Source: Elusimicrobiota bacterium | Lineage (GTDB): Bacteria; Elusimicrobiota; Elusimicrobia; UBA1565; UBA9628 | Direction of reading: 5' to 3' | Length of the DNA: 64,000 nucleotides | NCBI GenBank assembly: GCA_016182905.1 | Contig: JACPFR010000052.1 | Location: 6,739-70,738 of the forward strand | Part shown: piece after piece, positions 1 to 64,000 of the stretch | Position numbering within the stretch: position 1 is the stretch's first letter | How the letters are laid out: every line of letters starts with the position of its first letter | Program-made: the position numbers and the translations under genes | The notes under the pieces: generated by a model | Seen by the model: the letters and a program-made list of their open reading frames with translations, nothing else | Told to the model about the DNA's origin: nothing | Database searches by the model: none

Positions 1-1
1 C

Positions 2-805
2 GCCGCCGCGCTGGATCAACTGGCGCCGCTGAACCTGGGCCTGCGCAAGACGGGCGTCGAGTTCGACGCGTCGGTGCCGATCTCCTCCGTGCTCCGCCAG
101 GATCCTCCCGCGGGCACCGTCGTGCGCGAGGGCAAGACGATCAAGGTGATCGTCAGCCAGGGCGGCCAGACCGTGCTGGCGCCCGCGGTCGTCGGCCTGC
201 CCCTGCGCAACGCCGAGATGATGCTGCGCCAGTCCCAGCTCGCCCTCGGCGAGGTCAGCGAGTCCTACTCGCTCAAGCAGGAGAAGGGCCTGGTCCTCTC
301 CCAGGACCCGAAGGCCGAGGCCAGCGTCGAGCGCGACGCCCTCGTCAACCTCGTGGTCTCCGGCGGCGCTCCCCCGGGGGGCGTTTCTTTGATGCCGGAC
401 TTCCTGCGCAAGAACGTCGACGAGGCGCAGTCGTGGGCCGCCGGCGCCGGCGTCAAGCTCGACATCAAGACCGACGCCTCCTCCCTTTTCCCCAACGGCA
501 CCGTGATGACCCAGACCCCGGCGGCCGACACCGTGCTCTCCCCCGACGCGAAGGTCCACCTCCTCGTCAGCGGCCGCAAGGGCGCGGCGCCGACCGTGGC
601 CGCGAAGACCTTCAAGTACGAGCTCCCCCAGAGCGGCTCCGAGAGCCAGGTGCGCGTCGTCGTCGTCGACAAGTACGGCGAGCGCGAGCTCTTCAACGGC
701 GTGCGCAAGCCCGGCACGAAGATCGAGGTCCCCGTGCAGGAGACCGGCGGGGCGCGGGTCAAGATCTACATGAACGGCATCCTGGTCGAGGAAAGGGACC
801 TGTGA
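2..805 (+). CDS. PASTA-domain protein, C-terminal part (5' end lies outside the window; probably the extracellular region of a PknB-type Ser/Thr kinase)
   Basis: Frame 2 is open from the window edge. Tandem ~65-aa PASTA-like repeats (GKTIKVIVSQG, LVNLVVSGG, KVHLLVSG) are followed by a ~70-aa beta-rich tail. Stop at 803-805. Confidence 0.7.
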   Translation, partial: AAALDQLAPLNLGLRKTGVEFDASVPISSVLRQDPPAGTVVREGKTIKVIVSQGGQTVLAPAVVGLPLRNAEMMLRQSQLALGEVSESYSLKQEKGLVLSQDPKAEASVERDALVNLVVSGGAPPGGVSLMPDFLRKNVDEAQSWAAGAGVKLDIKTDASSLFPNGTVMTQTPAADTVLSPDAKVHLLVSGRKGAAPTVAAKTFKYELPQSGSESQVRVVVVDKYGERELFNGVRKPGTKIEVPVQETGGARVKIYMNGILVEERDL

Positions 806-807
806 TA

Positions 808-1497
808 GTGGCGACAAGAACCGTTGCCGTCGTGCCTTCTCTCCTGGCCGGGGATCTCGCGCGCTTGGGCGACCAGCTCGACCAGGTGAAGGCCGCGGGC
901 TGTCATTGGCTCTCCATCGACGTGATGGACGGTCATTTCGTCCCCAATCTGAGCTTCGGGCCCGATTTCGTCAAGCTCGCCAAGAGGAAAGGCTTTTACG
1001 TCGACACCCATCTGATGGTGACGAACCCCCTCCAGGTCGCGCCGTGGTTCGTCGAGGCCGGCACGGACATCCTGACCGCGCATATCGAGGCCGTCGAGGA
1101 CGGCCCCTCGGCGTTGAAGGCGATCCGCGCCCTCGGCGTGAAGGCCGGCCTCGCCGTGAAGCCCAAGACCCCGGTCGACGGCCTGGTCGCCGCGCTGGAG
1201 TTCTGCGACCTCGCCTTGGTCATGACCGTCGAGCCCGGCTTCGGCGGGCAGACATTCATGCCCGACATGATGCCCAAGGTCGCCGCGCTCCGCGCCGCGA
1301 TCGACAAGAACGATTCGAACTGCTGGATCCAGGTCGACGGCGGAGTCAACGCCGTCAACATCGCGCAGTGCGCCGCCGCCGGGGCCGACAGCCTCGTCGC
1401 CGGCTCGGCCGTCTTCGCCGCCAAGGATCCCGCCGCCGCCTTTCGGGAGCTCGAGCTCAAAGCCCGGGCCGCTTTTAAACCTCAGCAACAGCCGTAA
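808..1497 (+). CDS. rpe: ribulose-phosphate 3-epimerase
   Basis: SLLAGD...WLSIDVMDGHFVPNLSFGP...THLMV...VEPGFGGQTF...IQVDGGVN...GSAVF are hallmark Rpe motifs. GTG start at 808, 3 nt after the upstream stop. Confidence 0.9.
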   Translation: MATRTVAVVPSLLAGDLARLGDQLDQVKAAGCHWLSIDVMDGHFVPNLSFGPDFVKLAKRKGFYVDTHLMVTNPLQVAPWFVEAGTDILTAHIEAVEDGPSALKAIRALGVKAGLAVKPKTPVDGLVAALEFCDLALVMTVEPGFGGQTFMPDMMPKVAALRAAIDKNDSNCWIQVDGGVNAVNIAQCAAAGADSLVAGSAVFAAKDPAAAFRELELKARAAFKPQQQP

Positions 1498-1509
1498 ACG
1501 GAGAAAGAA

Positions 1510-1767
1510 ATGGTCGTCATCAGACTGCAGCGCAAAGGCAAGCCGCACCAGCCCTACTACCGCGTCGTCGCCATCGAGAAGGCTCGGGGTGCTACGGGCA
1601 AGCCGATCGAAGTGCTCGGCTCCTACAACCCCCGCGTCGAGACGCAGGGCAAGAAGGTCGAAGTCGACAAGACGCGCTACGAGTACTGGATCGGCGTCGG
1701 CGCCCAGCCGTCCGAGACCGTCCGCTCCCTCGTCAAGGCGGCGTTCAAGGCGGCGGCGGCCAAGTAA
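1510..1767 (+). CDS. rpsP: 30S ribosomal protein S16
   Basis: MVVIRLQRKGKPHQPYYRVVA...GSYNP is a typical S16 N-terminus; 85 aa; GGAGA upstream. Confidence 0.95.
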   Translation: MVVIRLQRKGKPHQPYYRVVAIEKARGATGKPIEVLGSYNPRVETQGKKVEVDKTRYEYWIGVGAQPSETVRSLVKAAFKAAAAK

Positions 1768-1768
1768 G

Positions 1769-2002
1769 ATGCTCATGAAGGACCTGACGCTCTTCATCGT
1801 CAAGCGCCTGGCCGACAAGCCCGACGCGGTGTCGGTCGAGGAGGAGCAGGACGGGGACATCACCGTCCTGAACCTCATCGTCGACGAAAGCGACAAGGGC
1901 AAGGTCATCGGCAAGCAGGGCAAGGTCATCAAGGCGATCCGCGCCCTCGTGGGCGTGGCCGCGCAGAAGGCCGGCGTGCGGGCCGAGGTGGACATCGACT
2001 AG
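1769..2002 (+). CDS. KH-domain RNA-binding protein (UPF0109/YlqC-like)
   Basis: 77 aa with a KH GxxG core (VIGKQGKVIKAIRAL), in the conserved position after rpsP. ATG at 1769 lies 2 nt after the rpsP stop. Confidence 0.85.
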   Translation: MLMKDLTLFIVKRLADKPDAVSVEEEQDGDITVLNLIVDESDKGKVIGKQGKVIKAIRALVGVAAQKAGVRAEVDID

Positions 2003-2005
2003 CCC

Positions 2006-2680
2006 ATGAGGATCGACTTCGTGACGTTGTTCCCCGGCATGTTCCCGTCCGTCATGGACGCGAGCATGATGGCGCGCGCCCAGGAGAAGGGGCTCGTGAC
2101 TTGGGGCTGCGTGAATCCGCGGGATTTCACGACGGACAAGCATCACAAGGTCGACGATCGTCCCTTCGGGGGCGGGCCGGGCATGCTCATGATGGCTGAA
2201 CCCTTGGAAAAGGCGATCAAGAGCATAAAGACGAAGAATTCGAAGATCGTGCTGCTGTCCCCGCAAGGAAAGACTTTCAACGACAAAACGGCGTTGAGAT
2301 TTTCACGGGAAGAGCACCTTATTCTCGTCTGCGGGCACTACGAAGGCATAGACGAAAGGCTGATGCCGCTGTTTCATGAAGAAGTATCGGTCGGCGATTA
2401 CGTATTGACCGGCGGCGAATTGCCGTCTATGCTCGTCGCCGACGCCGTGGCGCGCCTCGTCCCGGGCGTGCTCAAGAAGGAAGACGCGGCCGTCTCCGAG
2501 TCGTTCACGGACGGCCTGCTCGATTTCCCGCAGTACACCCGTCCCCGCGTTTGGAAGGGACGGGAGGTCCCGGAGGTCCTTTTCTCCGGAGACCACGCGA
2601 AGATCGCCCAGTGGCGTCGTGACGCCGCCGCGAAGGCGACCAAGCGAAAGCGTCCCGATCTGATCGAACGGGCGAAATAA
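2006..2680 (+). CDS. trmD: tRNA (guanine37-N1)-methyltransferase
   Basis: [13 protein letters not shown]...[13 protein letters not shown]...[12 protein letters not shown]...[13 protein letters not shown] are TrmD signature blocks. Confidence 0.95.
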
Positions 2681-2699
2681 GAGACGTCAGGAGAAGCGT

Positions 2700-3140
2700 A
2701 TGATGGCTGCAATGGATGAGAAGAAGAAGGTCCCGGATTTCCGTCCCGGAGACACCGTCAAGGTGCACATGAAGGTCAAGGAAGGCGAGTCCGAGCGCGT
2801 CCAGGTGTTCGAGGGCGCGGTCATCGTGCGCCGCGGCCGCGGCGCGAGCGAGAACTTCACCGTTCGGAAGATCTCCTTCGGCGTGGGCGTGGAGCGGACG
2901 TTCCTGATCTCGTCTCCCCACATCGAGAAGATCGAGCTCGTGCGCGAAGGCAAGGTCCGCCGCGCCCGCCTCTACTATCTCCGCGACCTGACCGGCCGCT
3001 CGGCCCGCATCGAGGACCGCGAGGGCGTTCAGGCCCCCGCGGCCCCGGCGAAGCCCGAGGCTCCCAAGGCCGAGGCCCCCAAGAAGGTCGAAGCGCCCAA
3101 GGCCCCGAAGGCCAAGGACGCCCCCGCCGTCGCCAAGTAA
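2700..3140 (+). CDS. rplS: 50S ribosomal protein L19 with a Pro/Ala/Lys-rich C-terminal tail
   Basis: [29 protein letters not shown]...[16 protein letters not shown]...[10 protein letters not shown] is an L19 core. About 35 extra residues of APKAEAPKK-type low complexity follow. The start could be one of the nearby in-frame ATGs. Confidence 0.92.
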
Positions 3141-3141
3141 T

Positions 3142-3777
3142 TTGGACGGCCGGGCCTTCGACGACGACGCTCGCGCGCGCGGCCGCACCGCGACGCTGAT
3201 CGGCGTGGACGAAGCCGGCCGTGGGCCCCTCGCGGGCCCCGTGGTGGTCGCGGCCGTGTCTCTGCCGAAGGTGCCTTCGGCGGCCTTGAGGCGGGCGCGC
3301 GACTCGAAACAGATGACCCCGAAGAGCCGATCGCGGCTCTTCGGGGTCATTCGTTCCCAGGCCCTGTCCGTCTCGGTGGCGTGGGCGCATCCCCGGGCGA
3401 TCGACCGGGACAACATCCTGGCGGCGACCTTGTCCGCGATGGGCCGCGCCGCGCGCCGCGCGGCGGCCCGGACGGGCGAGGCGAGCGTGCTGGTGCTCGT
3501 CGACGGCCCCCGGTCCATCCGCGGCTTCGACCTGCCGCAGCGCACGGTCGTCGACGGGGACGCCAAGTCTCTCTGCATCGCCGCGGCCAGCGTCGTCGCG
3601 AAGGTCGTGCGCGACCGGTGGATGCGGCGCCTCGCGCGGCTCCATCCCGGCTACGGCTTCGCGGCCCACAAAGGCTACGGGACGAAGGCGCATCTGAGCG
3701 CCCTCGCCGAGCTGGGGCCGTGCGCGGCCCATCGCCTGACCTACGAGCCCGTCGCGCGGCAGGCGGTCCCGCGATGA
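3142..3777 (+). CDS. rnhB: ribonuclease HII
   Basis: LIGVDEAGRGPLAGPVVVAAV...DSKQMTP..R...VDG...IAAASVVAKV.RD...GYG is the RNase HII motif set. Apparent TTG start. Confidence 0.88.
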   Translation: MDGRAFDDDARARGRTATLIGVDEAGRGPLAGPVVVAAVSLPKVPSAALRRARDSKQMTPKSRSRLFGVIRSQALSVSVAWAHPRAIDRDNILAATLSAMGRAARRAAARTGEASVLVLVDGPRSIRGFDLPQRTVVDGDAKSLCIAAASVVAKVVRDRWMRRLARLHPGYGFAAHKGYGTKAHLSALAELGPCAAHRLTYEPVARQAVPR

Positions 3778-4127
3778 GCGGCCGCGCCGAGACGGGCCGG
3801 GCGGCGGAGGACGCGGCGGCGGAGCTGCTGCGCGCCAAGGGCATGACCGTCGTCGAGCGCAACTTCCGCGCGAAGGTCGGCGAGATCGACCTCGTGGCGC
3901 GGGACAAGGACGAGATCGTCTTCGTCGAGGTCCGCGCCCGCGCGTCGTCGTCCTTCGGGGGCGCGGCCGCCTCCGTCGGCGGCGCCAAGCGCCGCAAGCT
4001 GATCAAGGCGGCGCAGCTGTGGCTGCAGGCCCGGGCGTGGACCGGCCCGTGCCGCTTCGACGTCGTCGCCCTCGACGCGGGAACGGCGTCGCACATCCCC
4101 GCCGCGTTCGACGGGAGCGGCCGGTGA
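3774..4127 (+). CDS. YraN-family (UPF0102) endonuclease-like protein
   Basis: GRAAEDAAAELLRAKGMTVVERNFRAKVGEIDLVARDKDEIVFVEVRAR is a classic YraN core. Its ATG overlaps the rnhB stop (ATGA). Confidence 0.85.
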   Translation: MSGRAETGRAAEDAAAELLRAKGMTVVERNFRAKVGEIDLVARDKDEIVFVEVRARASSSFGGAAASVGGAKRRKLIKAAQLWLQARAWTGPCRFDVVALDAGTASHIPAAFDGSGR

Positions 4128-4912
4128 GCGTGGAGCTCGTGCCGCAGGACCTCCCGGACGACCTCCCGGAGGAGAAACGGCTCCCGCTGTGGGACCACGT
4201 CGGCGAGTTCCGCGACCGCCTGATCAACAGCGCGATCGCCCTGTTCGTCGCGACCGCCTGCGGCTACTTCCTGCGCTTCCGCCTCTGGGACCTGGCCCAG
4301 CGTCCGCTGCGCGTCGCCGCGCCGGCTCTCGTGGCGCCCTTCACCTACACCGACCTGGCCGAGCCGTTCATCTCGATGATGCGCCTGTCCTTCTGGACCT
4401 CGGTGTTCGTCATCTCCCCTTACCTCTTCTATCAGGTCTGGGCCTTCGTCCGGCCGGCTCTGCGCGACCGCGAGCGGCGCATGGCCGTGACCTTCACGGC
4501 CGCGACGAGCGTGTGCTTCGTCGCGGGCGCCGTGTTCGCCTATTTCGTCGCCTTCCCCGTGCTGGCCAACGTCCTCCTCGACGAGGCCGGCCGGGCCGGC
4601 CTGCGCCCCAACCTGAAGCCCACCGAGTACCTGAACCTGTTCCTCTGCGTCGTGGTCGGCACGGGCGTCTCCTTCGAGGCGCCGGTGCTGTTCTACTTCC
4701 TCGCCCGCTTCCGGCTGGTGAGCGCGCGCGCGATGATCCGCTACTGGCGCGAGTCCACGGTGGCCATACTCGCCGCCTCGGCCTTCCTCACCCCCGGCGA
4801 CCTGATCGCGACGACCATCCTGTTCGGCGGCGTCCTGCTCGGCCTGTACTTCCTCTCGACGGCCGTCGTCTGGCTCGTCGAGCGCTCCCGCCCCGCCTCC
4901 TCGGACCTCTAG
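4124..4912 (+). CDS. tatC: twin-arginine translocase subunit TatC
   Basis: PLWDHVGEFRDRLI followed by six hydrophobic spans (PF...SVFVISPYLFYQVWAFV.PAL...E, GV.FE.PVL). GTG start overlaps the yraN-like stop. Confidence 0.87.
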   Translation: MSVELVPQDLPDDLPEEKRLPLWDHVGEFRDRLINSAIALFVATACGYFLRFRLWDLAQRPLRVAAPALVAPFTYTDLAEPFISMMRLSFWTSVFVISPYLFYQVWAFVRPALRDRERRMAVTFTAATSVCFVAGAVFAYFVAFPVLANVLLDEAGRAGLRPNLKPTEYLNLFLCVVVGTGVSFEAPVLFYFLARFRLVSARAMIRYWRESTVAILAASAFLTPGDLIATTILFGGVLLGLYFLSTAVVWLVERSRPASSDL

Positions 4913-4918
4913 TCCGAG

Positions 4919-4936
4919 GATGACCTCAAGGTCATC
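4919..4936. terminator. short hairpin between convergent tatC and the XRE gene
   Basis: gatgacc-tcaa-ggtcatc, a 7-bp stem lying between the two stop codons (4912 and 4938). No clear T-tract. Confidence 0.3.
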
Positions 4937-4937
4937 A

Positions 4938-5375
4938 TCACTCCCGCGCCGGCAGTGATGATGTCTTGGACGACATCGTCCGCCCCTTCCGGAACGGGCG
5001 CGACTGGCGCGGCAGGTCGAGCGCGTCAGGGATGACGAGAGGCTCATAGCCTAGCGGCCGCCACAGGGCCCTGAGCGTGCTCAATTTGACGTCGTCTCCC
5101 GCTTCGATGCGGGAGATCCGCCGCTGGCTCACTCCCGATCGTTTCGCCAGTTTGGCCTGCGTGAGCCGGTGATATTTCCTGATGAACCAGCCCTGGCGGT
5201 CGAAGGTCCAGGTACGCCAGGCGCCGGCGGCTTTCGCCGCCGCAGCCACCTCTTCCATCACGTCGGGGGCGGCGGCGATCCTCTTAAGAAGTTCGAGCAC
5301 GGTTCGGTCATCCATACCTTCATACGATCGAGCCCCCGAAAAAGTTGCATGGCGCGGGAAATCAAGCGCAATCAT
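4938..5375 (-). CDS. XRE-family helix-turn-helix transcriptional regulator
   Basis: The HTH segment LTQAKLAKRSGVSQRRISRIEAG sits centrally. The start is uncertain; an internal ATG at 5315 (MDDRTV) is an alternative. Confidence 0.65.
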   Translation of the reverse strand: MIALDFPRHATFSGARSYEGMDDRTVLELLKRIAAAPDVMEEVAAAAKAAGAWRTWTFDRQGWFIRKYHRLTQAKLAKRSGVSQRRISRIEAGDDVKLSTLRALWRPLGYEPLVIPDALDLPRQSRPFRKGRTMSSKTSSLPARE

Positions 5376-5481
5376 CCTGGAAGCCCGCTCGGACCTCTGT
5401 GCCGGTAGTTCCTTGGGCCCAGGAGACCTCGGGTCCTAGGGCCCTGACTCGCCCTCCGCTCGGCCGTTATCCTCATATAGA

Positions 5482-8319
5482 ATGACGACGCGCAAGAAGC
5501 TCCTGGCAGTCCTCCTGGCGACGCTTCAAGTCGCGTGGTCCTTCTCGTGGGGCGCCTACGAGGCCTTAGCTCAGGTCGTCAACGCCTCCGCCGCCCAGGC
5601 CCACGCCGGCGGGGTCCCCGCCATTCCCGCCTCCGCCGTCGGCGCCTTCTCTCCGGTCGGCCAGACCCACGCTCTCCCTCAGGCGTCGCTTTCCGCCTCC
5701 TTCGTCCCCGGCCTCACTCCCGTCCCGGTCCTGACCCCGTCCGCCGCTTTGGCTCCCGCCGCGCTGACCCCCTCGGCCATGCGATCCGCCCCGGCGCTCC
5801 AGGCGGCGCGGCCCGCGGCCGCCCGGGCCTCGGCCTCCGCTCTCGCCCGTTCCGCCGCCCCCGCTCTCCAGGCCGCCGCCCTGAGCGCCGCCCCTCGGGA
5901 CGGCGTGATGGCGACCGTCCGCCGCGACGCCCCCGTCGAGGACTCGAGCCGGGCCGGCGCCGAATCCTTCGCCGCCCTGTACCCCGAGGCGCTGATCGAA
6001 GGAGGCAGGGGAACCCTCGCCGATCCCGTCCGCGCCCCCGCCGCGACCGCGCGCCGCGCCGTCTTCCGCTTCGCGCCCGTCGCCGCCGCGAAGAACGACG
6101 CGCCGCTTCCCGTCGAGACGCCCGCGGCCAAGACCCCCGCCTCGGCGAAGCCCTTCTGGCACCGGCCGCTCGTCCGCGCCGCGGCCTTCGCGGGCGTGGC
6201 CGTCGTCGCCGCCCTCGGCCCCCTCCTCGCCGCGAACGTGGGCGTCGTCGCCGCGGCGGGCAGCGCGGCGCTCAGCGTCATCGGCATCCCGCAGATCTGG
6301 AAGAACTTCAAGGGCGGCAAGGACGGGGTCAAGGACCTCGCCATCGCCAGCCCCCTGATCTGGTTCGCCGCCGCCGCCTTGCTGTCCGTCGTGTCCATCG
6401 GCTCGGGCGCGAGCCTCTGGTGGAACCTCGCCAACGTCGCCGGCGTCGTCGAGAGCGGCGTCGTCGTCGGCCAGATAAACTGGCACAAGCGCGACCGCAA
6501 GGAGCTCAAGGCCACGGCGCTCACCGCGCTGGCGGTGCTGGCGCCTTTGCCCCTGATCGCGGGCGCGATCTTCATGCCCCTGTCGGCCTGGCTGACCGCC
6601 TCGTTCACCGCGGCGATGGGCCTGCTGTGGGTGCTGAACTGGCCCCAGATCCGCCGGAACGTCAAGATCTTCGCGCGGGAAGGCCGCGCGCCCCAAGGCA
6701 TCGCGCCGATGTACCCGGCCCTGGTCGTCGCGGGCAGCCTCCTGCACCTCTACGCGGCCGTGATGGGCGGCGACGTCCGCTGGGCCGTCAACGCCGCCAT
6801 CGGCATCCTCACCGCGGCCATCGTCCTCTCCCAGATCTACGCGCCGAAGGCGGCCAACTCGCTGATCGGCCCGCTGGTCCGCCTCGTCGACCGCCTGACG
6901 CCCGGAAAGGCGGCGGCCGGCCCCGCCGCGCTCAAGGCCAAGGCGAAGGCGCTGATCGCCCCCCTCCTGCCCGCCGGCTTGTCGCGCCACGCCGCGACCG
7001 ACGGCGGCAAGGCCATGGCGCGCGCCCTCGAGGCGGCCCGCGGCCTTCCCGGCCGCAGCGTCGTGTTCCTGGAGGCCCCGACCGCCGCCGGCAAGTCCAC
7101 CTTGGCCGAGGGCCTGAAGACGACGCTCGGCGAGCGCGTCAAGGTCTTCCCCGTGGACCGCTACTTCAAGCCCAAGGCCGAGGTCCCCATGGGCCCCGAC
7201 GGCCAGCCCGACTTCGACCGTCCCGACTCCCTGTATCTCGACCGCGTGGCGGACGACATCCGGACCTTGCTCGCGGGCGGCAAGGTCGAGCTGCCGCTCA
7301 ACGACATGGCGACGCAGACCACGCGCTTCGACAGCGGCGAGTACCTGACGCTCGGGGCCGACGAGGTCCTCGTCGTGGACTCGATCTACGCCTCGCACGA
7401 CAAGCTCATCAAGGCCGCGGAGGGTGCTGCGACCCTCAACGTCTATCTCGACGCTCCCGCCGTCATCCGCCTCGCCCGCCGCCTGCGCCGCGACCGCCTG
7501 GAGCGCGGTATTTCCGCAGAAACGAATCTCAAACGATGGCCCGTGATCCTCCAGGACGAGAAGGAGTTCATCCTCCCGCTCAAGCGGCGCGCCGACTTCG
7601 TCGTCAACCTGATCGGCGCCGAGGAGATCGGAAGGCTCGCCGACACCTACGGCGACGTCCTGGCGGCCGAGTGGACCGCGAAGGGCGAGGATCCGGCGCT
7701 GACCGCCCGCTTCCTCGAGGGCGTCCGCTCCTCCCTGCTGGCCGACCGGAGCTCCCGGGCGCTGCGCATCCTCATCACGGGGCCCCCCGGCTCGGGCAAG
7801 ACCACTTATGGGAAGATGCTGGCCCGCGACTACGGCATGATCCATATCTCCGTCGGCGAGCTGCTCCGCGCGAAGGCCGCCTCCGACCCGGCGCTCGCCG
7901 CCGAGATGTCCAAGGGAGAGCTCGTGGACTCGGCGCTCGTGCGCGGCGTGGTCCTGGAGCGCCTCTCCCGCCCCGACGTGCAGGCCTCCGGCTTCGTCCT
8001 CGACGGCTTCCCCCGCCGCCCCGAGGAGATCGGCGTCATCGAGTCCTGGATGAAGGAAGGCGGCACGATCGACGCGCTGGTCAACCTCAAGACGCCCGAG
8101 GCCGAGCTCCAGCGCCGCATCGCGGCCCGCGGCCGCATGGACGACAGCCCCGAGGTGTTTCAGCGCCGCATGGAGATCTACCGCGAGGAGACCGCCCCCG
8201 TCCTCGAGCACTTCCGCAAGACCGTGAAGGTGCTCGAGACCGACGCCGCCGGCCCCGACGCCGCGGCGAACTACGCCGGCGTGCGCGAGCTCGTCGAGCA
8301 GGTCCGGTCCGAGCCGTAA
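5482..8319 (+). CDS. multidomain membrane protein: signal/Ala-Pro-rich region + PQ-loop-repeat membrane domain + uridine-kinase-like P-loop domain + adenylate kinase domain
   Basis: A single 945-aa ORF. Two PQ motifs lie in hydrophobic spans (IGIPQIWKNFKGG; LNWPQIRRNVKIF). The Udk-like blocks are EAPTAAGKSTLA, PVDRYFK, DFDRPDSL, LPLNDMATQ, LVVDSIYA and DAPAVIRLARRLRRDRLERG. The Adk blocks are ILITGPPGSGKTT, ISVGELLR, GFVLDGFPRR and RGRMDDSPEV. Confidence 0.8.
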   Translation: MTTRKKLLAVLLATLQVAWSFSWGAYEALAQVVNASAAQAHAGGVPAIPASAVGAFSPVGQTHALPQASLSASFVPGLTPVPVLTPSAALAPAALTPSAMRSAPALQAARPAAARASASALARSAAPALQAAALSAAPRDGVMATVRRDAPVEDSSRAGAESFAALYPEALIEGGRGTLADPVRAPAATARRAVFRFAPVAAAKNDAPLPVETPAAKTPASAKPFWHRPLVRAAAFAGVAVVAALGPLLAANVGVVAAAGSAALSVIGIPQIWKNFKGGKDGVKDLAIASPLIWFAAAALLSVVSIGSGASLWWNLANVAGVVESGVVVGQINWHKRDRKELKATALTALAVLAPLPLIAGAIFMPLSAWLTASFTAAMGLLWVLNWPQIRRNVKIFAREGRAPQGIAPMYPALVVAGSLLHLYAAVMGGDVRWAVNAAIGILTAAIVLSQIYAPKAANSLIGPLVRLVDRLTPGKAAAGPAALKAKAKALIAPLLPAGLSRHAATDGGKAMARALEAARGLPGRSVVFLEAPTAAGKSTLAEGLKTTLGERVKVFPVDRYFKPKAEVPMGPDGQPDFDRPDSLYLDRVADDIRTLLAGGKVELPLNDMATQTTRFDSGEYLTLGADEVLVVDSIYASHDKLIKAAEGAATLNVYLDAPAVIRLARRLRRDRLERGISAETNLKRWPVILQDEKEFILPLKRRADFVVNLIGAEEIGRLADTYGDVLAAEWTAKGEDPALTARFLEGVRSSLLADRSSRALRILITGPPGSGKTTYGKMLARDYGMIHISVGELLRAKAASDPALAAEMSKGELVDSALVRGVVLERLSRPDVQASGFVLDGFPRRPEEIGVIESWMKEGGTIDALVNLKTPEAELQRRIAARGRMDDSPEVFQRRMEIYREETAPVLEHFRKTVKVLETDAAGPDAAANYAGVRELVEQVRSEP

Positions 8320-8320
8320 C

Positions 8321-8454
8321 GGCGACGAACGGATGAACCACTAAGACACCAAGACACAAAGAAAAGAAGAAGGGTAACGGCACGCCGATGCCGTTACCCT
8401 TCCTTTTCCGTTCTTCGTGTATTGGTGTCTTAGTGGTTCATCCGTTCGTTCGCC
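8321..8454. repeat. nested palindromic intergenic element, copy 1
   Basis: Outer 32-nt arms at 8321-8352 and 8422-8454 are near-perfect, with one extra t. A perfect inner 14-bp hairpin has arms at 8369-8382 and 8389-8402 (gaagggtaacggca / tgccgttacccttc). The element exactly fills the gap between convergent stop codons at 8319 and 8456. Confidence 0.85.
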
Positions 8455-8455
8455 G

Positions 8456-9859
8456 TCAGGCGGCGACGCTCAGCGCCGCGACCATGTCCTCGATCTTGGT
8501 GAACTTCTCCCGGATCTTGCCCTGCGCGGCGCCGCGGCTGCGCTCCAGCTCGTCGATCTTCTTCCACTGCTGGTAATTGACGACCGACACGCCGCGGGAC
8601 GACAGCAGCTTGACCGCGGATTCCGGCGCGACGTCGACGGGCCCGGAGGGCAGCTTGCCGTCCTTCAGGTCCGCGAGCATCGACTGCACGGTCAGCACCG
8701 AGTCCGCGCGGTTGGTCCCGATGAGGCCCGACGGGCCCCGCTTGGCCCAGCCCACGACGTACTCCCCCGGCAGGTGGGCGCCGGCGACGACGACCCGGCC
8801 GTCCGCGTGCGGGATGTGGCCCGACTTCTCGTCGAACGCCACCCCGGGGATCGGGATGCCGCGGTAGCCGACGGAGCGCAGGATCAGGCCGGCGGGGATC
8901 GTCTCGTACTCCTTGATCCCCACGCACTTGGCGCCGCCCTTGCCGTCGTCGACGAGCTTGTTCTTCTCTAGCTTGACGGCCTTGATCCTGCCGTCCTCGC
9001 CGATGAGCTCGACGGGAGAGACGCAGTAGCGCAGGCGGATCTTGCGGGCCTGCGCGCCCTCGCCCTTCTTGGCGTGCTCCTGGACGTAGGCGACCTTCTT
9101 CTTGTCGTTGGCGTCGGCGGTGTCGAGCCGGGAGACCTCGGTGACGACCGCCTCCTCGGGCTTGATGACGAGGTCGCAGCCCTCGAGCTTGCCGAACTCC
9201 TCGATCTCGACGGGCGAGTACGCGGCTTCCGCGGGCCCGCGGCGTCCGAGCAGCCACACGGTCTTGACCTTGCTCTTGCGCAGGGCCTCGAGCGCGTAGT
9301 CCGCGATGTCGGTCTTGGCGAGCCTCTCGGGATCGCAGGCCAGCAGCCGGGTCACGTCCATCGCGACGTTGCCGATGCCGACGACCGCGACGTCCTCGCA
9401 GGACAGGTCGAAGGTCCGGTGGCGGTGGTCCGGATGGCCGTTGTACCAGCCCACGAACTCCGTCGCCGAGAAGGAGCCGCCCAGCTCCTCGCCCGGTATG
9501 CCCATCTTCCGGTCGCTCTCGCAGCCGACCGCGTAGACGATCTGGTCGTAGCGCGCGCGCAGGTCCTCGATCTTGACGTCGGTCCCCAGGCGCACGCCTC
9601 CGAAGAAGCGCAGGCGCGGGTCCATCGCGACCTTCTCGTAGACGGCGGTCACGGACTTGATCTTCTGATGGTCCGGGGCCACGCCTCCGCGCACCAGCCC
9701 GAACGGGGTGGGCAGGCGGTCATAGAGGTCCACGCGGACCGTCAGGCCGGGGGCTTTGAGGAGCGCCTCGGCGGCGTAGAAGCCGGAGGGACCGGCGCCG
9801 ATGACGGCGACGCACAGGGGTCGTTGAGGGGTGCCGACAGTGCTCATGTTTTTCTCCAT
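8456..9859 (-). CDS. FprA/adrenodoxin-reductase-type ferredoxin--NADP+ reductase
   Basis: VAVIGAGPSGFYAAEALL...YDRLPTPFGLVRGGVAPDH...VAVVGIGNVAMDVTRLL...VGW.KRGP.G.IGTN match the FprA family layout. Confidence 0.87.
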   Translation of the reverse strand: MEKNMSTVGTPQRPLCVAVIGAGPSGFYAAEALLKAPGLTVRVDLYDRLPTPFGLVRGGVAPDHQKIKSVTAVYEKVAMDPRLRFFGGVRLGTDVKIEDLRARYDQIVYAVGCESDRKMGIPGEELGGSFSATEFVGWYNGHPDHRHRTFDLSCEDVAVVGIGNVAMDVTRLLACDPERLAKTDIADYALEALRKSKVKTVWLLGRRGPAEAAYSPVEIEEFGKLEGCDLVIKPEEAVVTEVSRLDTADANDKKKVAYVQEHAKKGEGAQARKIRLRYCVSPVELIGEDGRIKAVKLEKNKLVDDGKGGAKCVGIKEYETIPAGLILRSVGYRGIPIPGVAFDEKSGHIPHADGRVVVAGAHLPGEYVVGWAKRGPSGLIGTNRADSVLTVQSMLADLKDGKLPSGPVDVAPESAVKLLSSRGVSVVNYQQWKKIDELERSRGAAQGKIREKFTKIEDMVAALSVAA

Positions 9860-11635
9860 TCAGACGTATTCCTTGTATTCGGGCTGATACTGCATATCGA
9901 GGATGGTCTTGCGCAGGTCCTTCGGGCGCGGCATGGTCGCCAGGCCGCGCTCGTAGCACACCTCGGCGACGGCCTCGGCGATGCGGGCCGAGATCTCGCG
10001 GATCTTGGTCAGAGGCGGGAACAGGGCCCCCTGCTTGAGGTCCTCCTCGGTGACGAGCTTCGCCAGCGCGCGCGCCGCCTCGGCGAACATCTCGTCGGTG
10101 ACGCGCTTGGAGCCGACCGCCACCACGCCCAGGCCGACGCCGGGGAAGATGTACGCGTTGTTGCCCTGGCCGGGGACGAAGGTCTGCCCCTTGTAGACGT
10201 ACGTGGGGAAGGGGCTGCCGCTGCAGAAGATCGCCCGGCCGTCGGAGAAGCCGTACGCCTGCTCCGCCGAGCACTCCGCGTTGGCGGTCGGGTTGGAGAG
10301 CGCGAAGATCAGCGGGCGCTTGTTGAGCTTCGCCATCTCCTCGATGATCTCCTTCGTGAACTGCTGGGCCTGGCCCGAGACGCCGATGAGCGCCGTGGGC
10401 TTGACCGCCTTGACCGCGTCGAGCAAAGTCGGCACCGGCCCGAAGTCGTGCTTGTGGGCGTACGGCAGCTTGTGGTGCTGCAGGTCGGCGCGGCTGGAGT
10501 CGACGAGGGACTTCGAGTCCATGAACCAGCAGCGCGCCATCGCCTCCTTCTTGCTGAGGCCCTCGGCCATCATCGCGCCGACGACGAGGTCGCCGATGCC
10601 GATGGCCGCCTCTCCGGCGCCGTGGAACAGGATCTTCTCGTCGGTGAGCTTGCGCCCGGTGATGCGCAGCGACGAATACAGGCCCGCCAAGGTGACCGAC
10701 GCGGTCCCCTGGATGTCGTCGTTGAAGGTGCAGATCTCGTCGCGGTACTTCTCGAGCAGGCGGAACGCGTTGTGGTTGGCGAAGTCCTCGAACTGCAGCA
10801 GGGCCTTCGGGAAGACCTCCTGAACGGCCATCACGAACTCGTGCACGAGGTCGTCGTACTCCTTGCCCTCGATGCGCTTCTCGGGCAGGCCCAGGTACAG
10901 CGGATCGGCGAGCAAGGCCGGGTTGTTCGTGCCGACGTCGAGCGTGATCGGAAGGGTCTGGCCGGGCGGGATGCCGCCGCAGGCCGTGTACAGGGCGAGC
11001 TTCCCGACGGGGATGCCCATGCCGCTGGCGCCGAGGTCGCCGAGGCCGAGGATGCGCTGGCCGTCGGTGACGACGATGACGCGCACGTCCTGGCGCGGCC
11101 AGTTGCGCAGCACCTCTTTGATGCGGCCCTTCTCGTACTTCGTGATGAACAGCCCGCGCGAGCGCCGGAAGAGGTGGGCGTACAGCTGGCAGCCCTTGCC
11201 GACGGTCGGGGTGTAGATCAGCGGCATGATCTCCTCGATGTTGTCGGTGACGACGCGGTAGTACAAGGTCTCGTTGCGGTCGAGCAGCGAGAGCATGTCG
11301 ACGTACTTCTCGAGGTCGGTGACGCGCTTGCGCACGTTGGCGATGACGCGCGTCGCCTGTCCCTTCAGCGTGGAGACTCGGGGCGGGAGGAGGCCGAGCA
11401 GGCCGAGCTTCTGTCGCTCCTTGTAGGTGAACGCCGTCCCCTTGTTGTACAGCGGGTCGTGCAGCAGATCGATCCCGGTGCGGCCCGGGTGGTGGGAGGT
11501 GTCGGCTTTCGCGGACTGGCTCGGAACGAAGCCGTTCGCGTGAGAGGGGACCGGCGGGGACGCGCGCTTCTGGGATTTAGTGGTCACGGCCTTTCTTACG
11601 CAACGGATTGGCCATGGCCCTCCCCCCGTCGTCAC
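9860..11635 (-). CDS. NAD(P)-dependent malic enzyme (large, eukaryote-like form)
   Basis: LLHDPLYNKGTAFT..ER..LGLLGLLPP...IYTPTVG...FNDDIQGTA.V.LAG...GAGEAA.GI...LSNPT. The stop abuts the start of the downstream reductase gene. The N-terminus is uncertain; GTG at 11587 is an alternative. Confidence 0.88.
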   Translation of the reverse strand: MTTGGGPWPIRCVRKAVTTKSQKRASPPVPSHANGFVPSQSAKADTSHHPGRTGIDLLHDPLYNKGTAFTYKERQKLGLLGLLPPRVSTLKGQATRVIANVRKRVTDLEKYVDMLSLLDRNETLYYRVVTDNIEEIMPLIYTPTVGKGCQLYAHLFRRSRGLFITKYEKGRIKEVLRNWPRQDVRVIVVTDGQRILGLGDLGASGMGIPVGKLALYTACGGIPPGQTLPITLDVGTNNPALLADPLYLGLPEKRIEGKEYDDLVHEFVMAVQEVFPKALLQFEDFANHNAFRLLEKYRDEICTFNDDIQGTASVTLAGLYSSLRITGRKLTDEKILFHGAGEAAIGIGDLVVGAMMAEGLSKKEAMARCWFMDSKSLVDSSRADLQHHKLPYAHKHDFGPVPTLLDAVKAVKPTALIGVSGQAQQFTKEIIEEMAKLNKRPLIFALSNPTANAECSAEQAYGFSDGRAIFCSGSPFPTYVYKGQTFVPGQGNNAYIFPGVGLGVVAVGSKRVTDEMFAEAARALAKLVTEEDLKQGALFPPLTKIREISARIAEAVAEVCYERGLATMPRPKDLRKTILDMQYQPEYKEYV

Positions 11636-11685
11636 AAGGGGGTCACAAAAAATATATTAAGAATCAGCCTAAATTTTAACGGAAG

Positions 11686-11799
11686 AACCACAAAGACACA
11701 AAGTCACGAAGAACGGAAACGGATGAGGAGTTAACGGCATGCGGCCTTTGCCGTTAACTTTCTATCCGGTTATCTTCGTGACTTTGTGTCTTTGTGGTT
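11686..11799. repeat. nested palindromic intergenic element, copy 2
   Basis: Perfect 27-nt arms at 11686-11712 and 11773-11799 (aaccacaaagacacaaagtcacgaaga). The inner hairpin gttaacggca / tgccgttaac has arms at 11730-11739 and 11749-11758. It shares the ccac-aagacac outer motif and the taacggca...tgccgtta core with copy 1. Confidence 0.85.
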
Positions 11800-11818
11800 G
11801 GTCCATTCGTCGCCGCCG

Positions 11819-13282
11819 TCAGTCCTCGCCCTGGTCCTTAGTGAAGGCGGGCTGGTCGTCGTACTTGAACAGCTTCTCGACGTGGACCCAGAGGACCTGG
11901 GTGCCCACGCGCTGGAGCAGTTCGGCGATGTCCTTGTCGTCCAAGGTCTCGCCGTGCGTCGAGACCTTGAACCGGAGCCGCGCGCAGTCCACGGGGTCGG
12001 ACTCGATGTCGTGGGTGTTCGGGTAGACCTTCGTGCCGCGGCTCGAGATCTGGGCGAGGCGCACGGGCAGGCCGGTCAGGACCTTCTCGATCGAGGGGCC
12101 GAGCACGGCCGGCTCGATCGCGGTCGCCACGAAGATGTCGACGCCCATGGGCCGCGTGTCCTTGGCGGTCACCATGACGGCGTCACGGGTGACCTTGGGC
12201 ATCTTGATGCGCTGGTACTCGCGGCGCGGGAACGACTTGGGCGCGGAGCCGAGGTTCCTGATCACCTCGGCGGTGAACGCCTTCGTGCCGGCGGGCTCGC
12301 GGCCGCCGCCGGCCATGTCGGCGGTCAACACTTTCCCGTCCTCGAGCGTGACCAGCAAAGCGTTCTCGACGTCGTCGGCGGCCTTCATCTCTCCGAGGTG
12401 GCGCAGCATCAGCACCGAGCTGTGCAGGAGCGCCGTGGGGTTGGCCATGTCCTTGCCCGCGATCTGCGGCGCGGAGCCGTGGACCGCCTCGAAAATAGAA
12501 GCTCCATCACCCAGATTCGCCGACGGGGCGAAGCCGAGGCCACCGATCAGGGCCGAGGCCAGGTCGGAGAGGATGTCGCCGTTCATGTTCGTCATCACGA
12601 GCACGTCGAACTGCTCGGGGCGCATGACGAGCTGATGGGCGCAGTTGTCGACGATCTGGTGCTCGGCGTGTATTTCCGGATAGTCTTTTGAAACGTCCTC
12701 GAACACGCGCTTGAACAGGCCTTCGGTGAACTTGAGGATGTTCGCCTTGGTCGCGCACGTGACCTTCTTGCGGTGTTCGGCCCTGGCCAATTCGAACGCC
12801 AGACGGATTATTTTTTCCGAGCCTTTCCGCGTGATGATCTTCAGGCCCTGCGCGACCCCGGGGGTCTGCATGTACTCGATTCCCGCGTAGAGATCCTCGA
12901 CATTCTCTCTCACGACCACGAAATCGATGCCGCGGCCCGAGTAGGGCGTGCGGATGCCGGGCAGCTCGCGCACCGGCCGGATGTTGCCGTAGGTCTCGAA
13001 GAACTTGCGGAGCGTCACGTTGGCGCTCTTCTCGCCGAAGCCGACCGGCGTCTCGAGCGGGCCCTTGAGGGCGCAGCGCGTGCGGCGGATGGACTCGACG
13101 GTGTCGGGGAGCACGCCGGAGGCGACGCCGTTCTTGAAGACCCGGGCGCCGGCGTGGCGGACCTCCCAGGTGATGGGCACTTCGGCGGCGGCGAGGACGG
13201 CCTGGACGGCGGCGACGACTTCGGGGCCGATGCCGTCTCCGGGGATGAGGGTGATCGAGTGAGAGGAGCTTTTGTGGGACAT
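11819..13282 (-). CDS. icd: isocitrate dehydrogenase, IDH/IPMDH-fold with ~140-aa C-terminal extension
   Basis: ITLIPGDGIGPEV...NVTLRK.F..Y.N.RP...VVVRENVEDLY.G...NMNGDILSD..S.L.GGLG..PSAN...FEAVHGSAP.IAGK..ANP. 487 aa. Confidence 0.88.
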   Translation of the reverse strand: MSHKSSSHSITLIPGDGIGPEVVAAVQAVLAAAEVPITWEVRHAGARVFKNGVASGVLPDTVESIRRTRCALKGPLETPVGFGEKSANVTLRKFFETYGNIRPVRELPGIRTPYSGRGIDFVVVRENVEDLYAGIEYMQTPGVAQGLKIITRKGSEKIIRLAFELARAEHRKKVTCATKANILKFTEGLFKRVFEDVSKDYPEIHAEHQIVDNCAHQLVMRPEQFDVLVMTNMNGDILSDLASALIGGLGFAPSANLGDGASIFEAVHGSAPQIAGKDMANPTALLHSSVLMLRHLGEMKAADDVENALLVTLEDGKVLTADMAGGGREPAGTKAFTAEVIRNLGSAPKSFPRREYQRIKMPKVTRDAVMVTAKDTRPMGVDIFVATAIEPAVLGPSIEKVLTGLPVRLAQISSRGTKVYPNTHDIESDPVDCARLRFKVSTHGETLDDKDIAELLQRVGTQVLWVHVEKLFKYDDQPAFTKDQGED

Positions 13283-13321
13283 TATTTTCCTATTTTACCA
13301 AATTCAGTTATATACTGCGTC
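13283..13321. promoter_or_regulatory. AT-rich divergent promoter region between icd and ampG
   Basis: ttattttcctattttaccaaattcagttatatactgcgtc is the only AT-rich stretch locally and contains TATATA/TATACT -10-like hexamers. Confidence 0.35.
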
Positions 13322-14569
13322 ATGGACCGGCTCGACGGGCTTCGCGTCTTCGCCTCGCGCAAGATGGCCGCCATCGGCCTCCTCGGCTTCGCCGGCGGGC
13401 TGCCTTTGTTCCTGACGAGCAGGACTTTGCAGGCCTGGATGACCGCGGAGAAGGTGGACCTGACCACGATCGGCCTGTTCAGCCTCGTCGGCCTCCCCTA
13501 TTCGACGAAGTTCCTGTGGTCGCCGTTCGTGGACCGCTACTGCCCCCCCTTCCTCGGCCGCCGCCGCGGCTGGCTGGCGATCTCGCAGGCCGCCCTGGCG
13601 CTGGCCATCGCCGCGCTCGCCTTCGGCGACCCGCGCACGGCCGTCCTCGCGTTCGCGTTCACCGCGCTCGGCGTCGCCTTCCTCTCCGCGACGCAGGACA
13701 TCGCCATCGACGCGTACCGCGTCGACGTGCTGGAGACCCGCGAGATGGGCGCCGGCACGGCGATCTACGTCGTCGGCTACCGCGCGGCTTTGCTCATCAC
13801 CGGCTCGGCGGCCCTGATCCTCGCCGACCGCATGACCTGGAACGCGGTGTACCTCGTGATGGCGGGCCTGATGCTCCTCGGCCTGGCGGCGACGGTCTGG
13901 TCCCCCGAGCCTCCGCCCGTGGACAGGCTCCCGGAGACGATGACCGAGGCGATCGTCGAGCCCTTCCGCGACTTCTTCGCCCGCTCCGCCTGGCGCGCCG
14001 CCGTCATCCTCGTCTTCATCACCCTCTACCGCCTCGCCGACTCCATGGCCGGGAACATGGCCACGCCCTTCCTCCTCAAGTCCGGCTTCTCCCAGACCGA
14101 CGTGGGCGCGATCCAGGGCGGGGTCGGCTTGCTCGCGACCATCGTCGGCGCGCTGTGCGGCGGCGGGGCGATCAGCCGCCTCGGCATCAACCGCTGCCTG
14201 TGGGTGTTCGGCGTGCTGCAGCTCGCCAGCAACATCGGCTATTACATCCTCTCCCTCGACCCGCGCTACCCCGTCATGGTGGCCGTCATCATCGTGGAGA
14301 ACTTCTGCGCCGGGCTCGTCGTCGCGGGCTTCGGGGCCTTCTTCATGAGCCTGTGCAGCCCGCGCTTCTCGGCGACGCAGTACGCGCTGATGACGAGCCT
14401 GATGGCCTTCAGCCGCGACGTGCTGGTGGCCCCCGCGGGCAAGATCGCGGAGGCGACGGGCTGGCCGACGTTCTTCCTCCTCACGATCGCGGCGGGCGTG
14501 CCGGCGATGCTGCTGCTTCCCGTGTTCGCGCCCTGGAACTCGCCCATGCCTTACGGCGCGCGGCGGTAG
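13322..14569 (+). CDS. ampG: AmpG-family muropeptide/MFS permease
   Basis: LGFAGGLPLFLTS.TLQAWM....DLTTIGLFSLVGLPY..KFLWSP.VDRY is the AmpG N-terminal signature, with about 12 hydrophobic spans. The ATG at 13322 was chosen inside a longer ORF whose upstream part is antisense to icd. Confidence 0.85.
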   Translation: MDRLDGLRVFASRKMAAIGLLGFAGGLPLFLTSRTLQAWMTAEKVDLTTIGLFSLVGLPYSTKFLWSPFVDRYCPPFLGRRRGWLAISQAALALAIAALAFGDPRTAVLAFAFTALGVAFLSATQDIAIDAYRVDVLETREMGAGTAIYVVGYRAALLITGSAALILADRMTWNAVYLVMAGLMLLGLAATVWSPEPPPVDRLPETMTEAIVEPFRDFFARSAWRAAVILVFITLYRLADSMAGNMATPFLLKSGFSQTDVGAIQGGVGLLATIVGALCGGGAISRLGINRCLWVFGVLQLASNIGYYILSLDPRYPVMVAVIIVENFCAGLVVAGFGAFFMSLCSPRFSATQYALMTSLMAFSRDVLVAPAGKIAEATGWPTFFLLTIAAGVPAMLLLPVFAPWNSPMPYGARR

Positions 14570-15439
14570 CTACTCGACGCGCAGAGCGGGGCCCTTGGAG
14601 GGCGGCAGGAAGGCCGACACGGCCTCGCCGCGCGTCGCGGGCATCAGGCCGACGACGACGCGCTCGGGCGCCACCAGCAGCGCCTTGGCCAGGCGGCGGC
14701 GGAGCGCCTTCGCGCGGGCCTGCGTGACCTTGCCGCGGACGTCCTTCGCGGCGAGCTCGAGCTTGTAGTCGCCGTCGGCGCGCGGCTCGCCCAGGCGCAG
14801 GCGGCTGGCGAAGGCGTCGATCCAGGCGCCGGACTCCTTCGTGAAGTCGGCCTTGCCGTCCTCGAAGAGGAGCGCGGCGTCGGCCTCGAGGCGCGTCTCG
14901 CCCGCGTACTCGCGGCGCGTGAACGACTTGAGCGGCACTGGGTCGCTCTCGACGACGAACGCCCGCCCCGCCCGCCGCCCCGTGAAGCGGTAATGGTACG
15001 CGCGCCCGGCGACGACGGCCAGTCGCCCGTCGGGCCCGCCCCCGTCCCAGTCGATCTTCTCGTTGAGCATGCCCACGCCGTCGGACTTCCAGACGATGTC
15101 CCCCTCGTTGTCGAGGACCTCGAAGCTCCACTCGTCGTACACCGCGACGATGTTGGCCGGCGACAGCGCCAGGAACGGCGGCTCGGGGAAGGGGCGCTGG
15201 AAGCGCGCCACGTCGCCGCCGGCGCGGATGCGCGCGGCCGCCGGGGCCGAGGCGCCGCGTCCGAGCGACAGCGAGCGCAGGACCTCGTCGATGACGGGCT
15301 TGGACGCGGTCGGCGGCGACACCTGGACTCCCGCCGAGCCCGAAGCCCGGGCCTTGATCGTCATGTCCTGCGAGAGCTCCGACTTGGACGGGGCGCTCCA
15401 GGCGGGAAGCGCGATCAGCAGCAGGAGCGCGGCGCTCAT
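14570..15439 (-). CDS. secreted hypothetical protein, last gene of the ExbB-ExbD-ExbD operon
   Basis: Signal peptide MSAALLLLIALPAWSAP. The start overlaps the upstream exbD stop. No recognisable catalytic motif. Confidence 0.6.
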   Translation of the reverse strand: MSAALLLLIALPAWSAPSKSELSQDMTIKARASGSAGVQVSPPTASKPVIDEVLRSLSLGRGASAPAAARIRAGGDVARFQRPFPEPPFLALSPANIVAVYDEWSFEVLDNEGDIVWKSDGVGMLNEKIDWDGGGPDGRLAVVAGRAYHYRFTGRRAGRAFVVESDPVPLKSFTRREYAGETRLEADAALLFEDGKADFTKESGAWIDAFASRLRLGEPRADGDYKLELAAKDVRGKVTQARAKALRRRLAKALLVAPERVVVGLMPATRGEAVSAFLPPSKGPALRVE

Positions 15440-15864
15440 CTCTTCGCCGGCTCCGTCGCCAGCGCGATCTGCGCGGCTCCCGCGGACTTGGCGACGCCGA
15501 TCAGGCGCTGGACGGTCCGGTAGGGCACGGACTTGTCCGCGCGGATCAGGACGATCGAGCCGTTCTTCTTGTCCACCTCGCGGCGCAGGTCGGCGGCGAC
15601 GGTGTCCCAGGAGGAGCCGGCGGCGCGGACGGACAACGTACCATCAACGGCATACGTCAAAGCGATGGTGAGCTCCTGGTTGGGCAGCGCCGAAGCGGGC
15701 GGCAGAGCGACGGGGAGCGTCGGATAGGCGAGCAGCGGCGCGGTCACGAACAAAATGACGAGCAGCACGAGGCTGATGTCGATGACCGGGATGATGTTCA
15801 CCTCGGTGACGGGCTCGGGCTCCGGCGAGTTGGCCCGCATCCGCAGCAGCGCGTACTTGGCCAT
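15436..15864 (-). CDS. exbD: ExbD/TolR-family biopolymer transport protein
   Basis: EVNIIPVIDISLVLLVILFVTAPL is a typical ExbD TM segment. 142 aa. Confidence 0.88.
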   Translation of the reverse strand: MAKYALLRMRANSPEPEPVTEVNIIPVIDISLVLLVILFVTAPLLAYPTLPVALPPASALPNQELTIALTYAVDGTLSVRAAGSSWDTVAADLRREVDKKNGSIVLIRADKSVPYRTVQRLIGVAKSAGAAQIALATEPAKR

Positions 15865-16319
15865 CAGCGCGCCTCCGGGTCGACGACCTGCACGAGGGCG
15901 ACCGTGCCCCCCGCGGCCTGCACCGCCTCGAGGGCGGCGATGACCTGGCCGTGCGCGACCTCGAGCTCCGGCGAGACGAACACCTTGCGGTCGGTGCGCA
16001 CGGAGAGCTTGAGCTTGAGGAACTCGGTGAGCTCGGAGCCGGTGGCCATGAGCCGGCCGTCCATCACGAAGCCGAGCGCGGTGACGCCGAGCACGACGAC
16101 GGCCTCGGGCTCGCGCATGGTCAGCAGCTCGACCTGGGTCGGCAGGGCGGCCTCGGCCTTCGCGGCGGCGGCCTGCACCTTGAGCATGGACTGGGCCGCC
16201 ATCGGCGAGAGCACGAGCAGGATGATCAGGAGCACGAGCGAGACGTCGGCCAGGGGCACGACGTTGACGTCGGAGATTGGCGCCGCCTCGTCGTCCTTAT
16301 GAAACGGGCTTCCCGCCAT
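15864..16319 (-). CDS. exbD: ExbD/TolR-family biopolymer transport protein (second copy)
   Basis: DVNVVPLADVSLVLLIILLVLSP... 151 aa. There is a 1-nt start/stop overlap with the next gene. Confidence 0.88.
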   Translation of the reverse strand: MAGSPFHKDDEAAPISDVNVVPLADVSLVLLIILLVLSPMAAQSMLKVQAAAAKAEAALPTQVELLTMREPEAVVVLGVTALGFVMDGRLMATGSELTEFLKLKLSVRTDRKVFVSPELEVAHGQVIAALEAVQAAGGTVALVQVVDPEAR

Positions 16320-16929
16320 GGTCCTCCAGCAGCTGCGCCATCTCCAGGACCCACAGGTCGGCGGTGTTCAGGCGGTGGCGCGCCGTGAGCGTGAAGTAGT
16401 TGTAGAACAGGGCCGCGACGACGGCCAGGCCGATGCCGAAGGCCGTGGCGACGAGCGCCTCGGAGATGCCGGCCGCGACGACGGCGGGCCCGCCCGCCCC
16501 GGCGGCGGACAGGTCGTGGAAGGCGCGCATGATGCCGAGCACCGTGCCCATCAGCCCGATCAGCGGCGAGATGAAGCTCGCCGTGCCGAACAGGCCGACG
16601 CGGCGGTTGAGCCCCAGGCTCAGGCGCTGGCGGTAGAGCTGGAACGCCTCGACGAGCTTCTCCGTGTTCGACGTCTCGAGCGCGATCAGGCGGGCGATGG
16701 CCTCGCCCATCAAGGTCGTGTCGCGGCGGGCGATGGCGATGGCTCCGGCCTTGTCCCCCGCCTCGAGGCGGTCGCGCACCCGCTCCCACATCGCGGTCGG
16801 CATCTTTTGAGCGAACCAGTAAGAGTAGATCCGCTCCAGGGCCTGCGCGAAGATCGCCAAAGACAGCACCAGCAAAATCGGCATCGCGATGCTGATCTTC
16901 AGCATCTCCACAAAGGTCATTCCGCTCAT
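16297..16929 (-). CDS. exbB: MotA/TolQ/ExbB proton-channel protein
   Basis: Three TM spans and a conserved C-terminal half (FISPLIGLMGTVLGIM.AF......GISEALVATAFGL.VA). ATG at 16929 (MSGMTFVEM) was chosen within the longer ORF. Confidence 0.87.
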   Translation of the reverse strand: MSGMTFVEMLKISIAMPILLVLSLAIFAQALERIYSYWFAQKMPTAMWERVRDRLEAGDKAGAIAIARRDTTLMGEAIARLIALETSNTEKLVEAFQLYRQRLSLGLNRRVGLFGTASFISPLIGLMGTVLGIMRAFHDLSAAGAGGPAVVAAGISEALVATAFGIGLAVVAALFYNYFTLTARHRLNTADLWVLEMAQLLEDHGGKPVS

Positions 16930-17051
16930 GGTCGCAAGTATAGCGGAGGGGCGCGGACCTGACAAGCCCGGTCCTGTTAAGGAATAGGCCTTCCGCGGGG
17001 CCCCGCGTAGGCCCGACGGCCCCCGACGCAAGGCGCCCGGCGGGCTATCCT

Positions 17052-17477
17052 ATGGCCATGAAGATCACCGCCCTCGCCGTCGCGCTCCTGACAGCGGCCT
17101 CCGCCCTCCCCCTGCGCGCCCAAGTGAACGCGGCGCCCCAGCCGGCGCCCGTCGAGAAGCCCAAGCCCTCCTGCCCCTGCGACAGCTCGAATTTCAAGCC
17201 CCTCACCGACAAGGCCCGCGCCGTCGAGGCCTACTGGGACGCGCGCCGCTCCTACCGCTCCGCCCGCACCATCGCCGGCACCGCGGCGCTGTTCGCCATG
17301 TTCTCCCGCAACGGCGGCCTCATGAACGAGGCCCAGAACACCTTGTCCGACGCCTCGTCCAGGCTCTTCTCCGCCCGCGCCAAGGCCGAGCAGCTCGGCG
17401 CCCTCAAGGTCACCGGCGACGACCTCGACGGCGCCATCGAGATCAAGCTCCGGAAAGGCGTCGACTACACCCTGTAA
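17052..17477 (+). CDS. secreted hypothetical protein
   Basis: Signal peptide MKITALAVALLTAASALPLRAQ. 141 aa with no recognised domain. Confidence 0.5.
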   Translation: MAMKITALAVALLTAASALPLRAQVNAAPQPAPVEKPKPSCPCDSSNFKPLTDKARAVEAYWDARRSYRSARTIAGTAALFAMFSRNGGLMNEAQNTLSDASSRLFSARAKAEQLGALKVTGDDLDGAIEIKLRKGVDYTL

Positions 17478-17478
17478 A

Positions 17479-17550
17479 CGGTGTCAGGCTCGCAAATTCG
17501 TCAAAATCCGGAGTGCCCGGGAATTCAACGAATTTGCGAGCCTGACACCG
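17479..17550. terminator. long perfect hairpin between convergent genes (bidirectional terminator candidate)
   Basis: 23-nt perfect arms, cggtgtcaggctcgcaaattcgt (17479-17501) and acgaatttgcgagcctgacaccg (17528-17550), with a 26-nt loop. It fills the whole gap between the stops at 17477 and 17552. Confidence 0.55.
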
Positions 17551-17551
17551 A

Positions 17552-19936
17552 CTACCTCACAAGGGATTTGTCGCTGGAGAGGGACTGGAGGCGCTTGCGG
17601 GCGGTTTCGAAGGTCTGGGAGCCGCGCTCGGCGCGCTTGATCACCTCGGCGTAGAGCGGCGCGGCGGACTGGGGCTTGTCCTCGAGCTCGAGCATCAGCC
17701 CCAAGCGAAGGAGCCCTGACAATCGCGCGGCGTCGTCCTTGGGCGAGAGGGCGCGCAGGCGCTCGTAGGCGTTCTTGGCTTCCTTGATCCTCTTGCGCCG
17801 CTCCTGGAGACGGCCGAGCGCGTACAGGGCTTTCATGCGCTCGTTGGTCCCCGTCGCGCGGGCGTAGGCGTCGGCGGCGCCGGACAGGTCGCCGCGGTCC
17901 TCGCGCAGCTTCGCGATCTGCGCCCAGGCCCAGGACGCCTTCTCGTGCCTCGGGAACTTCGTCGTGAAGCCGACCCAGGCCTTCTCGGTGTCGCGCTCCT
18001 TGCCGGCCTTGGCGAGCGCGAGCGCGCGGTTGTAGGCGGCGTCGGCGGCCTCGGCGCCGGTCCCCCCGACCTTGGCGTAGGCGGCCGCCGCGCCCGCGGC
18101 GTCGCCCTCCTCGTAGAGCATCGCGCCCAGGGCCATCGCGGCGTCCTGCGCGCGCGGGTGCTTGGGGTGCACGGCCATGAACTTGCGGTACGCGCCCGCG
18201 GCGTCCTCGGTGCGGTGGAGCTGGCGCAGGGACTCGGCGCGGTAGTAGCGCGCGTCGCCGATGTTCGCGGCGTGCGGATTATCTTCTATGTGGCGCCGAA
18301 AAAGCTGTTCCGCCGAGTCCCAATCTTCTTTCTTATAGGCCTTCGCCGCGAGATCCCATCTGATCTGGGACGCCAGCTGATGGTTCGGATACCGCGCGAC
18401 GAGGCCGGGCAGATCCGGGTCTTCCTTGTCGTTCTGCCAGGTGGCGACGAGGAGCAGGCCCTCGACCGCCTTCGTCTTCGGCCCGGGCTGCGCGCCCTCG
18501 AGATATCTCTTGTACAGCGGGATCGCCTCGGCCCAGCGCTTCTTGTTGTAGTGGACCTGCGCCATCAGCAGCAGCGCCTCGCGGTCGGCGTCCTGGGCCT
18601 CGGAGGCGCGGCCCATCTTCTGGTAATGGCCGAGCGCCTTCTTGGACCGCCCGAGGTCCGTGTAGAGCTGGCCGAGCTGAAGGTGCGCGTCGGCGGCGTA
18701 GGCCGAGCCGGGGTGGCGCGAGGCGAGGTCCTCGAACACCTCGGCGGCCTCCTCCGGGCGCTCGAGCTTCTTGAGGCACAGGCCGCGCTGGTACAGCGCC
18801 TGCGCGCGCAGCGGGCTGTCGGGGAAGCTCCCGGTGAAATTCTGATAAGCCCGCTCGGCTTCGCCGAGCTTCTTGGACCTCAGCAGCAGGTTCGCCTCCG
18901 ACAGGGCCGTCGACTCGCGCAGCTCGACGAGGCCCCACTTCGCGGCCTCGTCGCCGGCGCGCTTGAGCGCGTCTCGCGCGCGGTCGGTCCGGCCCTTGCG
19001 GTCCCAGTCCGCGGCGATCGCGGCGAGCGCGTACGCCTTCACCGGCGAGTCCTGCCCCGAGGCGGACACCGCGCGGTAATGCTCGGCGGCGTCTTCCTTG
19101 CGCCCCATGCGGTCCTCGGCGGCGGCGCGCCAGACCTGGGCGAGCGCGAGCCAGCGGTCGGAGACGGCGGCCGCGTCGGCCTCCGGGATCATCTTGAGCG
19201 TCGCCTCGTCGAGCCCGAGCGAGGCCAGCGCCGCGCCGATGAGATGCAGGGCCTTGTACTTCAGGGCGGGGTTCGAGCCCGCGCCCAGCGGCTTCAGGAA
19301 GCGCACGGCCCTCGCGGCCTCGCCGCGGCGCAGGTGCAGGGCGCCCGCGGCGAGGTCGACCTCGGGGTTCTCGGGGCGCGACGGGTAGCGGCGGTGGAAG
19401 TCGTAGGCCTCGGCGAGGGCTGCCTCGGCGCGGCCCTCGTCGATCGCGGCGCGCAATCTCCCCAGCGCCTCCTCGGCGGAGGAGGAGGCCATGGCCGGGA
19501 CGTAGGGCTCGTCGGCCTCCGCCGGGGCCGAGGCGTTATTGTCGGGGAGCGCGGTCAGCAGGTTGCGGCCCTTCTGCGCCCACTCCGTGTCGGGATAGCG
19601 CTGGATGAGGATCTCGAGGTTGCGCCGCGCCTCGCCGTACTCGCCCTTGGACAGCGAGATCTCGGCGCTGCGGTAATGGCTTTGCGCGGCGATCTCCCCT
19701 TTCGGGCCGCGGACCTTGGTGCCGAGGTCGAGGGACTTCTGGAAGGTCTTCTGAGCCCCGCGCACGTCGCCGCCCTGGAGCTGGAGCTCGCCCATGACGG
19801 CCTGGGCCTCCATGTTCATCGAGTTCCAGCCGTCGCGCGAGGGCGCGTCGTCGGTCGGCTTATATTTAGGAGAAGCGGCCCGCGCCGCCGAGGCGGCCAG
19901 GCAAAAGGCGAAGACGACGCTCGCGGAGCGCCTCAT
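17552..19936 (-). CDS. large secreted TPR-repeat protein
   Basis: Signal peptide MRRSASVVFAFCLAASAARA from the ATG at 19936 (the ORF extends to 19972). Many 34-aa A..Y..A......A...F-type repeats follow. Confidence 0.78.
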   Translation of the reverse strand: MRRSASVVFAFCLAASAARAASPKYKPTDDAPSRDGWNSMNMEAQAVMGELQLQGGDVRGAQKTFQKSLDLGTKVRGPKGEIAAQSHYRSAEISLSKGEYGEARRNLEILIQRYPDTEWAQKGRNLLTALPDNNASAPAEADEPYVPAMASSSAEEALGRLRAAIDEGRAEAALAEAYDFHRRYPSRPENPEVDLAAGALHLRRGEAARAVRFLKPLGAGSNPALKYKALHLIGAALASLGLDEATLKMIPEADAAAVSDRWLALAQVWRAAAEDRMGRKEDAAEHYRAVSASGQDSPVKAYALAAIAADWDRKGRTDRARDALKRAGDEAAKWGLVELRESTALSEANLLLRSKKLGEAERAYQNFTGSFPDSPLRAQALYQRGLCLKKLERPEEAAEVFEDLASRHPGSAYAADAHLQLGQLYTDLGRSKKALGHYQKMGRASEAQDADREALLLMAQVHYNKKRWAEAIPLYKRYLEGAQPGPKTKAVEGLLLVATWQNDKEDPDLPGLVARYPNHQLASQIRWDLAAKAYKKEDWDSAEQLFRRHIEDNPHAANIGDARYYRAESLRQLHRTEDAAGAYRKFMAVHPKHPRAQDAAMALGAMLYEEGDAAGAAAAYAKVGGTGAEAADAAYNRALALAKAGKERDTEKAWVGFTTKFPRHEKASWAWAQIAKLREDRGDLSGAADAYARATGTNERMKALYALGRLQERRKRIKEAKNAYERLRALSPKDDAARLSGLLRLGLMLELEDKPQSAAPLYAEVIKRAERGSQTFETARKRLQSLSSDKSLVR

Positions 19937-20026
19937 GAGGTGAAGTGTAGGGGCCCCCCCTGTAAAAGTCAATCGCCCGCCTGTTGCGAGGCGGGCGATG
20001 GCGCCGGGAGCCGGGACGTTCGCTCG

Positions 20027-20578
20027 TTAGAAGTAGCGATTAAAAGGCAGCTCGAGCTCGCGCTGGGACGGCTTGCGTCCGTCGAACAGCTGGCCGGGCT
20101 TGATCTCGTTGAGGAGCTGGTTGACCGCCCCGGCGGGCGACAGGGGCTGCGGGCCGGGGTCGTTGGGCACCAAGGCGGCCGCGGGCTCGTCGCCCTTGTC
20201 ATCGAGCAGGCTCCAGTTCAGGATGAAGGGCTCTTCGACGGCGCTGGGCGCGGGACGCCGCGCGGAGGCCAAAGCGGCGGGCGTCGGCAGGGGCAGGGGC
20301 GAGGGCACGCCGGGCAGGCGCGCGGGCCCGATCGCGGGCGCGGGGTACACGGGCAAGGAGGCCGGCGTGATGACGGTCACAATCACGGGGATCGCCTCGG
20401 GCTTGATGGTCGGGAGCGCGATGACCGCGTCGACCGAGGGCAGGATCATGGGGACGACCGGGCGGCTGGGGAGGACCACCGGGGCGATGTTGCCGAGCGT
20501 GGTGGGCAGCTTGTAGACGACCTGAGCGTGGGCCGAAGCCGCGAGTCCGAGGACGAGAGCGAGGGTTTTGAAGTGCAT
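20027..20578 (-). CDS. secreted Pro-rich hypothetical protein
   Basis: Signal peptide MHFKTLALVLGLAASAHA followed by a P/V/I-rich region. 183 aa. Confidence 0.5.
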   Translation of the reverse strand: MHFKTLALVLGLAASAHAQVVYKLPTTLGNIAPVVLPSRPVVPMILPSVDAVIALPTIKPEAIPVIVTVITPASLPVYPAPAIGPARLPGVPSPLPLPTPAALASARRPAPSAVEEPFILNWSLLDDKGDEPAAALVPNDPGPQPLSPAGAVNQLLNEIKPGQLFDGRKPSQRELELPFNRYF

Positions 20579-20700
20579 GGCGACATGGTAGCCCGGACCG
20601 GCGGCCCCCGACGAGGAGGGAGGTCAACGCCGCGCATTGACTTGAATCATGGGCCCTTCGGGTAAGCGAAAACAGAAAAAAACGGAATGCCTGTCACCGA

Positions 20701-22122
20701 TCAGGAGGTGAAGCGGAAGGTGACGCGGCCCCAGACCTCGGCGGCGCCGGACTTGGCGGCGACGGGCTGGAAGCGCCAGCGGGCGAGGGCCTTGAGGGCG
20801 CGCGTGTCGATGTCGGGGAAGCCCGAGGTCTTCGAGATCACGGCGCCGGGCTTCACCGAGCCGTCGGGCAGGACCTGGAAGCGGACGGTGACGGTCAGGT
20901 CGAGGTTGCGGGTCGCGACCCAGTCCGGGCTCGTGGGCGCCACGCGCGCGAGGATGCGGCGGTCGCCGACCGGGCCGTCGACCGAGAAGGACACGCCTCC
21001 GCCCTCGGGGCCGACGCCGCCGCCGCGCGCCTTGGAGTCGAGGAGGTCGGCGCCGCCGCTGCCGGCTTTGTCTCCGGGGTCGGTGGACTCGGCCAGGGCC
21101 GCGGCCGCGCCGGCCTTGCGCGCGCCGGCGAGCTCGGCCTCGCCCCCGCCTTTTCCCCCGCCCTCGCCGGAGTCGGACTCGCCGAAGGCGCCGCCGTCCC
21201 CGCCCTTGCCCGCGACGGGGCCTCCCGCGGCGGGGCGGCCCTTGCGGGCCGAGCCGCGGCCACTATTAACGTTGGAGGCGTCAGCCGACAACGCTTCGTC
21301 GGGGTCGGCCATCGTCGCGAGCGCCGATGAGAGCTCGGCGCGCTTGGCGGCCTTGGCCGCCTTGGCCTCGGCGGCGAGCCGCCTCCGCTCGGCGAGCGCG
21401 GCGGCGCGCGCCTCGGCGGCCTGCCTCGCGGCCTCCGCGCGGCGCTCGGCCTCGGCGCGGGCGATCGCGGCGCGGCGCTCGCGCTCGGCGGCCTGCTGGG
21501 CCGCGAAGCGGTCTCGCTCCGCCTTGGCCTCCGCCGCCCTCTCGGCGGCGATGCGCCTCTTCTCGGCCGCGAGCTCGATGGCGGCGGCCTTCGCGGCGGC
21601 CGCCTTCTCCGCCTCCACGGCGCGGGCGGCGCGGTCGCGCTCGGCGCGCAGGCGCTTCGATTCGGCCTGCGCCTCGCGCGCGAACCTCACGGCCTGCGCG
21701 TCCGCCTTGGGCCCGGCCAGCGGGCGGGGTTTGGGCGCGGCCTTCGCTTTGTGCACGGTCGTGCCGGGCTTGTTCACCTTGGACTTGACCGCGGCCGGCT
21801 TCTTCACCGGCTTGGGCTTGGGCGGCGGGTCGACCGCGCCGCGCTGGACCTTCTCGCGCTCGAACTCGCCCGGTCCGTGCTTCGGCGGCAGGTTGGAGCC
21901 GTCGCCGCCCGGGCTCAGCTCGGGGGCCATCACCGGCTGGACGATGGGCGGCAGCGGTATGTCGGCGACGAATTCGATGGGGACGGCCTTTTCCGGCGCC
22001 TTGAGCCCGCCCCACTCGATGACGGGGTTGAAGGTCAGCAAGGCGCCGTGCGCGATGACGGCCGCGAGGTAGAACGGCGCCTCGTGGAACCAGTCGGGCT
22101 CGATGTGCTCACGCCATGACAT
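20701..22122 (-). CDS. TonB/TolA-family energy transducer
   Basis: N-terminal anchor (FYLAAVIAHGALL). A KPKP segment is followed by ~110 aa of Ala/Glu/Arg/Lys helical repeats (AERAAEAKAERDR...) and a Gly-rich linker. The C-terminus is TonB-like (V.V.F.V..DGSV....I.K.SG....D..A..A...W.F.P). ATG at 22122 was chosen inside the 843-aa ORF. Confidence 0.82.
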   Translation of the reverse strand: MSWREHIEPDWFHEAPFYLAAVIAHGALLTFNPVIEWGGLKAPEKAVPIEFVADIPLPPIVQPVMAPELSPGGDGSNLPPKHGPGEFEREKVQRGAVDPPPKPKPVKKPAAVKSKVNKPGTTVHKAKAAPKPRPLAGPKADAQAVRFAREAQAESKRLRAERDRAARAVEAEKAAAAKAAAIELAAEKRRIAAERAAEAKAERDRFAAQQAAERERRAAIARAEAERRAEAARQAAEARAAALAERRRLAAEAKAAKAAKRAELSSALATMADPDEALSADASNVNSGRGSARKGRPAAGGPVAGKGGDGGAFGESDSGEGGGKGGGEAELAGARKAGAAAALAESTDPGDKAGSGGADLLDSKARGGGVGPEGGGVSFSVDGPVGDRRILARVAPTSPDWVATRNLDLTVTVRFQVLPDGSVKPGAVISKTSGFPDIDTRALKALARWRFQPVAAKSGAAEVWGRVTFRFTS

Positions 22123-22242
22123 TCTCTCGAAGGATAGCCTGCCGCGCCTTGGGGCGCAAGGCTTCGGCTGTTTCCGGAAACAGTCGAAGACGACTCGCGC
22201 CGGCGCGAGTTCCTTCCGGGCTGAATCCGATATAATCGCGTC

Positions 22243-23346
22243 GTGGACCAAACGCGGAAGTGGCTGCACTCCCCCGCCTTCGACCTCGGCTGGTTCGCGG
22301 GGCCGCCGCTGCTGGCCGCGCTCGCCGTGCTGCTGATCCCCGCGCTGCGCGCGGCCGAGACCCCGGCCTGGGGCTGGCTCGTCTTCGTCGTCTTCATCGA
22401 CGTGGGACACGTGTACGCGACCTTGTACCGCACCTACCTCGATCCGGTCGAGTTCCCCCGCCGGCGCGCGCTGTACGTGCTCCTGCCGCTGGCCTGCTGG
22501 CTCGGCGGGGCTCTTCTGTACCGGCTGTCGGCGTTGGCCTTCTGGCGCGCGCTCGCTTACCTGGCCGTCTACCACTTCGTGCGGCAGCAGTACGGCTTCA
22601 TGCGCGCGTACTCGCGCCTCGAGGGACGCAAGGAGCCCTGGGAGGCGCGGCTGGAGGCCGCGGCGATCTACGCGACCATGCTCTATCCGCTCGTGTATTG
22701 GCACGCCGACCCCGCGCGGAAGTTCTGGTGGTTCGTGCAGGGCGACTTCGTGAGCCTGAACCGGCTCGCGGGCCCGTGGGCGGGCGGGCTGTACGCCGCG
22801 GTGCTCGGCGCCTTCTTCGGCCGCCAGCTCGCGCGGCGCAAGGTCGGCCTCGAGGTCCATCCCGGAAAGGTCGCCGTGATCGCGTCCACCGCCGTCGCCT
22901 GGTACGTCGGCATCGTCGCGACGAACTCCGACTTCGGCTTCACGATCACGAACGTCGTCTCCCACGGCGTTCCTTATTACGCCTTGGTCTGGCTGTACGG
23001 GAACCGGTCGTGGAAGGACGGGAGCTGGCGCGAGACCTGGCACAAGCCGGCGTATCTTTTCCTCTTCGTCGGACTGCTCCTGGCCGTCGGCTACGCCGAG
23101 GAGGGCGTGTGGGACGTCCTCGTGTGGAAGGAGCACGCGGAGGTCTACTTCGGCGCGGCGGCGGACTGGGCGCCGTCCGGCGCGCTCGCGGCGCTGCTCA
23201 TCCCCCTGCTCGCGCTGCCCCAGGCGACGCACTACCTCCTCGACGCCTGGCTGTGGCGCTTCGACGGCTCGAATCCGGGCCTGCGCGAGAAGATTCTCGG
23301 CTTGACCGAGGGAGTCCCAAGCGCGATAATCCCTGTAACCCGATGA
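22243..23346 (+). CDS. polytopic membrane protein of unknown function (first gene of the DUF4178/DUF350/SpeE-like operon)
   Basis: About 8-9 hydrophobic spans with conserved-looking polar motifs (DVGHVYATLYRTY, YHFVRQQYGF). Its stop overlaps the next start (ATGA). Confidence 0.65.
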   Translation: MDQTRKWLHSPAFDLGWFAGPPLLAALAVLLIPALRAAETPAWGWLVFVVFIDVGHVYATLYRTYLDPVEFPRRRALYVLLPLACWLGGALLYRLSALAFWRALAYLAVYHFVRQQYGFMRAYSRLEGRKEPWEARLEAAAIYATMLYPLVYWHADPARKFWWFVQGDFVSLNRLAGPWAGGLYAAVLGAFFGRQLARRKVGLEVHPGKVAVIASTAVAWYVGIVATNSDFGFTITNVVSHGVPYYALVWLYGNRSWKDGSWRETWHKPAYLFLFVGLLLAVGYAEEGVWDVLVWKEHAEVYFGAAADWAPSGALAALLIPLLALPQATHYLLDAWLWRFDGSNPGLREKILGLTEGVPSAIIPVTR

Positions 23347-23969
23347 TCGAGCGCAAGTGCCCCGCCTGCGGCGCGATGGTCCCCTTCCGCGCCTCGATCA
23401 GCCTCCTGGCGGTGTGCCCGTTCTGCCGCAGCCTCGTCCAGCGCAAGGACCTCGACCTCGAGAAGCTCGGCGAATCCGCCCAGCTGCAGCCCGACGGCTC
23501 CCCGGTCCTGGTCGGCTCCCGCGGGAGCTACCGCGGCGCCGCGTTCGAGGTCGTCGGCCGGATGCAGCTCCAGACGCCCCGCGGCTTCTGGAACGAGTGG
23601 TGCCTGATGTTCGCCGACGGCCGCCAGGGCTGGCTCGGGGAGGCGCAGGGCACCTACGCGGTGAGCTTCGAAGCCGAAGCCGCCGTCCCCGCGCTCGCGG
23701 ACCTCGCGGTGGACGCGCGGGTCGAGATCCAAGGAAAGGCCTACCAGGTCCGCGAGATCGTCGAGGCCAAGTACCTCGCCGCCCAGGGCGAGCTGCCCTT
23801 CAAGCCGCCGCTGGGTGAGACCGCCCCCTCCGCCGATCTGATCGGCGAGGACGGCGCGTTCGGCACGCTCGACTACTCGGAATCGCCGGCCGTCGCGTTC
23901 GCCGGGGAATACCAGAGCTTCGAGGCCCTCTCCTTCACCGGGCTCAAGCAGATCGAGGGCTGGTCATGA
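23343..23969 (+). CDS. zinc-ribbon + DUF4178-like protein
   Basis: N-terminal CPACG...CPFC, then G..F.V.GR.Q.......WNEW...F.DG..GWL, which I associate with DUF4178. Confidence 0.7.
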   Translation: MIERKCPACGAMVPFRASISLLAVCPFCRSLVQRKDLDLEKLGESAQLQPDGSPVLVGSRGSYRGAAFEVVGRMQLQTPRGFWNEWCLMFADGRQGWLGEAQGTYAVSFEAEAAVPALADLAVDARVEIQGKAYQVREIVEAKYLAAQGELPFKPPLGETAPSADLIGEDGAFGTLDYSESPAVAFAGEYQSFEALSFTGLKQIEGWS

Positions 23970-24349
23970 GCGCGCGCTTCGACTGCCCCGCCTGCGGCGG
24001 TCCGCTGACCTTGCGCGCCGAGGGAGTCAGCGAGAGCCTCGCCTGCCCGCACTGCGCGGCCGTGCTCGACGCGAAGGATCCCCGCCATCAGGTGCTCGCG
24101 AAGTACCGCTCCAAGCTCGGGGTCACGCCGAAGATCCCCCTCGGCACGCGCGGCACTCTGCGCGGCGACCAGCTCGAGGTCATCGGCTTCCAGCGTCGGG
24201 CCGTGCGCTATTCGGGCGTGATCTACTCCTGGGACGAGTACCTGCTCTGGAACCCGTACAAGGGCTTCCGCTGGATGACGGAGTCGAACGGGCACTGGCT
24301 CCTGCTGAAGACCGTCGAGACCAAGCCGAAGGAAAGCCCCGGTGGCTGA
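23966..24349 (+). CDS. zinc-ribbon + DUF4178-like protein (short paralogue)
   Basis: CPACGG...CPHC, then G.LRGD.LEVIGF..R........W.EYLL.N...GF.W. Start/stop overlaps on both sides. Confidence 0.68.
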   Translation: MSARFDCPACGGPLTLRAEGVSESLACPHCAAVLDAKDPRHQVLAKYRSKLGVTPKIPLGTRGTLRGDQLEVIGFQRRAVRYSGVIYSWDEYLLWNPYKGFRWMTESNGHWLLLKTVETKPKESPGG

Positions 24350-25712
24350 GGACATGAAGTGCCCGAAGTGCCAGGCTCCGCTCGAGGCGGTCGAGATCGC
24401 CTCCGGCGTCGTCGCGCGCGCCTGCACGGGCTGCTCGGGCGTGCTGTACGAGGCGGACGACATCGCCGTGCCGCTGAGGCTGATCGGCCCGCGGCCCGCG
24501 CGCTTCGATTGCCCGCGCTGCCGGCGGCCGATGGAGACCGCCGACGCCTACGACGGCCAGATCGAGGTGGACCGCTGCCTCGCGTGCGCCGCGCTCTGGT
24601 TCGACGCCGGCGAGATCATGATCCTGCGCAAGCTGTCGGGCGTCGAGAACATCGCGGGCAAGAAGGGCGCCGAGCCTCCGCGGCCCGCGGCCGGGCCTGC
24701 CGCCGCCGCCGCGCCGGCGGCCGTTCCGGTCCCGCCGCTGCCCGAGGTCAAGGTCAAGGAAGGGAAGGTCCCGGTGCCGCCGGAGATGGAGGGCGCGCAG
24801 AACCGCGACGCCGAGCGCTCCCCCACCGTCGAGCTCGACGGCCGCCTGTACCGGCACTTCCAGTCCAGCATCCCGGTGACCACCGCCGTGCTCGGCGAGT
24901 TCCCGTGGGTCGCCAAGGTGGGCGACGCCGCGCGCTCTCGCGACTTCATCGCCCCGCCCTACCTCCTGTCCCAGGAGGTCACCGCGACGGAGTCGGTGTG
25001 GACCGCCGGCGAGTACGTCGAGCCCGAGGAGGTGTGGGCCGCGTTCTCCATGCCGGGCGCTCCGCCGGCAAAGATCGGCGTCGCCCCCGCCCAGCCGAAC
25101 CCGTGGGCCGGGGAGATGCCCTCGGTCTGGCGGATCTTCGGCCTCGCCGCGGCGCTGTGCGTCGGCGTCTTCGTCCTCGTCGAGGCGACCGCGTCCAAGG
25201 TCAAGGTGTACGAGGGCGGCTTCGACTTCTCGGCCGCCGACGCCGAGCGGTCGCGCGTCGGCGAGGTGTTCGAGGCGGCGGGCCGTACCTCTAACCTCGA
25301 GATCACGGTGGACACGAACCTCGATCAGCATTGGTCGTACGTGAGCATGGCGCTGATCGACGCCGACACCGACCAGGCCCTCGACTTCGGACGCGAGCTC
25401 TCTTATTACCACGGCTCCGACGACGGCGAGTCCTGGAGCGAGGGCGGCCCCCGCGAGACCTTCTACGTGCCGCGCGTCCCGCCGGGACGCTACTACCTGC
25501 GCGTCGAGCCGGAGACGGACGCGCCGCAGTTGAGCCTGCGGGTCTCCGTGAGGCGCGACGTGCCCCTCAAGCGCCTGCCGCTGATCGCGCTGGCGCTGCT
25601 CGTCCTGCCCGCGGTGTGGGCGGGCATGCGCCACGACTCGTTCGAGAACACGCGCTGGATGGAAAGCGACCACCCGCGCACGTCCTCGGACGACGAGGAG
25701 GACGACGAATGA
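24342..25712 (+). CDS. double zinc-ribbon + DUF4178-like + two-TM membrane protein
   Basis: Two CxxC...CxxC modules of the zf-TFIIB-like type (CPKC..C.GC.GVLYE; CPRC...VDRCLACAALWFDAGE). A P/A linker, a DUF4178-like block and two TM spans follow, with an acidic tail (SSDDEEDDE). Confidence 0.7.
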   Translation: MAEDMKCPKCQAPLEAVEIASGVVARACTGCSGVLYEADDIAVPLRLIGPRPARFDCPRCRRPMETADAYDGQIEVDRCLACAALWFDAGEIMILRKLSGVENIAGKKGAEPPRPAAGPAAAAAPAAVPVPPLPEVKVKEGKVPVPPEMEGAQNRDAERSPTVELDGRLYRHFQSSIPVTTAVLGEFPWVAKVGDAARSRDFIAPPYLLSQEVTATESVWTAGEYVEPEEVWAAFSMPGAPPAKIGVAPAQPNPWAGEMPSVWRIFGLAAALCVGVFVLVEATASKVKVYEGGFDFSAADAERSRVGEVFEAAGRTSNLEITVDTNLDQHWSYVSMALIDADTDQALDFGRELSYYHGSDDGESWSEGGPRETFYVPRVPPGRYYLRVEPETDAPQLSLRVSVRRDVPLKRLPLIALALLVLPAVWAGMRHDSFENTRWMESDHPRTSSDDEEDDE

Positions 25713-25891
25713 GCCGCTGGTACCGCTGGTACGCGCTCGCCGTCGCCGCCGCCTGCTCCTGGGCGCTCTGGACCGGGTGGTGGATGACGCCCGTCGAGCG
25801 GCTGACGGGCGTGCCGAAATCCGTCCGCGACAACCCCGGCTCCTACCGGGCCCATTATTCCGGCTATCGTCGATACTTCGGAGGCAAGTGA
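25709..25891 (+). CDS. 60-aa Trp/Tyr/Arg-rich single-TM micro-protein
   Basis: MSRWYRWYALAVAAACSWALWTGWW... Its ATG overlaps the upstream stop, and its TGA overlaps the next ATG (TGATG). Support comes from translational coupling only. Confidence 0.45.
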   Translation: MSRWYRWYALAVAAACSWALWTGWWMTPVERLTGVPKSVRDNPGSYRAHYSGYRRYFGGK

Positions 25892-26109
25892 TGAAGAGCA
25901 TACTGGACGTGCAGCACCTCGCCGGCGCGGTGATCTACTCGGGTCTCGGCGCGGCGGTCTTCTTCGGCTGGTTCGTGATCTTCGACAAGCTCACGCCGTA
26001 CGACCTGTGGCAGGAGATCGTGGTCAAGCAGAACCGGGCGCTGGCGACCGTCATGGCCGGGCTCTCGATCGCGATGGGCCTGATCATCGCGGCCTCCATG
26101 ATCGGCTGA
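25891..26109 (+). CDS. DUF350-family small membrane protein
   Basis: 72 aa with two TM spans and the block FD..T.YD...EI...N.A.A....G..IA..LI, as I recall for DUF350/YjfL-like proteins. Confidence 0.72.
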   Translation: MKSILDVQHLAGAVIYSGLGAAVFFGWFVIFDKLTPYDLWQEIVVKQNRALATVMAGLSIAMGLIIAASMIG

Positions 26110-26113
26110 CGCC

Positions 26114-27616
26114 GTGAACCTCGCGCTGTACGCCTCGGTCTTCATGGTCGCCACCTGCGGGCTCATCTACGAGCTCGTGGCGGGCTCGCTCGCGAGCTAT
26201 CTTCTCGGCGACACGGTCCTGCAGTTCTCGACCGTCATCGGGGCGTACCTGTTCGCGATGGGCGTGGGCTCGTGGCTGTCGCGCTTCGTCGGCAAGGGAC
26301 TGGCCGCGCGGTTCGTGCAGGTCGAGCTGCTCGTGGGGCTCGTCGGCGGCTTCTCCTCGACCTTCCTGTTCCTGGCCTTCGCGCACGCGGCGAGCTTCCG
26401 CGTGCTGCTGTACCTCGTCGTCTTCGTCGTCGGGACCTTGGTCGGGCTCGAGATCCCGCTGATGATGCGCATCCTGAAGGACCGGCTGGACTTCAAGGAC
26501 CTGGTGTCGCAGGTCCTGACGATGGACTACATCGGCGCGCTGTTCGCCTCCGTGCTGTTCCCCCTGCTGCTGGTGCCGAGGCTCGGCCTGCTGAACACCG
26601 CGCTCCTCTTCGGCCTGCTGAACGTCGGCGTCGCGGCCGCGACCTTGTACCTCCTGCGCGACGCGATCCCGAGCCGCGCGGGCCTGAGCGCGGCGTGCGC
26701 GGCGGCGGCCGTCGCCCTGACCTGCGGGCTCGCCTTCTCGGGCGAGATCGCCTCGCGCGCCGAGGGCGACATGTACGCCGACGAGGTGATCTTCAGCAAG
26801 GCCTCCCCCTACCAGAAGATCGTGCTCACGCGCTGGAAGGAGGACTGGCGCCTGTTCCTCAACGGCAACCTCCAGTTCAGTACGATGGACGAGTACCGCT
26901 ACCACGAGGCGCTCGTGCATCCCGCGCTGTCCTCCCACGCCGCTCCGCGCCGCGTGCTGATCCTCGGCGGCGGCGACGGCCTCGCCGCCCGCGAGGTCCT
27001 GCGCGACGAGCGCGTCGGCTCGCTGACCCTGGTGGACCTCGATCCGGTGATGACCAAGCTGTTCACCGCGCACCCCGCGCTGTCCGCCCTCAACGGCCGC
27101 GCGCTGTCCGACGCGCGCACCACGGTCGTCAACGCGGACGCCTACCGCTGGCTCGAGAAGAACGACCTCCGGTTCGACGTCGTCATCGTCGACTTCCCGG
27201 ACCCTTCGAACTACGCCGTCGGCAAGCTGTACACGACCGCCTTCTACCGCCTGTTGAGCCGGCGCCTGGCGCCGGGAGGGATCGTCACCGTGCAGTCCAC
27301 CTCGCCGCTGTTCGCGCGGCAGACCTATTGGACCGTCGTGACGACGATGGAGGCGGCGGGCTTCGCGACGCGCCCCTATCACGCCTACGTCCCGTCGTTC
27401 GGCGAGTGGGGCTTCGTCATCGGCGCGACCGCGCCGTACCGGATCCCGGAGAAGTTCCCCGCCGGCCTGCGCTTCCTGACGCCCGGCATCGTCCGCGGCA
27501 TGTTCGATTTCCCCGCCGACATGGCCCGCGTCCCGGCCGAGCCGAACCGCCTCGACACGCAGGTGCTCGTCCAGCATTACGAGCGCGAATGGGCCCGCAT
27601 CAGCCACGGCGGATGA
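26114..27616 (+). CDS. membrane-anchored spermidine-synthase-like polyamine aminopropyltransferase
   Basis: About 7 N-terminal TM spans, then an SpeE core: Y.DE....K.S.YQKIV.T........LFLNG..Q.S..DEY.YHEALVHP...VLILGGGDGLA.REVL....V...TLVDLDP...DA......FDVVIVDFPDP. GTG start. Confidence 0.85.
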   Translation: MNLALYASVFMVATCGLIYELVAGSLASYLLGDTVLQFSTVIGAYLFAMGVGSWLSRFVGKGLAARFVQVELLVGLVGGFSSTFLFLAFAHAASFRVLLYLVVFVVGTLVGLEIPLMMRILKDRLDFKDLVSQVLTMDYIGALFASVLFPLLLVPRLGLLNTALLFGLLNVGVAAATLYLLRDAIPSRAGLSAACAAAAVALTCGLAFSGEIASRAEGDMYADEVIFSKASPYQKIVLTRWKEDWRLFLNGNLQFSTMDEYRYHEALVHPALSSHAAPRRVLILGGGDGLAAREVLRDERVGSLTLVDLDPVMTKLFTAHPALSALNGRALSDARTTVVNADAYRWLEKNDLRFDVVIVDFPDPSNYAVGKLYTTAFYRLLSRRLAPGGIVTVQSTSPLFARQTYWTVVTTMEAAGFATRPYHAYVPSFGEWGFVIGATAPYRIPEKFPAGLRFLTPGIVRGMFDFPADMARVPAEPNRLDTQVLVQHYEREWARISHGG

Positions 27617-29208
27617 CCGGCCTCACTCGCCGGGAGTTCATCGGCGGGGCGCTCGCCGCGGCGGCGCTCGGCGCCTGCGGGGTCGAGCGCGGGATCCCGG
27701 GCGAGCTGCTCGGCCCGGACCACGCGCTAGGCCATAAGCTGCGCGCGGGCGGCTTCGCGCCGCCCTCCACGACGGAGCGCGTGCCCGTCGTGATCGTCGG
27801 CGGCGGGACGGCCGGGCTGTCGGCGGGCTGGAAGCTCCTCCGCTCGGGCGAGGGCGGCTTCGTGGTCCTCGACCTCGAGCGGCGCGCCGGCGGCAACGCG
27901 GCGTGGGGCGAGAACGAGGTCAGCCGCTATCCGTGGGGCGCGCACTACCTTCCCGTCCCCGGTCCGCGCGCGCGCGCGGCGAGGGAGCTGCTGCGCGAGC
28001 TCAAGGTCATCACCGGCGAGGGCGACGGCAAGCCGGCGTACGACGAGAGCGTCCTGTGCCACGCCCCCGAGGAGCGGCTCTTCCTCCACGGGCGCTGGCA
28101 GGAAGGGCTGTATCCGCGCCTCGGCGCGACGGCGGCGGACCTGGCCGAGCGGGACCGCTTCCACGCCGAGATCGCCGCGCTGCGGCGGCGCGTCGGCCGC
28201 GACGGCCGGCCCGCCTTCGCGATCCCGATGGAGAACAGCTCCCGCGACCCGGACCTGCTCGCGCTCGACCGGATCACGATGGCCGAGTGGCTGGAGCGGC
28301 GGGGCTTCCGCTCTCCGGGCCTGCGCTGGTACGTCGACTACGCCTGCCGCGACGACTACGGCGGCTCGCCGTCGGAGGTCTCCGCCTGGGCCGGCCTTCA
28401 TTACTACGCCGCGCGCGGCGAGGGCGAGGACGACCGGTTCCTCGTCTGGCCGGAGGGCCTGGGCTTCCTCGCGCGCAAGCTGGCCGAGGCGCTCGGCCCG
28501 CGCGTGCGCGGCGGGGCGCTGGCCTACGACGTCGCGCCGGACGGCGACGGCGTGCGCGTGGATTACCTCGACGCCGCGTCGGGCTCCACCCGGCGCATCC
28601 TCGCCAAGCGCGCGATCGTCTGCGCCCCCCGCTTCGCCGCGCGCCGCATCGTCGCGCCGCTGCGCGAGGACCGGTCGCCTTCGGGCTTCGCCTACGCGCC
28701 TTGGTTCATCGCGAACCTCACCGTGCAGGACCCGCCGGCCGGCCTCGGCGTCTCTCCCGCGTGGGACAACATGATCTACGGCGGGAAAGGCCTCGGCTAC
28801 GTCGACGCGACCCATCAGAGCTTCTCCCAGGACCGCCGCCGCCAGGTCTGGACCTACTACCTGCCGCTCGTGGGCGACCCCGACGCCCAGCGCGCCGCCG
28901 CGTTCAAGAGGAGCCTCGCCGAGTGGCGGGAGCTGTGCCTGAGCGACCTGGAGCGCGCGCTGCCGGGCCTGCGCGAGCGCGTGACGCGGCTCGACGGGTG
29001 GGTCTGGGGCCACGGCATGATCCTGCCGCGGCCCGGCTTCATCTGGGGCCCCGAGCGCGCCGCGGCGGCCAAGCCGATCGGCCCGATCCATTTCGCCCAC
29101 TCCGACCTGTCGGGCCTCTCGATCTTCGAGGAGGCCCAGGACCGGGGCATCCGCGCCGCCGAAGCCGTGCTGTCCGCCCTGGGCAAGCCCTATCGTTCCA
29201 GCCTGTGA
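27613..29208 (+). CDS. TAT-signal FAD/NAD(P)-binding oxidoreductase (amine-oxidase-like)
   Basis: RREFIGGALAAAALGAC is a twin-arginine signal with a possible lipobox Cys. VVIVGGGTAGLSAGWKL is a dinucleotide-binding fold. The start overlaps the SpeE-like stop. Confidence 0.78.
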   Translation: MTGLTRREFIGGALAAAALGACGVERGIPGELLGPDHALGHKLRAGGFAPPSTTERVPVVIVGGGTAGLSAGWKLLRSGEGGFVVLDLERRAGGNAAWGENEVSRYPWGAHYLPVPGPRARAARELLRELKVITGEGDGKPAYDESVLCHAPEERLFLHGRWQEGLYPRLGATAADLAERDRFHAEIAALRRRVGRDGRPAFAIPMENSSRDPDLLALDRITMAEWLERRGFRSPGLRWYVDYACRDDYGGSPSEVSAWAGLHYYAARGEGEDDRFLVWPEGLGFLARKLAEALGPRVRGGALAYDVAPDGDGVRVDYLDAASGSTRRILAKRAIVCAPRFAARRIVAPLREDRSPSGFAYAPWFIANLTVQDPPAGLGVSPAWDNMIYGGKGLGYVDATHQSFSQDRRRQVWTYYLPLVGDPDAQRAAAFKRSLAEWRELCLSDLERALPGLRERVTRLDGWVWGHGMILPRPGFIWGPERAAAAKPIGPIHFAHSDLSGLSIFEEAQDRGIRAAEAVLSALGKPYRSSL

Positions 29209-29261
29209 TAGCGCCGCGGCTGGCACGACCTGATGGCCGAGACGCGCGTCGTCGCCGCGGA

Positions 29262-30269
29262 CTAGGGCGCCGAGGCCGCGCGCTCGCGGAGGGCCTTGAG
29301 CCGCCCCGCCTGGCGCGCGTAGCGCGCCGTCAGGAACGCGCCGTACAGCGGGATCCAGGCCGCCCTCCGTCCCTCGGTCTCCAGGCGCGCGATCGCGGCG
29401 CTCGTCTCCTCATCGACGGCGCGCAGGGCCGCCCTCCGCCGCTCCGGGTCGGGCCGGGCGCGCAGGGCCATGAGGCCGCGCGGCAGGTCGGCGGCGAAGC
29501 CGAAGTGATCCGACAGCGCGGGATCGAAGACGAGCCGCGCCTTCGCGTCGAGGCGCCCCGTCGGGAGCAGGACGTGGTCGATGCGCTTGGGCCGTCTGGG
29601 GTCGCCGCAGGCCTCCTTTCCCGCGGGCGCGCACGGGTCGTCCAGGCCGAGCAGGTCGAGGAACAGGTCGAACTCCCGGTCGCCGTGGCCCGAGTTCAGG
29701 TCGCCGAGGATCACGAACGGGCGGTCCTGCGACAGCTCGACGACGCCCTCGGCGAGCTCGAAGAGCTCGGTCATGCGGAGCATGCGATACCGGGTCTCGC
29801 GGTAATCGGCCAAGGTGTGCGCGGCGTAGAAGTCGAGCTCGCCCCACGGCGTCGCGACGCGCGCGAACAGGAAGCCCTTGCTCGGCACGGTCTCCCCCTG
29901 GAACAGGTGGCGCAGGGACGGCCGCACCGTGCCGAACGCGCGCTCCTCCGCGGCCAGGATGGGCCAGCGCGACAGGATGGTCAGGCCGGAGCGGAAGGCG
30001 ACCCGGCGAGGAAAGCGCGCGGCGTGAGGCAGGCCCGCCTCGCGCGCCAGCGCCGCGCTGTCGCCGTCGCGCCACAGCTCCTGGAGACCGACGACGTCGT
30101 AGCCGCCCGCCGCGATCTCCCGTCCCGCGGCCTTCATCCGCCGCGCCACCCCCGGATGCACGAGCGGGATGCCCGCCGCGTTGAAGGTCAGGACCTTGAT
30201 CGCCTTGGGCGGCGCCTCCGCCGCGCCCGCCAGCGACGCGGCGAGCAGGAGGACGGTCAGGGCCGCCAT
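29262..30269 (-). CDS. secreted endonuclease/exonuclease/phosphatase (EEP) family protein, sphingomyelinase-like
   Basis: Signal peptide MAALTVLLLAASLAGA. VLTFNAAG, VVGLQELW, GDLNS and IDHVL are EEP catalytic blocks. ATG at 30269 was chosen inside the longer ORF. Confidence 0.78.
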   Translation of the reverse strand: MAALTVLLLAASLAGAAEAPPKAIKVLTFNAAGIPLVHPGVARRMKAAGREIAAGGYDVVGLQELWRDGDSAALAREAGLPHAARFPRRVAFRSGLTILSRWPILAAEERAFGTVRPSLRHLFQGETVPSKGFLFARVATPWGELDFYAAHTLADYRETRYRMLRMTELFELAEGVVELSQDRPFVILGDLNSGHGDREFDLFLDLLGLDDPCAPAGKEACGDPRRPKRIDHVLLPTGRLDAKARLVFDPALSDHFGFAADLPRGLMALRARPDPERRRAALRAVDEETSAAIARLETEGRRAAWIPLYGAFLTARYARQAGRLKALRERAASAP

Positions 30270-30778
30270 TCGCCTTTGCGCAGACGCTCGAGCAGGAAGT
30301 AGTTCGTTGCGGGGCGCGCCGGGCCGAGCGCCAAGGTCGCCAGGCCGAGGAGCACGTCGGGCTCGCCCGGGTCGGGCTGGACGAGGTAGTCGCGCAGGAA
30401 GCGCTCCGGCTTCCAGAAGGCGTTGCGCGGGCTCGAGCCGTAGTCGAGGAGCAAGGAGGCCGGGAGGCGCAGGTCGGGCGCGACGGGCGGGCCCACGCGG
30501 TAGAAGCCGAACGGCGCGCCCGCGCCCGTCCACTCCGCGTCGAAGCCGTCCTGGCGCGGCGGACGGTTGTAGCCCTCGAGCTGGTCCTGGGCGTTCATGA
30601 AAAAGCCCTTCACGAACTTGCGTATGCCGAGCAGGGCCAGGACGCGCGGGTGGTTCCAGCCGCGGAACTCCCAGCCGGCGAGGCTCTCCCGGGAAGGCGC
30701 GCGTCCGGCCGCCATCAGCGCGCCGAGCTCGGCGGCGCTCATGTCCCTCATGCGCGCGAACAGCGGGCGGTGCTCCAT
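30257..30778 (-). CDS. hypothetical protein (173 aa), translationally coupled to the GMC oxidoreductase
   Basis: Its ATG at 30778 overlaps the stop of the GMC gene (ATGA), and its own 3' end overlaps the EEP gene start. No recognised motif. Confidence 0.5.
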   Translation of the reverse strand: MEHRPLFARMRDMSAAELGALMAAGRAPSRESLAGWEFRGWNHPRVLALLGIRKFVKGFFMNAQDQLEGYNRPPRQDGFDAEWTGAGAPFGFYRVGPPVAPDLRLPASLLLDYGSSPRNAFWKPERFLRDYLVQPDPGEPDVLLGLATLALGPARPATNYFLLERLRKGEWRP

Positions 30779-32265
30779 CAGGTCCTCTCCGCCAGGCGCT
30801 CGGCGCACAGGCGCGCGACGGCCATGATCGCGTGCTGGGGATTGACTCCGAGGTTGGTCGGGAACACCGAGGAGTCGGCGACGACGAGGTTGGGGACGCC
30901 GTGGACGGCGAAATCGGTCCCCACCGCGCCCCCCCCGGCGCGGGCGGCCATGCGCGCGGTGCCGAACAGGTGCGAGAGGATCCAGGAGTAGCAGCGCGGA
31001 TCGTCGGGCCCCGCGTCGAGGAGCTTCTCGTCGCCGGGCTTGAGGGCCTCCGGCAGTCCGTATATGCCGGGCCACACCTCGCGCGCGCCCGCGGCGAACA
31101 GGAGCTCCGCGGCGAAGCGCAGGCCGCGGCGGATCTGCATCATGTCCCGGCGGCCGAGGTCGTAGCGGATGTCGGCGCCGAACGGGCCCTCGCGCACCGA
31201 GCCCTCGGCCCAGGCGCGCGTCTGCACGGCGAAGATCGCCGTTCGCTTGGCCAGAGCCATCTTCTCCTTCCAGCGCCGCCCCGCTCCCGGCAGGCGCGCG
31301 AAGACGATCTCCGGCGGCAGGCCGATCGTCTCGATCTTGACGCGCCAGTCGCGGCGGTGGTGCACGGAGTCGAAGCCCTGGGTCGCGCCGCGCCACAGGC
31401 TCGCGGGCGCGTCGAACAGGCCGGTCAGCGGCGTGCCCGGGTGCGCCATGAAATGCTCCCCGAGATGGGCGGAGCGCACGCCGCTGCGCTCGAGCAGCAG
31501 CGGCGACTGGATCGCCGACGCCGCGACGACGACGGCGCGCCGCGCCATGGCCCGGAACGCGGGACGCCCGGGAGCGGAGAGCCGTCCCTCGACGCCGAGC
31601 GCCCGCCCGTCCTCGATCAGAACGCGCCGGGCCTCGGCGCCGGTGACGATCACCGCCCCCTTCGCCTCGGCCTGCGGGAGATAGGTCGTCAGCATGCTGC
31701 GCTTGGCCCCGCTCGGGCAGCCGGTGAGGCATTGCCCCGTGGCCTTGCAGCCCGAGGCGTAGCGCCTCGTCGGGTCGGCGCGGACGCCGAGCTTCCTCGC
31801 GCCGTCGCGCATGAGGCGGTTGAAGCCCCCCCACGCCGCCTCGGGCGTGGGCGCCGCGTCGAGGTCCTTCTCGATCTCGTCCCAATAACGGTGGAGCTCC
31901 TTGGCCGGGAGCGCGTCGCCGAGGCCGAGGGCCGCCCATTCGGCGAACACGTCATCGGGCACGCGCCAGGCGATCGCGGAGTTGATCACCGTGCTGCCGC
32001 CGAGCACGCGGCCCTGGATGACCGGGATGAAGGCCCGGCCGCGCGCGACCTGGCCGTTCATGCCCCGGAACATCGTCTTGAACGCGCCCCAGGAGTCGTC
32101 GCCGAACGACTTCGGGTCGATCGCGGGGCCCTCCTCGAGCACGCATACCGAGCGTCCCGTTCCGGCGAGCGCGCGCGCCGCGGTGGCGCCGGCGGCGCCG
32201 GAGCCCACGACGACGTAATCGAACGCCTCGTCGAAGGCGGCGAGCGTCGCGCCGTCAGCCCGCAT
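30778..32265 (-). CDS. GMC-family FAD-dependent oxidoreductase
   Basis: FDYVVVGSGAAGATAARAL is the N-terminal FAD fold. GG.TVINSA and the C-terminal block ...HLFGTARM...V.D......GV.NL.V.D.S.FPT..G.NP are GMC signatures. Confidence 0.87.
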   Translation of the reverse strand: MRADGATLAAFDEAFDYVVVGSGAAGATAARALAGTGRSVCVLEEGPAIDPKSFGDDSWGAFKTMFRGMNGQVARGRAFIPVIQGRVLGGSTVINSAIAWRVPDDVFAEWAALGLGDALPAKELHRYWDEIEKDLDAAPTPEAAWGGFNRLMRDGARKLGVRADPTRRYASGCKATGQCLTGCPSGAKRSMLTTYLPQAEAKGAVIVTGAEARRVLIEDGRALGVEGRLSAPGRPAFRAMARRAVVVAASAIQSPLLLERSGVRSAHLGEHFMAHPGTPLTGLFDAPASLWRGATQGFDSVHHRRDWRVKIETIGLPPEIVFARLPGAGRRWKEKMALAKRTAIFAVQTRAWAEGSVREGPFGADIRYDLGRRDMMQIRRGLRFAAELLFAAGAREVWPGIYGLPEALKPGDEKLLDAGPDDPRCYSWILSHLFGTARMAARAGGGAVGTDFAVHGVPNLVVADSSVFPTNLGVNPQHAIMAVARLCAERLAERT

Positions 32266-32626
32266 CGTAGCCCACCGCGCGGCGCACTTCCTTGGTCCCG
32301 CCGTAGCCGAAGCTCGTCACGGCCTTGAGCAGGAGGAAGACCTGGCGGATCAGGTAGAACCGGCTCTTCCCCATCGCGCACAGCGCGTCCTCGCGCGCCT
32401 CCGGCGGCAAGCGGTCGAGCGGCGGCAGGCGGCCGATGAGGAGCGGCGAGAGCCAGGCCGCGGCGAAGAGGGCGGCGCGCCAGCCGAGGCGCATCGGCAG
32501 CGGCGCGTCCTTCGAGAAGCCGGATTCGAAATCCTCGAAGCCCGCCTCGAACGCCCCGGGAAGACCCTCGGGCCCGCCCGGGGGCAGGAGCGCGTCGAGG
32601 ACGGCGCGATCCCGGGCGCCGATCAT
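32255..32626 (-). CDS. small hypothetical protein preceding the GMC oxidoreductase (possible accessory subunit)
   Basis: 123 aa with one hydrophobic span (AALFAAAWLSPLLIG). Start/stop overlaps on both sides. Confidence 0.5.
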   Translation of the reverse strand: MIGARDRAVLDALLPPGGPEGLPGAFEAGFEDFESGFSKDAPLPMRLGWRAALFAAAWLSPLLIGRLPPLDRLPPEAREDALCAMGKSRFYLIRQVFLLLKAVTSFGYGGTKEVRRAVGYDAG

Positions 32627-33234
32627 GGCAGGAACTTGAGGCGGGTCTCGTCGAAGAGCGGCGTGTCCTGGCCGGCCCAGACGAAGGCGAAGCGGCGCGG
32701 GTTCTCCAGGGCGTGGAACTCGAAGTAGGTCAGGCTGTCGGCCGACTCGCCCAGGTCGCCGCACGGCGGCGGCGGGACGTCGGCGCCGGCCTTCGCCGCG
32801 GCCTTCGCGGCGTACTCCTCGTCGGGCGAGATCGTGAAGGCGGCCTTGCTCAGGACGAGGTGCGGGACGTGCTTGGCCACGACGGAGCAGTGCCTGCGCT
32901 GGTAGCGGGAGAGCTTCTTGAAGGCGACGCGGCGGATCGCCTCGTCGGGGCCCTCGTCGGCCTTCTTCTCGAACATCGAGACGACCGGGAAGACGTCCTC
33001 CTTCTTGCCCGTGTCGGCCATCGACTGATAGAGGGAGGTCTTGCCCGCGCCGAAGTCGATGACGCGGAACCCGAAGTCGCAGCGCTGGACCGGGACCTCG
33101 AGGCCGAGCTCGGGCGACGAGAACAGCCGCCACGCGCAGTCCTTCTCGGCCGGGCGCGAGGCGAGCGGCGGCGGCGGAGCCGCGGCGAGAGCCGCGAACG
33201 CGGCCAGCGCCAGCGATCCCGCCGCGAGCCTCAC
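32623..33234 (-). CDS. secreted hypothetical protein
   Basis: A GTG start at 33234 gives the signal-like N-terminus VRLAAGSLALAAFAALAAA. It overlaps the transketolase C-subunit stop. Contains four Cys. Confidence 0.45.
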   Translation of the reverse strand: MRLAAGSLALAAFAALAAAPPPPLASRPAEKDCAWRLFSSPELGLEVPVQRCDFGFRVIDFGAGKTSLYQSMADTGKKEDVFPVVSMFEKKADEGPDEAIRRVAFKKLSRYQRRHCSVVAKHVPHLVLSKAAFTISPDEEYAAKAAAKAGADVPPPPCGDLGESADSLTYFEFHALENPRRFAFVWAGQDTPLFDETRLKFLP

Positions 33235-34175
33235 GCGGGGTTCTTGAGGCAGGCCTCGGCGATGCTCGGCGCCGTCAGGCCGTACTTCTCGTACAGCTGC
33301 TCGGGCGTGGCGGACTCGCCGAAGGAGCGCAGGCCGACTCGGACGACCGGGCAGGAGATCCCCCGCTCGGCGATCGCCTCGCACACCGCGGAGCCGAGGC
33401 CGCCGTGGACGTTGTGGTCCTCGACCGCGACGATGCGCTGGGAGTCCGCGGCGAGCCGGGCGACGGTCTCGCCGTCGAAGGGAAGGAGCGTGGACGCGTT
33501 GGCGACGCGCACCGCGAAGCCCTTGGCCTCGAGGAGCTTGGCCGCCTCGACCGCGTGCGGTACGGGGCCGCCCGAGGCGATGATGGTCGCCTGATACTTC
33601 GCCGGTTTCTTGACCGGCTCGTACACCACATCGATCTTGTTGGGCTGCCACTTGTAGTCCGGGCCGTGGACGTCGGGCATCTTCTGGCGGGTGAGGCGGA
33701 TGTACACCGGCCCCTTGTGCTCGATCATCCAGCGCACGGCCTGCCGGGTCTCCGCGTGGTCCGCCGGCTGGAGTATGGTCATGTTCGGGAGCGCGCGCAT
33801 CGCGGCCACGTCCTCGAGGCCCATCTGGGAGGTGCCGTCCTCGCCGATGCCGATGCCGGCGTGCGTGCCGACGAGCTTCATGTTGGTCTGGTTGTAGGCG
33901 GCGCTGACGCGGATGGACTCGACACGGCCGATCAGGAAGCAGGCGAAGCTCGTCAGGACCGGGATCTTCCCGGAGAGCGCCAGGCCCGCGGCCACGCCGA
34001 TCATGTTCTGCTCGGCGATGCCCAGCTCGAAGTGCCGGTGCGGGTACTTCTTCATGAAGGGCTGGGTCATCGTGGACTTGGAGAGGTCGGCGTCCAGGAC
34101 GACGAGGTTCTCGTTGGTCGCGGCGAGTTCGAGGATGGTCTCGCCGAAGGATTCGCGCGTCGCTTTAGCGGCCAT
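33231..34175 (-). CDS. transketolase, C-terminal (pyrimidine-binding) subunit
   Basis: ATRESFGETILELA....N.VVLDADLSKST......FELGIAEQNM.GVAAGLA..GKIP..TSFA.F...R..E.IR. ATG at 34175. Confidence 0.9.
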   Translation of the reverse strand: MAAKATRESFGETILELAATNENLVVLDADLSKSTMTQPFMKKYPHRHFELGIAEQNMIGVAAGLALSGKIPVLTSFACFLIGRVESIRVSAAYNQTNMKLVGTHAGIGIGEDGTSQMGLEDVAAMRALPNMTILQPADHAETRQAVRWMIEHKGPVYIRLTRQKMPDVHGPDYKWQPNKIDVVYEPVKKPAKYQATIIASGGPVPHAVEAAKLLEAKGFAVRVANASTLLPFDGETVARLAADSQRIVAVEDHNVHGGLGSAVCEAIAERGISCPVVRVGLRSFGESATPEQLYEKYGLTAPSIAEACLKNPA

Positions 34176-35001
34176 TCTTGATCTCCATGCAAGCCTTGTC
34201 GGCGTCTTCCTTCTTCGGGGCGTTCCCGTGCCAGGCGATGTTGTGCTCCATGAAGGAGACGCCCTTGCCCTTGACCGTGTCGGCGACGATGACCTGGGGC
34301 TTGCCGTCTTTGGCGGCCCAGGCACGCGCAAGGGCATTTTCGATGGCCGCCAAATCATGACCATCTATCGCCTGGACCTCCCAGTTGAACGCGCGCAGCT
34401 TGTCGGTCAGGGGGTCGATGTCCATGACCTCCTTGACCGGGCCGTCGATCTGGCCGTTGTTGAAGTCCACGATCGCGATGAGGTTGTCGAGCTTGAACTT
34501 GGGCGCGGACATGAAGGCCTCCCAGCACTGGCCTTCCTGCATCTCGCCGTCGCCGAGGACGACCACGGTCTTCCAGTCCTTCTTGTCGGCCTTGGCGGCG
34601 AGCGCCATGCCGACGCCGACGGAGAGGCCCTGGCCGAGCGAGCCCGTCGAGAACTCGATGCCGGGCATGCGCAGGCGGTCCGGGTGGCCCTGCAGCGGGC
34701 TGCCGAGCTTGCGCAGGTTGAGCAGGTCGGCGGTCGGGAAATAGCCGCGGTGCGCCATCACCGCGTACAGCGCCGGGCACGCGTGCCCCTTCGAGAGGAT
34801 GAAGCGGTCGCGGCCCTCCCAGGCGGGCTGCTTCGGGTCGTGCTTGAGGAACTTCCAGTACAGCACGGTCAAGATGTCGATGATCGACAGCGAGCCGCCG
34901 GGGTGTCCGTTGCCGGCGGCCTCGATCATGCGGATGATGTCGTGGCGAAGGTGCTTCGTCAGGGACTTCAGGTCCGTCGGGGCGGCGGTCGAGGTGGGCA
35001 T
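34165..35001 (-). CDS. transketolase, N-terminal (thiamine-diphosphate-binding) subunit
   Basis: GNGHPGGSLS..DIL..LY...L.....P.W..RDRFILSKGH..PALYA...GSLGQGLS.G.GMA......V.LGDGE..EG..WEA. Confidence 0.9.
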   Translation of the reverse strand: MPTSTAAPTDLKSLTKHLRHDIIRMIEAAGNGHPGGSLSIIDILTVLYWKFLKHDPKQPAWEGRDRFILSKGHACPALYAVMAHRGYFPTADLLNLRKLGSPLQGHPDRLRMPGIEFSTGSLGQGLSVGVGMALAAKADKKDWKTVVVLGDGEMQEGQCWEAFMSAPKFKLDNLIAIVDFNNGQIDGPVKEVMDIDPLTDKLRAFNWEVQAIDGHDLAAIENALARAWAAKDGKPQVIVADTVKGKGVSFMEHNIAWHGNAPKKEDADKACMEIKNGR

Positions 35002-35052
35002 GGATTTATTCTACAAAAACCCGGCGCGCCGTCTATGTGGTAAAATGCCGGC

Positions 35053-35883
35053 ATGAAGATCAATCTTTACATCGGCGCGATCCGCAAGGCGGCGGCGTTC
35101 ATCAAGAAGCGGGCCCCCGGCTTCACGCCCGACGTCGGCTTCGTCCTCGGCTCTGGCCTGGCGAAGGCCGTCCCTCCGCTCGAGAAGACCTTGACCATCC
35201 CCTACCGCGAGATCCCGGGCTTCCCGCGCACCACGGTCCCCGGCCACGAGGGCAAGCTCATCCTGGGCCGCTCCGCCGGGCGCTCGGTCGTCGTCATGCA
35301 GGGCCGCTTCCATTACTACGAGGGCCACGCGATGGAGGACATCGCGCTCCCCATCCGCGCCCTCGAGTACCTGGGCCTCAAGACCTTGATCGTGACCGCG
35401 GCCGTCGGCTCGATGCGCGAGAAGGTCAAGCCCGGCCACTTCACCGTCATCACCGACCACATCAACCTGATGGGCCGCAACCCGCTTCGCGCGTTCCACG
35501 AGGAAGAGTTCGGGACGATGTTCCCCGACATGACCCAGGCCTACGACGCCAAGCTCAACAAGACGATCCTGGCCGCCTGCCGCAAGCGCAAGGCGGCGGT
35601 GCACGAGGGCGTGTACGTCGCCGTCGGCGGCCCTTCCTACGAGACGCCGGCCGAGATCAAGGCGTTCCGCGCGCTCGGCGGCGACGTGGTCGGGATGTCG
35701 GTCGTGCCCGAGGTGGTCCCCGCGCGGCAGATGGGCCTGACGACCTCCGCGCTCGTGTGGACGTCGAACATGGCGGCGGGCCTGCCCGGCGCGATCCAGA
35801 ACCACGGCGACGTGCTGGCGCTCGGCGCCCGCGTGTCCGACGCCCTGCGCGGCGTCTTGTCCGACCTGATCAAGGTCGTGTAG
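35053..35883 (+). CDS. purine nucleoside phosphorylase (trimeric PNP/PunA type)
   Basis: GFVLGSGL......Y.EIPGFP.TTVPGHEGKL..G......VVVMQGRFHYYEGH......P.R.L..LG...L..TAAVGS... and ...GGD.VGMS.VPEV family blocks. Confidence 0.9.
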   Translation: MKINLYIGAIRKAAAFIKKRAPGFTPDVGFVLGSGLAKAVPPLEKTLTIPYREIPGFPRTTVPGHEGKLILGRSAGRSVVVMQGRFHYYEGHAMEDIALPIRALEYLGLKTLIVTAAVGSMREKVKPGHFTVITDHINLMGRNPLRAFHEEEFGTMFPDMTQAYDAKLNKTILAACRKRKAAVHEGVYVAVGGPSYETPAEIKAFRALGGDVVGMSVVPEVVPARQMGLTTSALVWTSNMAAGLPGAIQNHGDVLALGARVSDALRGVLSDLIKVV

Positions 35884-35888
35884 CGCCC

Positions 35889-37196
35889 ATGCTGTTCCTC
35901 GACATCATCGCCAAGAAGCGCGACGGTGGGAGGCACACGCCCGGCGAGCTCGCCTTCGTCGCCCGCGGCGCGGCGAAAGGGCTCGTCCCCGATTACCAGC
36001 TGTCGGCGTGGCTGATGGCGGTGCTGTGCCGGGGGATGGACGAGAAGGAGACGGTCATGCTGACCCGCGCGATGGCCGATTCCGGCGAGACCCTCGGCCT
36101 CGGCGCGATCAAACGGCCCAAGGCCGACAAGCACTCCACCGGCGGCGTCGGCGACGGCGTGTCCCTGGCGCTCGCCCCCCTCGCGGCCGCCTGCGGCCTG
36201 GCCGTCCCGATGATGTCGGGACGCGGCCTCGGCCACACCGGCGGGACGCTCGACAAGCTCGAGTCCATCGAGGGCTTCCGCGTCCGCCTCGACCTTCCCG
36301 AGATCCGCGCCCAGGTGGCCAAGCACGGCTTCAGCCTGTTCGGCCAGACCGGCACGCTCGCCCCCGCCGACCGCACCTTGTACGCGCTGCGCGACGCGAC
36401 GGCCACCGTCCCCGCGCGCCCGCTGATCGTGGCGAGCATCCTCCCCAAGAAGGCCGCCGAGGAGCTCGACGCTTTGGTGCTCGACGTGAAGGTCGGCTCC
36501 GGCGCCATTTTCCCGGACGCGGCCTCGGCCCGGTCTCTCGCCAAGGCTCTGGTCAAGACCGCCAAGGGCCTCGGCATCCCGACCGTCGCCGTGCTCACCG
36601 CGATGGAGCAGCCCCTCGGACGCTTCGTCGGCAACGCCCTCGAGGTCCGCCAGGCCGTGGAGATCCTCCGCGGCGACGAGGCCGCCGCGGATTACCTGGA
36701 GTGCCTGCTCGCCCTCGGCGGCTGGATGCTCAAGCTCTCGGGCTTGTCGAAGTCCGCGAGCGAAGGCTCGTCGCTCATGCGCTCGAAGATCGCCGACGGC
36801 TCGGGCCTGCGCCTGTTCCGCGACTGCGTGAAGGCCCAGGGCGGCAGCGTCGCCGTGATCGACGACCTCTCCCTCCTGCCGAAGGCCAAGCTCTCCCGTC
36901 CGGTGCTCGCCGCCAAGGCGGGCTTCGTGGCCGCCCTCGACGCGCGCAAGGTCGGCCACGCCGCCGTCCTCCTGGGCGCGGGCCGCGCGTTCAAGGAGCA
37001 GGAGCTCGACTACGGCGCCGGCCTCGAGCTGCTCAAGAAGGTCGGCGACCGCGTCGCGAAGGGCGAGGCGCTCGCCGTCCTCCACGCCGCCGACGGGAAC
37101 AAGCTCGACCTGGGCGAGCGCGAGTATCGCGAGGCCCTCAAGATCTCCCCCAAGGCCGTCCGCCCGAAATCCGTCGTGCTCGAAGTCATCCGGTAA
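35889..37196 (+). CDS. thymidine/pyrimidine-nucleoside phosphorylase
   Basis: II.KKRDG......E......G...G..PDYQ.SAWLMA....GM...E....T.AM..SG......DKHSTGGVGD..SL.LAP..AA.G..V.MMSGRGLGHTGGTLDKLESI.GF. Confidence 0.9.
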   Translation: MLFLDIIAKKRDGGRHTPGELAFVARGAAKGLVPDYQLSAWLMAVLCRGMDEKETVMLTRAMADSGETLGLGAIKRPKADKHSTGGVGDGVSLALAPLAAACGLAVPMMSGRGLGHTGGTLDKLESIEGFRVRLDLPEIRAQVAKHGFSLFGQTGTLAPADRTLYALRDATATVPARPLIVASILPKKAAEELDALVLDVKVGSGAIFPDAASARSLAKALVKTAKGLGIPTVAVLTAMEQPLGRFVGNALEVRQAVEILRGDEAAADYLECLLALGGWMLKLSGLSKSASEGSSLMRSKIADGSGLRLFRDCVKAQGGSVAVIDDLSLLPKAKLSRPVLAAKAGFVAALDARKVGHAAVLLGAGRAFKEQELDYGAGLELLKKVGDRVAKGEALAVLHAADGNKLDLGEREYREALKISPKAVRPKSVVLEVIR

Positions 37197-37207
37197 CCGG
37201 AGGAACC

Positions 37208-37831
37208 ATGCCGAAGCTTTTCGTCAGCGATCATCCGCTCGTCCAGGACAAGCTCTCGCGCCTGCGCGACAGGAACACCAAGCCCGAGGATTTCCGCCGC
37301 CTGATGGCCGAGGTGGCCATGCTGATCGGCTGCGAGGTGCTCAAGGGCGTGCGCACGCGCAAGACGACGGTCCGTACGCCGCTTCAGACCGCGCCGGCCC
37401 TGATCCTCGACCAGCCGCTGACCTTCGTCGCGGTCCTGCGCGCGGGCCTGGGCATGACGCCGGGCCTGCTGGAGCTGGCGCCGAAGGCGTCCATCGGCCA
37501 CATCGGCCTCTACCGCGACGAGAAGACGCTCGAGCCCGTCCAGTACTACGTCCGCCTGCCCAAGAACATCTCGGGGCACTTCGTCGTGCTGTGCGACCCG
37601 ATGCTCGCCACCGGCGGCTCCGCCTCCGAGTCGATCCGCATCCTCAAGGCGCACGGCGCGAAGAACATCGCCCTGCTCACCTTGCTCTCCTCCCGGCGCG
37701 GCGTGGCCCGCATCCACAAGGACCACCCCGACGTCCCGGTGTACACCGCGGTGGTGGACTCCGTCCTCAACGCGAAGGGCTACATCGTCCCCGGCCTCGG
37801 CGATGCCGGCGACCGCCTCTTCAACACCTGA
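37208..37831 (+). CDS. upp: uracil phosphoribosyltransferase
   Basis: DHPLVQDKLS.LRD..T....FR.L..E...L......VAVLRAGLGM......IGHIGLYRDE.TL.PV.YY..LP....G..V.L.DPMLATGGSA......LK..GA..I...YIVPGLGDAGDRLFNT. Confidence 0.93.
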   Translation: MPKLFVSDHPLVQDKLSRLRDRNTKPEDFRRLMAEVAMLIGCEVLKGVRTRKTTVRTPLQTAPALILDQPLTFVAVLRAGLGMTPGLLELAPKASIGHIGLYRDEKTLEPVQYYVRLPKNISGHFVVLCDPMLATGGSASESIRILKAHGAKNIALLTLLSSRRGVARIHKDHPDVPVYTAVVDSVLNAKGYIVPGLGDAGDRLFNT

Positions 37832-37862
37832 TACGAGCCCGCGCTCCTCGTAAGAAATAAAA

Positions 37863-37886
37863 AGCCCCGACCATGAGGTCGGGGCT
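37863..37886 (-). terminator. intrinsic terminator of repeat-peptide gene A (may also stop upp read-through)
   Basis: agccccgacc-atga-ggtcggggct, a 10-bp GC stem. On the minus strand it is followed by TTTTTATTTC. Confidence 0.75.
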
Positions 37887-37907
37887 CACGCTTCGCTGGC
37901 GATCCGC

Positions 37908-38132
37908 TCAGCCGCACTTGTTCGGCCACACGCACGTCGTCACCGGGCCGGACGCGATCACGGGGGCCGGGACGCTCTTGCAAGTCTTGGGCCACACGCA
38001 GGGCTGGAACTGGGCCACGACGGGGGCCGGGGCGGACTTGCACGTGTTCGGCCACACGCAAGGGCGGAACTGGGCGGTGGCCTGAGGGGCCGGCGTCGCC
38101 GTCAGGAACGTCGCTAGAATCAAAGTCATCAT
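37908..38132 (-). CDS. small repeat peptide A (74 aa): hydrophobic N-terminus + three C-V-W-P-x-x-C units
   Basis: MMTLILATFLTATPAPQATA / QFRPCVWPNTCKS / APAPVVA / QFQPCVWPKTCKS / VPAPVIASGPVTT / CVWPNKCG. A strong SD (GGAAGGAGGA) lies 7 nt upstream. The repeats differ at synonymous sites. The gene has its own terminator. Confidence 0.75.
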   Translation of the reverse strand: MMTLILATFLTATPAPQATAQFRPCVWPNTCKSAPAPVVAQFQPCVWPKTCKSVPAPVIASGPVTTCVWPNKCG

Positions 38133-38211
38133 TTTCGTGTCCTCCTTCCTTCTGAAGACAGAGTAACTCTTGCCTCGCGCCGGCCTGGAGGACGCCTGTC
38201 AATTTTGGAAC

Positions 38212-38239
38212 TTGATCCCGCTCACTTGATCGCGCTCAA
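38212..38239. promoter_or_regulatory. two abutting FNR/CRP-like half-conserved boxes upstream of peptide gene A
   Basis: TTGATcccgCTCAC (38212-38225) and TTGATcgcgCTCAA (38226-38239), compared with the consensus TTGAT-N4-ATCAA. They lie 80-107 nt upstream of the ATG at 38132. Confidence 0.4.
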
Positions 38240-38340
38240 TGGTTCGGGCCCTTCCGCGGGGAGCAGGAATTGCGTTTCCCTCCATTTTAGTTCCGCGCCG
38301 GAGGTGAAATGAACCGATACGCAATCGCTGAATTGCCGCC

Positions 38341-38364
38341 GGAACTCGCACCGGTGCGAGTTCC
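38341..38364. repeat. perfect 24-bp palindrome in the spacer between peptide genes A and B
   Basis: ggaactcgcacc|ggtgcgagttcc is self-complementary with no loop. Confidence 0.6.
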
Positions 38365-38390
38365 TCCCTCCTCGCGGCCGGCCAAAGAAG

Positions 38391-38418
38391 GGGAGCCTCC
38401 GAGGGGTCGGAGGCTCCC
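38391..38418 (-). terminator. intrinsic terminator of repeat-peptide gene B
   Basis: gggagcctccga-gggg-tcggaggctccc, a 12-bp stem. On the minus strand it is followed by CTTCTTTGG. Confidence 0.7.
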
Positions 38419-38444
38419 GTACGTCGCGCCGGTTCGAGGTCGGC

Positions 38445-38654
38445 TTACAGAGCGATGAGGCTCGGAGCGGCTTTCTTCTTCCCGCAGGTCTTGGGCCAGA
38501 CGCAGGTCGAGAACTGGGCGACGACCGGGGCCGGGGCGGTTTGGGGCGCGGGAGCGACCCGGCAGGTGTTGGGCCACACGCAGGGACGGAACTGAGCCGT
38601 CTTCGGCGCGGGAGCGGCGTTGAACAGCGAGAGCGTCAGGATGAGGTTGATCAT
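38445..38654 (-). CDS. small repeat peptide B (69 aa): hydrophobic N-terminus + two C-V-W-P-x-x-C units
   Basis: MINLILTLSLFNAAPAPKT / AQFRPCVWPNTCRV / APAPQTAPAPVV / AQFSTCVWPKTCGK / KKAAPSLIAL. ATG at 38654 was chosen within the longer ORF by homology of the N-terminus to peptide C. Confidence 0.7.
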   Translation of the reverse strand: MINLILTLSLFNAAPAPKTAQFRPCVWPNTCRVAPAPQTAPAPVVAQFSTCVWPKTCGKKKAAPSLIAL

Positions 38655-38711
38655 GGAGACAGTGTACTCCGCCCCCGAAAAACCCCCTAGGAGGACGGTC
38701 AATGCCGTCTT

Positions 38712-38725
38712 TTGATGCTCGTCAT
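38712..38725. promoter_or_regulatory. degenerate FNR-like box upstream of peptide gene B
   Basis: TTGATgctcGTCAT. Its centre is 64.5 nt upstream of the ATG, the same spacing as the perfect box upstream of gene C. Confidence 0.3.
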
Positions 38726-38779
38726 TAATGTGCCCGCAATCGGGCCGACACGATCCGTTCAAACGGCGTCATAAAAAGA

Positions 38780-38807
38780 AGAAGACCCCGAGGGGTCGGG
38801 GTCTTCT
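38780..38807 (-). terminator. intrinsic terminator of repeat-peptide gene C
   Basis: agaagaccccga-gggg-tcggggtcttct, a 12-bp stem. On the minus strand it is followed by TCTTTTTAT. Confidence 0.75.
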
Positions 38808-38839
38808 CACGGCGCCGGTTCGAGGTCGGCTTTAAAGTC

Positions 38840-39100
38840 TCAGGCTTTCTTGCCGCACTTGCGCGGGTACACGCAGGTGGTGAACTGGGCGACTTCGACC
38901 ACCGGGGCGGTCTCGGTCTTGCACACGTTCGGCCACACGCAGGGCCGGAACTGGGCGACGGTCACGGGAGCCGGAGCGGTTTGGGTCGCGGGAGCGACCC
39001 GGCACACGTTGGGCCACACGCAGGGCCGGAACTGGGCCGTCTGGGTCGCCGGGGCGGGGTTGAAGGTCGAGAGCGAGAGCGTCAGAATCAGGTTGATCAT
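38840..39100 (-). CDS. small repeat peptide C (86 aa): hydrophobic N-terminus + three C-V-[WY]-P-x-x-C units
   Basis: MINLILTLSLSTFNPAPATQT / AQFRPCVWPNVCRV / APATQTAPAPVTV / AQFRPCVWPNVCKT / ETAPVVEV / AQFTTCVYPRKCGKKA. ATG at 39100. Confidence 0.72.
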   Translation of the reverse strand: MINLILTLSLSTFNPAPATQTAQFRPCVWPNVCRVAPATQTAPAPVTVAQFRPCVWPNVCKTETAPVVEVAQFTTCVYPRKCGKKA

Positions 39101-39157
39101 GCATACAGTATAACGCGCATGATTGTAACTTCCGATGAGATGGGACAACCTGGAAGC

Positions 39158-39171
39158 TTGATGTTTATCAA
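39158..39171. promoter_or_regulatory. perfect FNR/CRP-family palindrome TTGAT-GTTT-ATCAA upstream of peptide gene C
   Basis: An exact match to the FNR consensus TTGAT-N4-ATCAA. It lies between the regulator stop (39231) and the peptide C start (39100). A TATACT hexamer is at 39107-39112 (minus strand). Confidence 0.6.
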
Positions 39172-39230
39172 TTGATCTAGGTCAAAGGTCCTAGATCGGC
39201 TGGGCCGCGGGCCCAGAGGAACTCTGAGCC

Positions 39231-39938
39231 TTAGGACGCAGAACCGGCGAGCGCGCGGAGGCGCTCTTCGGAGAGGATCAGGAGATCCTTCTCCTTCTTG
39301 CGCAGGACGTCGCGCTCCTCGAAGTCCTTGAGCAGGCGCACCGTGGTCTCGATGGTGAGGCCCGCCATCTCGGCGAGATCGCGGCGCTTGATGCCGGCGA
39401 CGATCGGGTAGGGCTTCTTGGGCGCCATCATGCGGATCAAGGTGTCGGCCAGGCGGCCGCGCGCGGGCTTGAAGGCGATGTCGCGCGCCTTGTTCTCGCC
39501 CCGGCGCACGTCCTTGGCGAGCTCCTTGAGCAGGGCGTGGGAGGCGGGCGGATACTTGGCGAGGAAGTTGTAGAAGGTGGTCTTGTCGATCATCGACACG
39601 ATGCTGGGCTCGAGGGCCTCGCCGGTTGCGGTGTAGGCGCCCTCGTCGGAGAGCAAGGTCACATGGCCTAACAGGTCGCCGGGCGACTCGACGCGGGTGG
39701 TGAGCTGCTGGCCGGTGCGGCTCGACTTGTAGACCTTCACCTTGCCCGTGCAGACGACATAGACGCCCTGGGGCATCGCGCCTTCGTGGAAGACCACCTC
39801 GCCGCGCTTGTGCGGGTGCGCGAGGCGGATCTCCCGCCAGGCCTTCTTCGACTCCTTCGTGCCGAGGAGCTCGTAGAAACAGTTCTTCTTAAAGGGGCAC
39901 CAATCGCAATTGGGCGCGTCTCGCTTCGAGTAAGCCAC
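39231..39938 (-). CDS. Crp/Fnr-family transcriptional regulator, FNR-like (N-terminal Cys cluster)
   Basis: N-terminal C11-X2-C14-X5-C20 (NCDWCPFKKNC). A cNMP-binding-like beta-roll follows (FHEGAMPQGVYVVCTGKVKVY......G.LLG). The C-terminal HTH GLTIETTVRLLKDF resembles E. coli FNR GLTVETISRLLGRF. Confidence 0.85.
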   Translation of the reverse strand: MAYSKRDAPNCDWCPFKKNCFYELLGTKESKKAWREIRLAHPHKRGEVVFHEGAMPQGVYVVCTGKVKVYKSSRTGQQLTTRVESPGDLLGHVTLLSDEGAYTATGEALEPSIVSMIDKTTFYNFLAKYPPASHALLKELAKDVRRGENKARDIAFKPARGRLADTLIRMMAPKKPYPIVAGIKRRDLAEMAGLTIETTVRLLKDFEERDVLRKKEKDLLILSEERLRALAGSAS

Positions 39939-39954
39939 AAGTCATTATAGCAAC

Positions 39955-40827
39955 TTAAGAGCGAGGAGGCAGGATGCGCATCTCTTCGGCGCCGCTTTTG
40001 CCCACTCCGGCGCCGGGGAACACCGCGCCGTAGCGGCCCGAGGCGTCGACGCCCCGGGCGACGGTCGCGAGGCTTCCCGACATGGCGGCGCGGGCGCCGT
40101 CGGACCTCAGGAGATGGGCGCCCTCCCACCGGCCGCCGTTCAAGGTCGTGCGCGTCGCGAGCGCGGGGCGTCCCTCGTTGCCGTGCCGCAGTCCTCCCTC
40201 GAGGCGGAACTGGTCGATCGAATGGACTCTCTTAAAGGAAAGGGGCTTCAGCGAGCCGTCCGCAGCGAGCAGGCCGGGGACCGGGAACTGGTAGCCGGCG
40301 GCGGCGCCGTTCCGCCCGGCGCGGCGCACGGAGAGCCGGGCGGAGCCGTCGGGCAGGGCGCGCAAGGTCAGGGCGAAGCGGTCGCCGGGGCGCAGGTAGA
40401 GGTCGTCGGGGGCGCCGACGGCGGGGTTCTGCCAGCCGCCCTTGCTCGTGCGCCAGTACACGCGGTAGGCGAACTCGCCGGTGTCGCGGCCGTCCGCGCC
40501 GTAGACGTGGTCCCAGATCAGGCCGGCGTCGACCTCGGCCCCTTCGGCGTGCAGGCCGAGGTAGACGTCGGGGCGGTCGAGCGGGCCGGATTTATAGGAC
40601 TCCTCTCCGGGGGCGGCGCGGTGCTCGCGCGCGGGGTCGAAGACGGGCTTGGGCAGGACGCCCCAGGCCTCGAGGCCCTCGAACGCGGCGCCCTCGGGCG
40701 AGACGACCTTGCGGAACCACGCCCCGCGGGCTTTCTCGACGATCGCGGACGCGGACGCGGACGCGTATTCGAGCTCTCCGGCCGAGGCCGGCATCACCGC
40801 CGACAGCACGAGGCAGACGAAAGTCAT
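39955..40827 (-). CDS. secreted hypothetical protein
   Basis: Signal-like N-terminus MTFVCLVLSAVMPASA. 290 aa with no recognised motif. Located 16 nt upstream of the regulator gene. Confidence 0.55.
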   Translation of the reverse strand: MTFVCLVLSAVMPASAGELEYASASASAIVEKARGAWFRKVVSPEGAAFEGLEAWGVLPKPVFDPAREHRAAPGEESYKSGPLDRPDVYLGLHAEGAEVDAGLIWDHVYGADGRDTGEFAYRVYWRTSKGGWQNPAVGAPDDLYLRPGDRFALTLRALPDGSARLSVRRAGRNGAAAGYQFPVPGLLAADGSLKPLSFKRVHSIDQFRLEGGLRHGNEGRPALATRTTLNGGRWEGAHLLRSDGARAAMSGSLATVARGVDASGRYGAVFPGAGVGKSGAEEMRILPPRS

Positions 40828-40844
40828 GTCCCCTCCGTTATGTC

Positions 40845-42083
40845 TTAGCGCAGGGCGACGCGGTCGGAGTACTTGGCGACGGTGGAGCGGAAGGCCGGGA
40901 GGTCGCGCACCGCCTCGAGCTCGGTGTCGGTCTTGGCCTGCATCACGAAGCGGCGCAGGTCGTTGGGGCCGGCGCAGGACTTGAAGGACTCGTCGAGGGC
41001 GCGCAGCGCGACGGCGGTCTTGCCGGACATCGCGTAGGCCATGGCGATCTGGTAGTGCGCCGACGGGTTCATCGGGTTCTGCTGCAGGGCCTTCTGCAGG
41101 GAGCGGATGGCGACGTCGGACTGGCCGAGCTTGTTGTAGGCCGTCCCGATTCTTTCATAAACGCCCGCGATCTGCGGCGCGCCCAGGGTGAGGCGCTCTT
41201 GGTCGAGGGACAGGGCCTCGTTGTACGCGGAGACCGCGGACAGGTAGCGGCGGAACTTGAACTCGACGTTGCCCTGGGCGATCTTCTCGAGGACCTCGGC
41301 GTCCTGCGCCGGGGCGGCGGGTTTGGGAGCGGTGTCGCGGACGGCGTCGCGCATCTCCTCGCCGCGGGCGCCGATGTCCGCGACCATCGTGCCGTCCTCG
41401 TCGGATCCGATGCCGAGGGCCTTGCGGGAGGCGCCGTCGGCGATCAGCGGGGCGAAGGCGGGGTCGCGGCGGACGGCCTCGCGCAAAGTCTTGGCCTGGC
41501 CGTTCTTCATGGCCTTGGTCATCGCCAGGTCGATGTTGGAGACCGCCTTGGCGGTGTCGCCCATCTTCAGTCTGAGGCGCGCGGCGTTCATGGGAATCAG
41601 GACCTTGCTCGGGGCGGCCCGGAAGGCCATCTTGTAGGCGTCGAGCGCCTTGTCGTAGGACTGCACGGCCTCGTAGCACAGGGCCATCGAGAAGTACAGG
41701 CGGGAGGCGTCGGGCAGCTCCTTCAGCGACGCGTCGAGGCTCAGGGCCATCGCGTAGGCGTCGATCGCGGACTGGGCGTCGTCGCGGTCGGCGGCCTCGG
41801 TCGAGCCGAGCTTGAAGCCGCGCTGGTAGTGGGCCCAGCCGAGCAGGAAGTAGGTCGAGACCGAGCCTTCCTTGCGCACGGCCTTGTTGAACGTCGAGAT
41901 CGCGGCGGAGGTCTCGCCGGCTTCCAGGTTCGCGAGGCCCGCGGACATCAGGCGCTGGGCCTCGGGGTTGGCCTTCGACTTGGGGGCCTTCTTGGTTTTC
42001 GCGTTCGCCGGAGGGGTGCACAGAAGAGCGGCCAACGCGATGGTGAGGACGGTCCAGCTCGTCTTCGTCATGTTTCTCTTCAT
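40845..42083 (-). CDS. secreted TPR-repeat protein
   Basis: ATG at 42083 gives MKRNMTKTSWTVLTIALAALLCTPPANA (the ORF extends to 42140). Several TPR-like repeats are present (A...Y..AL.L.P....A....G..Y). Confidence 0.72.
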   Translation of the reverse strand: MKRNMTKTSWTVLTIALAALLCTPPANAKTKKAPKSKANPEAQRLMSAGLANLEAGETSAAISTFNKAVRKEGSVSTYFLLGWAHYQRGFKLGSTEAADRDDAQSAIDAYAMALSLDASLKELPDASRLYFSMALCYEAVQSYDKALDAYKMAFRAAPSKVLIPMNAARLRLKMGDTAKAVSNIDLAMTKAMKNGQAKTLREAVRRDPAFAPLIADGASRKALGIGSDEDGTMVADIGARGEEMRDAVRDTAPKPAAPAQDAEVLEKIAQGNVEFKFRRYLSAVSAYNEALSLDQERLTLGAPQIAGVYERIGTAYNKLGQSDVAIRSLQKALQQNPMNPSAHYQIAMAYAMSGKTAVALRALDESFKSCAGPNDLRRFVMQAKTDTELEAVRDLPAFRSTVAKYSDRVALR

Positions 42084-42178
42084 GCCTAAAGTATAGCGGC
42101 GGCCATAGAGGCGCACATGGGGCGCGGGGCCTGGGCCCATCTAGGCCCTTGGGCCTAGGCCGGGGCGGCCGCGTACAG

Positions 42179-42187
42179 TGCTATAAT
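42179..42187 (+). promoter_or_regulatory. extended -10 promoter element (TGcTATAAT) for tRNA-His
   Basis: tgctataat ends 10 nt before the first tRNA nucleotide. Confidence 0.5.
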
Positions 42188-42196
42188 GTCGCCTCT

Positions 42197-42274
42197 GGTG
42201 GCCGTAGCTCAGCTGGTTAGAGCGCCGCGCTGTGAACGCGGAGGTCGGGGGTTCAAGTCCCCTCGGTCACCCCA
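42197..42274 (+). tRNA. tRNA-His (anticodon GTG) with encoded G-1 and CCA
   Basis: Cloverleaf read by hand. Acceptor gtggccg/cggtcac with an extra 5' G opposite discriminator C. D arm gctc-agctggtta-gagc. Anticodon arm ccgcg-ctGTGaa-cgcgg. T arm ggggg-ttcaagt-cccct. 3' CCA present. Confidence 0.9.
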
Positions 42275-42289
42275 GATTTGACGCGTCAA

Positions 42290-42329
42290 GAGGCCAGGGC
42301 TGAATTGTCAAGCCCTGGCCTCGCTTTTT
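42290..42329 (+). terminator. intrinsic terminator after tRNA-His
   Basis: gaggccagggct-gaattgtca-agccctggcctc, a 12-bp stem followed by gcttttt. Confidence 0.8.
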
Positions 42330-42395
42330 CGGGGATTCGCTCCGGCGCTTTCAGATCGCGGGTAGGTTCAGATCGGTGAACCGATTCCCCGGCGA

Positions 42396-42872
42396 TTATA
42401 TCCATCTACGGACTTTTAGCTTGTAGTTGCGATATTCGTCGCCAAACTTTGACTCGAGATAATTCTCTTCTTTCGCAATGACGAATTTTCTGATCAGAAG
42501 CACCACAGGAATCTGCATAAGCACTATCCATAAGCTATTGACGGCGGAAGCGATTCCAACTCCAACGACAACAAAAGAAAGATAGATCGGATTCCTGGAA
42601 AGACCATAAATTCCTGTCGTGACGATATGGGATGTTGTCTTCGATGGTGCGATATTTGTTTGAGCCTTTTTGAAGAGCCGGGAACAGGAAACTAAGATGC
42701 CGACTCCGCCTAGAATGAGAAGTGCGCCCAAGGGCCATCTCAAGCTCTCGGAAACTATTGGAGCGGGCCAAAACCAATCGAGTAAAGTGCCGAAAAGAAT
42801 ACTCAGCAAGGCAATCAATGGCGGAGGAAATTTAACCTGTGCGCTGTCGGCATCTGCTTTCAAAAAGCTCAT
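42396..42872 (-). CDS. isoprenylcysteine carboxyl methyltransferase / phospholipid methyltransferase family membrane protein
   Basis: LVTTGIYGLSRNPIYL......G......S......I......I..EE..L...FG.EY..Y...V.RWI is the typical ICMT/PEMT C-terminal block. 158 aa from the ATG at 42872. Confidence 0.75.
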   Translation of the reverse strand: MSFLKADADSAQVKFPPPLIALLSILFGTLLDWFWPAPIVSESLRWPLGALLILGGVGILVSCSRLFKKAQTNIAPSKTTSHIVTTGIYGLSRNPIYLSFVVVGVGIASAVNSLWIVLMQIPVVLLIRKFVIAKEENYLESKFGDEYRNYKLKVRRWI

Positions 42873-43630
42873 GCGGGCACCGACTTCTTGGCCGCCTTCC
42901 AAAGCTGCCGGTTGATGAAATCGGGAGCGAGCCGTCGCATGAAGGCCAGCTGGTTCGACTGCCCCGGGCGCAGCTCCAGGGCCCCTGCCTCGAGGGCCGC
43001 GAAAGATAGCTTCACCAGTTCGTCCGTGGTGAGCATGGCGACGTCGCCCTCGGAAAGGCCCGCCGTCATGTCGGTCTTCACGGCCGGAGGCATGAGCTCG
43101 ATGACCTCGACGCCGGTTTCCTCTAACTGGAACCGAAGGGACTGAGTGTAGGAGTGGACCGCCGCCTTGGCGGCGCAGTAGATCGGCGCGCTCGGCAGCG
43201 GCACGAAGGCGAGGGCGGAGGACACGTTGATCACGGTCCCCTTGTTCGCCGTGAGGAGGTCGATGAAAGCGGACGTCGTGCGGATCACGCCGCCCACGTT
43301 GACGTTCATCTCCGTCATGAGCCCGTCGAGATCGGCGGCCGGGATCTTGAGGTTCTTGTAGAGCATGATCCCGGCGTTGTTCATCAGAACGTCGAGCCCC
43401 GGGAAGTCCGCCTTGACGCGCGCCGCGAGCGCGGCGATCTGTGCTGGATCGGAGACGTCGCACTGAAGCGTGTGGAGCTTAGGGTGCTTCGCCTTCAACT
43501 CGTCGAGCACAGCCCGGCGCCGGCCGGTCACGATGACCTCATTGCCGAGCTCGATGAACTTGAGCGCGAAGGCGAGCCCGATACCGGCGGAGCCGCCGGT
43601 GATGAGGATGGTGCGGCCGTTGAGTTTCAT
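42869..43630 (-). CDS. short-chain dehydrogenase/reductase (SDR)
   Basis: TILITGGSAGIGLA (TGxxxGxG), NNAG and the S...YxxxK triad (SSA...YCAAKAA). Confidence 0.85.
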   Translation of the reverse strand: MKLNGRTILITGGSAGIGLAFALKFIELGNEVIVTGRRRAVLDELKAKHPKLHTLQCDVSDPAQIAALAARVKADFPGLDVLMNNAGIMLYKNLKIPAADLDGLMTEMNVNVGGVIRTTSAFIDLLTANKGTVINVSSALAFVPLPSAPIYCAAKAAVHSYTQSLRFQLEETGVEVIELMPPAVKTDMTAGLSEGDVAMLTTDELVKLSFAALEAGALELRPGQSNQLAFMRRLAPDFINRQLWKAAKKSVPA

Positions 43631-43640
43631 ATTCGATCTC

Positions 43641-44057
43641 CTATCCCGTGCGGCTCAGTCCGATGGCTTTGGCCCATTCGGGCGTCGGCCGGATCAGCTT
43701 CCGCTCCCTGAGGTCAAGCAGCGCGATCACGAACTCCGCCACGCAGGAGACGCTGCCGTCCGCCGTCATCATGACCTGCTCCACGCGGCCGATCTTCCCG
43801 CGGTACTCGAGCGTCTTTGAGCGGATCACGACGCGTTCTTTGCCCCGGATCTCGCGTTTGAAACGCAGTTTGACCTCGAGCAAAGTCGGCCCTATGCCGC
43901 TTTCGAGCACTTCCTTTCGTCCGAAGCCGTTGCCCGTGATCCAATCCCAGCGGGCTTCTTCAAAAAGCTCCAGGTAGGCGGCATTATTGATGTGGCCGAA
44001 GAGATCGAGATGGCGATCCTCGATGGTCGTCTTATATTCATGCGTATCCATTTTCAA
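43641..44057 (-). CDS. hotdog-fold acyl-CoA thioesterase (4HBT/YbgC-like)
   Basis: DLFGHINNAAYLELFEEARWDW is the catalytic-region pattern of 4HBT-type thioesterases. 138 aa. Confidence 0.75.
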   Translation of the reverse strand: MKMDTHEYKTTIEDRHLDLFGHINNAAYLELFEEARWDWITGNGFGRKEVLESGIGPTLLEVKLRFKREIRGKERVVIRSKTLEYRGKIGRVEQVMMTADGSVSCVAEFVIALLDLRERKLIRPTPEWAKAIGLSRTG

Positions 44058-44064
44058 TCCAACT

Positions 44065-45369
44065 CTAAGGCGCCGCCAAGTCGCTTCCCGACGCGCTCTG
44101 ACAGCGGAACCATGCTTGATACCAATTGACCATCGATAGGCTCGCCTTTTCCGTGCGATCTTTCAGCATGTCTTCCGCGTCGATGAGATTGTTGATGGTC
44201 GTCTTCCCGCTCCCGAGCCGCTTGAATTCCAAATCGGCGACCGTTCGGGCCTCGGAGATGCTTCGTCGCCTCTCCTCGTACTCTTGTCTCTTGATATCCA
44301 ACGCCGCCCTCGATTCGGAAAGATCGGCGTGAGATAAGGAGATAGTCAGGGCTCTCTTTTGCTCGAGGGCATGGCGCTGCGCCGCCGCCGCTCGTGCTGC
44401 GGCCAGGCCTGCTCCGCCGTCGAATAAAGACCATGAGAGCTGAACGCCGGCCAAGTCATAATTGGACTTCGTGACGAGGTCGAGATTCGTATAGCCGTGC
44501 CGCAGGAACCCATGGACCTTGGGCAGATACTCGGCCTTCCGAGCCTTCTTTGACAGGCCAAGGGCCTCCATCTCCTTGTCGAGCGCTCGGATGTCCTCGC
44601 GGTCGACGGGCTGGGAATCCCCGGAGCAATCGGATGATCGAGGCAGCTCCTCGGGAAGGTCGTTCGGAACGATGGGAGCGCTCTCCCCGGTCAAGCTCGC
44701 GATCGAATCGGCGAGATGATCCTCCCCCTTTTGCAGGTCCCGGATTCCTTGAGCCGCGTCGTCGATCCCGAGCTTGATCTTGAGCAGATCGGCTTCGCCC
44801 ATTCCTCCGAGCTCATAGATGCGCCGGATCTCGCGCAAGCGGTCCTTCAGGTTCGCCGCGTATTTTTCCAATGCCCGCCGTCTCGCCCTGAGCTCTAGAG
44901 CGCGAAGATAATAATCGACGGCCTTGGCCTGCGTTTCTTTCACCTGCCGCGAGCTTTTGAGACTCGCCGCCGCCGTCATGCGCTCGGAGGCCGGGACGTC
45001 GTAGAGCATGTTCGCGGGGTCGAAAAAGGCTTGCTGCAATGTCACCGAGCCCGACAGTAAATCCGACCCCAATTTTATCGGAGGAATCGCAGTCCCCCCG
45101 AGAGGAGGAAGCCGCAGCGCCTGGTCGGTGAGCAGACGCGTGTAGCCGAATCCAGCGACCAGCTTGGGGATATAGGTCTGCCGCCGCGCCGACGCCTCTT
45201 TGGCTCGGAATTCCTCGGCCGACGACCGGGCGGCTTTGACTTCGGGTCCTTGCGCCGCCATGTTCAACAGCTGCGCGATGGAGACCCCCGAGCCGTCCGC
45301 GTATGCCGGCGTCTTGAGAAGGGCGCAGTGGCCCAATAGCAGCGCGAGTAAAAAGATGGGCTTTCTCAT
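44065..45369 (-). CDS. TolC-family outer membrane efflux protein
   Basis: Signal peptide MRKPIFLLALLLGHCALL and duplicated helix-barrel repeats. Last gene of the RND operon, with a start overlap to the RND gene. Confidence 0.8.
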   Translation of the reverse strand: MRKPIFLLALLLGHCALLKTPAYADGSGVSIAQLLNMAAQGPEVKAARSSAEEFRAKEASARRQTYIPKLVAGFGYTRLLTDQALRLPPLGGTAIPPIKLGSDLLSGSVTLQQAFFDPANMLYDVPASERMTAAASLKSSRQVKETQAKAVDYYLRALELRARRRALEKYAANLKDRLREIRRIYELGGMGEADLLKIKLGIDDAAQGIRDLQKGEDHLADSIASLTGESAPIVPNDLPEELPRSSDCSGDSQPVDREDIRALDKEMEALGLSKKARKAEYLPKVHGFLRHGYTNLDLVTKSNYDLAGVQLSWSLFDGGAGLAAARAAAAQRHALEQKRALTISLSHADLSESRAALDIKRQEYEERRRSISEARTVADLEFKRLGSGKTTINNLIDAEDMLKDRTEKASLSMVNWYQAWFRCQSASGSDLAAP

Positions 45370-48300
45370 ATCCGGGCTTCCTTCTGGAATGAAAGTTTAT
45401 AGACCGATGGAATGACGAGAAGGGTCATGAGGGTCGATACCGAGAGTCCGGTGATGATCACCCAGGCGAACGGCGGCCAAAGGGTGGAGGAGCTCATCGT
45501 CATCGGCAGCAGCTCGACGATGGTCGCCGCCGCGGTCAAGATGATCGGACGCATCCGGCGCTGTATCCCTTCCGTGATCGCCTGGTCGAGCGGGACGCCC
45601 TCGTTTCTCCGGTGATCGATGTAATCGAGGAGAAAGATGCCGTTGTGGATCACGGTTCCCGCCAGGGCGAACAGGCCGAGGAGCGTCATGAATCCGAAGG
45701 TGCTCCCCGTGACGAGCAGGCCCGGCACCGCTCCGACCACGCACAGAGGGATCGTGAGGAGGATGATCCCTATCCGTCTGAAGGAGTTGAACTCGAACAA
45801 AAGAGAGATGAGAAGGAGAAACATGGCGGTGGGGAGGACGGCGAAGATCTTCTTCTGGGAGTCCTTCGATTCCTCCATGGCGCCGCCGAGCTCGATTCGC
45901 ACCCCCTCTTCGCGGTCGAGCGTCTTCAACTGCTTGGCCGTGCCGGCGGCGACGTCGTTCTCGGAATATCCGTCCGCCAGCTCGCCATAGATGTAGACGA
46001 CGGGCGTTCGATTCATGCGCTCCAGGACGGACGGGCCGAACTGAAAACCGCTGTGAACGAGCGTCTTGACCGTGATATCGTCGGTCCGCGTCGAGCCGAG
46101 ATAGCTCTCCTCCAGCTCGGAAAACGTGGAGTTCTCGTTCTGCTTGGAGATCAAGGTCATCGCGTACGGATCCGTTCCGCCGCGAAAGGTCGTCGCCGGC
46201 ACTCCGGCGGTCCGTGAAAGGATGACGGCTGAGACTTCGGCCCTGGTGAGGCCGTAGAGGCCTGCGGCGCTGTCGTTGACGTCGAGTTTATAGTCGAGAG
46301 CGCCGACGCCCAGCGTGGATCGGACTTTCGCGATCCCTTTCGCCTCGCGCACCACGGCGAAGACGTTTTGCGCCGCTTCCTGCAGCTTGAGAGGGTCGTC
46401 CGAGAATACGCGGACTTCGATAGGCGCTTTCACCGGAGGCCCCTGGCTCAATTCCCGCGCGATCAGCGTTCCGAAGGGAACCAAGGCCGACAGTTCGTCT
46501 TGCTTCTCTTTTTTGAACGCGATCGCGCTCTTGGCGTCGAGCGTTCTCACGATCATCTGGGCGACGTGGGGCGCGTTGGGCTCGCGAGGAAGGTTGTAAT
46601 AAAAGGGTGGAACGCCGCGTCCGATGACGCTGGCGACCGAAACGACCCGTTTATCCTTGCGGATCGCTTCGTCGAGGCGCTGGGTTATCTCCTTTGTCGT
46701 CTGATAGTGTGTTCCCTCCGGGAGCTGCACATCCATGATCACCAGATCGCGATCCGCGTTCGGGAAGAACTGCTTCTTCACGAAGCCGAAGCCGAGCATG
46801 GCGATCGACACGGCGGCGAGCGCGATGATGGAAATGAGCCGCGGATGGGAATGAACCAGCCGCCCAAGCCATTCTCCGAGCGGAACGACGAAGCTCCACT
46901 CGCGGGCTTTCCCCCTCTTGAGCATCTTCGCCGCGAGCAAGGGCGTGATGAAGATGCAGAAAAGATAGCTCCCGCCCAGGCCGAGCGCGGAGACCACCCC
47001 GATGTCCCGCGTGAAATCGGCGACGCTCCCCTCGGCGATCAGCATCGGGAGGAAGGCGGCGATGGTCGTCAGCGTTCCGGCGAGCAGAGGGATGAGATAC
47101 TCCTTGCGGGTCCTCTCGCCGGCCTCGACGGGATCCAGTCCCTGGTCCAGCTTCGATTGGATCCCGTCCACGATCACCACGACATTGTCGACCAGGAGGC
47201 CGATCGCCAGGATGAACGCCGCGATGGAGATCTGATGGATGATGCCGCCCAACTGGGAGAAGATGCCGAAGGCAATGGCCGTGACGAGCGGGACCTGGAT
47301 CGCGACGAGCGAGCCGACGCGAACGCCGAGCATGAGCATCAGCGTTCCGCCGACCAGCAGGATCGCCTTCAGCAGATCGAGTCCGATCTCATGAATCCGT
47401 TCTTCCACGTAGCGAGGCTGAAAGCTGACCTCCTCTATCTTTGCGCCGCTCTTTTTGAACGCCTCGGTGTTCTTGAACTCGTCGACTATCTTTCGGATAT
47501 CCTCGCCGAAGGCCTGAAGGTTCACTTTCTTCTGAGGCACGACCCCGATCCCCAGGGCTTCGCGCCCGTTGAAGAGCATGCTTTCCCTGACCGGGAGAGC
47601 AGTCGTCCTCGAGACGCTCGCCACCTCCGACAGCAGATGCGTCTCGCCGGATTTCAAGACGACCGGGAATTTGCGGAGCTCCTCGGCGGACTTGTAGAAT
47701 GAGTTGGTGACGACGCTCACTTTCCGATCGCCGAGCCGGACGTAGCCGGACGGGACGTTCGCGTTGCCGCCTTTGAGCTGGTTCAGGAAGTTGGCGATCG
47801 ACACGCCCTGCCGGCCGATCTTCTTGTAATCCAGCAAGATGCTCAATTGCTCGCCGGGAGAGCTCACTTCATCGACGGACTTCACCCTGGGATGAAGCTG
47901 CAATTTGTCTTTCAACGCGCGCGCCAGATCGTAGAGCTGCAGCCGGTCGGCGCCCCCGTACAGAGTCAGAAAGATCGCGTCTTGATCGAAGATCTCGCGA
48001 TTCAGATCCGGCTTCCAAACCGTATCGGGCAGCTCCAATTGAGCCCGGTCCAGCGCTCGTTGGACCTTATCCCAGGCGACCTCGGTTCTATCGCTCGCGA
48101 CGGTGTCCTTCAACTCGATCTCGAAGAAGCTGAGGTCGGTGCGGATCCGCGTGCGGATCTCTTTGATCTCCTCGACCTTGGCCAGCTCGTCCTCGATGGG
48201 CTTGACGACGAGCCGTTCCGCCTCCGCGGGAGTCGAGCCGGGAAAAATGACGACGACGTTCCCCGACCGCGCGGAGAGACGGGGGTCTTCCTCCCTGGGC

Positions 48301-48404
48301 GTGGTGAACCAGCGGAACACCCCGTTGAGGACCAAGAGCCACGCGATCGCGAGGAGAAGCCGCTGCCAGGCGAACACTCCGATCCCCTTTTGCGTTGAAA
48401 TCAT
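45366..48404 (-). CDS. RND efflux transporter permease (AcrB/HAE family)
   Basis: 1012 aa with 12-TM, two-large-loop architecture. Typical blocks are present (AIGLLVDNVVVIVD, SALGLGGSY, LLGLFALAGTVIHNGIFLLD). Confidence 0.9.
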   Translation of the reverse strand: MISTQKGIGVFAWQRLLLAIAWLLVLNGVFRWFTTPREEDPRLSARSGNVVVIFPGSTPAEAERLVVKPIEDELAKVEEIKEIRTRIRTDLSFFEIELKDTVASDRTEVAWDKVQRALDRAQLELPDTVWKPDLNREIFDQDAIFLTLYGGADRLQLYDLARALKDKLQLHPRVKSVDEVSSPGEQLSILLDYKKIGRQGVSIANFLNQLKGGNANVPSGYVRLGDRKVSVVTNSFYKSAEELRKFPVVLKSGETHLLSEVASVSRTTALPVRESMLFNGREALGIGVVPQKKVNLQAFGEDIRKIVDEFKNTEAFKKSGAKIEEVSFQPRYVEERIHEIGLDLLKAILLVGGTLMLMLGVRVGSLVAIQVPLVTAIAFGIFSQLGGIIHQISIAAFILAIGLLVDNVVVIVDGIQSKLDQGLDPVEAGERTRKEYLIPLLAGTLTTIAAFLPMLIAEGSVADFTRDIGVVSALGLGGSYLFCIFITPLLAAKMLKRGKAREWSFVVPLGEWLGRLVHSHPRLISIIALAAVSIAMLGFGFVKKQFFPNADRDLVIMDVQLPEGTHYQTTKEITQRLDEAIRKDKRVVSVASVIGRGVPPFYYNLPREPNAPHVAQMIVRTLDAKSAIAFKKEKQDELSALVPFGTLIARELSQGPPVKAPIEVRVFSDDPLKLQEAAQNVFAVVREAKGIAKVRSTLGVGALDYKLDVNDSAAGLYGLTRAEVSAVILSRTAGVPATTFRGGTDPYAMTLISKQNENSTFSELEESYLGSTRTDDITVKTLVHSGFQFGPSVLERMNRTPVVYIYGELADGYSENDVAAGTAKQLKTLDREEGVRIELGGAMEESKDSQKKIFAVLPTAMFLLLISLLFEFNSFRRIGIILLTIPLCVVGAVPGLLVTGSTFGFMTLLGLFALAGTVIHNGIFLLDYIDHRRNEGVPLDQAITEGIQRRMRPIILTAAATIVELLPMTMSSSTLWPPFAWVIITGLSVSTLMTLLVIPSVYKLSFQKEARI

Positions 48405-49051
48405 AGTGATGCCGCTCCTTTCTGCTCGACGACTCGAACGCCGTCGCCTGAGATGAGATTGTCCGTCCCCTGGATGACGATAGAGGCGCCGTTCAGCCGA
48501 TCCGACGACACGATGATCTTCCCGCCGGGGAGGACCTTGATCGGAACGACGGGGATCCGATGCGCGCGCTGTTCGGGCGACAGAACGAACACCTCGGTCG
48601 TGATGCCTCTCGGGCTATAGACGGCTTGGAATGGGATCTGATAGAGATGAGCGGATTTCAGCGGAAGAGTGACCTTGAGCCTCTGTCCGTCGAGCAGCTG
48701 TGTCTGGTTTTCGAGGACGAGCTCTACTCGTGTTTTGGAGATCGACTTTATCTTGGCCGGCGCCGTGTTGTGATGGACCGTCGGCAGCGTCACGGTGACG
48801 AACGAGCCTATGGGAAGAGCGGGCGTCACGCCGCTCGGGAGCTGAATCGAGAGGTGATAGGCCCGTCCGGGGCGCGGCACGGCTTCATCGTGAGCGGCCG
48901 CGTCCGAGGCTTCCGCCGTCAGCGTCAAGTGAACGGCTCCGGAGACGGGTTCGGCCTTGGCGATCGAAACCGGATGAGCCGCCAGCGCCGGCTGGGCCGC
49001 TAAGAGCAGATGGAGGGCGACTGCGCGCATCGTTCTGTTCGGGTTGGCCAT
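48401..49051 (-). CDS. short RND periplasmic adaptor-like protein (apparently lacks lipoyl/alpha-hairpin region)
   Basis: Signal-like MRAVALHLLLAAQPALA, then only ~190 aa resembling the beta-barrel and membrane-proximal part of HlyD-family adaptors (IP..AV........VFV........R.V......G..I.V.SGL..G..VV..G). The start may be 49051 or 49030. Its stop overlaps the RND start. Confidence 0.6.
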   Translation of the reverse strand: MANPNRTMRAVALHLLLAAQPALAAHPVSIAKAEPVSGAVHLTLTAEASDAAAHDEAVPRPGRAYHLSIQLPSGVTPALPIGSFVTVTLPTVHHNTAPAKIKSISKTRVELVLENQTQLLDGQRLKVTLPLKSAHLYQIPFQAVYSPRGITTEVFVLSPEQRAHRIPVVPIKVLPGGKIIVSSDRLNGASIVIQGTDNLISGDGVRVVEQKGAASL

Positions 49052-49218
49052 AGTCAATCCAGTTGGGACTGCTTCACTCTTGTCGGCGTCTCCATCGTGC
49101 TCGCTCCTCGGTTTCTCATGGTCGTCTCCGGAATTTACGCCTTTTGACATCTTCGTCCTCGACGTCGCGAAGTAACACTTTTGCGTCCGTGGCGAAACGC
49201 CGTGTCGTCATCGGTCAT

Positions 49219-49235
49219 ATAGTGTATATGCACAC
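49219..49235. promoter_or_regulatory. 17-nt candidate MarR operator in the efflux-operon promoter region
   Basis: atagtgtatatgcacac is the exact reverse complement of 49720-49736. It contains a GTGT-N6-ACAC core. Confidence 0.5.
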
Positions 49236-49274
49236 AATAGTTCAAAACATGTCCAACGACATCCTGATGCGTCT

Positions 49275-49700
49275 TTATTTGTTCAAGGCCGACGTCGCCG
49301 TTTCGAGACCGGCGAGGATCGCGGACCAGCGCTTCTCACCGAGCGTTCCGACCGCGGCACTTTGGGCCGAGCGCCAAGATGGAAGGGCTTCCTGGACTTT
49401 CTTTCGGCCTTTCTCCGTGATGGTCAGTTCTACCCGGCCGCCGCGCCCCCCGCTGTCGACGGCGCGCACCAGGCCGTCCCGCCGCAAGGGCCGGAGATTC
49501 CGCACGAGCGTCGTGCGGTCCATCCCGAGCCGATCGCTCAGCTCCGCCATCGTCCAGCTTTTCTTGGCGTTCAACGGCAGCAGGATGGACCCTTGCGTAG
49601 GGCGGATCCCATGCCGCCGCATCTGCGCGTCATAGAACTGAGTGACCTTCCGCGTCACCCGCCGCAGGTTGAAGCAGATGCAGTTCTCGATCGCCGACAT
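49275..49700 (-). CDS. MarR-family transcriptional regulator
   Basis: Winged-helix core (WTMAELSDRLGMDRTTLVRNLRPLRRDGLV......D.R...L.LT.KG). ATG at 49700 (MSAIEN) is preferred. Longer alternatives are ATG at 49727 and TTG at 49763. Confidence 0.8.
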   Translation of the reverse strand: MSAIENCICFNLRRVTRKVTQFYDAQMRRHGIRPTQGSILLPLNAKKSWTMAELSDRLGMDRTTLVRNLRPLRRDGLVRAVDSGGRGGRVELTITEKGRKKVQEALPSWRSAQSAAVGTLGEKRWSAILAGLETATSALNK

Positions 49701-49719
49701 ATCCAGTTCTTTGGACGAA

Positions 49720-49736
49720 GTGTGCATATACACTAT
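49720..49736. promoter_or_regulatory. 17-nt candidate MarR operator upstream of marR (inverted copy)
   Basis: gtgtgcatatacactat is the exact reverse complement of 49219-49235, located 20 nt upstream of the preferred marR ATG. Confidence 0.5.
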
Positions 49737-49750
49737 TATACGCTGCTTCC

Positions 49751-50926
49751 ATGATCCTGTCAAGGGCTCCGGGAGAAATATCGAGCGATCTCCATCGCCG
49801 GCATCAGGGAGGGATCGCAGTCCCCCTTTTCGATGGCCAAGCCGAAGCGCTCGCAGTTTGGCATAATAGCCGCGCGGACGGAGGCATTATCACTATCGAA
49901 GAGCTGGCCCGCCTTCTCGGCGGCACGGTCAAGGGCGACGCGGGACTCGAGGTCAAAGGCCTGCGCGACGTCGAGCGGCTTTCCCCGGAACAGGCGCTCG
50001 AGGACGGCTTCGTCTACTTCATCGAGTCCAAGGCGGTGCTCAAGCGGCACCCCCTCGCTTCCGATAACGGCATCATATTGACCACCGCCGAATTGGCCCC
50101 CCAGTTCCCCCGGGCCCTCGTCGTCTCGGGCGACGCCCGACTCGCCTTCATCAAGCTCCTCGGCCTTTTCGACCGCAAGCCGAGGTTCGCTCCCGGCGTC
50201 TCGAAGGAGCCGCTCGTGCATCCCGGCGCGAAGATCGACCCGACCGCCTCGGTCCTGCCCGGCGCCGTCGTGATGGAGGGCGCCGAGATCGGCGCCCGCG
50301 CCGTGATCTGGCCCGGCGCGGTGATCGAGACGCGCGCCCGGATCGGCGAGGACACCGTGATCCGCTCGAACACCGTGATCGGCTACGACTGCGTGATCGG
50401 CAGGCGCTGCCTCGTGCACAGCGCGACCTCGATCGGGGCCGACGGCTTCGGCTTCTACGACCGCCCCGGCGAGCGCCACAAGATCCCCCACATCGGGAAC
50501 GTCGTGATCGCCGACGACGTGGAGATCGGCGCGTCGAACACCATCGACCGGGCGACCATCGAGAGCACGACCGTCGGCGCCCAGACGAAGACCGACGACC
50601 AGGTCCACATCGGCCACAACTGCCGCGTCGGACGCTTCATCTATATCGTCGGCAATACCGCGATCGGCGGCTCCGTCGTCCTCGAGGACGGCGTCATGCT
50701 GTCGGGCAACGTGATCGTCAAGGACCACCTGCGCCTGGCGGCGGGCACCGTCGTGATGGGCGCCTCCGCCGTGGCCCAGGACACCGCGCCCAAGGACATC
50801 CTCTTCGGCACGCCCGCACGCCCGGCCAAGGAGATGCACCGCATCAACGCGTCGCTCGGGAAGCTTCCCGAGCTCGTCGCCAAGGTGCGGGAGCTCGAGT
50901 CCAAGCTCCTGGAGAAAGCGTCATGA
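49751..50926 (+). CDS. lpxD: UDP-3-O-(3-hydroxyacyl)glucosamine N-acyltransferase
   Basis: ITIEELARLLGG...G is an LpxD-type N-terminus. It is followed by long hexapeptide repeats (IG..A.I...A.IG..V.I...) and ...HIGHNC.VG... The only canonical start is the ATG at 49751, which adds ~45 non-conserved residues, so the true start is uncertain. Confidence 0.82.
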   Translation: MILSRAPGEISSDLHRRHQGGIAVPLFDGQAEALAVWHNSRADGGIITIEELARLLGGTVKGDAGLEVKGLRDVERLSPEQALEDGFVYFIESKAVLKRHPLASDNGIILTTAELAPQFPRALVVSGDARLAFIKLLGLFDRKPRFAPGVSKEPLVHPGAKIDPTASVLPGAVVMEGAEIGARAVIWPGAVIETRARIGEDTVIRSNTVIGYDCVIGRRCLVHSATSIGADGFGFYDRPGERHKIPHIGNVVIADDVEIGASNTIDRATIESTTVGAQTKTDDQVHIGHNCRVGRFIYIVGNTAIGGSVVLEDGVMLSGNVIVKDHLRLAAGTVVMGASAVAQDTAPKDILFGTPARPAKEMHRINASLGKLPELVAKVRELESKLLEKAS

Positions 50927-51147
50927 AGACCGCCCTGGCCGCCCTGCTCCTCGCCGCCGCCGCGTGCCGCAAGCCCGAGCCGCCGCCCCCCGCCGCCGAG
51001 CCGGCGGCCGAGAACCCGGTCGACAAGAACAAGGTCGAGAAGTACGTCGCCGGCCTTCAGGCCGACGTGAAGCGCGCCCAGGAGGCCAAGGAGAAGGCCG
51101 ACGCCGCGAGCAAGAAGGCGCAGGAAGCCGAGAAGCTTCCCGAATGA
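50923..51147 (+). CDS. small lipoprotein, Lys/Glu/Ala-rich
   Basis: MKTALAALLLAAAAC is lipobox-like. 74 aa. The start overlaps the lpxD stop. Confidence 0.55.
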   Translation: MKTALAALLLAAAACRKPEPPPPAAEPAAENPVDKNKVEKYVAGLQADVKRAQEAKEKADAASKKAQEAEKLPE

Positions 51148-51503
51148 CGCCGTCCTCGGCCCTGGTCGGCTTCGTCGCGCTCGAGCACGCCGCCTTCTTC
51201 GCGCTGGAGTCCTTCCTGTTCCGGACGCCGCTCGGGCTCAAGGTCTTCAAGCTGACGCCGCAGGCGGCGGAGGCGTCCGCCGTGTTCGCCTTCAATCAGG
51301 GCTTCTACAACGCCTTCCTGGCCGCGGGGCTCGTCTGGGGGCTCGTCGCGGCGCCGGAGGCGGCGCCCGGGGTCAAGACCTTCTTCCTCGCCTGCGTCGT
51401 CGTCGCGGGGGTCGTCGGCGGCGCGACCGCGAGCCGGAGCATCTGGCTCGTCCAGGCCCTGCCGGCGCTCGCCGCGCTCGCGCTGTTGAAGGCCGGGCGC
51501 TAG
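51144..51503 (+). CDS. DUF1304-family membrane protein
   Basis: ALEHAAFFALESFLF......VF........A...AFNQGFYN.FLA.GL matches what I recall of DUF1304. Four TM spans. Confidence 0.65.
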   Translation: MTPSSALVGFVALEHAAFFALESFLFRTPLGLKVFKLTPQAAEASAVFAFNQGFYNAFLAAGLVWGLVAAPEAAPGVKTFFLACVVVAGVVGGATASRSIWLVQALPALAALALLKAGR

Positions 51504-52219
51504 AAGCTCGCGATCAGCGCGACGGACACGACCGTGTCGTCCTTGCGCTTGTTGGGCGCCGGCCGGCTGACGTGCTTCCAGATGAACGAGTTCCTGACCG
51601 AGAAGACGCTCGTCAGGGTCCCGGTCAGGGCCGTCTCGGTGTTGATCCAGGAGTCGTCGGAGTCCTGCAGGCTCTGGGTGTACTCCGCGTCCTGGCTGAA
51701 CTTCGCGGTCTCGCTCAGCTCGCGGACGTACTTCGCGTAGAAGCGCGCCGACGCGAAGCTCCGGGTGTTGTCGCCGATCCGTTCCTCGTTGACGTAGCCG
51801 GGCGCGGCCTCGCCGAACAGGAGGTCCTTGTCCGTCTTCCACAGCTCGCGGCCGACGCCGGCGGAGAAGTTGTGGCGGTGCTTGAAGCCCGCGAAGACGT
51901 CCCGGTCCCAGCGGTAGCGCTCGAAGAGGTAGGCGAGGTCGCTGATCTTGCGGGAGACCTTCTCCGACGCGAAATACTGCTCGGCCATGACGCGGCCCTC
52001 GTTGCGCGCCCCGTGGCCGCCCGCCTCGATCTCGGCCTTGGTCTTGTCGCTGAAGTCGTAGGCGAAGGCGTTCCGGCCGGAGATCGTCTGCGTCTTCGTG
52101 TTGCCGTTGGCGCTGATGACGGACAGCTCCGCGGAGTCCTTCCAGTCCTTCGCGGCGGCGGCTGAGGCGGACAGGGCGAGGGCGGCGAGCAGCGGCACGA
52201 CGGCGCGCGTGGGTTTCAT
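51500..52219 (-). CDS. DUF481-like outer-membrane beta-barrel protein
   Basis: Signal peptide MKPTRAVVPLLAALALSASAAAA. GN..T.T..G motif, alternating beta-strand pattern and a C-terminal aromatic residue (..ASF). Confidence 0.65.
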   Translation of the reverse strand: MKPTRAVVPLLAALALSASAAAAKDWKDSAELSVISANGNTKTQTISGRNAFAYDFSDKTKAEIEAGGHGARNEGRVMAEQYFASEKVSRKISDLAYLFERYRWDRDVFAGFKHRHNFSAGVGRELWKTDKDLLFGEAAPGYVNEERIGDNTRSFASARFYAKYVRELSETAKFSQDAEYTQSLQDSDDSWINTETALTGTLTSVFSVRNSFIWKHVSRPAPNKRKDDTVVSVALIASF

Positions 52220-52274
52220 GACGGGATTATAGCGAAACTCATCCGGCTTGCGTCCAGGGAAACTCCATGCTATG

Positions 52275-52300
52275 ATAATGACTAACCAGTCAGTCATAAT
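52275..52300. promoter_or_regulatory. imperfect palindrome, candidate TetR operator
   Basis: ataatgact-aaccagtc-agtcataat (8 of 9 positions complementary), ending 13 nt before the tetR ATG. Confidence 0.4.
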
Positions 52301-52312
52301 AGGAAGATCGCC

Positions 52313-52921
52313 ATGACCAGCGTCAAGCCCGTCGTCCGCGACCCCGACTCGAAGAAGCGCCTGATCCTCGCCGCCGCCCGCCGCATGCTTGTCAAGCGCG
52401 GCTTCCAGGACATCGTGCTCGATGATATCGCGCACGAGGCCGGCGTCGCCAAGGGCACCTTGTTCCTCCACTTCAAGGACAAGGAGGCGCTGTTCTCCGC
52501 CGTGTTCGCGGACATCGTGGACGGTCTCGGCCTCGAGCTCGAGGCGCTGCCCAAGACCGGGCTCGCCGGCCGGGAGCTGCTCGTCGCGACCGCGAAGGTC
52601 GTGCTCAACCATTTCGACCACAGCCGCGACTTCATGGCGCAGGCGGGCACCGGCCGCTTCCCGGGCTGCGGCGACAAGTCGTGCGGCAAGCTGCTGGAGA
52701 AGTTCCGGGCGAATCACGCGCGGATGAGCGCCATCATCGCGCTCGCCTCCAAGGACGGCGGCAAGTCGGTCTCCGACATGAGCTTCGCGGTCGGGGCTTT
52801 CTTCAGCTTGTGCCGCACCCTGACCATGCGCAAGGTCATCGAGGGCCACGATCGTCCGCTCGAGCGCGAAGCCGAGAAAGTCGTCTCGTTCTTCCTCGGC
52901 GGCAGCGGGGTCGCGGTATGA
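52313..52921 (+). CDS. TetR/AcrR-family transcriptional regulator
   Basis: The N-terminal HTH is RLILAAARRMLVKRGFQDIVLDDIAHEAGVAKGTLFLHFKDKEALF. Confidence 0.88.
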   Translation: MTSVKPVVRDPDSKKRLILAAARRMLVKRGFQDIVLDDIAHEAGVAKGTLFLHFKDKEALFSAVFADIVDGLGLELEALPKTGLAGRELLVATAKVVLNHFDHSRDFMAQAGTGRFPGCGDKSCGKLLEKFRANHARMSAIIALASKDGGKSVSDMSFAVGAFFSLCRTLTMRKVIEGHDRPLEREAEKVVSFFLGGSGVAV

Positions 52922-54183
52922 GCCGGGCCCTCCTCCTCGCGGCGGCGCTCCTCCTCCCCCTCTCCGCCGCGGCGCAGGCCGGGCGGGCGATCGCCTTGCC
53001 CGAGGCGTACAAGCTCGCGCTCGCCCGCAGCGAGGAGATCGCGATCTCCGGCGCGACCTACGAGGAGACCTTGGCGAAGACCGACGAGATATTCTCCCGC
53101 GTGCTGCCTCGCGTCTCGCTGATGGGCACCGAGACGCTCCAGCACACGCCCAAGGGCGCGAGCAACTTCTTCCTCCAGCCCAACCGCGAGCAGGGCTGGG
53201 TGACGGCTCATCAGCCGCTGTTCAGCGGCCTGCGCGAGTTCCTCGCGTACCGGGCGTCGAAGGACCTCGGCCGCGCCGCGGAGCTCTCGCTGGAGCGCGC
53301 CAGGCAGCTCCTGTACGGCGACGTCGCGCGCGCCTACCTGGACCTGCTCACCGCGCAGGACGACATCCGGATCCGAGACTCTCTGGTCGCGATAACCCAA
53401 AATCGCGTGACGGACCTCAAGGAGTTCCGCAAGGTCGGCCGGGCCCGGCCCAGCGAGATGCTCGCCGCGGAGTCCCAGCTCGCCGCGAACCTCGCGCAGC
53501 TGGAGAGTTCCCGCGCGGCGGAGCAGGTGGCGCAGTTCAAGCTCGCCTTCCTGACCGGGCTCGACGAGCGCCTGGCCCCGGCTCCGATCCCCGAGTCCGC
53601 GGCGGTGGTCCCCCCGCTCGACGCGGCCCTGGCGAAGGCCCGCGCCCGCGCCGACGTGGAGGCGCGGCGCGAGGAGGCGTCCTCCGCGGAGCTCTCGGTC
53701 AAGGTCGCCGCGCGCGCGCGCTGGCCCGTCATCGGGATCGACGCGAACTACTACTTCCAGCGCCCCCCCAGCTTCACCTCCGACGTGAGATGGGACGCGA
53801 CGATCACCGGCTCGCTTCCTCTTTACTCCGGCGGCGAGATCGGCGCCCAGACCCGTCAGCAGGAGGCGCGCTTGAAGGCCCGGCGCGCGTCCCTGGCCGA
53901 GGGGGTCCGCCTCGCCGAGCTCGAGGCCCGCTCGGCGCATCAGCGGCTCCAGTCCTCGGTCGCCGTCACCGCCGCGCTCGACAAGGCCGCGAGGCTGGCC
54001 GAGGACAACGCCAAGGCCCAGGCCGAGGACTACCGCCTCGGGCAGGTGACGAACCTCGACGTCCTCGGCAGCCTCAACGTCCTTCAGCAGACGCGCCTGC
54101 AGCAGAACGCGGCGCGCATCGACGCATACTGGTCCCGCGTGCAGCTCGAAGTCGCCGCGGGCGTCCCCGGAGGCTCTCTGTGA
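52918..54183 (+). CDS. TolC-family outer membrane efflux protein
   Basis: Signal peptide MSRALLLAAALLLPLSAAAQA and duplicated TolC-type repeats. The start overlaps the tetR stop. Confidence 0.8.
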   Translation: MSRALLLAAALLLPLSAAAQAGRAIALPEAYKLALARSEEIAISGATYEETLAKTDEIFSRVLPRVSLMGTETLQHTPKGASNFFLQPNREQGWVTAHQPLFSGLREFLAYRASKDLGRAAELSLERARQLLYGDVARAYLDLLTAQDDIRIRDSLVAITQNRVTDLKEFRKVGRARPSEMLAAESQLAANLAQLESSRAAEQVAQFKLAFLTGLDERLAPAPIPESAAVVPPLDAALAKARARADVEARREEASSAELSVKVAARARWPVIGIDANYYFQRPPSFTSDVRWDATITGSLPLYSGGEIGAQTRQQEARLKARRASLAEGVRLAELEARSAHQRLQSSVAVTAALDKAARLAEDNAKAQAEDYRLGQVTNLDVLGSLNVLQQTRLQQNAARIDAYWSRVQLEVAAGVPGGSL

Positions 54184-57100
54184 CCTTATCCGACCTTTCG
54201 ATCAAGAACCCCGTCTTCGCGTGGATGCTGATGTTCGCCCTCATGATATTCGGCTGGATCGGCTACGGCCGCATGGGCGTCTCCCAGATGCCGGACGTGG
54301 ACTTCCCCATCGTCAACATCGCGGTCTCGTGGGAGGGCGCGGCGCCTGAGATCATGGAGACCGAGGTCGTCGACATCATCGAGGACGCCGTCACCTCCGT
54401 GCAGGGCGTCAAGGAGATCACCTCCTCGTCGAAGCTCGGCAACGCCACGATCACGATCGAGTTCGAGCTCGACCGCGGCATCGACGTCGCCCTGCAGGAG
54501 GTCCAGACCAAGATCGCCCAGGCCCAGCAGCGCCTGCCCAAGGACATGGACCCGGCCATCGTCACGAAGGTCAACCCGGAGGACAACCCCATCATGTGGC
54601 TGGCGCTGTCCGGCGACGTGCCGGTCAAGGACCTGATGGTCTACGCGCAGGACCACCTCAAGAACCGCTTCCAGACCGTGCCCGGCGTCGGCGAGGTCCT
54701 GCTCGGAGGCCTCGTGCCCCGCAACCTCCGGGTCTGGCTCGACGCGGACAAGATGCGCGCCCGGCAGATCACGGTGGAGGACATCCTCGCGGCGATCCGC
54801 CGCGAGCACGCCGAGGTCCCGGCCGGCCAGATCGAGACCGACGTCAAGGAGTTCAACGTCCGCACGCTCGGCGAGATATCCGATCCGAATCAATTCGGCG
54901 AACTCCTCATAACCCAGCGCGGCGGCGCCCCGATCCACATCCCGATAGCGCTCAAGGAAGTGGCTCGCATCGAGGACGGCCTCGCGGACGTGCGCCGCAT
55001 CTCTCGCGTGGGCCTCAAGCGCGCCGTCGGCCTCGGCATCCGCAAGCAGCGCGGCGCCAACGCCGTCGAGATCGCCACGCGCATCCGGAAGAAGATGGAG
55101 GAGACGAAGGGCAGCCTGCCCAAGGGCATGAGCCTCGGCGTGCGCTTCGACTCGACGAAATTCATCAAGGAGTCGGTGAGCAACCTCACGCACCACCTGC
55201 TCCTCGCGGCGGTGCTGACGTCGCTGGTGTGCTGGCTGTTCCTCGGCTCCTGGTCTTCCACCTTGAACGTCCTGCTGGCGATCCCGACCGCCGTGCTCGG
55301 CACCTTCATCGTGACCTACTTCCTCGGGTTCACGCTGAACTCCTTCACCTTGCTCGGGCTCACCCTCTCCATCGGCATCATCGTCGACGACGCGATCATG
55401 GTGCTGGAGAACATCGTGCGCCACCGCGAGCTCGGCCAGGACAAGCTCACCGGCGCCGTGTTCGGCGCCCGCGAGATCACCTTCGCCGCGATGGCCGCGA
55501 CGGTCGCCGTGCTGGCGATCTTCATGCCCGTCGTGTTCATGAAGGGCATCATCGGCAAGTTCTTCTTCCAGTTCGGCGTGACGATCTCGGCGGCGGTGTC
55601 GTTCTCCCTGCTCGAGGCGCTGACGCTCGCCCCGATGCGCTGCTCCCAGTTCCTCGAGGTCGGCGGCCACGGCAACGCCCTGATCCGCGCGGTCGACGCG
55701 GGCTTCGCGTGGTGCGCCTCGGCGTACCGGCGCCGGCTCGAGTGGACGCTCGCCCATCGCTGGACCGTCGTCGGCTTCGGCGTGCTGTTCTTCGCCGCTT
55801 CGCTGATCAGCGTCAAGAAGATCCGCAAGGAGTTCGTGCCCGCGCAGGACCAGGGCATGTTCCTCATCCGCATGGAGACGCCCGTGGGCTCCTCGTTCGA
55901 GTACACCGACGCGAAGTTCAAGGAAGCCGAGACCTGGATGATGAAAAACCCGGCCGTCGACGGCTACTACTCGGCGGTCGGCGGTTTCCAGGGCGGCGAG
56001 GTCAACGCCGGCATGCTGTTCGTCACGCTCAAGGACCTCCCGGACCGCGGGCTGAACGGGGCGGGAAGGACGACCACCCAGGGCGACGTGATGAAGGACA
56101 CCCGGAAGGCCCTGAACGCGATCCCCACCTTGCGCGCCCTGATCCTGGACCTGTCCCAGGGCGGGTTCTCCGCCTCGCGCGGCTTTCCCATCGAGTTCAC
56201 GATCCGCGGACCGGACTGGGACACCTTGATCAAGACCGCCGTCGAGTTCAAGGGACGCCTGGAGAAGACCGGCTCGCTGCTCGACGTGGACACCGACTAC
56301 AAGAGCGGCATGCCCGAGGTCCGAATTTATCCCGACCGCGCGAAAGCTTACTTAAGAGGCGTCTCCATCGAGTCGATCGGGACGACGATCAACGCGATGA
56401 TCGGCGGCGTGCGCGCCGGATTGTTCACCGACAGCGGCCGCCGCTACGACGTGCGCGTGCGGACCGAGGCGAAGCACCGCCTCGCGCCCGAGGACATCAA
56501 CAAGTTCTACGTGCGCAACAACCGGGGCGAGATGATCCGCCTCTCCGAGGTCGTCCGCCTCGAGACGAAGCCCTCCCTGCTCGCGATCACGCGCAAGGAC
56601 CGCGAGCGCGCGATCGGCATCTACGCCAACGTCGTCCCGGGCAAGTCGCAGGCCCAGATCCTGGCCGACATCGAGAAGCTGGGCAAGGAGACCTTGCCGG
56701 ACGGCTACCACCTCGTGTTCTCCGGCTCGTCGAAGACCTTCAAGGAGTCGTTCCAGAGCCTGCTGTTCGCCTTGGTCCTCGGCATCCTCGTCGCGTACAT
56801 GGTCCTCGGCGCGCAGTTCAACAGCTTCGTCCACCCGGTCACGGTCCTGCTGGCGCTCCCGTTCAGCCTCTCCGGCGCCTTCCTGACCTTGTGGGCGTTC
56901 GACAAGAGCCTCAACATCAACTCGATGATCGGCCTGCTCCTGCTGATGGGCATCGTGAAGAAGAACTCGATCCTGCTCGTCGACTTCACGAACCAGCGCC
57001 GCGACGAGGGCCTCGAGCCCCGGGCGGCGCTGCTCGACGCCTGCCCGGTGCGCCTGCGCCCCATCCTGATGACCTCGATCGCGACGATCTCCGCCGCGGT

Positions 57101-57332
57101 CCCGACGGCGCTGGCGCGCGGCGCCGGCTCCGAGGCCACCGTGCCGATGGCGCTGTCGCTCATCGGCGGCGTCAGCGTGTCGACGCTCCTGACCTTGTTC
57201 GTCGTTCCGGCCGCGTACAGCCTGTTCGTCCGCATCGAGAGCGGCAAGGCCCAGTCGACCCACGCGGCGGTGATCCGCGCGGTGCGCCAGGCCGCGCGGG
57301 CCGAGGACGAGCGCGTGAACGCGGGGCATTGA
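54180..57332 (+). CDS. RND efflux transporter permease (AcrB/HAE family)
   Basis: LSIKNPVFAWMLMFALMIFG......MPDVDFP...V...W.GA.PE..E..V...IE, ...SIGIIVDDAIMVLENI... and ...LLLMGIVKKNSILLVDF. GTG start overlaps the TolC stop. Confidence 0.9.
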   Translation: MTLSDLSIKNPVFAWMLMFALMIFGWIGYGRMGVSQMPDVDFPIVNIAVSWEGAAPEIMETEVVDIIEDAVTSVQGVKEITSSSKLGNATITIEFELDRGIDVALQEVQTKIAQAQQRLPKDMDPAIVTKVNPEDNPIMWLALSGDVPVKDLMVYAQDHLKNRFQTVPGVGEVLLGGLVPRNLRVWLDADKMRARQITVEDILAAIRREHAEVPAGQIETDVKEFNVRTLGEISDPNQFGELLITQRGGAPIHIPIALKEVARIEDGLADVRRISRVGLKRAVGLGIRKQRGANAVEIATRIRKKMEETKGSLPKGMSLGVRFDSTKFIKESVSNLTHHLLLAAVLTSLVCWLFLGSWSSTLNVLLAIPTAVLGTFIVTYFLGFTLNSFTLLGLTLSIGIIVDDAIMVLENIVRHRELGQDKLTGAVFGAREITFAAMAATVAVLAIFMPVVFMKGIIGKFFFQFGVTISAAVSFSLLEALTLAPMRCSQFLEVGGHGNALIRAVDAGFAWCASAYRRRLEWTLAHRWTVVGFGVLFFAASLISVKKIRKEFVPAQDQGMFLIRMETPVGSSFEYTDAKFKEAETWMMKNPAVDGYYSAVGGFQGGEVNAGMLFVTLKDLPDRGLNGAGRTTTQGDVMKDTRKALNAIPTLRALILDLSQGGFSASRGFPIEFTIRGPDWDTLIKTAVEFKGRLEKTGSLLDVDTDYKSGMPEVRIYPDRAKAYLRGVSIESIGTTINAMIGGVRAGLFTDSGRRYDVRVRTEAKHRLAPEDINKFYVRNNRGEMIRLSEVVRLETKPSLLAITRKDRERAIGIYANVVPGKSQAQILADIEKLGKETLPDGYHLVFSGSSKTFKESFQSLLFALVLGILVAYMVLGAQFNSFVHPVTVLLALPFSLSGAFLTLWAFDKSLNINSMIGLLLLMGIVKKNSILLVDFTNQRRDEGLEPRAALLDACPVRLRPILMTSIATISAAVPTALARGAGSEATVPMALSLIGGVSVSTLLTLFVVPAAYSLFVRIESGKAQSTHAAVIRAVRQAARAEDERVNAGH

Positions 57333-57339
57333 GCCGGGC

Positions 57340-57912
57340 ATGACGGAGACCGCGGACGGCGAGCTCGCGAGGAGCGCGGCGGCCGGCGACGGCGACGCGT
57401 TCGCCGAGCTCGTCCGGCGGCACGCGCCGCGGGTGAGGGCGCTGTGCGCGGCGACGCTCGGCGGCCCCGGCGAGGCCGAGGACGCGGCGCAGGAGTCCTT
57501 CCTGAAGGCGTACCGCGCGCTCTCCCGGTATTCCGGCGAGGCGTCCTTCGGCACCTGGCTGCACCGCATCGCGGTCAATCATTGCCTCGACGTCCTGCGC
57601 GCCGCGGGCCGCCGCCGCACCGACTCGCTCGAGGCGCTGCGCGAGGCCGACTCGGCGGCGCTGGACCGCGCGCTGTCCGAGCCCTCCTCGGCCCAGGCCC
57701 TCGAGGACCGCGACACCGTCGACCGCCTGCTCTCGCGCCTGCCTCCCGAGCAGCGCCTCGCGCTGACCCTGCGCGAGGCGGAGGGCCTGACCTACGAGGA
57801 GATCGCGGCGGCCATGTCCTGCTCGCTCGACTCGGTGAAGGCGCGCATACGCCGCGCGCGGGCCGAACTGGCCGCGATGGCGCGACACTTTCCGGGCGCG
57901 GATATCGTCTAA
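57340..57912 (+). CDS. ECF-type RNA polymerase sigma-70 factor
   Basis: Region 2 is FAELVRRHAP.V......L.G....AED..QE.FLKAY.....Y......F..WL.RIA.N.C.D.LR. Region 4 is LP.EQR.AL.LRE.EGL.YEEIA..M.C...VK.R..RAR..L. Confidence 0.88.
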   Translation: MTETADGELARSAAAGDGDAFAELVRRHAPRVRALCAATLGGPGEAEDAAQESFLKAYRALSRYSGEASFGTWLHRIAVNHCLDVLRAAGRRRTDSLEALREADSAALDRALSEPSSAQALEDRDTVDRLLSRLPPEQRLALTLREAEGLTYEEIAAAMSCSLDSVKARIRRARAELAAMARHFPGADIV

Positions 57913-57925
57913 TCAGGGAGAAGCC

Positions 57926-58324
57926 ATGACACACGAGAAGATCCGGGAGAGTCTGAGCGAGTGGCTCGACGGCGAGCTCGACCCCGCCGCGAGCGCGGCG
58001 GTGGCGGCCCATCTCGACGCCTGCTCCGCCTGCAGGACGGAGGCCGGCCGCCTCCGCCGGCTCGGCGCCGCGCTGTTCGAGGCTCCCGTCCCCGCGGACC
58101 CGCGCGCGAACGAGGCCTTCGTCGCCCGCGTGATGGCCCGCGTCGAGGCGGACTCGGTCCCGGTCTGGGAGCGGTTCGCCGCCCGGGTGCTGGCCCCCGC
58201 GCTCGGCCTGGCCCTGGCCGGGCTCGTGTTCGCGATCGCGATGCCCGACCCGGACGAGGACGCCCCGCTCGGCGTCGCCGCGGCGTCCGCGGACGCCGGA
58301 TCCGCCTTCGAGGCGGCGCCGTGA
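57926..58324 (+). CDS. anti-sigma factor (zf-HC2 type)
   Basis: LSEWLDGELD......V..HLDACSACR is an HxxxCxxC motif, followed by one TM span. Confidence 0.8.
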   Translation: MTHEKIRESLSEWLDGELDPAASAAVAAHLDACSACRTEAGRLRRLGAALFEAPVPADPRANEAFVARVMARVEADSVPVWERFAARVLAPALGLALAGLVFAIAMPDPDEDAPLGVAAASADAGSAFEAAP

Positions 58325-58704
58325 TCCGGCACTGGCGCGTCGTCCTGATCGCCGTCCTCGGCGGCCTGCTCGCGGGCGTGTGGCTCGGCTCGCGCCTGGA
58401 GCGCGCGGCCGCCCATCGCATGCGGCGCCAAGGCCCGCGGCCGGAGCGCGTGGTGAAGATGCTCCGGCGCGAATTGGACCTGCGCCCCGACCAGGTCCAG
58501 GCGCTGCGCGCCCTCCTCACCGCCAAGAAGTCCGCCTTCCAGTCCATCCGCCGCGAAGAGGAGTCCCGCATGGCCGCCCTGCGCGCCGAGATCGACCGCG
58601 ACCTGTCGCCGTTCCTCGACGACGTCCAGAAGAAGAAGCTGGAGGAGCTGCGCGCCCGCTGGCAGAAGCCTCCGGCGGAGCCGGGCCCTCCCGATGCGCG
58701 CTAG
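58321..58704 (+). CDS. periplasmic Spy/CpxP-like (LTxxQ-type) helical protein
   Basis: TM/signal segment VVLIAVLGGLLAGVWLG, then repeated L..L.L...Q.......... helical motifs (LDLRPDQVQALRALL; LSPFLDDVQKKKLEEL). GTG start overlaps the anti-sigma stop. Confidence 0.55.
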   Translation: MIRHWRVVLIAVLGGLLAGVWLGSRLERAAAHRMRRQGPRPERVVKMLRRELDLRPDQVQALRALLTAKKSAFQSIRREEESRMAALRAEIDRDLSPFLDDVQKKKLEELRARWQKPPAEPGPPDAR

Positions 58705-59947
58705 CTTCGCCCCCCTCGCGGCGCTGCTGCTCCTCCCGCTCGCCGCGCGCGCGTCCGACGGCGGCGCGCTCACGTGGGAGGCCAGCGTGGCCGCGGCCGC
58801 GGCGGCCAACCCGTCGCTGGCCTCCTCGCGCCTGAGCGTGGACGCCAGCCGGACCTCGTACTACTCCTCGTTCAACGGCTTCCTCCCGTCCCTGTCCCTG
58901 TCGAACTCGGTCTCGGAGTCCGACTCCTCCCGCAAGCCGACCTACTCGGCGAGCGCCTCGGCCGGGCTCACCTTGTTCAGCGCCGGCAAGGCGGCCTCGA
59001 TCCGTTCCGCCTCGGCCGCGCTGAGCTCCGCCGAGGCGTCGCTGCGCGCGGCCTCCGCCGGCCTGCGGGCGGCTTTGCGCCAGACCTTCTCGGCCCTGCT
59101 CTTCGCCCAGGCCTCCCTCGAGACCTCCCGCCGCATCGCCGTCATCCGCCGCCACGACGCGGAGCTCGTGGGCCTGCGCTACGAGGCGGGGCGCGAATCG
59201 AAGGGCAACATGCTCCGGGCGAGGGCCCAGGCGCTGCAGGCCGACTACGCCGTGGTCGCGGCGGAGCGCGACGTGCGCTCCTTCCAGCGCGACATGTCGC
59301 GCCAGCTCGGCCGCGAGGGCTTCGAGGCCTTCGTCGCGACCGGCGCCTTCGCCTCGGCGCCCCCTCCCGCGCGTCCGGACGATTTCCGCGCTCTCCTCCC
59401 TTTGCGCACCGACGTCGCGATCGCGGAGGCGTCCGTGCGCTCCTCGAAGGCGTCGCTCGACTCGGCGAACTCGGTGTTCTGGCCGACCCTGTCGGCGAGC
59501 TACAGCCGCACCCGCTCCGGCGTCGCCGAGTTCCCGAACCGGACCAACGGCTGGAACGCCGGCGCGAGCCTGAGCTACGCCCTGTTCGGCGGGGGCCCGG
59601 CCGCGGCGTATCTCGACACGAAGGCCTCGCGCCTCGGCTACGAACGGACGCAGTCCGACCTGTCGGCCGCACGCCAGTCCGCGTTGTCCGACCTCGAGAC
59701 GGCCTGGTCCAACTACGCCGACGCCTCGGACCAGGTGCTCGTCTCGGACGCCCTGCTCGCCGCCGCGCGGCAGCGCAACGACGAGGCCGACGTCCGCTAC
59801 GGCTCGGGACTGATGAGCTTTGAGATCTGGGAAGGCATCGTGTCCGAGCGCGTGTCCGCGGAGAGGCAGGCCCTCTCCTCGAGACGCGCCGCCATGGACG
59901 CCGAGACCGCCTGGCACCGCGCCCTGGGACGGGCGCTCGGAGAATGA
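58694..59947 (+). CDS. TolC-family outer membrane efflux protein
   Basis: Signal peptide MRASFAPLAALLLLPLAARA and duplicated TolC-type repeats. First gene of the TolC-MacA-MacB set. Confidence 0.8.
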   Translation: MRASFAPLAALLLLPLAARASDGGALTWEASVAAAAAANPSLASSRLSVDASRTSYYSSFNGFLPSLSLSNSVSESDSSRKPTYSASASAGLTLFSAGKAASIRSASAALSSAEASLRAASAGLRAALRQTFSALLFAQASLETSRRIAVIRRHDAELVGLRYEAGRESKGNMLRARAQALQADYAVVAAERDVRSFQRDMSRQLGREGFEAFVATGAFASAPPPARPDDFRALLPLRTDVAIAEASVRSSKASLDSANSVFWPTLSASYSRTRSGVAEFPNRTNGWNAGASLSYALFGGGPAAAYLDTKASRLGYERTQSDLSAARQSALSDLETAWSNYADASDQVLVSDALLAAARQRNDEADVRYGSGLMSFEIWEGIVSERVSAERQALSSRRAAMDAETAWHRALGRALGE

Positions 59948-59948
59948 C

Positions 59949-60995
59949 ATGAAGCGCGCCATCATCGCCGTCGTCGTCGCCGCCGCGGCCGGAGGAGGCG
60001 TCTGGAAATACAAGACGGCGGCCTCGAAGTCCGGACGCGAGAACCGGGGCCGTTCCGTCGAAGCCGTCCTCGGCCCGATCGAGCAGTCGATCGACGCGAC
60101 GGGCTCGGTCGCGCCGGAGAACCGCGTGGAGATCAAGCCTCCGGTCGGCGGCCGCGTCGAGAAGCTGCTCGTCGACGAGGGCGACAAGGTCCGCAACGGC
60201 CAGGTCGTGGCCTGGATCAGCTCGACCGACCGCAACGCCATCCTCGACGCCGCGCGCGCGCAGGGGCCCGAGGCGGTCAAGAAATGGGAGGACGCCTACA
60301 AGCCGACCGCGGTGTTCGCCTCGCTCCCCGGGGAGGTCATCCTGCGCAACGTGGTCGTCGGCCAGGCGGTGGACGGGGGCACGGTCCTCTTCGCGGTGGC
60401 CGACACCTTGATCGTCAACGCGCAGGTCGACGAGTCCGACATCGGCAAGATCAGGATAGGCCAGAAGGCCCGCATCCGCCTCGATTCCTATCCCGACAAG
60501 CCGGTCGCCGGCAAGGTGTTCGACATCCTCTACGAGGGCAAGAACGTCTCGAACGTGATCACCTACGGCGTCAAGGTCCGTCCCGACTCGGTGCCCCCCT
60601 TCTTCCGTTCGCAGATGACGGCGAACGTGAGCTTCCTGATCAAGCGCAAGGAGGACGCGGTCCTCGTCCCCGTCGCGGCGGTCAAGGACGCTCCCGGCGG
60701 CAAGCGCGCCGTGTCGATCCCCTCCGCGGAGAAGGGCGCGAAGCCGGAGACGCGCGAGGTGAAGACGGGCATCGAGACCGACGATCAGATCGAGATCGTC
60801 GAGGGTCTCGCGGCCGGCGAAAAGGTCCTGGTCGGGGCGAGCCGCTACGTCGCCCAGAAGGCTCCCGAGGCGAGCCCCTTGTCCTCGCTGCCCGGACGCA
60901 TGGGCCGCGGCGGCGCCCAGCAGGGCGCGGCGCCCAAGCCGAAGCGGGGCGCGGCGGGCGGAGCCGCTCCCGCCGTGCCGGGCGGCTCGCGCTAG
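59949..60995 (+). CDS. macA: HlyD/MacA-family periplasmic adaptor
   Basis: N-terminal anchor, then G.V.P...VEIKPPVGGRVEKLLV.EGD.V..GQV.A and ...A.VDE.DI..I..GQ.A.I.LD.YP (lipoyl and beta-barrel blocks). Confidence 0.8.
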   Translation: MKRAIIAVVVAAAAGGGVWKYKTAASKSGRENRGRSVEAVLGPIEQSIDATGSVAPENRVEIKPPVGGRVEKLLVDEGDKVRNGQVVAWISSTDRNAILDAARAQGPEAVKKWEDAYKPTAVFASLPGEVILRNVVVGQAVDGGTVLFAVADTLIVNAQVDESDIGKIRIGQKARIRLDSYPDKPVAGKVFDILYEGKNVSNVITYGVKVRPDSVPPFFRSQMTANVSFLIKRKEDAVLVPVAAVKDAPGGKRAVSIPSAEKGAKPETREVKTGIETDDQIEIVEGLAAGEKVLVGASRYVAQKAPEASPLSSLPGRMGRGGAQQGAAPKPKRGAAGGAAPAVPGGSR

Positions 60996-61005
60996 GCCGA
61001 TCGCC

Positions 61006-62994
61006 ATGCCTCCGCTCATCGAGCTGCGCGGCGTCACGAAGACCTACCTCGTGGGCGGCGGCCGCCTCGACGTGCTGAAAGGCATCGACCTCACGGTCGA
61101 CGAAGGGGATTTCGTCGCGATCATGGGCCCCTCCGGCTCGGGCAAGTCCACCTTGACCCAGATCCTGGGCCTGCTCGACCGCCCGACCTCGGGCTCCTAC
61201 ACGCTGATGGGCCTCGACGTGTCCGCGCTCTCGGACGACGAGGGCGCCGCGCTGCGCTCGCGCACCATCGGCTTCGTGTTCCAGATGTTCAACCTGCTGG
61301 CGCGCACGAGCGCGCAGGACAACGTCGCCCTGCCGATGCTCTACACCGGCGATCCCGGCCGGGAGAAGCGCTCCGCCGAGGTGCTGGCCGAGGTCGGCCT
61401 CTCCGACCGCATGGACCACGCCCCGAACCAGCTTTCCGGCGGCCAGCAGCAGCGCGTGGCGATCGCCCGCGCCCTCGTCAACCGCCCGAAGATCATCTTC
61501 GCCGACGAGCCCACCGGGAACCTCGCCTCCGAGCAGGCCGAGGGGATACTCCACAAGCTCAGCGAGCTCAACAACTCGGGAATCACCGTCCTGATGGTCA
61601 CGCACGAGCCCGATATCGCCGCGTACGCCCAGCGCGTCATCAAGATCAAGGACGGCGTCGTCGTCTCCGACGAGCGCAATGCCTCGCCGCGCGGCGGCGC
61701 CGGGAAGGGCCGGGGCAAAGCCGCGGCCGCCGGGACGCTCGCTTCCGTCCCCCCCGTGCGGGAGCTCACCCTCGAGGAGCTGTTCGAGCACGTGCGCTCC
61801 GCCCTGCGCGCGATCCGCGCCAACAAGCTGCGCAGCGCCCTGTCGATGCTCGGCATCCTCATCGGCGTCACCGCGGTCATCGCGATGCTCGCCATCGGCA
61901 AGGGCGCGCAGAAATCCGTGGAGACCCAGCTGTCGAGCCTCGGCTCGAACCTGGTGATGCTCTTCCCGATGTCTCCTCGCTCGGGGGGAGGCGGGGCGCG
62001 AGGGGCGATGGGCTCCTTCAGCCGGCTCTCCATGGAAGACGTCGCCGCGATCCGCCGGGCGCACCCCGGCGTCGTGCGCGCCGCCGGCGAGGTCAGCGGC
62101 AACGTCCAGGTCGTGTACGGCGACAAGAACGCGAACACGAACCTGACCGGCGCCGAGCCCGAGTACGCGGACATGCGCAACTCCCAGGCCTACTACGGGC
62201 GGTTCTTCACGCCCGAGGAGAACGAGCAGATGGCGCGCGTCGTCCTGCTCGGCCCCACCGTCGTCACGGCCCTGTTCGGCGACGACGATCCCGTCGGCCG
62301 CACGATCAACGTCAACTCGGTCAAATTCCGGGTGATCGGGGTCCTGCCGCGCAAGGGGTCCGGCGGCTTCCAGGACCAGGACGACAAGATCGTCGTGCCG
62401 CTGAAGACCGCGATGAAGAAGGTCCTCGGCCGGCAGTACCTGGGCACCATCGCCATCGAGACGACGGGGCCGGAGCAGACCGGCGCCGTCATCGAGGCCG
62501 TGCGCGCGCTGATGCGCAAGAGCCACCGCCTGCCCGACTACAAGGAGGACGACTTCACCCTGCGCAACATGGCCGAGATCCAGGCCGCGCTGACCGGGAC
62601 CTCGAAGATATTCTCCCTCCTGCTGGGCATCGTCGCGGCGATCTCGCTCGTCGTCGGCGGCATCGGCATCATGAACATCATGCTCGTGTCCGTCAGCGAG
62701 CGCACCCGCGAGATCGGCCTGCGCAAGGCGATCGGCGCCACGCGCCGCGCGGTGCTCATCCAGTTCCTCATCGAGGCGGTCGCGATGTCCACCTGCGGCG
62801 GCCTGCTCGGCATCGCGCTCGGCATGGCGATCGCCTTCGGCATGTCCTATTTCGCGGGCTGGGCGGCGGTCGTCACGCCTCAGTCGGTCCTGCTCGCCTT
62901 CGTCTTCTCCTCCGGCACGGGGATCGTGTTCGGCTTCTGGCCGGCGCGCAAGGCGTCCTTGCTGTCGCCGATCGAAGCGCTCCGCTACGAGTGA
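61006..62994 (+). CDS. macB: MacB-type ABC transporter (fused ATPase + FtsX-like permease)
   Basis: Walker A GPSGSGKST, LSGGQQQRVAIARAL and Walker B IIFADEPTG. A 4-TM FtsX domain with a large periplasmic loop follows, ending ..PA.KA..L.P..ALRYE. Confidence 0.9.
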   Translation: MPPLIELRGVTKTYLVGGGRLDVLKGIDLTVDEGDFVAIMGPSGSGKSTLTQILGLLDRPTSGSYTLMGLDVSALSDDEGAALRSRTIGFVFQMFNLLARTSAQDNVALPMLYTGDPGREKRSAEVLAEVGLSDRMDHAPNQLSGGQQQRVAIARALVNRPKIIFADEPTGNLASEQAEGILHKLSELNNSGITVLMVTHEPDIAAYAQRVIKIKDGVVVSDERNASPRGGAGKGRGKAAAAGTLASVPPVRELTLEELFEHVRSALRAIRANKLRSALSMLGILIGVTAVIAMLAIGKGAQKSVETQLSSLGSNLVMLFPMSPRSGGGGARGAMGSFSRLSMEDVAAIRRAHPGVVRAAGEVSGNVQVVYGDKNANTNLTGAEPEYADMRNSQAYYGRFFTPEENEQMARVVLLGPTVVTALFGDDDPVGRTINVNSVKFRVIGVLPRKGSGGFQDQDDKIVVPLKTAMKKVLGRQYLGTIAIETTGPEQTGAVIEAVRALMRKSHRLPDYKEDDFTLRNMAEIQAALTGTSKIFSLLLGIVAAISLVVGGIGIMNIMLVSVSERTREIGLRKAIGATRRAVLIQFLIEAVAMSTCGGLLGIALGMAIAFGMSYFAGWAAVVTPQSVLLAFVFSSGTGIVFGFWPARKASLLSPIEALRYE

Positions 62995-63006
62995 TATAAT
63001 CCCCCC

Positions 63007-63990
63007 GTGGAGAGGATCACCGCGCTGTACATCGGACGCGTCGGCGACGTCATCGTCGCGACCTCCTTCCTGCGCGCGCTCCGCCGCCGCTGGCCGAAGG
63101 CGCGCATCCGCCTGATCGTCGGCTGGCGCTCGACGCAGGTGCTGCCCCTGATCCCGTTCATCGACGAGTCGCTGGTCCTCGGCAAGCCCGGGAGCGTCGG
63201 CGGCAACCTGAGGTTCGTCTGGAAGCTCCTCGCCGAGCCCTGCGACCTGATCGTCGACCTCAACTCCTCCTATTCGAAGACCTCCGCCTTGATCACCCGC
63301 GCGGCGCGCGCCCCCCGGCGCCTCGCCTTCGACAAGGGCGCCGGCCGCAGCGGGGCCTTCAACGAGGTCCTGCCCGCTCCGGCCGAGCGCGAGCACATGT
63401 GGGACCGCTACGGCCGCCTCGCCGCGGCTCTCGACGCGCCGTACGACCAGGACCCCGAGCTGCGCCTGCCCATCGCCGACCTCGACGAGGCCGACCGCCT
63501 TCTGGCCGCGATGCCGCCCGCGGGCGGAGGCTCCTTCCGCGTCGTGATCCATCCCGGCAACTTCGACCGCTTCTCCTTCCGCTGGCCCGAGGAGAAGTTC
63601 GCCGTGCTCGGCAACCGGCTGCTGGACGACGCGCGCGTGAAGCTGTTCTTCATGGGCGGCCCGGGCGAGCGCGAGAAGGTCGCCGCCATCGTCGCCAAGC
63701 TCAAGCGCCCTGTGCCGATCCTTCCCGCCGCGCGCCTGGGCGTCAGCGGCGCCATGCTCAAGCGCATGAACCTGTTCGTGTGCAACATCACGGGGACGAC
63801 CCACCTCGCCGCCGCCCTGGGCGTCCCGACGTTCGGCTTCTACGCGGGCTACACCCAGGCGGTGTGGCGTCCCCGCGGCGCGCGCCACGGCGGGACGGTG
63901 TGCTCCGAGTGGGAGTCGTGCCGGGAGACGACCGTCGACGAGGCGCACGCCGCGCTCGCCGACCACATCAAGCGCCTCAGCCCGCTTTAG
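63007..63990 (+). CDS. glycosyltransferase family 9 (LPS heptosyltransferase-like)
   Basis: The N-terminus is GDVIVATSFLRALRRRWP.ARI.L. C-terminal blocks are HPG.......RWP.EKF..L and L....LFV.N.TG..HLAAA.G.PT.G.Y. GTG start. Confidence 0.78.
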   Translation: MERITALYIGRVGDVIVATSFLRALRRRWPKARIRLIVGWRSTQVLPLIPFIDESLVLGKPGSVGGNLRFVWKLLAEPCDLIVDLNSSYSKTSALITRAARAPRRLAFDKGAGRSGAFNEVLPAPAEREHMWDRYGRLAAALDAPYDQDPELRLPIADLDEADRLLAAMPPAGGGSFRVVIHPGNFDRFSFRWPEEKFAVLGNRLLDDARVKLFFMGGPGEREKVAAIVAKLKRPVPILPAARLGVSGAMLKRMNLFVCNITGTTHLAAALGVPTFGFYAGYTQAVWRPRGARHGGTVCSEWESCRETTVDEAHAALADHIKRLSPL

Positions 63991-64000
63991 CGAGCAGGCC

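Follow-up and report, generated by a model that had tools for sequence, protein, structure and literature searches.

The eight tightly packed plus-strand genes (g1-g8) at positions 22243-29208 of the window, a 64-kb stretch of DNA from an uncultured Elusimicrobia bacterium that was analysed as a whole, form a conserved functional unit. On balance, they are probably the Elusimicrobiota variant of a widespread inner-membrane system that brings together DUF4178 proteins, a DUF350 protein, a membrane SpeE-type aminopropyltransferase and a flavin amine oxidase, working by the mechanism proposed below; our best guess at its function is an aminopropylation and oxidation module of the envelope. The genes are the following:

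g1 (G1), 22243..23346, plus strand: 367-aa, 10-helix inner-membrane protein of an undescribed family
g2, 23343..23969, plus strand: 208-aa cytoplasmic protein, zinc ribbon and DUF4178 (Pfam DUF4178 E 7.5e-12)
g3, 23966..24349, plus strand: 127-aa protein, zinc ribbon and N-terminal half of DUF4178
g4, 24342..25712, plus strand: 456-aa protein, two TFIIB-type zinc ribbons, C-terminal half of DUF4178 and two transmembrane (TM) helices
g5, 25709..25891, plus strand: 60-aa single-TM microprotein
g6, 25891..26109, plus strand: 72-aa, two-TM DUF350 (YjfL-family) protein (Pfam DUF350 E 1.8e-13)
g7, 26114..27616, plus strand: 500-aa protein, seven N-terminal hydrophobic helices and a C-terminal SpeE (aminopropyltransferase) domain
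g8, 27613..29208, plus strand: 531-aa putative Tat-exported lipoprotein with a flavin amine-oxidase/dehydrogenase fold

The first-pass annotation of this DNA had spoken of nine genes, but there are eight, which is also the sum of its own list. The junctions that it gave all proved exact when checked against the sequence: ATGA overlaps at 23343-23346, 23966-23969, 25709-25712 and 27613-27616, an 8-nt overlap of g3 and g4 at 24342-24349 (GTGGCTGA), TGATG at 25889-25893 between g5 and g6, and a 4-nt gap before the GTG start of g7 at 26114. Its domain calls were likewise right, namely three DUF4178 proteins, each with zinc ribbons, a DUF350 protein, a multi-TM Spermine_synth fusion and a FAD protein with a TAT signal. 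GC3 lies between 0.87 and 0.97 in every ORF, against a GC content of about 0.70 for the window, so all eight frames are coding. The tight coupling of the genes is real but is the norm for this genome, as about 24 of the 50 same-strand junctions in a rough GC3-based gene call over the whole window are equally tight (4 nt or less); it is not distinctive by itself and is weak evidence for the stoichiometric complex that had been argued from it. Upstream, the operon is flanked by a TonB-family gene in divergent orientation, and downstream by a convergent Exo_endo_phos gene. An Rfam search of the window for riboswitches and leader RNAs returned one tRNA and nothing else, and a scan for promoters and terminators gave nothing above chance.

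The linkage of these genes, which had been left to a neighbourhood check, is strongly conserved. Partners on the same strand were counted in 52 SpeE-anchored loci with full flanks, taken from species-level genomes of about ten phyla, where DUF4178 (45/52), DUF350 (42/52) and the oxidase (41/52) are the most frequent, accompanied by Band-7 (32/52), the 60-aa microprotein (31/52) and AdoMet decarboxylase (SpeD, 30/52). Together with 23 loci anchored on G1, these synteny counts rule out chance adjacency. A second Elusimicrobia genome has an identical gene order, with SpeE 63% identical, and Bryobacteraceae have the same core plus Band-7 and AdoMet_dc. The range of the core system takes in Acidobacteriota, Elusimicrobiota, Gemmatimonadota, Beta- and Gammaproteobacteria, Myxococcota, Leptospira, Bacteroidota and other phyla. 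Neither AdoMet decarboxylase nor Band-7, PspA or CesT was detected anywhere in the 64-kb window, including with HMMs built from loci L003 and L004; the gene for the decarboxylase could lie elsewhere in the genome. To judge from gene names and published accession numbers, the system is also carried by Mycobacterium tuberculosis, at Rv2597-Rv2601 (Ravi et al., 2024; PMC11237479).

The enzyme with the most recognisable chemistry is g7. It matches the NCBIfam model NF002956 over its full length with 672.5 bits (cut-off 472) and Pfam Spermine_synth (PF01564) over residues 261-436 with 119.5 bits (cut-off 22.9, E 1.6e-34); seven hydrophobic helices precede the latter match, in agreement with the fusion to about seven TM helices that had been noted before. 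Within the membrane domain, the carboxylates E20, D33, E71, E113 and D138 are invariant, with TM1, TM3, TM4 and TM5 carrying one invariant carboxylate each. Residues Q33, H64, D88, E108, D140, D158 and D161 of E. coli SpeE align with Q234, H264, D288, D308, D342, D360 and D363 of g7, positions that are invariant in 15 homologues. We take the roles of the E. coli residues in binding decarboxylated S-adenosylmethionine (dcAdoMet) and in catalysis to be those of UniProt P09158 and HAMAP MF_00198, so that the aligned set would include the Asp of the GGGDG motif, the ribose-binding acid and a D-x-x-D with the proton-acceptor Asp. As all the positions that E. coli SpeE uses for donor binding and catalysis are kept, the alignment argues for the aminopropyltransferase chemistry that the first reading had assigned to this domain. 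The closest solved structures are SpeE of T. thermophilus (1UIR) and thermospermine synthase (6BQ2). Since the 'fused MFS/spermidine synthase' model NF037959 gives 47 bits, against 672 for NF002956/PRK03612, g7 may belong to a sister family of the MFS-like-SpdSyn fusions.

On which side of the membrane the SpeE domain lies matters for any mechanism. The distribution of K and R in the loops of 85 homologues, together with a uniformly hydrophobic helix 7 and an acidic stretch after it, would place the domain in the periplasm, which is a tentative prediction from charge bias. A periplasmic domain would call for export of dcAdoMet, a cytoplasmic one for a flipping or export step. In the EXIT dataset of M. 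tuberculosis, Rv2601, the candidate counterpart of g7, is represented by 35 library fusions, yet it is not among the exported proteins; as it is not scored exported even at its loops, these data are uninformative on topology.

The last gene of the operon, g8, starts with the signal sequence MTGLTRREFIGGALAAAALGA, which is followed by a lipobox Cys (TRREFI...ALGA, then C). With its twin-arginine motif, hydrophobic region and lipobox Cys, and with 17.2 bits on the TAT-signal model TIGR01409 (cut-off 16.7), it is predicted to be a Tat-exported lipoprotein; among 66 orthologues, the RR motif is present in 49 and the lipobox in 15. NAD_binding_8, the N-terminal FAD-binding Rossmann region with its GxGxxG motif, is the sole passing Pfam model (2.4e-07). 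PF01593 has no match on g8 itself at E<=0.01 but is precomputed for many homologues at 50-85% identity. An AlphaFold2 (AF2) model (pLDDT 88) places g8 in the two-domain flavin amine-oxidase fold, as its best Foldseek neighbours are a bacterial MAO with bound putrescine, putrescine oxidase, MAO-A/B and SpdH (E ~1e-24), with TM scores of 0.64/0.74 against MAO and putrescine oxidase. SpdH, the spermidine dehydrogenase of Pseudomonas aeruginosa, and the putrescine and monoamine oxidases share this fold with g8 at E ~1e-21 to 1e-24, and the SpdH profile match starts at the extreme N terminus (query positions 4-105). Nevertheless, identity to SpdH and to the bacterial putrescine and monoamine oxidases is 14-22%, g8 is predicted to be a lipoprotein, and no haem domain was detected in it.

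At the head of the operon, g1 founds a previously undescribed 10-TM family that is tied to the membrane-SpeE/oxidase system in 19 of 23 independent loci. It had been listed as an unknown membrane protein, and its lack of identity holds: Pfam (30 members, even at E<=5), NCBIfam and a sequence profile search of the PDB gave no match, and the AF2 model (pLDDT 88, pTM 0.85) has no Foldseek neighbour in the PDB (best E 0.5, TM<0.25), which rejects a known enzyme or transporter. What had been missed is that G1 repeatedly accompanies the oxidase. At 50% identity the family falls into 2114 clusters, its K/R bias indicates an N-in/C-in topology, and residues D53, H56, H111, R114, Q115, H154, D168, D230, N237, H241, E286, E287, H330 and D334 are invariant. 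G1 adjoins the oxidase/SpeE system in loci L004 and L005 and in most of L088-L167, and in the 23 G1-anchored loci with full flanks it is accompanied by SpeE (19/23), DUF4178 (19/23) and the oxidase (16/23). Outside this lineage, the G1 gene usually follows directly after the oxidase gene. Because it is rare in SpeE-anchored loci (4/52) and because four of the 23 G1 loci are orphans, G1 is regarded as accessory rather than core; the neighbours of the orphans are mutually unrelated (photolyase, DAO, PhoD, Exo_endo_phos). Two long G1 'fusion' proteins, with an M1 peptidase and with LptD, are mutually inconsistent and look like merged gene calls.

Three genes, g2, g3 and g4, carry the zinc ribbons and DUF4178. 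An alignment of 19 orthologues of g2 shows the conserved motifs CPxCGA...CxxC, WNEW, GELPF and a C-terminal EGW, while a profile search of the PDB matches its zinc ribbon alone and not the DUF4178 fold. The domains recorded for these proteins in the first-pass annotation are borne out, although it missed that g3 and g4 are the front and back halves of one ancestral DUF4178 gene that underwent fission. The former covers positions 2-60 of the 136 in the Pfam DUF4178 profile and the latter positions 68-136; a single 442-aa protein at locus L003 aligns with both, its residues 17-134 with g3 (48% identity) and its residues 133-439 with residues 153-444 of g4 (37% identity). In order, g4 consists of two zinc ribbons (Zn_ribbon_TFIIB 3.8e-15), a Pro/Ala linker, the C-terminal DUF4178 half, TM1 (262-280), a beta-rich periplasmic domain of ~125 aa, TM2 (407-425) and an acidic tail.

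The micro-ORF g5 (GC3 0.87) encodes a real, conserved protein, the RDNPG microprotein, judging by its tail, VP(K/R)S(V/I)R(D/E/N)NPG(S/A)YR..Y..Y.GGK, and by orthologues at the same operon position in 44 loci of several phyla. Where present, it always lies directly upstream of the DUF350 and SpeE genes; some 40% of the loci that are complete in other respects, those of the beta-proteobacterial, Myxococcota and Bacteroidota type, do without it.

In the mechanism that we favour, g7 would use dcAdoMet to aminopropylate an amine acceptor other than free putrescine, a chemistry suggested by its sequence, and this acceptor would most likely be held at, or moved through, the carboxylate-lined TM domain. 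The product would be exposed on the periplasmic face and oxidised there by the lipoprotein g8, for which location and fold are indicated by the signal and the model and the substrate is inferred; oxidation would either strip the aminopropyl group or turn the terminal amine into an aldehyde. G1, whose invariant His/Asp/Glu cluster lies mostly in the periplasmic half, may work with the oxidase on its product, its electrons or a metal, although this role is a guess. On the other side, g2, g3 and g4 would form a cytoplasmic zinc-ribbon/DUF4178 scaffold, coupled by the two TM helices of g4 to its periplasmic beta domain, and g5 and g6 would be small membrane subunits. Overall, envelope charge or polyamine decoration would shift in a regulated way, with the system wired in other phyla to Band-7 or PspA membrane-stress machinery and a dedicated AdoMet decarboxylase. 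Counted against this explanation are the lack of AdoMetDC, Band-7 and PspA in the window, which bears on donor supply and the stress link, and the fact that g8 passes NAD_binding_8 alone.

The same enzymes could serve ordinary polyamine metabolism, with g7 as a membrane-anchored spermidine or thermospermine synthase, g8 as a periplasmic catabolic oxidase and the DUF proteins as passengers or regulators. The model that g7 passes is an NCBIfam 'polyamine aminopropyltransferase' equivalog, its closest solved relatives make polyamines, and putrescine oxidase and spermidine dehydrogenase are among the structural neighbours of g8. Nonetheless, we consider this reading unlikely, as synteny of DUF4178, DUF350 and the microprotein over about ten phyla is unexpected for passengers and a carboxylate-lined TM domain plays no part in soluble polyamine synthesis. 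Moreover, membrane-SpdSyn fusions of this kind, studied by Li, Kurihara, Kim, Liang and Michael in 2019, reportedly make no spermidine and fail to complement E. coli speE, and the organisms that bear them are said to lack spermidine.

The aminopropyl acceptor could also be g5 or another protein, for instance the Lys of the C-terminal GGK, with the oxidase maturing or erasing the modified residue. Strong conservation of g5, its invariant basic tail and its constant place just upstream of DUF350 and SpeE speak for such a peptide modification, as does the 'peptide--spermidine ligase' of the analogous E. coli-type clusters. However, the gap of ~40% in its distribution weakens g5 as a universal acceptor, and by charge its tail is probably cytoplasmic while the oxidase is periplasmic; we hold this to be quite improbable. 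Slightly less credit still is given to a sensor in which polyamines or dcAdoMet, bound by the SpeE-like domain and the oxidase, serve as signals and envelope stress is relayed by the DUF4178/zinc-ribbon proteins, which implies no net chemistry on the envelope. Although the layout of g4 (cytoplasmic domain, two TM helices, periplasmic domain) is sensor-like and related operons come with PspA or Band-7 stress machinery, the SpeE catalytic residues are all invariant (15 homologues), 30 of the 52 loci co-encode a dedicated AdoMet decarboxylase, and Pfam finds no output domain (HTH, kinase, cyclase) in the operon.

A bolder and rather doubtful version would put the whole catalytic apparatus outside the cytoplasm, the SpeE domain acting beside the Tat-exported oxidase and a periplasm-facing His/Asp/Glu site of G1 in decorating an envelope component. 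If true, the carboxylate-lined TM domain would carry cationic dcAdoMet, or the acceptor, across the membrane in what would be the first extracytoplasmic AdoMet-derived group-transfer system, aminopropyl groups would be put on an envelope component and then converted or removed by the oxidase, and G1 would represent a novel kind of intramembrane metalloenzyme or electron acceptor.

For polyamine biology, the favoured envelope module raises the question of what a membrane-bound aminopropyltransferase modifies, if not putrescine, and the search is narrowed by the predicted placement of the oxidase, and possibly of the transferase, on the periplasmic face. Should a lipid or an envelope polymer be the target, the module would be a new bacterial way to tune surface charge, which would bear on antimicrobial-peptide resistance and membrane-stress tolerance. 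New here are the G1 membrane family and the RDNPG microprotein, two conserved parts that had gone unrecognised, together with the putative amine-oxidase fold and Tat-lipoprotein signal of the oxidase and the g3/g4 fission.

The 2019 study of Li and colleagues is said to have described the same neighbourhood, a membrane (MFS-like)-SpdSyn fusion clustered with a class 1b AdoMetDC and DUF350, without experiments on the neighbourhood, and to have proposed a non-putrescine acceptor. That fusion reportedly resembles g7 in placing a C-terminal SpdSyn-like domain on an N-terminal polytopic domain with DUF350 beside it, whereas its cluster has the AdoMetDC that the window lacks.

The assembly as such is not unrecognised, as its core (7TM-SpeE, DUF350 and DUF4178, plus AdoMetDC and polyamine oxidase in variants) had been described by comparative genomics, without experiments (Ravi et al., 2024; mSystems 9:e00847-23, PMC11237479). 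That work covers operons of the Shewanella AAN56744-AAN56747 type, with a 7TM-spermine/spermidine synthase, YjfL/DUF350 and DUF4178, and their Band-7, AdoMetDC and polyamine-oxidase variants, and it gives a polyamine/aminopropylation reading with which the earlier idea of an envelope polyamine modification or turnover system agrees. The absence of a characterised function also stands, since another paper notes that experimental data on these operons are lacking (PMC10948618, 2024). The published operons and the window are alike in the TM-SpeE fusion, the adjacent DUF350, DUF4178 and the amine oxidase, as well as in order and strand. In contrast, the PspA-CesT/Tir dyad, the Band-7 protein that can replace it, AdoMet decarboxylase and the Ctha_1186 lipoprotein of the former are missing from the latter, in which G1 is added at the operon head, the long DUF4178-TM gene is split in two and a double zinc ribbon is inserted. 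A term search of the main text of that paper finds neither G1 nor the 60-aa microprotein (PMC11237479).

The E. coli yjf cluster, cited in the first-pass annotation, is real and comprises yjfI, yjfJ (PspA), yjfK, yjfL (DUF350), yjfM and yjfC (peptide--spermidine ligase). It has no DUF4178, oxidase or G1, while the window has no PspA (YjfJ), YjfI, YjfK or YjfM, and its chemistry is that of an ATP-grasp peptide--spermidine ligase (YjfC) where the window has an aminopropyltransferase. The sole component common to both is DUF350 (YjfL), which in E. coli is associated with an enzyme that conjugates polyamines and with envelope-stress proteins.

The plus-strand operon at 22243-29208 of the window is a lineage-specific variant of a known, functionally uncharacterised system. 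New here are the membrane protein family of its first gene (G1), a conserved microprotein and the fission of a DUF4178 gene, and also the predicted fold and putative Tat-lipoprotein nature of the oxidase and a topology puzzle posed by the membrane-bound SpeE-like protein (TM-SpeE). The first-pass annotation had announced nine genes, but the sequence, like that annotation's own list, contains eight:

Genes of the operon
22243-23346, plus strand: ORF g1, membrane protein of the G1 family
23343-23969, plus strand: ORF g2, DUF4178 protein
23966-24349, plus strand: ORF g3, front half of DUF4178
24342-25712, plus strand: ORF g4, rear half of DUF4178
25709-25891, plus strand: ORF g5, microprotein
25891-26109, plus strand: ORF g6, DUF350 protein
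26114-27616, plus strand: ORF g7, TM-SpeE
27613-29208, plus strand: ORF g8, oxidase

All the junctions annotated between 22243 and 29208 are present to the letter. GC3 lies between 0.87 and 0.97 in all eight frames, against a window GC of ~0.70, and they are therefore genuine coding frames. By a rough GC3-based gene call, ~24 of 50 same-strand pairs across the window are likewise separated by junctions of ≤4 nt, so the tight packing from which translational coupling had been proposed is genuine but is the norm of this genome and does not distinguish the operon.

The operon is bordered by a TonB_C gene transcribed divergently from it and an Exo_endo_phos gene transcribed towards it, and its nearest named homologues are found in Elusimicrobia MAGs, with identities of up to 82%. 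An 843-residue "ORF" opposite g1 (20701-23232, minus strand) was rejected as a high-GC artefact; the real gene encodes the TonB_C protein of 473 residues and starts near 22117. A perfect TATAAT hexamer lies at 22230-22235, 8 nt 5' of the GTG start of g1, a position that suggests a leaderless or very-short-leader transcript. The Exo_endo_phos gene (29262-30269, minus strand) has counterparts in two unrelated loci, L100 (5565-6569) and L005 (17795-18580), where they adjoin G1 homologues or lie close to them; this may be coincidence or a weak tie to phospholipid head-group chemistry. Elsewhere in the window, GC falls to 0.59-0.61 from ~0.70 between 42000 and 50000, from a tRNA gene (42198-42271) onward; this possibly acquired island encodes an SDR, an AcrB-type RND pump (45366-48404) and a MarR regulator.

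The gene order is not confined to one genome. Another Elusimicrobia genome, with a SpeE of 63% identity, has all eight genes in identical order, and genes for a copper amine oxidase and an M20/M28 peptidase are located within a few kilobases downstream of its operon (L001, 14594-17835). A Bryobacteraceae locus has the order Band-7, AdoMet_dc, DUF4178, DUF4178-TM, a 64-residue gene, DUF350, TM-SpeE and Amino_oxidase. A scan with a SpeE alignment, using one genome per species, gave 80 loci, whose neighbours were mapped with iterated HMMs. The loci belong to Acidobacteriota, Elusimicrobia, Gemmatimonadota, Beta- and Gammaproteobacteria, Myxococcota, Leptospira, Bacteroidota, Nitrospinota and Bdellovibrionota; Comamonas, Variovorax, Archangium and Hymenobacter are among the carriers that can be cultured. 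Counts were limited to the 52 loci with ≥5 kb upstream and ≥2.5 kb downstream of SpeE, in which the linkage proposed from the single sequence proved strongly conserved: DUF4178 is present in 45/52, DUF350 in 42/52 and the oxidase in 41/52, followed by Band-7 (32/52), the microprotein (31/52), the AdoMet decarboxylase (AdoMetDC) SpeD (30/52), G1 (4/52) and PspA (0/52). Except for one Band-7 and one SpeD match, these neighbours share the strand of SpeE. Lack of conservation of the linkage, an outcome named in advance as refuting the reading, is therefore not what these loci display. In relatives, a dedicated supply of dcAdoMet is part of the operon; within the 64-kb window, no HMM match was obtained for AdoMetDC, Band-7, PspA or CesT. 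A class 1b AdoMetDC is reportedly paired with a membrane-SpdSyn fusion and DUF350 in thousands of genomes, the organisms that have the fusion are said to contain no spermidine, and the fusion reportedly fails to complement E. coli speE.

The first gene encodes the least familiar component. Neither Pfam nor NCBIfam matches g1, relaxing the Pfam threshold to E ≤ 5 for 30 family members also gave nothing, and no sequence match was found in the PDB. Its homologues, all unnamed, number more than 3000, and an exhaustive search groups the family into 2114 clusters at 50% identity. The AF2 model of g1 is confident (pLDDT 88, pTM 0.85) and has 10 helices; a Foldseek search of it against the PDB returned no neighbour (best E 0.5, TM < 0.25). 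The family has fourteen invariant polar residues, each inside a helix or at a helix end (D53, H56, H111, R114, Q115, H154, D168, D230, N237, H241, E286, E287, H330 and D334). The K/R bias indicates an N-in/C-in topology and places H154, D168, D230, N237, H241, E286 and E287 in the periplasmic half.

In large genomes, two homologues of g1 have the oxidase and TM-SpeE as neighbours, accompanied by DUF4178, DUF350, PspA, CesT/Tir, DnaJ and a K+ channel. A metagenome scan anchored on G1 returned 80 loci, typically ordered SpeE, oxidase, G1. Among the 23 with 4 kb on both sides, SpeE and DUF4178 are present in 19, and the other four are orphans with unrelated neighbours. This linkage to SpeE, oxidase and DUF4178 identifies G1 as an accessory protein that repeatedly accompanies the oxidase. 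Two other Elusimicrobia genomes (SpeE ~63-64% identical) have the split DUF4178 genes, microprotein, DUF350, SpeE and oxidase, and G1 was not found within 10 kb in either. The gene immediately 3' of G1 in one locus of the G1-anchored set (L122, 11310-12644) specifies a PLP protein resembling class-V aminotransferases, which has a twin-arginine signal and would be a further periplasmic amine-handling enzyme.

The domain assignments of the first-pass annotation were borne out by Pfam and NCBIfam. A zinc ribbon is combined with a complete DUF4178 domain in g2 and with only the front half of DUF4178 (profile positions 2-60) in g3. In g4, two TFIIB-type zinc ribbons and the rear half (positions 68-136) precede a pair of TM helices separated by a beta-rich domain of ~125 residues, and the protein ends in an acidic tail. 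The g4 protein spans the membrane and has domains on either side. Both g3 and g4 align with a single DUF4178-TM protein of 442 residues from the Bryobacteraceae locus (8231-9559), g3 with residues 17-134 (48% identity) and residues 153-444 of g4 with residues 133-439 (37% identity). On this alignment, g3 and g4 (23966-25712) are the products of a gene fission, in which one ancestral gene was cut in the middle of DUF4178 in this lineage. The split is found in every Elusimicrobia-type locus recovered, and g4 has gained a module of ~150 residues composed of a double zinc ribbon and a Pro/Ala linker. The 8-nt overlap of the two genes, GTGGCTGA, might in addition allow them to be fused by frameshifting.

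The micro-ORF g5 is a real gene, and orthologues of 57-70 residues occupy its position in 44 loci. The features common to them are a TM helix at the N terminus and the tail VP(K/R)S(V/I)R(D/E/N)NPG(S/A)YR..Y..Y.GGK. The DUF350 protein g6 has two helices.

The g7 protein matches the polyamine aminopropyltransferase model NF002956 over its full length (672 bits), and its catalytic domain is nearest to T. thermophilus SpeE (1UIR) and thermospermine synthase (6BQ2). All ligand and catalytic positions of E. coli SpeE are retained (Q234, H264, D288, D308, D342, D360 and D363), with the roles given to them in UniProt and HAMAP, and the aminopropyltransferase active site is intact. TM1, TM3, TM4 and TM5 each contain one invariant intramembrane carboxylate. 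In 85 homologues, the loops of the TM domain average 8.4 K/R on one side versus 1.4 on the other, and helix 7 is hydrophobic in 85/85 and is followed by an acidic segment. From the loop bias and the positive-inside rule, a periplasmic location is predicted for the SpeE domain, even though synthesis of its donor is cytoplasmic.

The N terminus of g8, MTGLTRREFIGGALAAAALGAC, is a twin-arginine signal (TIGR01409, above cut-off) followed by a lipobox cysteine. The RR motif is present in 49/66 orthologues, and lipoboxes occur in proteobacterial and myxobacterial ones. The confident AF2 model (pLDDT 88) matches bacterial monoamine and putrescine oxidases, MAO-A/B and spermidine dehydrogenase SpdH (E ~1e-24, TM 0.64/0.74). 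Model and signal together show a predicted amine-oxidase fold with a putative export signal. Some database names imply a CrtI-type desaturase, to which no likeness was found. As a working scheme, g7 would aminopropylate a non-putrescine amine at the membrane, its four intramembrane carboxylates would bind or conduct the cationic substrate, and g8 would oxidise the product in the periplasm, with G1 assisting.

The polyamine-related envelope role first proposed for the operon points in the right direction; the assembly itself, however, was already known from published comparative genomics. Ravi et al. (2024; PMC11237479), who cite Li et al. (2019; Biochem J 476:2579), describe operons with a 7TM-fused spermine/spermidine-synthase-like gene, DUF350 (YjfL family), DUF4178, a lipoprotein and PspA-CesT/Tir, and suggest polyamine monitoring or "aminopropylation of other substrates"; a term search of that description did not find G1. 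Experimental data for these operons are said to be absent (PMC10948618, 2024). The actinobacterial version is apparently M. tuberculosis Rv2597-Rv2601, according to gene names and accession numbers in Ravi et al. In the EXIT dataset supplements (PMC5405230), Rv2599 is listed as exported during mouse infection, with fusions at 108, 129 and 136, and 0/35 library fusion sites of Rv2601 speE, the putative g7 orthologue, are scored as exported, a result that is uninformative for g7 topology. The E. coli yjf cluster, which the first-pass annotation had described correctly, has DUF350 as the sole component in common with this operon. Compared with its closer counterparts, the operon differs from the Bryobacteraceae locus in its split DUF4178-TM gene and from typical G1 loci in that G1 heads the operon rather than trailing the oxidase.

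Follow-up and report, generated by a model that had tools for sequence, protein, structure and literature searches.

The question raised by this locus is what kind of peptide is encoded by three short neighbouring genes, each of which repeats the same small Cys loop two or three times, and whether such a peptide depends on a modifying enzyme. The genes lie on the minus strand of the window (the whole 64-kb stretch of DNA that was analysed), with upp (plus strand, ending at 37831) on one side and a CRP/FNR-family gene (39231..39938, minus strand) on the other. Gene C (38840..39100) starts at the ATG at 39100 and encodes 86 residues, consisting of the N-terminus MINLILTLSLS and then three Cys-loop units, and its orthologues end in …VAQFTTCVYPRKCGKKA. 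Gene B (38445..38654), read from the ATG at 38654, encodes 69 residues with two units and the C-terminal tail GKKKAAPSLIAL, and gene A (37908..38132) encodes 74 residues with the N-terminus MMTLILATFL, three units, and the end CVWPNKCG. The eight units follow the pattern A-Q-F-x-[PT]-C-V-W-P-N-x-C, and AQF stands in front of seven of them, its place before the third unit of the 74-aa peptide being taken by GPVTT. Within the 74-aa gene, the DNA of both full repeats varies at synonymous sites (cct/ccc, ccg/ccc, acg/act, tcc/agc, and gtc/gtg). Each gene has its own intrinsic terminator directly 3' of it, a terminator-like hairpin with a T-run on the minus strand (38779..38808 for gene C, 38391..38418 for gene B, and 37862..37887 for gene A), and the peptide-gene region contained five terminator-like sites against 1.5 expected. 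The three genes with their units, the synonymous differences, the terminators, and the flanking genes had been listed in a preliminary description of the locus and were recovered in our analysis. Longer ORFs of 105 aa for gene B and 102 aa for gene C appear in mechanical ORF lists and in several database gene calls; they were rejected since the upstream extension is the promoter read as protein, and the recurrent “YTV” in the extended ORFs corresponds to the -10 box TAYACTGT. A scan of positions 37700-39400 against Rfam gave sub-threshold noise only, so the conserved upstream DNA is not explained by a riboswitch or an sRNA.

Comparison with related sequences showed that these are real coding genes, as the preliminary description had proposed. 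Relatives of the peptides numbered 147 in one search, and a wider search of 1.84 billion representatives gave 198 clusters at 50% identity, the members of which were all 50-155 aa long. About half of the collection matches to an 8-residue DNA pattern were chance matches in non-coding frames and were discarded by eye. Conservation across 167 units of related loci was 100% for the central Pro and each of the two Cys residues, 93% for V, 88% for W, and 82% for N, while the fourfold-degenerate codons varied freely (GTG/GTC/GTA/GTT or CCC/CCG/CCT, for example). The dN/dS values of the conserved blocks, calculated by the Nei-Gojobori method, were 0.09 for C-type, 0.10 for B-type, and 0.20 for A-type genes. 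The repeated pattern is not a product of chance. The scans of the three peptides with Pfam and NCBIfam profiles gave best matches of E = 0.047 and 0.23, far below the cut-offs, and the literature contained nothing relevant on the CVWP motif, on Elusimicrobia RiPPs, or on small cysteine-rich Elusimicrobia proteins; the earlier impression of an unnamed family was thus borne out, with no characterised family emerging from these sources. All 38 genome loci with peptide genes came from Elusimicrobia MAGs, and as far as named sources go, the family is restricted to Elusimicrobia. The gene order C-B-A was kept in eight genomes. The synteny data come largely from one clade and may reflect inheritance rather than function. 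Genes A, B, and C are members of a so far undescribed family of tiny peptides, with representatives in Elusimicrobia and, in some cases, on phage or mobile contigs.

Upstream of each gene, the analysis showed CRP/FNR-type boxes on the minus strand in a fixed relation to a -10 hexamer. In gene C, the proximal box (39135..39148, TTGTCCCATCTCAT) is centred 29.5 bp before the hexamer TATACT (39107..39112) and 41.5 bp before the A of the ATG, which begins 6 nt after the hexamer, and two abutting boxes (39158..39185, TTGACCTAGATCAA and TTGATAAACATCAA) have their centres 37 and 23 bp upstream of the proximal one. The same spacings were observed for gene B, where the proximal box (38689..38702, TTGACCGTCCTCCT) is centred 29.5 bp before the hexamer TACACT (38661..38666) and 41.5 bp before the ATG, again 6 nt after the hexamer, with one further box (38712..38725, ATGACGAGCATCAA) lying 23 bp upstream. 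The promoter of gene A has a proximal box (38189..38202, TTGACAGGCGTCCT) centred 30.5 bp before the hexamer TACTCT (38160..38165) and two abutting boxes (38212..38239, TTGAGCGCGATCAA and GTGAGCGGGATCAA) upstream of it; 27 nt separate its hexamer from the ATG, and this stretch contains GGAGG (38141-38145). Ten FNR-box matches were found in the 64-kb window against 1.1 expected, and seven of the ten lay inside the three peptide promoters. Other FNR-like boxes in the window were located at 20637, 43870, and 55803, the first of them having no -10 at the expected spacing. Among about 45 promoters of the family, the distance from the centre of the proximal box to the -10 was mostly 29.5 bp, the rest being 28.5-30.5 bp, and within the lineage of the window, practically every B- and C-type gene had a gap of exactly 6 nt between the -10 and the ATG. 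Counted from the predicted transcription start, the TTGAT-N4-ATCAA-like box stands at -41.5, the position of a class II FNR site. A generic sigma-70 promoter scan of the region found no promoter, which is expected if an activator box takes the place of the -35 element. Since the ATG of genes B and C follows the -10 by 6 nt and leaves no room for a Shine-Dalgarno sequence, the mRNAs of these two of the three genes are predicted to be leaderless.

The presumed activator is the FNR-type regulator encoded next to gene C (39231..39938, minus strand), a protein of 235 aa with cNMP_binding and HTH_Crp_2 domains. Its pattern Cys11-x2-Cys14-x5-Cys20 together with Cys63 is invariant in 27 orthologues, its recognition helix reads TIETTVRLL, and its alignment with Aliivibrio FNR starts at residue 8. 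By sequence it is a CRP-family protein whose N-terminal Cys residues could bind an Fe-S cluster, and this Cys pattern suggests that the regulator may serve as an Fe-S or O2 sensor. It is encoded immediately upstream of the peptide genes in 24 of the 35 loci with enough flank, and judging from this adjacency and the type of motif, it apparently activates the peptide genes directly. Another CRP/FNR paralogue could bind the boxes instead. The identical box and -10 geometry was observed in lineages without an adjacent regulator gene (L026, L028, L029, L036, L038, and L043), as well as on the phage-like contig L051/L157. The preliminary description had rightly seen the FNR-like neighbour but missed its probable role as an activator acting through class II boxes, the predicted leaderless mRNAs, and the phage copies of the unit.

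The N-termini of the window peptides have an h-region of about ten residues and small residues before Q-F, and contain no basic residue, as in MINLILTLSLS and MMTLILATFL; an acidic residue is present at position 3 or nearby in 62 of the 264 family members. Because basic residues are absent and acidic ones occur in some members, the segment makes a poor Sec signal and could be a leader or an anchor instead. Relatives with canonical Sec signal peptides at the same position include P0243, P0258, P0259, P0312, P0313, and P0323. Seven further relatives (L044, L074, L076, L086, L119, L151, and L157) are single-unit pre-peptides in which the stop comes right after the unit, and in most single-unit pre-peptides an AxA site lies directly before Q/G-F/x (…A-x-A|QFxPCVWPNxC). 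Since a signal peptide, one unit, and a stop make up a whole relative, one loop looks like the working module, and the A|Q junction of these relatives looks like a signal-peptidase site. The suggestion that AQF marks a processing site held to this extent, whereas processing at the internal sites is a prediction only. The number of Cys residues was even in 255 of the 264 members, and this parity, together with the predicted export, points to disulfide formation. Loops with C-x5-C spacing (693) greatly outnumbered those with C-x4-C (26), in which W-P was kept. The AlphaFold model of the 86-aa peptide had a pLDDT of 50 and no globular fold, only an N-terminal helix at residues 3-12, which fits loops carried on flexible linkers; at this low score the model says little more than that a globular fold is lacking.

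Taken together, these results lead us to favour, with moderate confidence, stand-alone, FNR-activated, Sec-exported disulfide-loop peptides that would need no dedicated modifying enzyme. The adjacent Fe-S-type FNR homologue would bind TTGAY-N4-RTCAA boxes and activate each peptide gene separately, from a box located at -41.5, as in class II promoters, and from one or two additional boxes 23 and 36-37 bp further upstream. Transcription of genes C and B would start at the A of the ATG, leading to leaderless translation, and gene A would have a short leader with GGAGG. The short hydrophobic N-terminus would act as an atypical, uncharged Sec signal peptide and be cleaved off directly in front of the first Q-F. 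After export, the paired Cys residues of each unit may close a 7-residue disulfide loop around V-W-P-N, and an aromatic residue at the third position ahead of the first Cys would pack onto that loop. The loop would be the active element and the Ala/Pro-rich linkers flexible spacers, so that, as we propose, the 2-5 loops of one chain would provide several doses or multivalency. A dedicated modifying enzyme would not be needed. The transcription start, the activation by the adjacent regulator, the export, the cleavage site, and the disulfides are all deduced from sequence. Among the three readings that the preliminary description had left standing, the evidence favours the unmodified exported disulfide-loop peptides and disfavours the RiPP.

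A tentative second reading, of distinctly lower probability, is that the exported chain is a polyprecursor, cut at internal A|Q-F sites into free disulfide-cyclised peptides of about 12 residues, possibly with an N-terminal pyroglutamate, which would act as diffusible signals or envelope effectors and would be mimicked or exploited by the single copies in phages. The single-unit pre-peptides would then represent the complete product of one loop, with at most 0-4 trailing residues. Before the internal units, Ala occupies position -1 in 149 of 167 cases and Gln position +1 in 145 of 167, the same positions that form the putative signal-peptidase junction of the single-unit forms. Several relatives with a signal peptide and a single unit sit in phage replication modules. 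In three such modules, which are syntenic, the unit is flanked by genes for a Cas4-like nuclease and a primase-helicase. It is also present in L042, L049/L099, and L157. A tblastn search with the phage-like homologue P0259 gave no match in 50,697 GenBank phage records. The two main lineages have no neighbour in common, the first having the order TPR-FNR-peptide-upp and the second Trx-like-NUDIX-OPT-peptide-PCMT. Some support for a signal comes from four second-lineage loci in which the gene directly upstream, on the same strand, encodes an OPT oligopeptide transporter, with an SBP_bac_5 gene also nearby in one of them (L043). However, this synteny may be lineage inheritance, some units have no AQF, internal soluble sites are not expected substrates of signal peptidase I, and no protease is conserved beside the peptide genes. 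The 290-aa neighbour (39955..40827) has no Pfam match and was modelled with a pLDDT of 90.9 as an eqolisin/YncM-like (glutamic-peptidase-like) fold, the top Foldseek matches being 2ifr (E = 6e-8), 8xai, and 4hfs. It was rejected as an obligate processing protease since its gene is missing from most loci (about 11 of 42 have it) and the catalytic Gln seems not to be conserved, a variable residue standing opposite the Gln of the YncM “GLQ” in a weak profile alignment. A receptor of the RRNPP or arbitrium type, that is, an adjacent cytoplasmic TPR protein with a DNA-binding domain, was not found beside the peptide genes, and the OPT transporter is adjacent only in the second lineage. The TPR protein encoded next to them carries a signal peptide, matches nothing but TPR families in Pfam, and has no HTH, and hence is not an RRNPP-type receptor. 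That (Q)-F-x-P-C-V-W-P-N-x-C is a free disulfide-cyclised extracellular peptide, a new kind of signal or envelope effector for a diderm phylum that is made by Elusimicrobia in several copies from FNR-induced leaderless polyprecursors and mimicked or hijacked by the single copies in phages, is in our view a doubtful proposition.

The reading as RiPP precursors, with the N-terminus as the leader, the Cys/Trp units as cores joined by thioether, Cys-Trp, or similar crosslinks, and the tailoring enzymes encoded elsewhere, is unlikely. The extremely conserved repeated core with its flanking AQF does resemble a multi-core precursor, and the N-terminus is not a textbook signal peptide. Against it, and in agreement with the preliminary description, no RiPP enzyme was encoded next to the genes: radical SAM, YcaO, lanthipeptide, MNIO/DUF692, P450, ATP-grasp, and C39-ABC proteins were all absent among the roughly 40 window proteins scanned, part of which were picked by GC3 because in this high-GC DNA several long ORFs are probably in the wrong frame. 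No maturase was conserved within ±10 kb at 39 clustered loci or present in four further Pfam-listed neighbourhoods, and the two main lineages have different neighbours throughout. Likewise, the window and related loci had neither the adjacent DUF692 MNIO and DUF2063 genes nor the DUF2282 or BUF_6/12Cys precursors of bufferin systems. In the phage and single-unit copies, nothing except a Sec signal peptide precedes the core, which leaves nothing for a leader-dependent enzyme to hold, and the ring size varies between C-x4-C and C-x5-C while W-P is kept.

A thiol-based metal or redox buffer, in which reduced Cys pairs and the nearby Trp bind soft metals, Cu(I) for example, or transfer electrons in the envelope under anoxia, is likewise improbable. 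Each unit offers two Cys and an invariant aromatic residue, each chain carries several units, and the predicted response to an FNR-type regulator would fit anoxic timing; in addition, three second-lineage loci encode a thioredoxin-like lipoprotein (WCPPC) some 3 kb upstream. However, His and Met are absent, the sequence fits no known metal-site pattern, metal-resistance genes are not consistently adjacent, and a metal buffer would hardly be expected in phage replication modules. It is very improbable that the peptides stay inside as small cytoplasmic or membrane-tethered proteins that keep the N-terminal helix, as the lack of basic residues, the hydrophobic stretch of only about 10-12 residues, and the modelled helix might suggest, since homologues have a canonical cleavable signal peptide at exactly that position, 10-12 residues are too short for a membrane span, and tiny loops with paired Cys are a usual trait of peptides located outside the cytoplasm.

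The locus reveals a conserved, strongly constrained family of small proteins that automatic annotation has overlooked or miscalled, either as upstream-extended ORFs or as “hypothetical”. The almost textbook FNR class II layout with the predicted leaderless translation provides a rare regulatory handle in an uncultured phylum, which makes direct tests possible in heterologous hosts. In addition, the single-unit and phage-borne versions define a minimal Cys loop of about 12 residues that is amenable to synthesis. If the loops are free signals or effectors common to host and phage, they would constitute a peptide system new to diderm bacteria; should they have no more than a structural role in the envelope, the family would still be a clear-cut case of new exported mini-repeat peptides.

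Among known systems, the E. coli enterotoxins STa and STb are small pre-(pro-)peptides that are exported by Sec, cut by signal peptidase, and oxidised in the periplasm with no dedicated RiPP enzyme, and the window peptides are predicted to be like them in being small, Cys-rich, exported pre-peptides of a diderm that need no such enzyme. STa and STb are single-copy peptides with 2-3 interlocked disulfides, whereas the window peptides would form tandem one-disulfide loops and have no classical n-region; there is no sequence relation, and the regulation and biology differ. Multi-core RiPP precursors (cyanobactins, triceptide/XYE-type radical-SAM peptides, and the BUF_6/12Cys bufferins, whose precursors carry Sec signal peptides) likewise have short genes, near-identical cores, linkers, and a conserved residue pattern flanking each core. 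Unlike them, the window peptides have no adjacent or nearby conserved maturase and match no precursor family in Pfam or NCBIfam, and single-unit and phage copies of the unit stand alone. Arbitrium AimP and the Phr peptides are also encoded by very small genes, some of them in phages, as a signal peptide and a short mature peptide, and the oligopeptide transporter beside one lineage of the present family adds to the likeness; in contrast to these systems, there is no adjacent TPR-HTH receptor, the Cys loop is not a linear 5-6-mer, and the hosts are diderm Elusimicrobia. 

The promoters share with E. coli class II FNR promoters a box of the TTGAT-N4-ATCAA type centred 29.5 bp before the -10, that is, at -41.5 in place of the -35, and the regulator has the N-terminal C-x2-C-x5-C motif of that paradigm. 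They differ from it in that one or two more boxes are present, at +23 and +36/37 bp, and in a transcription start predicted to fall on the ATG, a combination of leaderless mRNA and class II FNR promoter on which we found nothing in the literature. The fourth Cys of the regulator is at position 63, away from what we take to be its place in E. coli FNR, Cys122, and the recognition helix has E-T-T-V-R where E. coli FNR presumably has E--SR. The loop itself has its nearest likeness among eukaryotic peptides, as contryphans (C-x5-C) and Bowman-Birk/SFTI loops are small one-disulfide loops in which a Pro turn presents an aromatic residue. Although the loop sequences are different and there is no homology, the window unit resembles them as a very small Pro-containing loop, predicted to be closed by a disulfide, that presents an aromatic residue.

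The three minus-strand genes encoding the Cys-loop repeat peptides, gene A (37908..38132, 74 aa), gene B (38445..38654, 69 aa) and gene C (38840..39100, 86 aa), are flanked by upp, which ends at 37831 on the plus strand, and a CRP/FNR-family gene (39231..39938, minus strand). Together they contain eight copies of the unit A-Q-F-x-[PT]-C-V-[WY]-P-x-x-C, with AQF in front of seven of the eight, and each gene has a G+C-rich hairpin and T-run directly behind it. The repeat organization, the individual terminators and all the synonymous differences listed in the preliminary description were confirmed in the window sequence. Neither Pfam nor NCBIfam recognized the three peptides, in agreement with the earlier remark that the unit was not recognized as a named family. 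The homologue search and the dN/dS comparison proposed there were both carried out. A word-indexed search returned 147 relatives, all hypothetical or unnamed, and every named source was an Elusimicrobia MAG. When 1.84 billion cluster representatives were searched with a full HMMER profile, 198 clusters reached E ≤ 1e-3, all 50-155 aa long and all containing the two-Cys unit of the window peptides. A scan in which each GTDB species was represented by a single genome yielded 38 loci, 36 of which were labelled Elusimicrobia or Elusimicrobiota; the remaining two came from 'Candidatus Endomicrobium trichonymphae', a member of the same phylum, and from a 'bacterium' without further classification.

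The 167 units taken from these loci all had the two Cys and the central Pro. Val, Trp and Asn were conserved at 93%, 88% and 82%, and the three residues of the AQF ahead of the loop at 84-89%, with free variation at fourfold-degenerate sites. The dN/dS values of the orthologue groups, calculated on the conserved blocks, were 0.09 for C, 0.10 for B and 0.20 for A; because the blocks were picked for conservation, these figures are lower bounds on constraint and not whole-gene values. The linkers between units were rich in Ala, Pro, Val, Thr and Glu and carried many indels. The gene order was C-B-A in eight genomes and C-A in four, so the paralogues are old. Genes A, B and C are thus genuine genes under constraint and belong to a family that is as yet undescribed. 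In some members (P0259, P0289, P0305, P0223, P0323, P0202 and the peptide of contig L098), a second C-x5-C loop type, P-C-[PG]-x-G-x-[VL]-C (e.g., GPCPLGVVC), sits between standard units.

The fixed promoter architecture is the clearest new result of the analysis. In the aligned upstream DNA of about 50 family genes, a proximal box, TTGAC-N4-nTCnT, was centred 29.5 bp (28.5-30.5) before the first base of a -10-like hexamer (TATACT, TACACT, TATCCT or TACAAT), and one or two further boxes, nearer to TTGAT-N4-ATCAA, preceded the proximal box by 23 and 36-37 bp. If the -10 occupies -12..-7, a spacing of 29.5 bp corresponds to a proximal box at -41.5, where the site lies in the class II promoters activated by FNR or CRP in E. 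coli. The motif TTGAY-N4-ATCAA with at most one mismatch occurred 10 times in the window against 1.1 expected, and the three peptide promoters held seven of these matches. Beyond these promoters, one-mismatch boxes were observed at 20637-20650, 43870-43883 and 55803-55816; the first, 37 nt before the ORF 20687..22072, had no -10 at class II spacing.

In genes B and C and their orthologues, the gap from the -10 hexamer to the ATG was exactly 6 nt, which leaves no space for a Shine-Dalgarno sequence. Transcription is expected to begin at the first base of the start codon, so the mRNAs of genes B and C are predicted to be leaderless. Gene A and the genes of more distant lineages had 24-50 nt in this interval, with GGAG(G). 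Gene callers read through the promoters at 38655-38762 and 39101-39148, which contain no stop codon, and start the B- and C-type genes too early. The resulting spurious N-terminal extensions, an artefact of translating promoter DNA, occur in many database entries (e.g., P0002, P0008, P0108 and P0111); in them, 'YTV' corresponds to the -10 box and 'INDEHQ' or 'INERHQ' to an FNR box.

In 24 of the 35 loci with sufficient flank, the gene that immediately precedes the peptide gene(s) on the same strand encodes the presumed activator, the CRP/FNR-family protein. It contains cNMP_binding and HTH_Crp_2 domains, and its alignment with Aliivibrio FNR begins at residue 8 and so covers the N-terminal Cys region. 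C11-x2-C14-x5-C20, C63 and the recognition helix TIETTVRLL were invariant in 27 orthologues. We infer that this protein is the activator, that it carries an Fe-S cluster and that it responds to O2. The geometry of box and -10 was kept without an adjacent regulator, also on a phage-like contig, and the promoter type is thus the only feature that stays with the peptide gene.

The window peptides start with a short, uncharged hydrophobic stretch. Among 264 members, the N-terminus was neutral in about 68% and had an acidic residue near position 3 in 23%; a basic n-region was scored by script in 21 (8%), several of which were upstream-extended database calls. The genuine ones (e.g., P0243, P0258, P0259, P0312, P0313 and P0323) have canonical Sec signal peptides that occupy exactly the position of the odd N-terminus and end in AxA/Q, the slash marking the predicted cleavage point. 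When viral and metagenome contigs were scanned for DNA encoding P-C-V-W-P-N-x-C, many matches were due to chance, and clear single-unit genes were also found. These end, directly before the stop codon, in …IPARA/QFQPCVWPNICAQ (L044), …SAYA/GFEPCVWPNRC (L074), …NVHA/QLRPCVWPNTCG (L076), …SSSA/QFRPCVWPNTCVQ (L086), …NAMA/QVEPCVWPNRC (L151) and …PAAA/QFKPCVWPNTCAQ (L157), so a signal peptide followed by a single 11-13-residue loop makes up an entire gene product, and the A/Q of AQF falls at a predicted signal-peptidase site. The Cys count was even in 255 of the 264 members, a minority of loops were C-x4-C yet retained W-P, and AlphaFold gave no globular fold for the 86-aa peptide, all of which fits disulfide-closed W-P turns on flexible linkers.

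Several members were found in phage-like surroundings. P0259 combines a signal peptide with three units and an additional PCPLGVVC loop; its gene has DnaB on one side and an intein-containing ribonucleotide reductase on the other, in what looks like a phage replication region. The metagenome contigs L076, L083 and L098 are syntenic phage replication modules with the order Cas4-like nuclease (phrog_1706), peptide, DnaB-like primase-helicase, dNMP kinase and DNA polymerase. Their peptides (at 167-283, 2009-2200 and 7765-7950, respectively) are single- or near-single-unit and include a strong signal or TM segment, and the start codon of the peptide gene overlaps the stop codon of the nuclease gene in L076 and L083. 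Just upstream of the L098 peptide gene, at ~7960-8040, lies a putative tRNA gene by appearance (…ggtggccgaatggcgagg…gttcgattccgaccctaggc). PHROG matches were also present on L049/L099, a 210-kb IMG/VR contig, and on L157. Beyond the three syntenic modules, members with canonical signal peptides were seen on phage-like or mobile contigs, namely L042 (10001-10273, Logan), L049/L099, L157/L051 and L044. L157/L051 retained the FNR-type box and the 6-nt leaderless geometry, and L044 had FNR-like boxes with a transposase and a weak small-terminase match nearby. In a tblastn search with P0259, 50,697 GenBank phage records gave no match.

On this evidence, we consider it most likely, with some reservation, that the peptides are stand-alone, FNR-activated and exported, with the disulfide-closed F-x-x-C-V-W-P-N-x-C loop as the active element. 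They would need only general machinery, that is, Sec, signal peptidase and thiol oxidation. The multi-unit chains may stay intact and provide multivalency, or may be cut at internal A/Q sites to give free loops. That such freed loops act as a signal or effector, mimicked by phages, is a rather unlikely alternative.

It is improbable that the peptides are RiPPs with remotely encoded enzymes, since the single-unit and phage copies count against it and no tailoring enzyme turned up among the window proteins scanned. Pfam scanning of some 40 proteins with GC3 support, from across the 64 kb, showed housekeeping genes, two RND systems and one MacB-HlyD-OEP system, and no radical SAM, YcaO, lanthipeptide, MNIO, P450, ATP-grasp or C39-ABC protein, which bears out the earlier remark that no RiPP enzyme is adjacent. 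The exporters, OEP-HlyD-MacB at 58694-62994 (plus strand) and AcrB-type RND at 44065-48404 (minus strand) and 53790-57332 (plus strand), had no synteny with peptide genes in the other genomes examined. The neighbourhood comparison that had also been proposed, which covered 39 clustered loci and several individually listed neighbourhoods, gave two layouts with nothing in common. In the window lineage, the order was TPR, 290-aa protein, FNR, peptide gene(s), metallophosphatase, upp, deoA and PNP, with the 290-aa and metallophosphatase genes in some genomes only; in a second Elusimicrobia lineage, it was thioredoxin-like lipoprotein, NUDIX, OPT transporter, peptide gene(s) and PCMT. In the latter, the OPT-family oligopeptide transporter lay ~0.2-1 kb directly upstream in L026, L029, L039 and L043, the lipoprotein (WCPPC) ~3 kb upstream in L029, L039 and L043, the PCMT methyltransferase, with an apparent signal peptide of its own, downstream in L026, L039 and L043, and an SBP_bac_5 gene downstream in L043.

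The TPR protein (40845-42140, minus strand) has a signal peptide and was next to the regulator in 24 loci; the TPR, 290-aa and FNR genes form an apparent operon with gaps of 16-17 nt. The secreted 290-aa protein (39955..40827, minus strand) had no Pfam match, and its confident model (pLDDT 90.9) resembled scytalidoglutamic peptidase, CPAVM1 and B. subtilis YncM, glutamic peptidases (eqolisins) and YncM being the best PDB matches. It was rejected as an obligate processing enzyme, since its gene accompanied the peptide genes in only ~11 of 42 loci, inserted there between the TPR and FNR genes, and the catalytic Gln was apparently not conserved in a weak profile alignment. A metal or redox role of the peptides is likewise improbable, and that they are not exported is very improbable given the homologues with canonical signal peptides.

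The protein family itself appears to be undescribed so far. The features that make it up are individually familiar, namely an FNR class II promoter, a predicted leaderless mRNA and a presumably Sec-exported disulfide peptide; their combination is unusual, and the family also has a link to phages.

Follow-up and report, generated by a model that had tools for sequence, protein, structure and literature searches.

Genes at the locus

The DNA analysed here is a stretch of 64 kb from an Elusimicrobiota bacterium, referred to below as the window. On its minus strand, an open reading frame with a GTG start (39231..39938) encodes a regulator of 235 aa, the translation of which (MAYSKRDAPNCDWCPFKKNCFYELL...) contains cysteines only at positions 11, 14, 20 and 63. 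Three peptide genes lie downstream of it on the same strand. Peptide C (38840..39100) has 86 aa with three cores of the form AQF(R/T)(P/T)CV(W/Y)P(N/R)xC, and its gene is followed by an intrinsic terminator (38779..38808, minus strand) consisting of a 13-bp stem and a T-run. Peptide B (38445..38654) is 69 aa long with a terminator at 38391-38418, and peptide A (37908..38132) 74 aa with a terminator at 37862-37887. The peptide family comprises 147 clusters, all annotated as hypothetical and with Elusimicrobia as the sole organism names, and no Pfam domain was found in any of the 147.

The regulator is FNR-like with a relocated cysteine

Both parts expected of a Crp/Fnr superfamily member, the beta-roll and the Crp-type HTH, are present in the regulator. 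Pfam detects cNMP_binding (PF00027) at residues 43-129 (E = 7.9e-20; 71 bits against a cut-off of 27.5), HTH_Crp_2 (PF13545; 5.2e-12, 46 bits against 27) and Crp (PF00325; 22.6 bits against 21). Among solved structures, cAMP receptor proteins (T. thermophilus 4EV0, M. tuberculosis Rv3676 3H3U and E. coli CRP) give the best scores over beta-roll and HTH, with E = 6e-19 to 2e-18. Unlike these proteins, the regulator has an N-terminal Cys extension, and the residues E72, R82 and S83, with which E. coli CRP contacts the phosphate and ribose of cAMP, are replaced by H92, Y102 and T103 (BLASTP); cAMP binding was rejected on these grounds. The recognition Arg180 of CRP is Ile in the regulator, predicting that TTGA is read rather than GTGA. 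Only FNR alignments extend into the N-terminus: the NCBIfam Fnr model NF008365 aligns to residues 8-233, scoring 61.1 bits against a cut-off of 228, and the A. fischeri FNR structures align to residues 8-234.

In a BLASTP alignment spanning the full length, the regulator is 26% identical to E. coli FNR; the alignment places C11, C14 and C20 on C20, C23 and C29, C63 on R72, and S115 on C122. The earlier note had described an FNR-like triad, C11-X2-C14-X5-C20, in a 235-aa Crp/Fnr protein, and on this point the open reading frame, Pfam and the FNR alignment agree. It had also judged the recognition helix to be close to that of FNR. Indeed, GLTIETTVRLL aligns with FNR GLTVETISRLL, and Glu209 and Arg213 of FNR are kept as E197 and R201. 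Ser212, with which FNR reads the first T of TTGAT, is replaced by Val200. At the dimer-interface switch positions R140, I151 and D154 of FNR, the regulator has S133, V144 and G147, so that an FNR-style monomer-dimer switch cannot be assumed for this protein. The loop matching activating region 3 of FNR, including G85 (G76 in the regulator), is nearly invariant.

In all 81 regulator orthologues, down to 55% identity, residues C11, C14, C20, C63, S115, E197, V200 and R201 are invariant, and the set contains no further Cys column. A Bacillus-type C-terminal Cys motif is absent, as the regulator has no Cys beyond residue 63. The position of FNR C122 is thus held by an invariant Ser (81/81), and the remark in the earlier note that C63 is placed differently from C122 turned out to touch on a general pattern. 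We counted both positions in the nearest 50%-cluster representatives carrying C-X2-C-Xn-C (71 sequences): 38 have only C63, 26 only the C122 equivalent, five have both and two neither (Fisher p = 3e-12). Among the nearest 150 at 50% clustering, C-X2-C-X5-C together with C63 alone occurs in 26 representatives; the same triad with C115 alone was found in one sequence, E. coli FNR itself, which had been added by hand. This near mutual exclusion suggests that Cys63 is likely the fourth cluster ligand, in the role that C122 plays in FNR. An AlphaFold2 model built from a 24-sequence alignment (mean pLDDT 58, below 50 for residues 1-26) was too poor for the geometry between C63 and the triad.

Going by its sequence, then, the regulator is an FNR-like Crp/Fnr protein with a relocated fourth cysteine that falls outside FNR proper on two membership tests. 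The name FNR-type regulator given to it earlier is apt as far as fold, Cys triad and helix Glu/Arg go, but not for the C122 position or the NCBIfam score. The literature that we searched, on FNR in Elusimicrobia, on the Cys positions of HcpR2 and on other fourth ligands among Crp/Fnr proteins, contains no description of its Cys pattern.

Promoter, 3′ end and synteny of the regulator gene

An extended -10 element, TGCTATAAT, lies at 39944..39952 on the minus strand, 5 nt before the GTG, and the motif aGTTGCTATAAT is kept 5-8 nt 5′ of the regulator start codon in most loci. Its closeness to the GTG implies a leaderless or near-leaderless regulator transcript. No FNR-type site with ≤2 mismatches was found upstream of the regulator (39441-41586), and among the loci a perfect site at this place occurs only in L040; autoregulation was rejected for these reasons. 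GC-rich hairpins predicted by RNA folding lie directly 3′ of the regulator stop (39200..39230, minus strand). The segment 39150-39240 folds with -32.6 kcal/mol (z = -3.47), and the motif tgggccNNNggccca recurs in close relatives. These hairpins may be a terminator that has no U-tract.

The regulator also stands in conserved housekeeping synteny in loci that have no peptide genes (L020, L024, L029, L038). Its retention there suggests that its main regulon may lie elsewhere and that it probably does not serve the peptides alone.

Three boxes in the peptide promoters

The earlier note had drawn attention to an exact palindrome, TTGATGTTTATCAA (= TTGATgtttATCAA; minus-strand reading TTGATAAACATCAA), at 39158-39171. 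Its sequence and position are as described: it lies 59 nt past the regulator stop codon, and from its centre to the A of the ATG of peptide C (39100) the distance is 64.5 nt. It is not a lone site but the middle one of three on the minus strand, and across species the other two are the more conserved. Numbering from upstream, box 1 (39172..39185, TTGACCTAGATCAA, one mismatch) abuts the perfect box 2 (39158..39171), and box 3 (39135..39148, TTGTCCCATCTCAT) is a degenerate FNR-type site. Relative to the inferred start the three are centred at about -78.5, about -64.5 and -41.5, respectively.

Box 1, TTGACC(T/C)AGATCAA, is the most conserved upstream box in close relatives. It lies 14 bp from box 2 in 22 promoters and 13 bp in ten (sites with ≤2 mismatches counted). 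Box 2 has the consensus nTGAn-N4-ATCAA with a variable first position (T in 21, A in 18 and G in 7), in line with the replacement of FNR Ser212 by Val200. For box 3 the consensus is TTGAC-N4-(C/G)TCAT, in which T2, G3 and C12 are invariant in 46 of 46 promoters. The spacing is fixed in these 46 promoters, with 23 bp from box 2 to box 3 and 36 nt from box 3 to the start of the -10, so that box 2 is also at a constant distance from the -10. The TTGACC of box 3 was considered as a -35 hexamer and rejected, its spacing to the -10 being fixed at 30 nt.

In promoter C the -10 hexamer TATACT (39107..39112, minus strand) is followed by 6 nt and the ATG at 39100. When 42 promoters were aligned on the -10 element, TAYACT began 12 nt 5′ of the ATG in 29 of them. 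In other lineages an equivalent -10 precedes a leader of 20-50 nt that contains GGAGAAAG. This alternation of leaderless and leadered forms after a constant -10 fixes the likely start site, and we infer that the peptide C mRNA is leaderless, its start coinciding with the ATG. A scan of 37700-40100 found no sigma-70 -35/-10 pair. Relative to the inferred start, promoter C thus has the build of a class II promoter, with an activator site near -41.5 and no -35. Rfam gave no family at E < 0.1 on 37500-40300, so that no known RNA accounts for the conserved intergenic elements.

The three peptide genes of the window all share this build. Promoter B has box 2 at 38712..38725 (ATGACGAGCATCAA, two mismatches), its centre again 64.5 nt from the ATG at 38654, box 3 at 38689..38702 (TTGACCGTCCTCCT) and a -10 hexamer TACACT at 38661-38666 followed by 6 nt and the ATG. 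In promoter A, boxes 1 and 2 occupy 38212..38239, with TTGAGCGCGATCAA (one mismatch) abutting GTGAGCGGGATCAA (two mismatches); box 3 (TTGACAGGCGTCCT) lies at 38189..38202, and a -10-like TACTCT (38160-38165) precedes a leader with a GGAGG Shine-Dalgarno sequence and the ATG at 38132. All these elements are on the minus strand.

The boxes are conserved and tied to peptide genes

The window has a single perfect site, box 2 of promoter C. It contains three sites with ≤1 mismatch against 0.24 expected, all of them in peptide promoters, and none of 100 shuffles reached three; for ≤2 mismatches the numbers are 19 against 4.8. We extended the count to orthologous loci, comprising 80 species-level Elusimicrobiota loci and 590 kb, with expectations from first-order Markov simulations. 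Here 14 perfect sites were found against 0.1 simulated, and 97 sites with ≤1 mismatch against 5.8 expected. No fewer than 79 of these 97 fall in the 120 nt that precede a called peptide gene, a zone making up 1.5% of the sequence. In a wider test, which included the window and counted any site up to 320 nt 5′ of a peptide motif as linked, 14 sites were unlinked, ten of them inside open reading frames of at least 240 aa.

A peptide gene starts less than 400 nt after the regulator in 49 of 77 species-level loci, and every one of the 49 has an intervening box (≤2 mismatches). Boxes also accompany peptide genes located 1.3-2.6 kb away from the regulator (L052-L054), as they do in the window upstream of genes A and B. 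Targets of the TTGAT-N4-ATCAA type known for FNR are thus found as conserved predicted boxes tied to adjacent genes. Judged by this conservation, the boxes are real cis elements of the peptide-gene promoters, and the regulator very probably controls the neighbouring peptide genes. The earlier proposal that the palindrome is aimed at peptide gene C therefore stands in so far as it is a conserved cis element (49/49 loci), but it is neither a lone site nor confined to gene C.

Proposed mechanism and alternatives

The reading that we favour, and that we hold to be somewhat more probable than its opposite, is that an FNR-like regulator with an iron-sulfur cluster on four cysteines activates three peptide promoters through the boxes, with leaderless transcripts for B and C. 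Its own extended -10 promoter would drive constitutive production of the regulator. C11, C14 and C20 of the N-terminal extension and C63 of the beta-roll would most likely hold the cluster, and under anoxic or reducing conditions the cluster-bearing dimer would bind TTGAY-N4-ATCAA-type boxes at all three genes. The weak box at about -41.5 in each promoter would occupy the class II activator position, overlapping where a -35 would lie, with one or two stronger boxes upstream at about -64.5 and -78.5. A good -10 (TAYACT) without a -35 suggests that binding most likely activates transcription. The mRNAs of B and C would begin at the ATG, and each peptide gene would end at its own terminator. In this scheme cluster binding, the O2 or redox signal, the transcription start, activation, and the regulator rather than a paralogue as reader are the steps that we infer. 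A point against it is that the upstream boxes, centred at -64.5 and -78.5, miss the class I positions known from E. coli (-61.5, -71.5, ...). A pair of dimers spaced by 14 bp would be placed on different faces of the DNA, and we know of no characterised precedent for such an abutting arrangement. Box 3 departs from the palindrome at 3-4 positions and could be bound by a different factor.

The identity of the signal is the part for which an alternative deserves most weight. With the same DNA targets and promoter logic, the four cysteines might, in place of an O2-labile [4Fe-4S] cluster, bind a structural or regulatory metal (Zn, or [2Fe-2S]), respond to NO or sulfide, or work as a thiol-disulfide switch, the signal then not being oxygen. 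Superfamily members such as FLP, CprK, FixK2 and PrfA use Cys oxidation or other cofactors; the cysteines of PrfA are redox-active (PMC12937710). The relocated fourth Cys and the absent FNR dimer-switch residues also speak for such a signal, and as many of these Elusimicrobiota probably live as anaerobes, their need for an O2 switch is less obvious. Against this, there are exactly four invariant cysteines, three of which show the C-X2-C-X5-C spacing of FNR, and the alternation of C63 with the C122 equivalent is what would be expected of interchangeable fourth ligands of one cluster. We regard a non-oxygen signal as unlikely, though worth keeping in mind. A little less likely still is that the regulator represses, with occupancy at -41.5 blocking RNA polymerase, the upstream boxes acting cooperatively and the peptides being made when the sensor is inactive. 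FNR itself represses certain promoters through multiple sites, several adjacent or even abutting sites are common in repressor operators, and box 3 overlaps the RNA polymerase region. The missing -35 however makes the peptide promoters look activator-dependent, the centre of box 3 agrees with the class II position as closely as the inferred start can tell and does so across lineages, and the activating-region-3-like loop is nearly invariant.

Finally, the adjacency of regulator and boxes could be coincidental, either because another Crp/Fnr paralogue reads the boxes or because the palindrome is the terminator hairpin of the regulator. Genomes often carry several Crp/Fnr paralogues, and an 8-bp hairpin can form between box 1 and a CTAGG arm upstream of it. 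No second Crp/Fnr gene was found in the 64-kb window, however, and the order of regulator, box and peptide gene recurs in the 49 of 77 loci given above. The hairpin was rejected as the main explanation: its arms do not covary (L002), and the same boxes occur far from the regulator 3′ end, at genes A and B and in L052-L054. We consider both forms of this explanation very improbable.

Relation to known systems

The closest characterised counterpart is FNR, the [4Fe-4S] O2 sensor of E. coli and Aliivibrio fischeri (PDB 5E44/5CVR; PMC4672761), which shares the Crp/Fnr fold, the C-X2-C-X5-C residue for residue and the helix Glu and Arg, as well as a TTGAT-N4-ATCAA-type target with a predicted site at about -41.5 in a promoter lacking a -35. 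The regulator differs from E. coli FNR in its low identity, in the Ser at C122 and the Cys at R72, in the change of Ser212 to Val, in the loss of R140 and D154, and in a shorter N-terminus before the first Cys. Its peptide promoters also have the extra, mutually abutting boxes at -64.5 and -78.5, and the targets predicted for it so far are small peptide genes, not respiratory operons. In Bacillus subtilis Fnr the cluster is held by three C-terminal Cys and Asp141 (cited in PMC12937710 as ref. 59), a precedent for a [4Fe-4S] ligand set and location different from those of E. coli FNR. The regulator differs from this protein in turn by its N-terminal triad, by Cys63 rather than Asp as the presumed fourth ligand, and by having no later Cys. 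The same four-Cys pattern and an E--(V/I)R helix are found in metagenomic Crp/Fnr proteins (P0122-P0125, P0131, P0136 and others). Relatives of this Cys63 type are 30-47% identical to the regulator; one has an Elusimicrobia name, and none is characterised.

Taken together, we conclude that the regulator is an FNR-like protein with a relocated fourth Cys, and that it very probably controls an uncharacterised, phylum-restricted peptide family. More tentatively, the Cys63 type, with C-X2-C-X5-C and a beta-roll Cys in place of C122, may possibly represent a class of Fe-S Crp/Fnr sensors in its own right, widespread but uncharacterised, with an altered cluster environment and hence an altered signal or sensitivity. 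In Elusimicrobiota it would then gate phylum-specific multi-core Cys-X-Trp-Pro-X-X-Cys peptides, possibly processed to disulfide-looped or modified secreted forms, through an unusual three-box leaderless promoter. For a phylum with almost no cultured members this offers a circuit that is testable at the base-pair level, with a sensor, three predicted boxes, a promoter, an inferred start and targets. The alternation of Cys63 and Cys122 can be read as a natural experiment in the tuning of O2 and NO reactivity by the surroundings of the cluster. From the circuit it also follows that the multi-core cysteine peptides, a family of unknown function, should be expressed conditionally, a prediction that hints at conditions for finding the product.

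A composite scan of the window returned a candidate fourth promoter on the minus strand (20579..20650), in which ATGATTCAAGTCAA is followed by 9 nt, TTGACCTCCCTCCT, 23 nt, TACCAT, 6 nt and the ATG at 20578. The gene behind it (20027-20578) encodes a 183-aa secreted Pro-rich protein. With two mismatches, and in a comparison of close relatives only, the evidence for this promoter is weak; in two metagenome relatives the boxes are kept while the spacers vary.

FNR-Type Boxes Precede the Peptide Genes

The palindrome TTGATGTTTATCAA at 39158-39171 lies 59 nt beyond the stop codon of the regulator gene, with its centre 64.5 nt from the first base of the peptide gene C start codon (ATG, 39100). The earlier note had reported this perfect site, had proposed that it is aimed at the adjacent peptide gene, and had named an abundance of such sites as a point against that reading. 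The site is present at this position and is the only perfect one in 64 kb. Three sites with at most one mismatch occur in the window, where 0.24 are expected, a number reached in 0 of 100 shuffles, and all three precede peptide genes. In 590 kb of species-level Elusimicrobiota loci carrying an orthologue of the regulator, we counted 97 sites with no more than one mismatch, 14 of them perfect, compared to 5.8 and 0.1, respectively, in Markov simulations. Of the 97 sites, 79 fall in the 120 nt preceding a called peptide gene, a space amounting to 1.5% of the sequence. In answer to the point raised in the note, good sites are rare and specific. A wider test, which accepted any site up to 320 nt ahead of a peptide motif and included the window, left 14 sites unlinked; 10 of these fall within ORFs of at least 240 aa, and most of the others are located at variant peptide genes.

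The association with peptide genes recurs across species. A gene for a C-x-[WFY]-P-x-x-C peptide lies within 400 nt past the regulator stop in 49 of the 77 loci having enough downstream sequence, and a box lies between the two genes in all 49 when two mismatches are allowed (44 with at most one). In three loci (L052-L054) the peptide genes are 1.3-2.6 kb away from the regulator, and the box stays beside the peptide gene. We consider the link between regulator, box and peptide genes well supported. No system of this kind is described for Elusimicrobiota in the literature that was searched.

Promoter Architecture and Direction of Control

On the minus strand, the regulator stop is followed by GC-rich hairpins, CTAGGACCT, box 1 (TTGACCTAGATCAA, 39185-39172), box 2, which is the perfect site (TTGATAAACATCAA, 39171-39158), 9 nt, box 3 (TTGTCCCATCTCAT, 39148-39135), 22 nt, TATACT, 6 nt and the ATG of gene C. 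Promoters B and A are built in the same way, with a degenerate box 1 in promoter B and, in promoter A, a leader containing GGAGG after the -10 element. When 42 peptide promoters of differing sequence, taken from the loci, were stacked and anchored on TAYACT, the conserved columns coincided exactly with box 2 (nTGAn-N4-ATCAA), box 3 (TTGAC-N4-(C/G)TCAT) and the -10 element, and the spacing between them did not vary. Of 75 peptide promoters detected, 46 showed this fixed geometry in a stricter scan. The distance between box 1 and box 2 is 14 bp in 22 promoters and 13 bp in 10; in more distant lineages a single strong upstream box, which is often perfect (TTGATCTAGATCAA), is kept 23 bp from box 3.

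The conserved CTAGGACCT immediately 5′ of box 1 (39186-39197, minus strand) has this position in loci L001-L032 as well and could be a leftover or an additional site for a protein. Together with box 1 it makes up an 8-bp inverted repeat in the window (GATCTAGG...CCTAGATC), the arms of which do not covary in locus L002.

The -10 hexamer ends 6 nt ahead of the ATG in 29 of the 42 promoters, and in other lineages a leader of 20-50 nt containing GGAGAAAG comes after the same element. The simplest reading is that transcription starts 7 nt past the hexamer, in which case the mRNAs of genes B and C would be leaderless. Numbered from this predicted start, the boxes are centred at -41.5, -64.5 and -78.5. 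Each of the three peptide genes has its own intrinsic terminator, and a scan of 37700-40100 found no sigma-70 -35/-10 pair. In class II activation by CRP and FNR the site likewise lies at -41.5 in a promoter lacking a -35 element, and the regulator loop aligned to activating region 3 of FNR (G85 = G76) is nearly invariant. For these reasons the regulator probably activates the peptide promoters rather than represses them.

The Regulator and Its Cysteines

Translation of the regulator gene (39231..39938, minus strand, GTG start) and alignment confirmed the previously described 235-aa protein, with cysteines only at positions 11, 14, 20 and 63. It contains a cNMP-binding-type beta-roll and a Crp HTH (Pfam). 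The NCBIfam Fnr model aligned to residues 8-233 with 61 bits, below its cut-off of 228. Among the solved structures compared, cAMP-type CRPs scored best over the core, and only A. fischeri FNR entries aligned from residue 8 on. BLASTP against E. coli FNR gave 26% identity over the full length. Here C11, C14 and C20 align with C20, C23 and C29 with the same spacing; E197, V200 and R201 with E209, S212 and R213, so that the Glu and Arg of the recognition helix are kept as claimed; and S133, V144 and G147 with R140, I151 and D154. The cAMP contacts E72, R82 and S83 of CRP correspond to H92, Y102 and T103. By these scores, aligned residues and contact residues, the regulator is FNR-like, yet outside FNR proper, and is not a cAMP receptor.

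The organism belongs to Elusimicrobiota, as do all named homologues (68-95% identity), and the genome scan yielded 80 species-level loci. The family is a tight clade, since only 18 of 1.8 billion cluster representatives, searched exhaustively, matched at E < 1e-30. No second Crp/Fnr gene was found in the 64-kb window.

C63 aligns with R72 of FNR, and S115 with C122, in agreement with the earlier remark that C63 is placed differently from C122. C11, C14, C20, C63, S115, E197, T198, V200 and R201 are invariant in 81 of 81 regulator proteins, the alignment of which contains no further Cys-rich column. Of the nearest representatives whose N-terminus bears C-X2-C-Xn-C, 38 have only Cys63, 26 only Cys115, five both and two neither (Fisher p = 3e-12, for sequences that are not phylogenetically independent). 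C-X2-C-X5-C is paired with C63 alone in 26 representatives and with C115 alone in one sequence only, the manually added E. coli FNR. The strongest indication so far that C63 serves as fourth ligand to a cofactor of this type is the alternation between the two positions. Since established genetics places S73 and T118 of FNR in one surface patch (activating region 1), residue 72 presumably lies on a strand adjoining that of C122. It is plausible, with the balance tipping slightly in favour, that C63 completes the ligand set of an Fe-S cluster and that the signal is redox or O2.

The Peptide Family

The three paralogous peptide genes (37908-39100, minus strand) belong to a family whose precursors are about 80 aa long, start with MINLIL or similar, without a positively charged region, and contain 2-4 cores of consensus (V/T)AQF(R/T)(P/T)CVWP(N/R/K)xC joined by variable Ala/Pro/Thr-rich linkers. 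The window peptides gave no Pfam or NCBIfam match. Their family comprises 147 clusters, all annotated as hypothetical and none with a Pfam domain, and its organism names are Elusimicrobia only. We speculate that the conserved cores, with variable linkers and copy number, have the look of multi-core processed-peptide precursors, and, equally speculatively, that the conserved Ala-Gln ahead of each core would permit cleavage to peptides with N-terminal Gln. No maturation enzyme adjoins the peptide genes.

Gene Neighborhood and Candidate Further Targets

A backbone of a TPR protein, in some cases the 290-aa protein, the regulator and then convergent upp and PNP is kept in about 60 loci. The peptide genes behave as a cassette inserted between the regulator and upp, its copy number ranging from 0 to 3 or more, and upp directly follows the regulator in L020, L024, L029 and L038. 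Because the backbone is kept while the peptide genes vary or are absent, the regulator is a core gene, possibly with a wider regulon. In L077 (4717-4830) a full promoter of box 2, box 3 and TACAAT follows the regulator without a recognisable peptide ORF downstream; this promoter may serve a variant peptide or a small RNA, or belong to a cassette that has decayed.

The regulator's own promoter has a conserved extended -10 element, TGCTATAAT, 5-8 nt ahead of the start codon, and in the window it has no FNR-type box. There the element (within 39939-39954, minus strand) lies 5 nt before the GTG, directly past the stop of the upstream gene, and the regulator mRNA would therefore be leaderless or nearly so. 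The motif is kept in most of 78 loci, which start with ATG (58) or GTG (20). The 290-aa protein encoded directly upstream (39955-40827, minus strand) has an N-terminus resembling a signal peptide, matches neither Pfam nor NCBIfam, and occurs in just 12 of the 80 loci.

One additional promoter of this build turned up in a composite scan of the window, at 20579-20650 (minus strand), reading ATGATTCAAGTCAA, 9 nt, TTGACCTCCCTCCT, 23 nt, TACCAT, 6 nt, ATG. This weak candidate for a fourth promoter precedes an ORF (20027-20578) for a secreted Pro-rich protein of 183 aa, flanked by a TonB-like gene and a TPR gene. Two close metagenome relatives retain the boxes of this promoter, and one of them has a Shine-Dalgarno leader instead of being leaderless, so that leaderless and leadered forms alternate between close relatives at this promoter as well.
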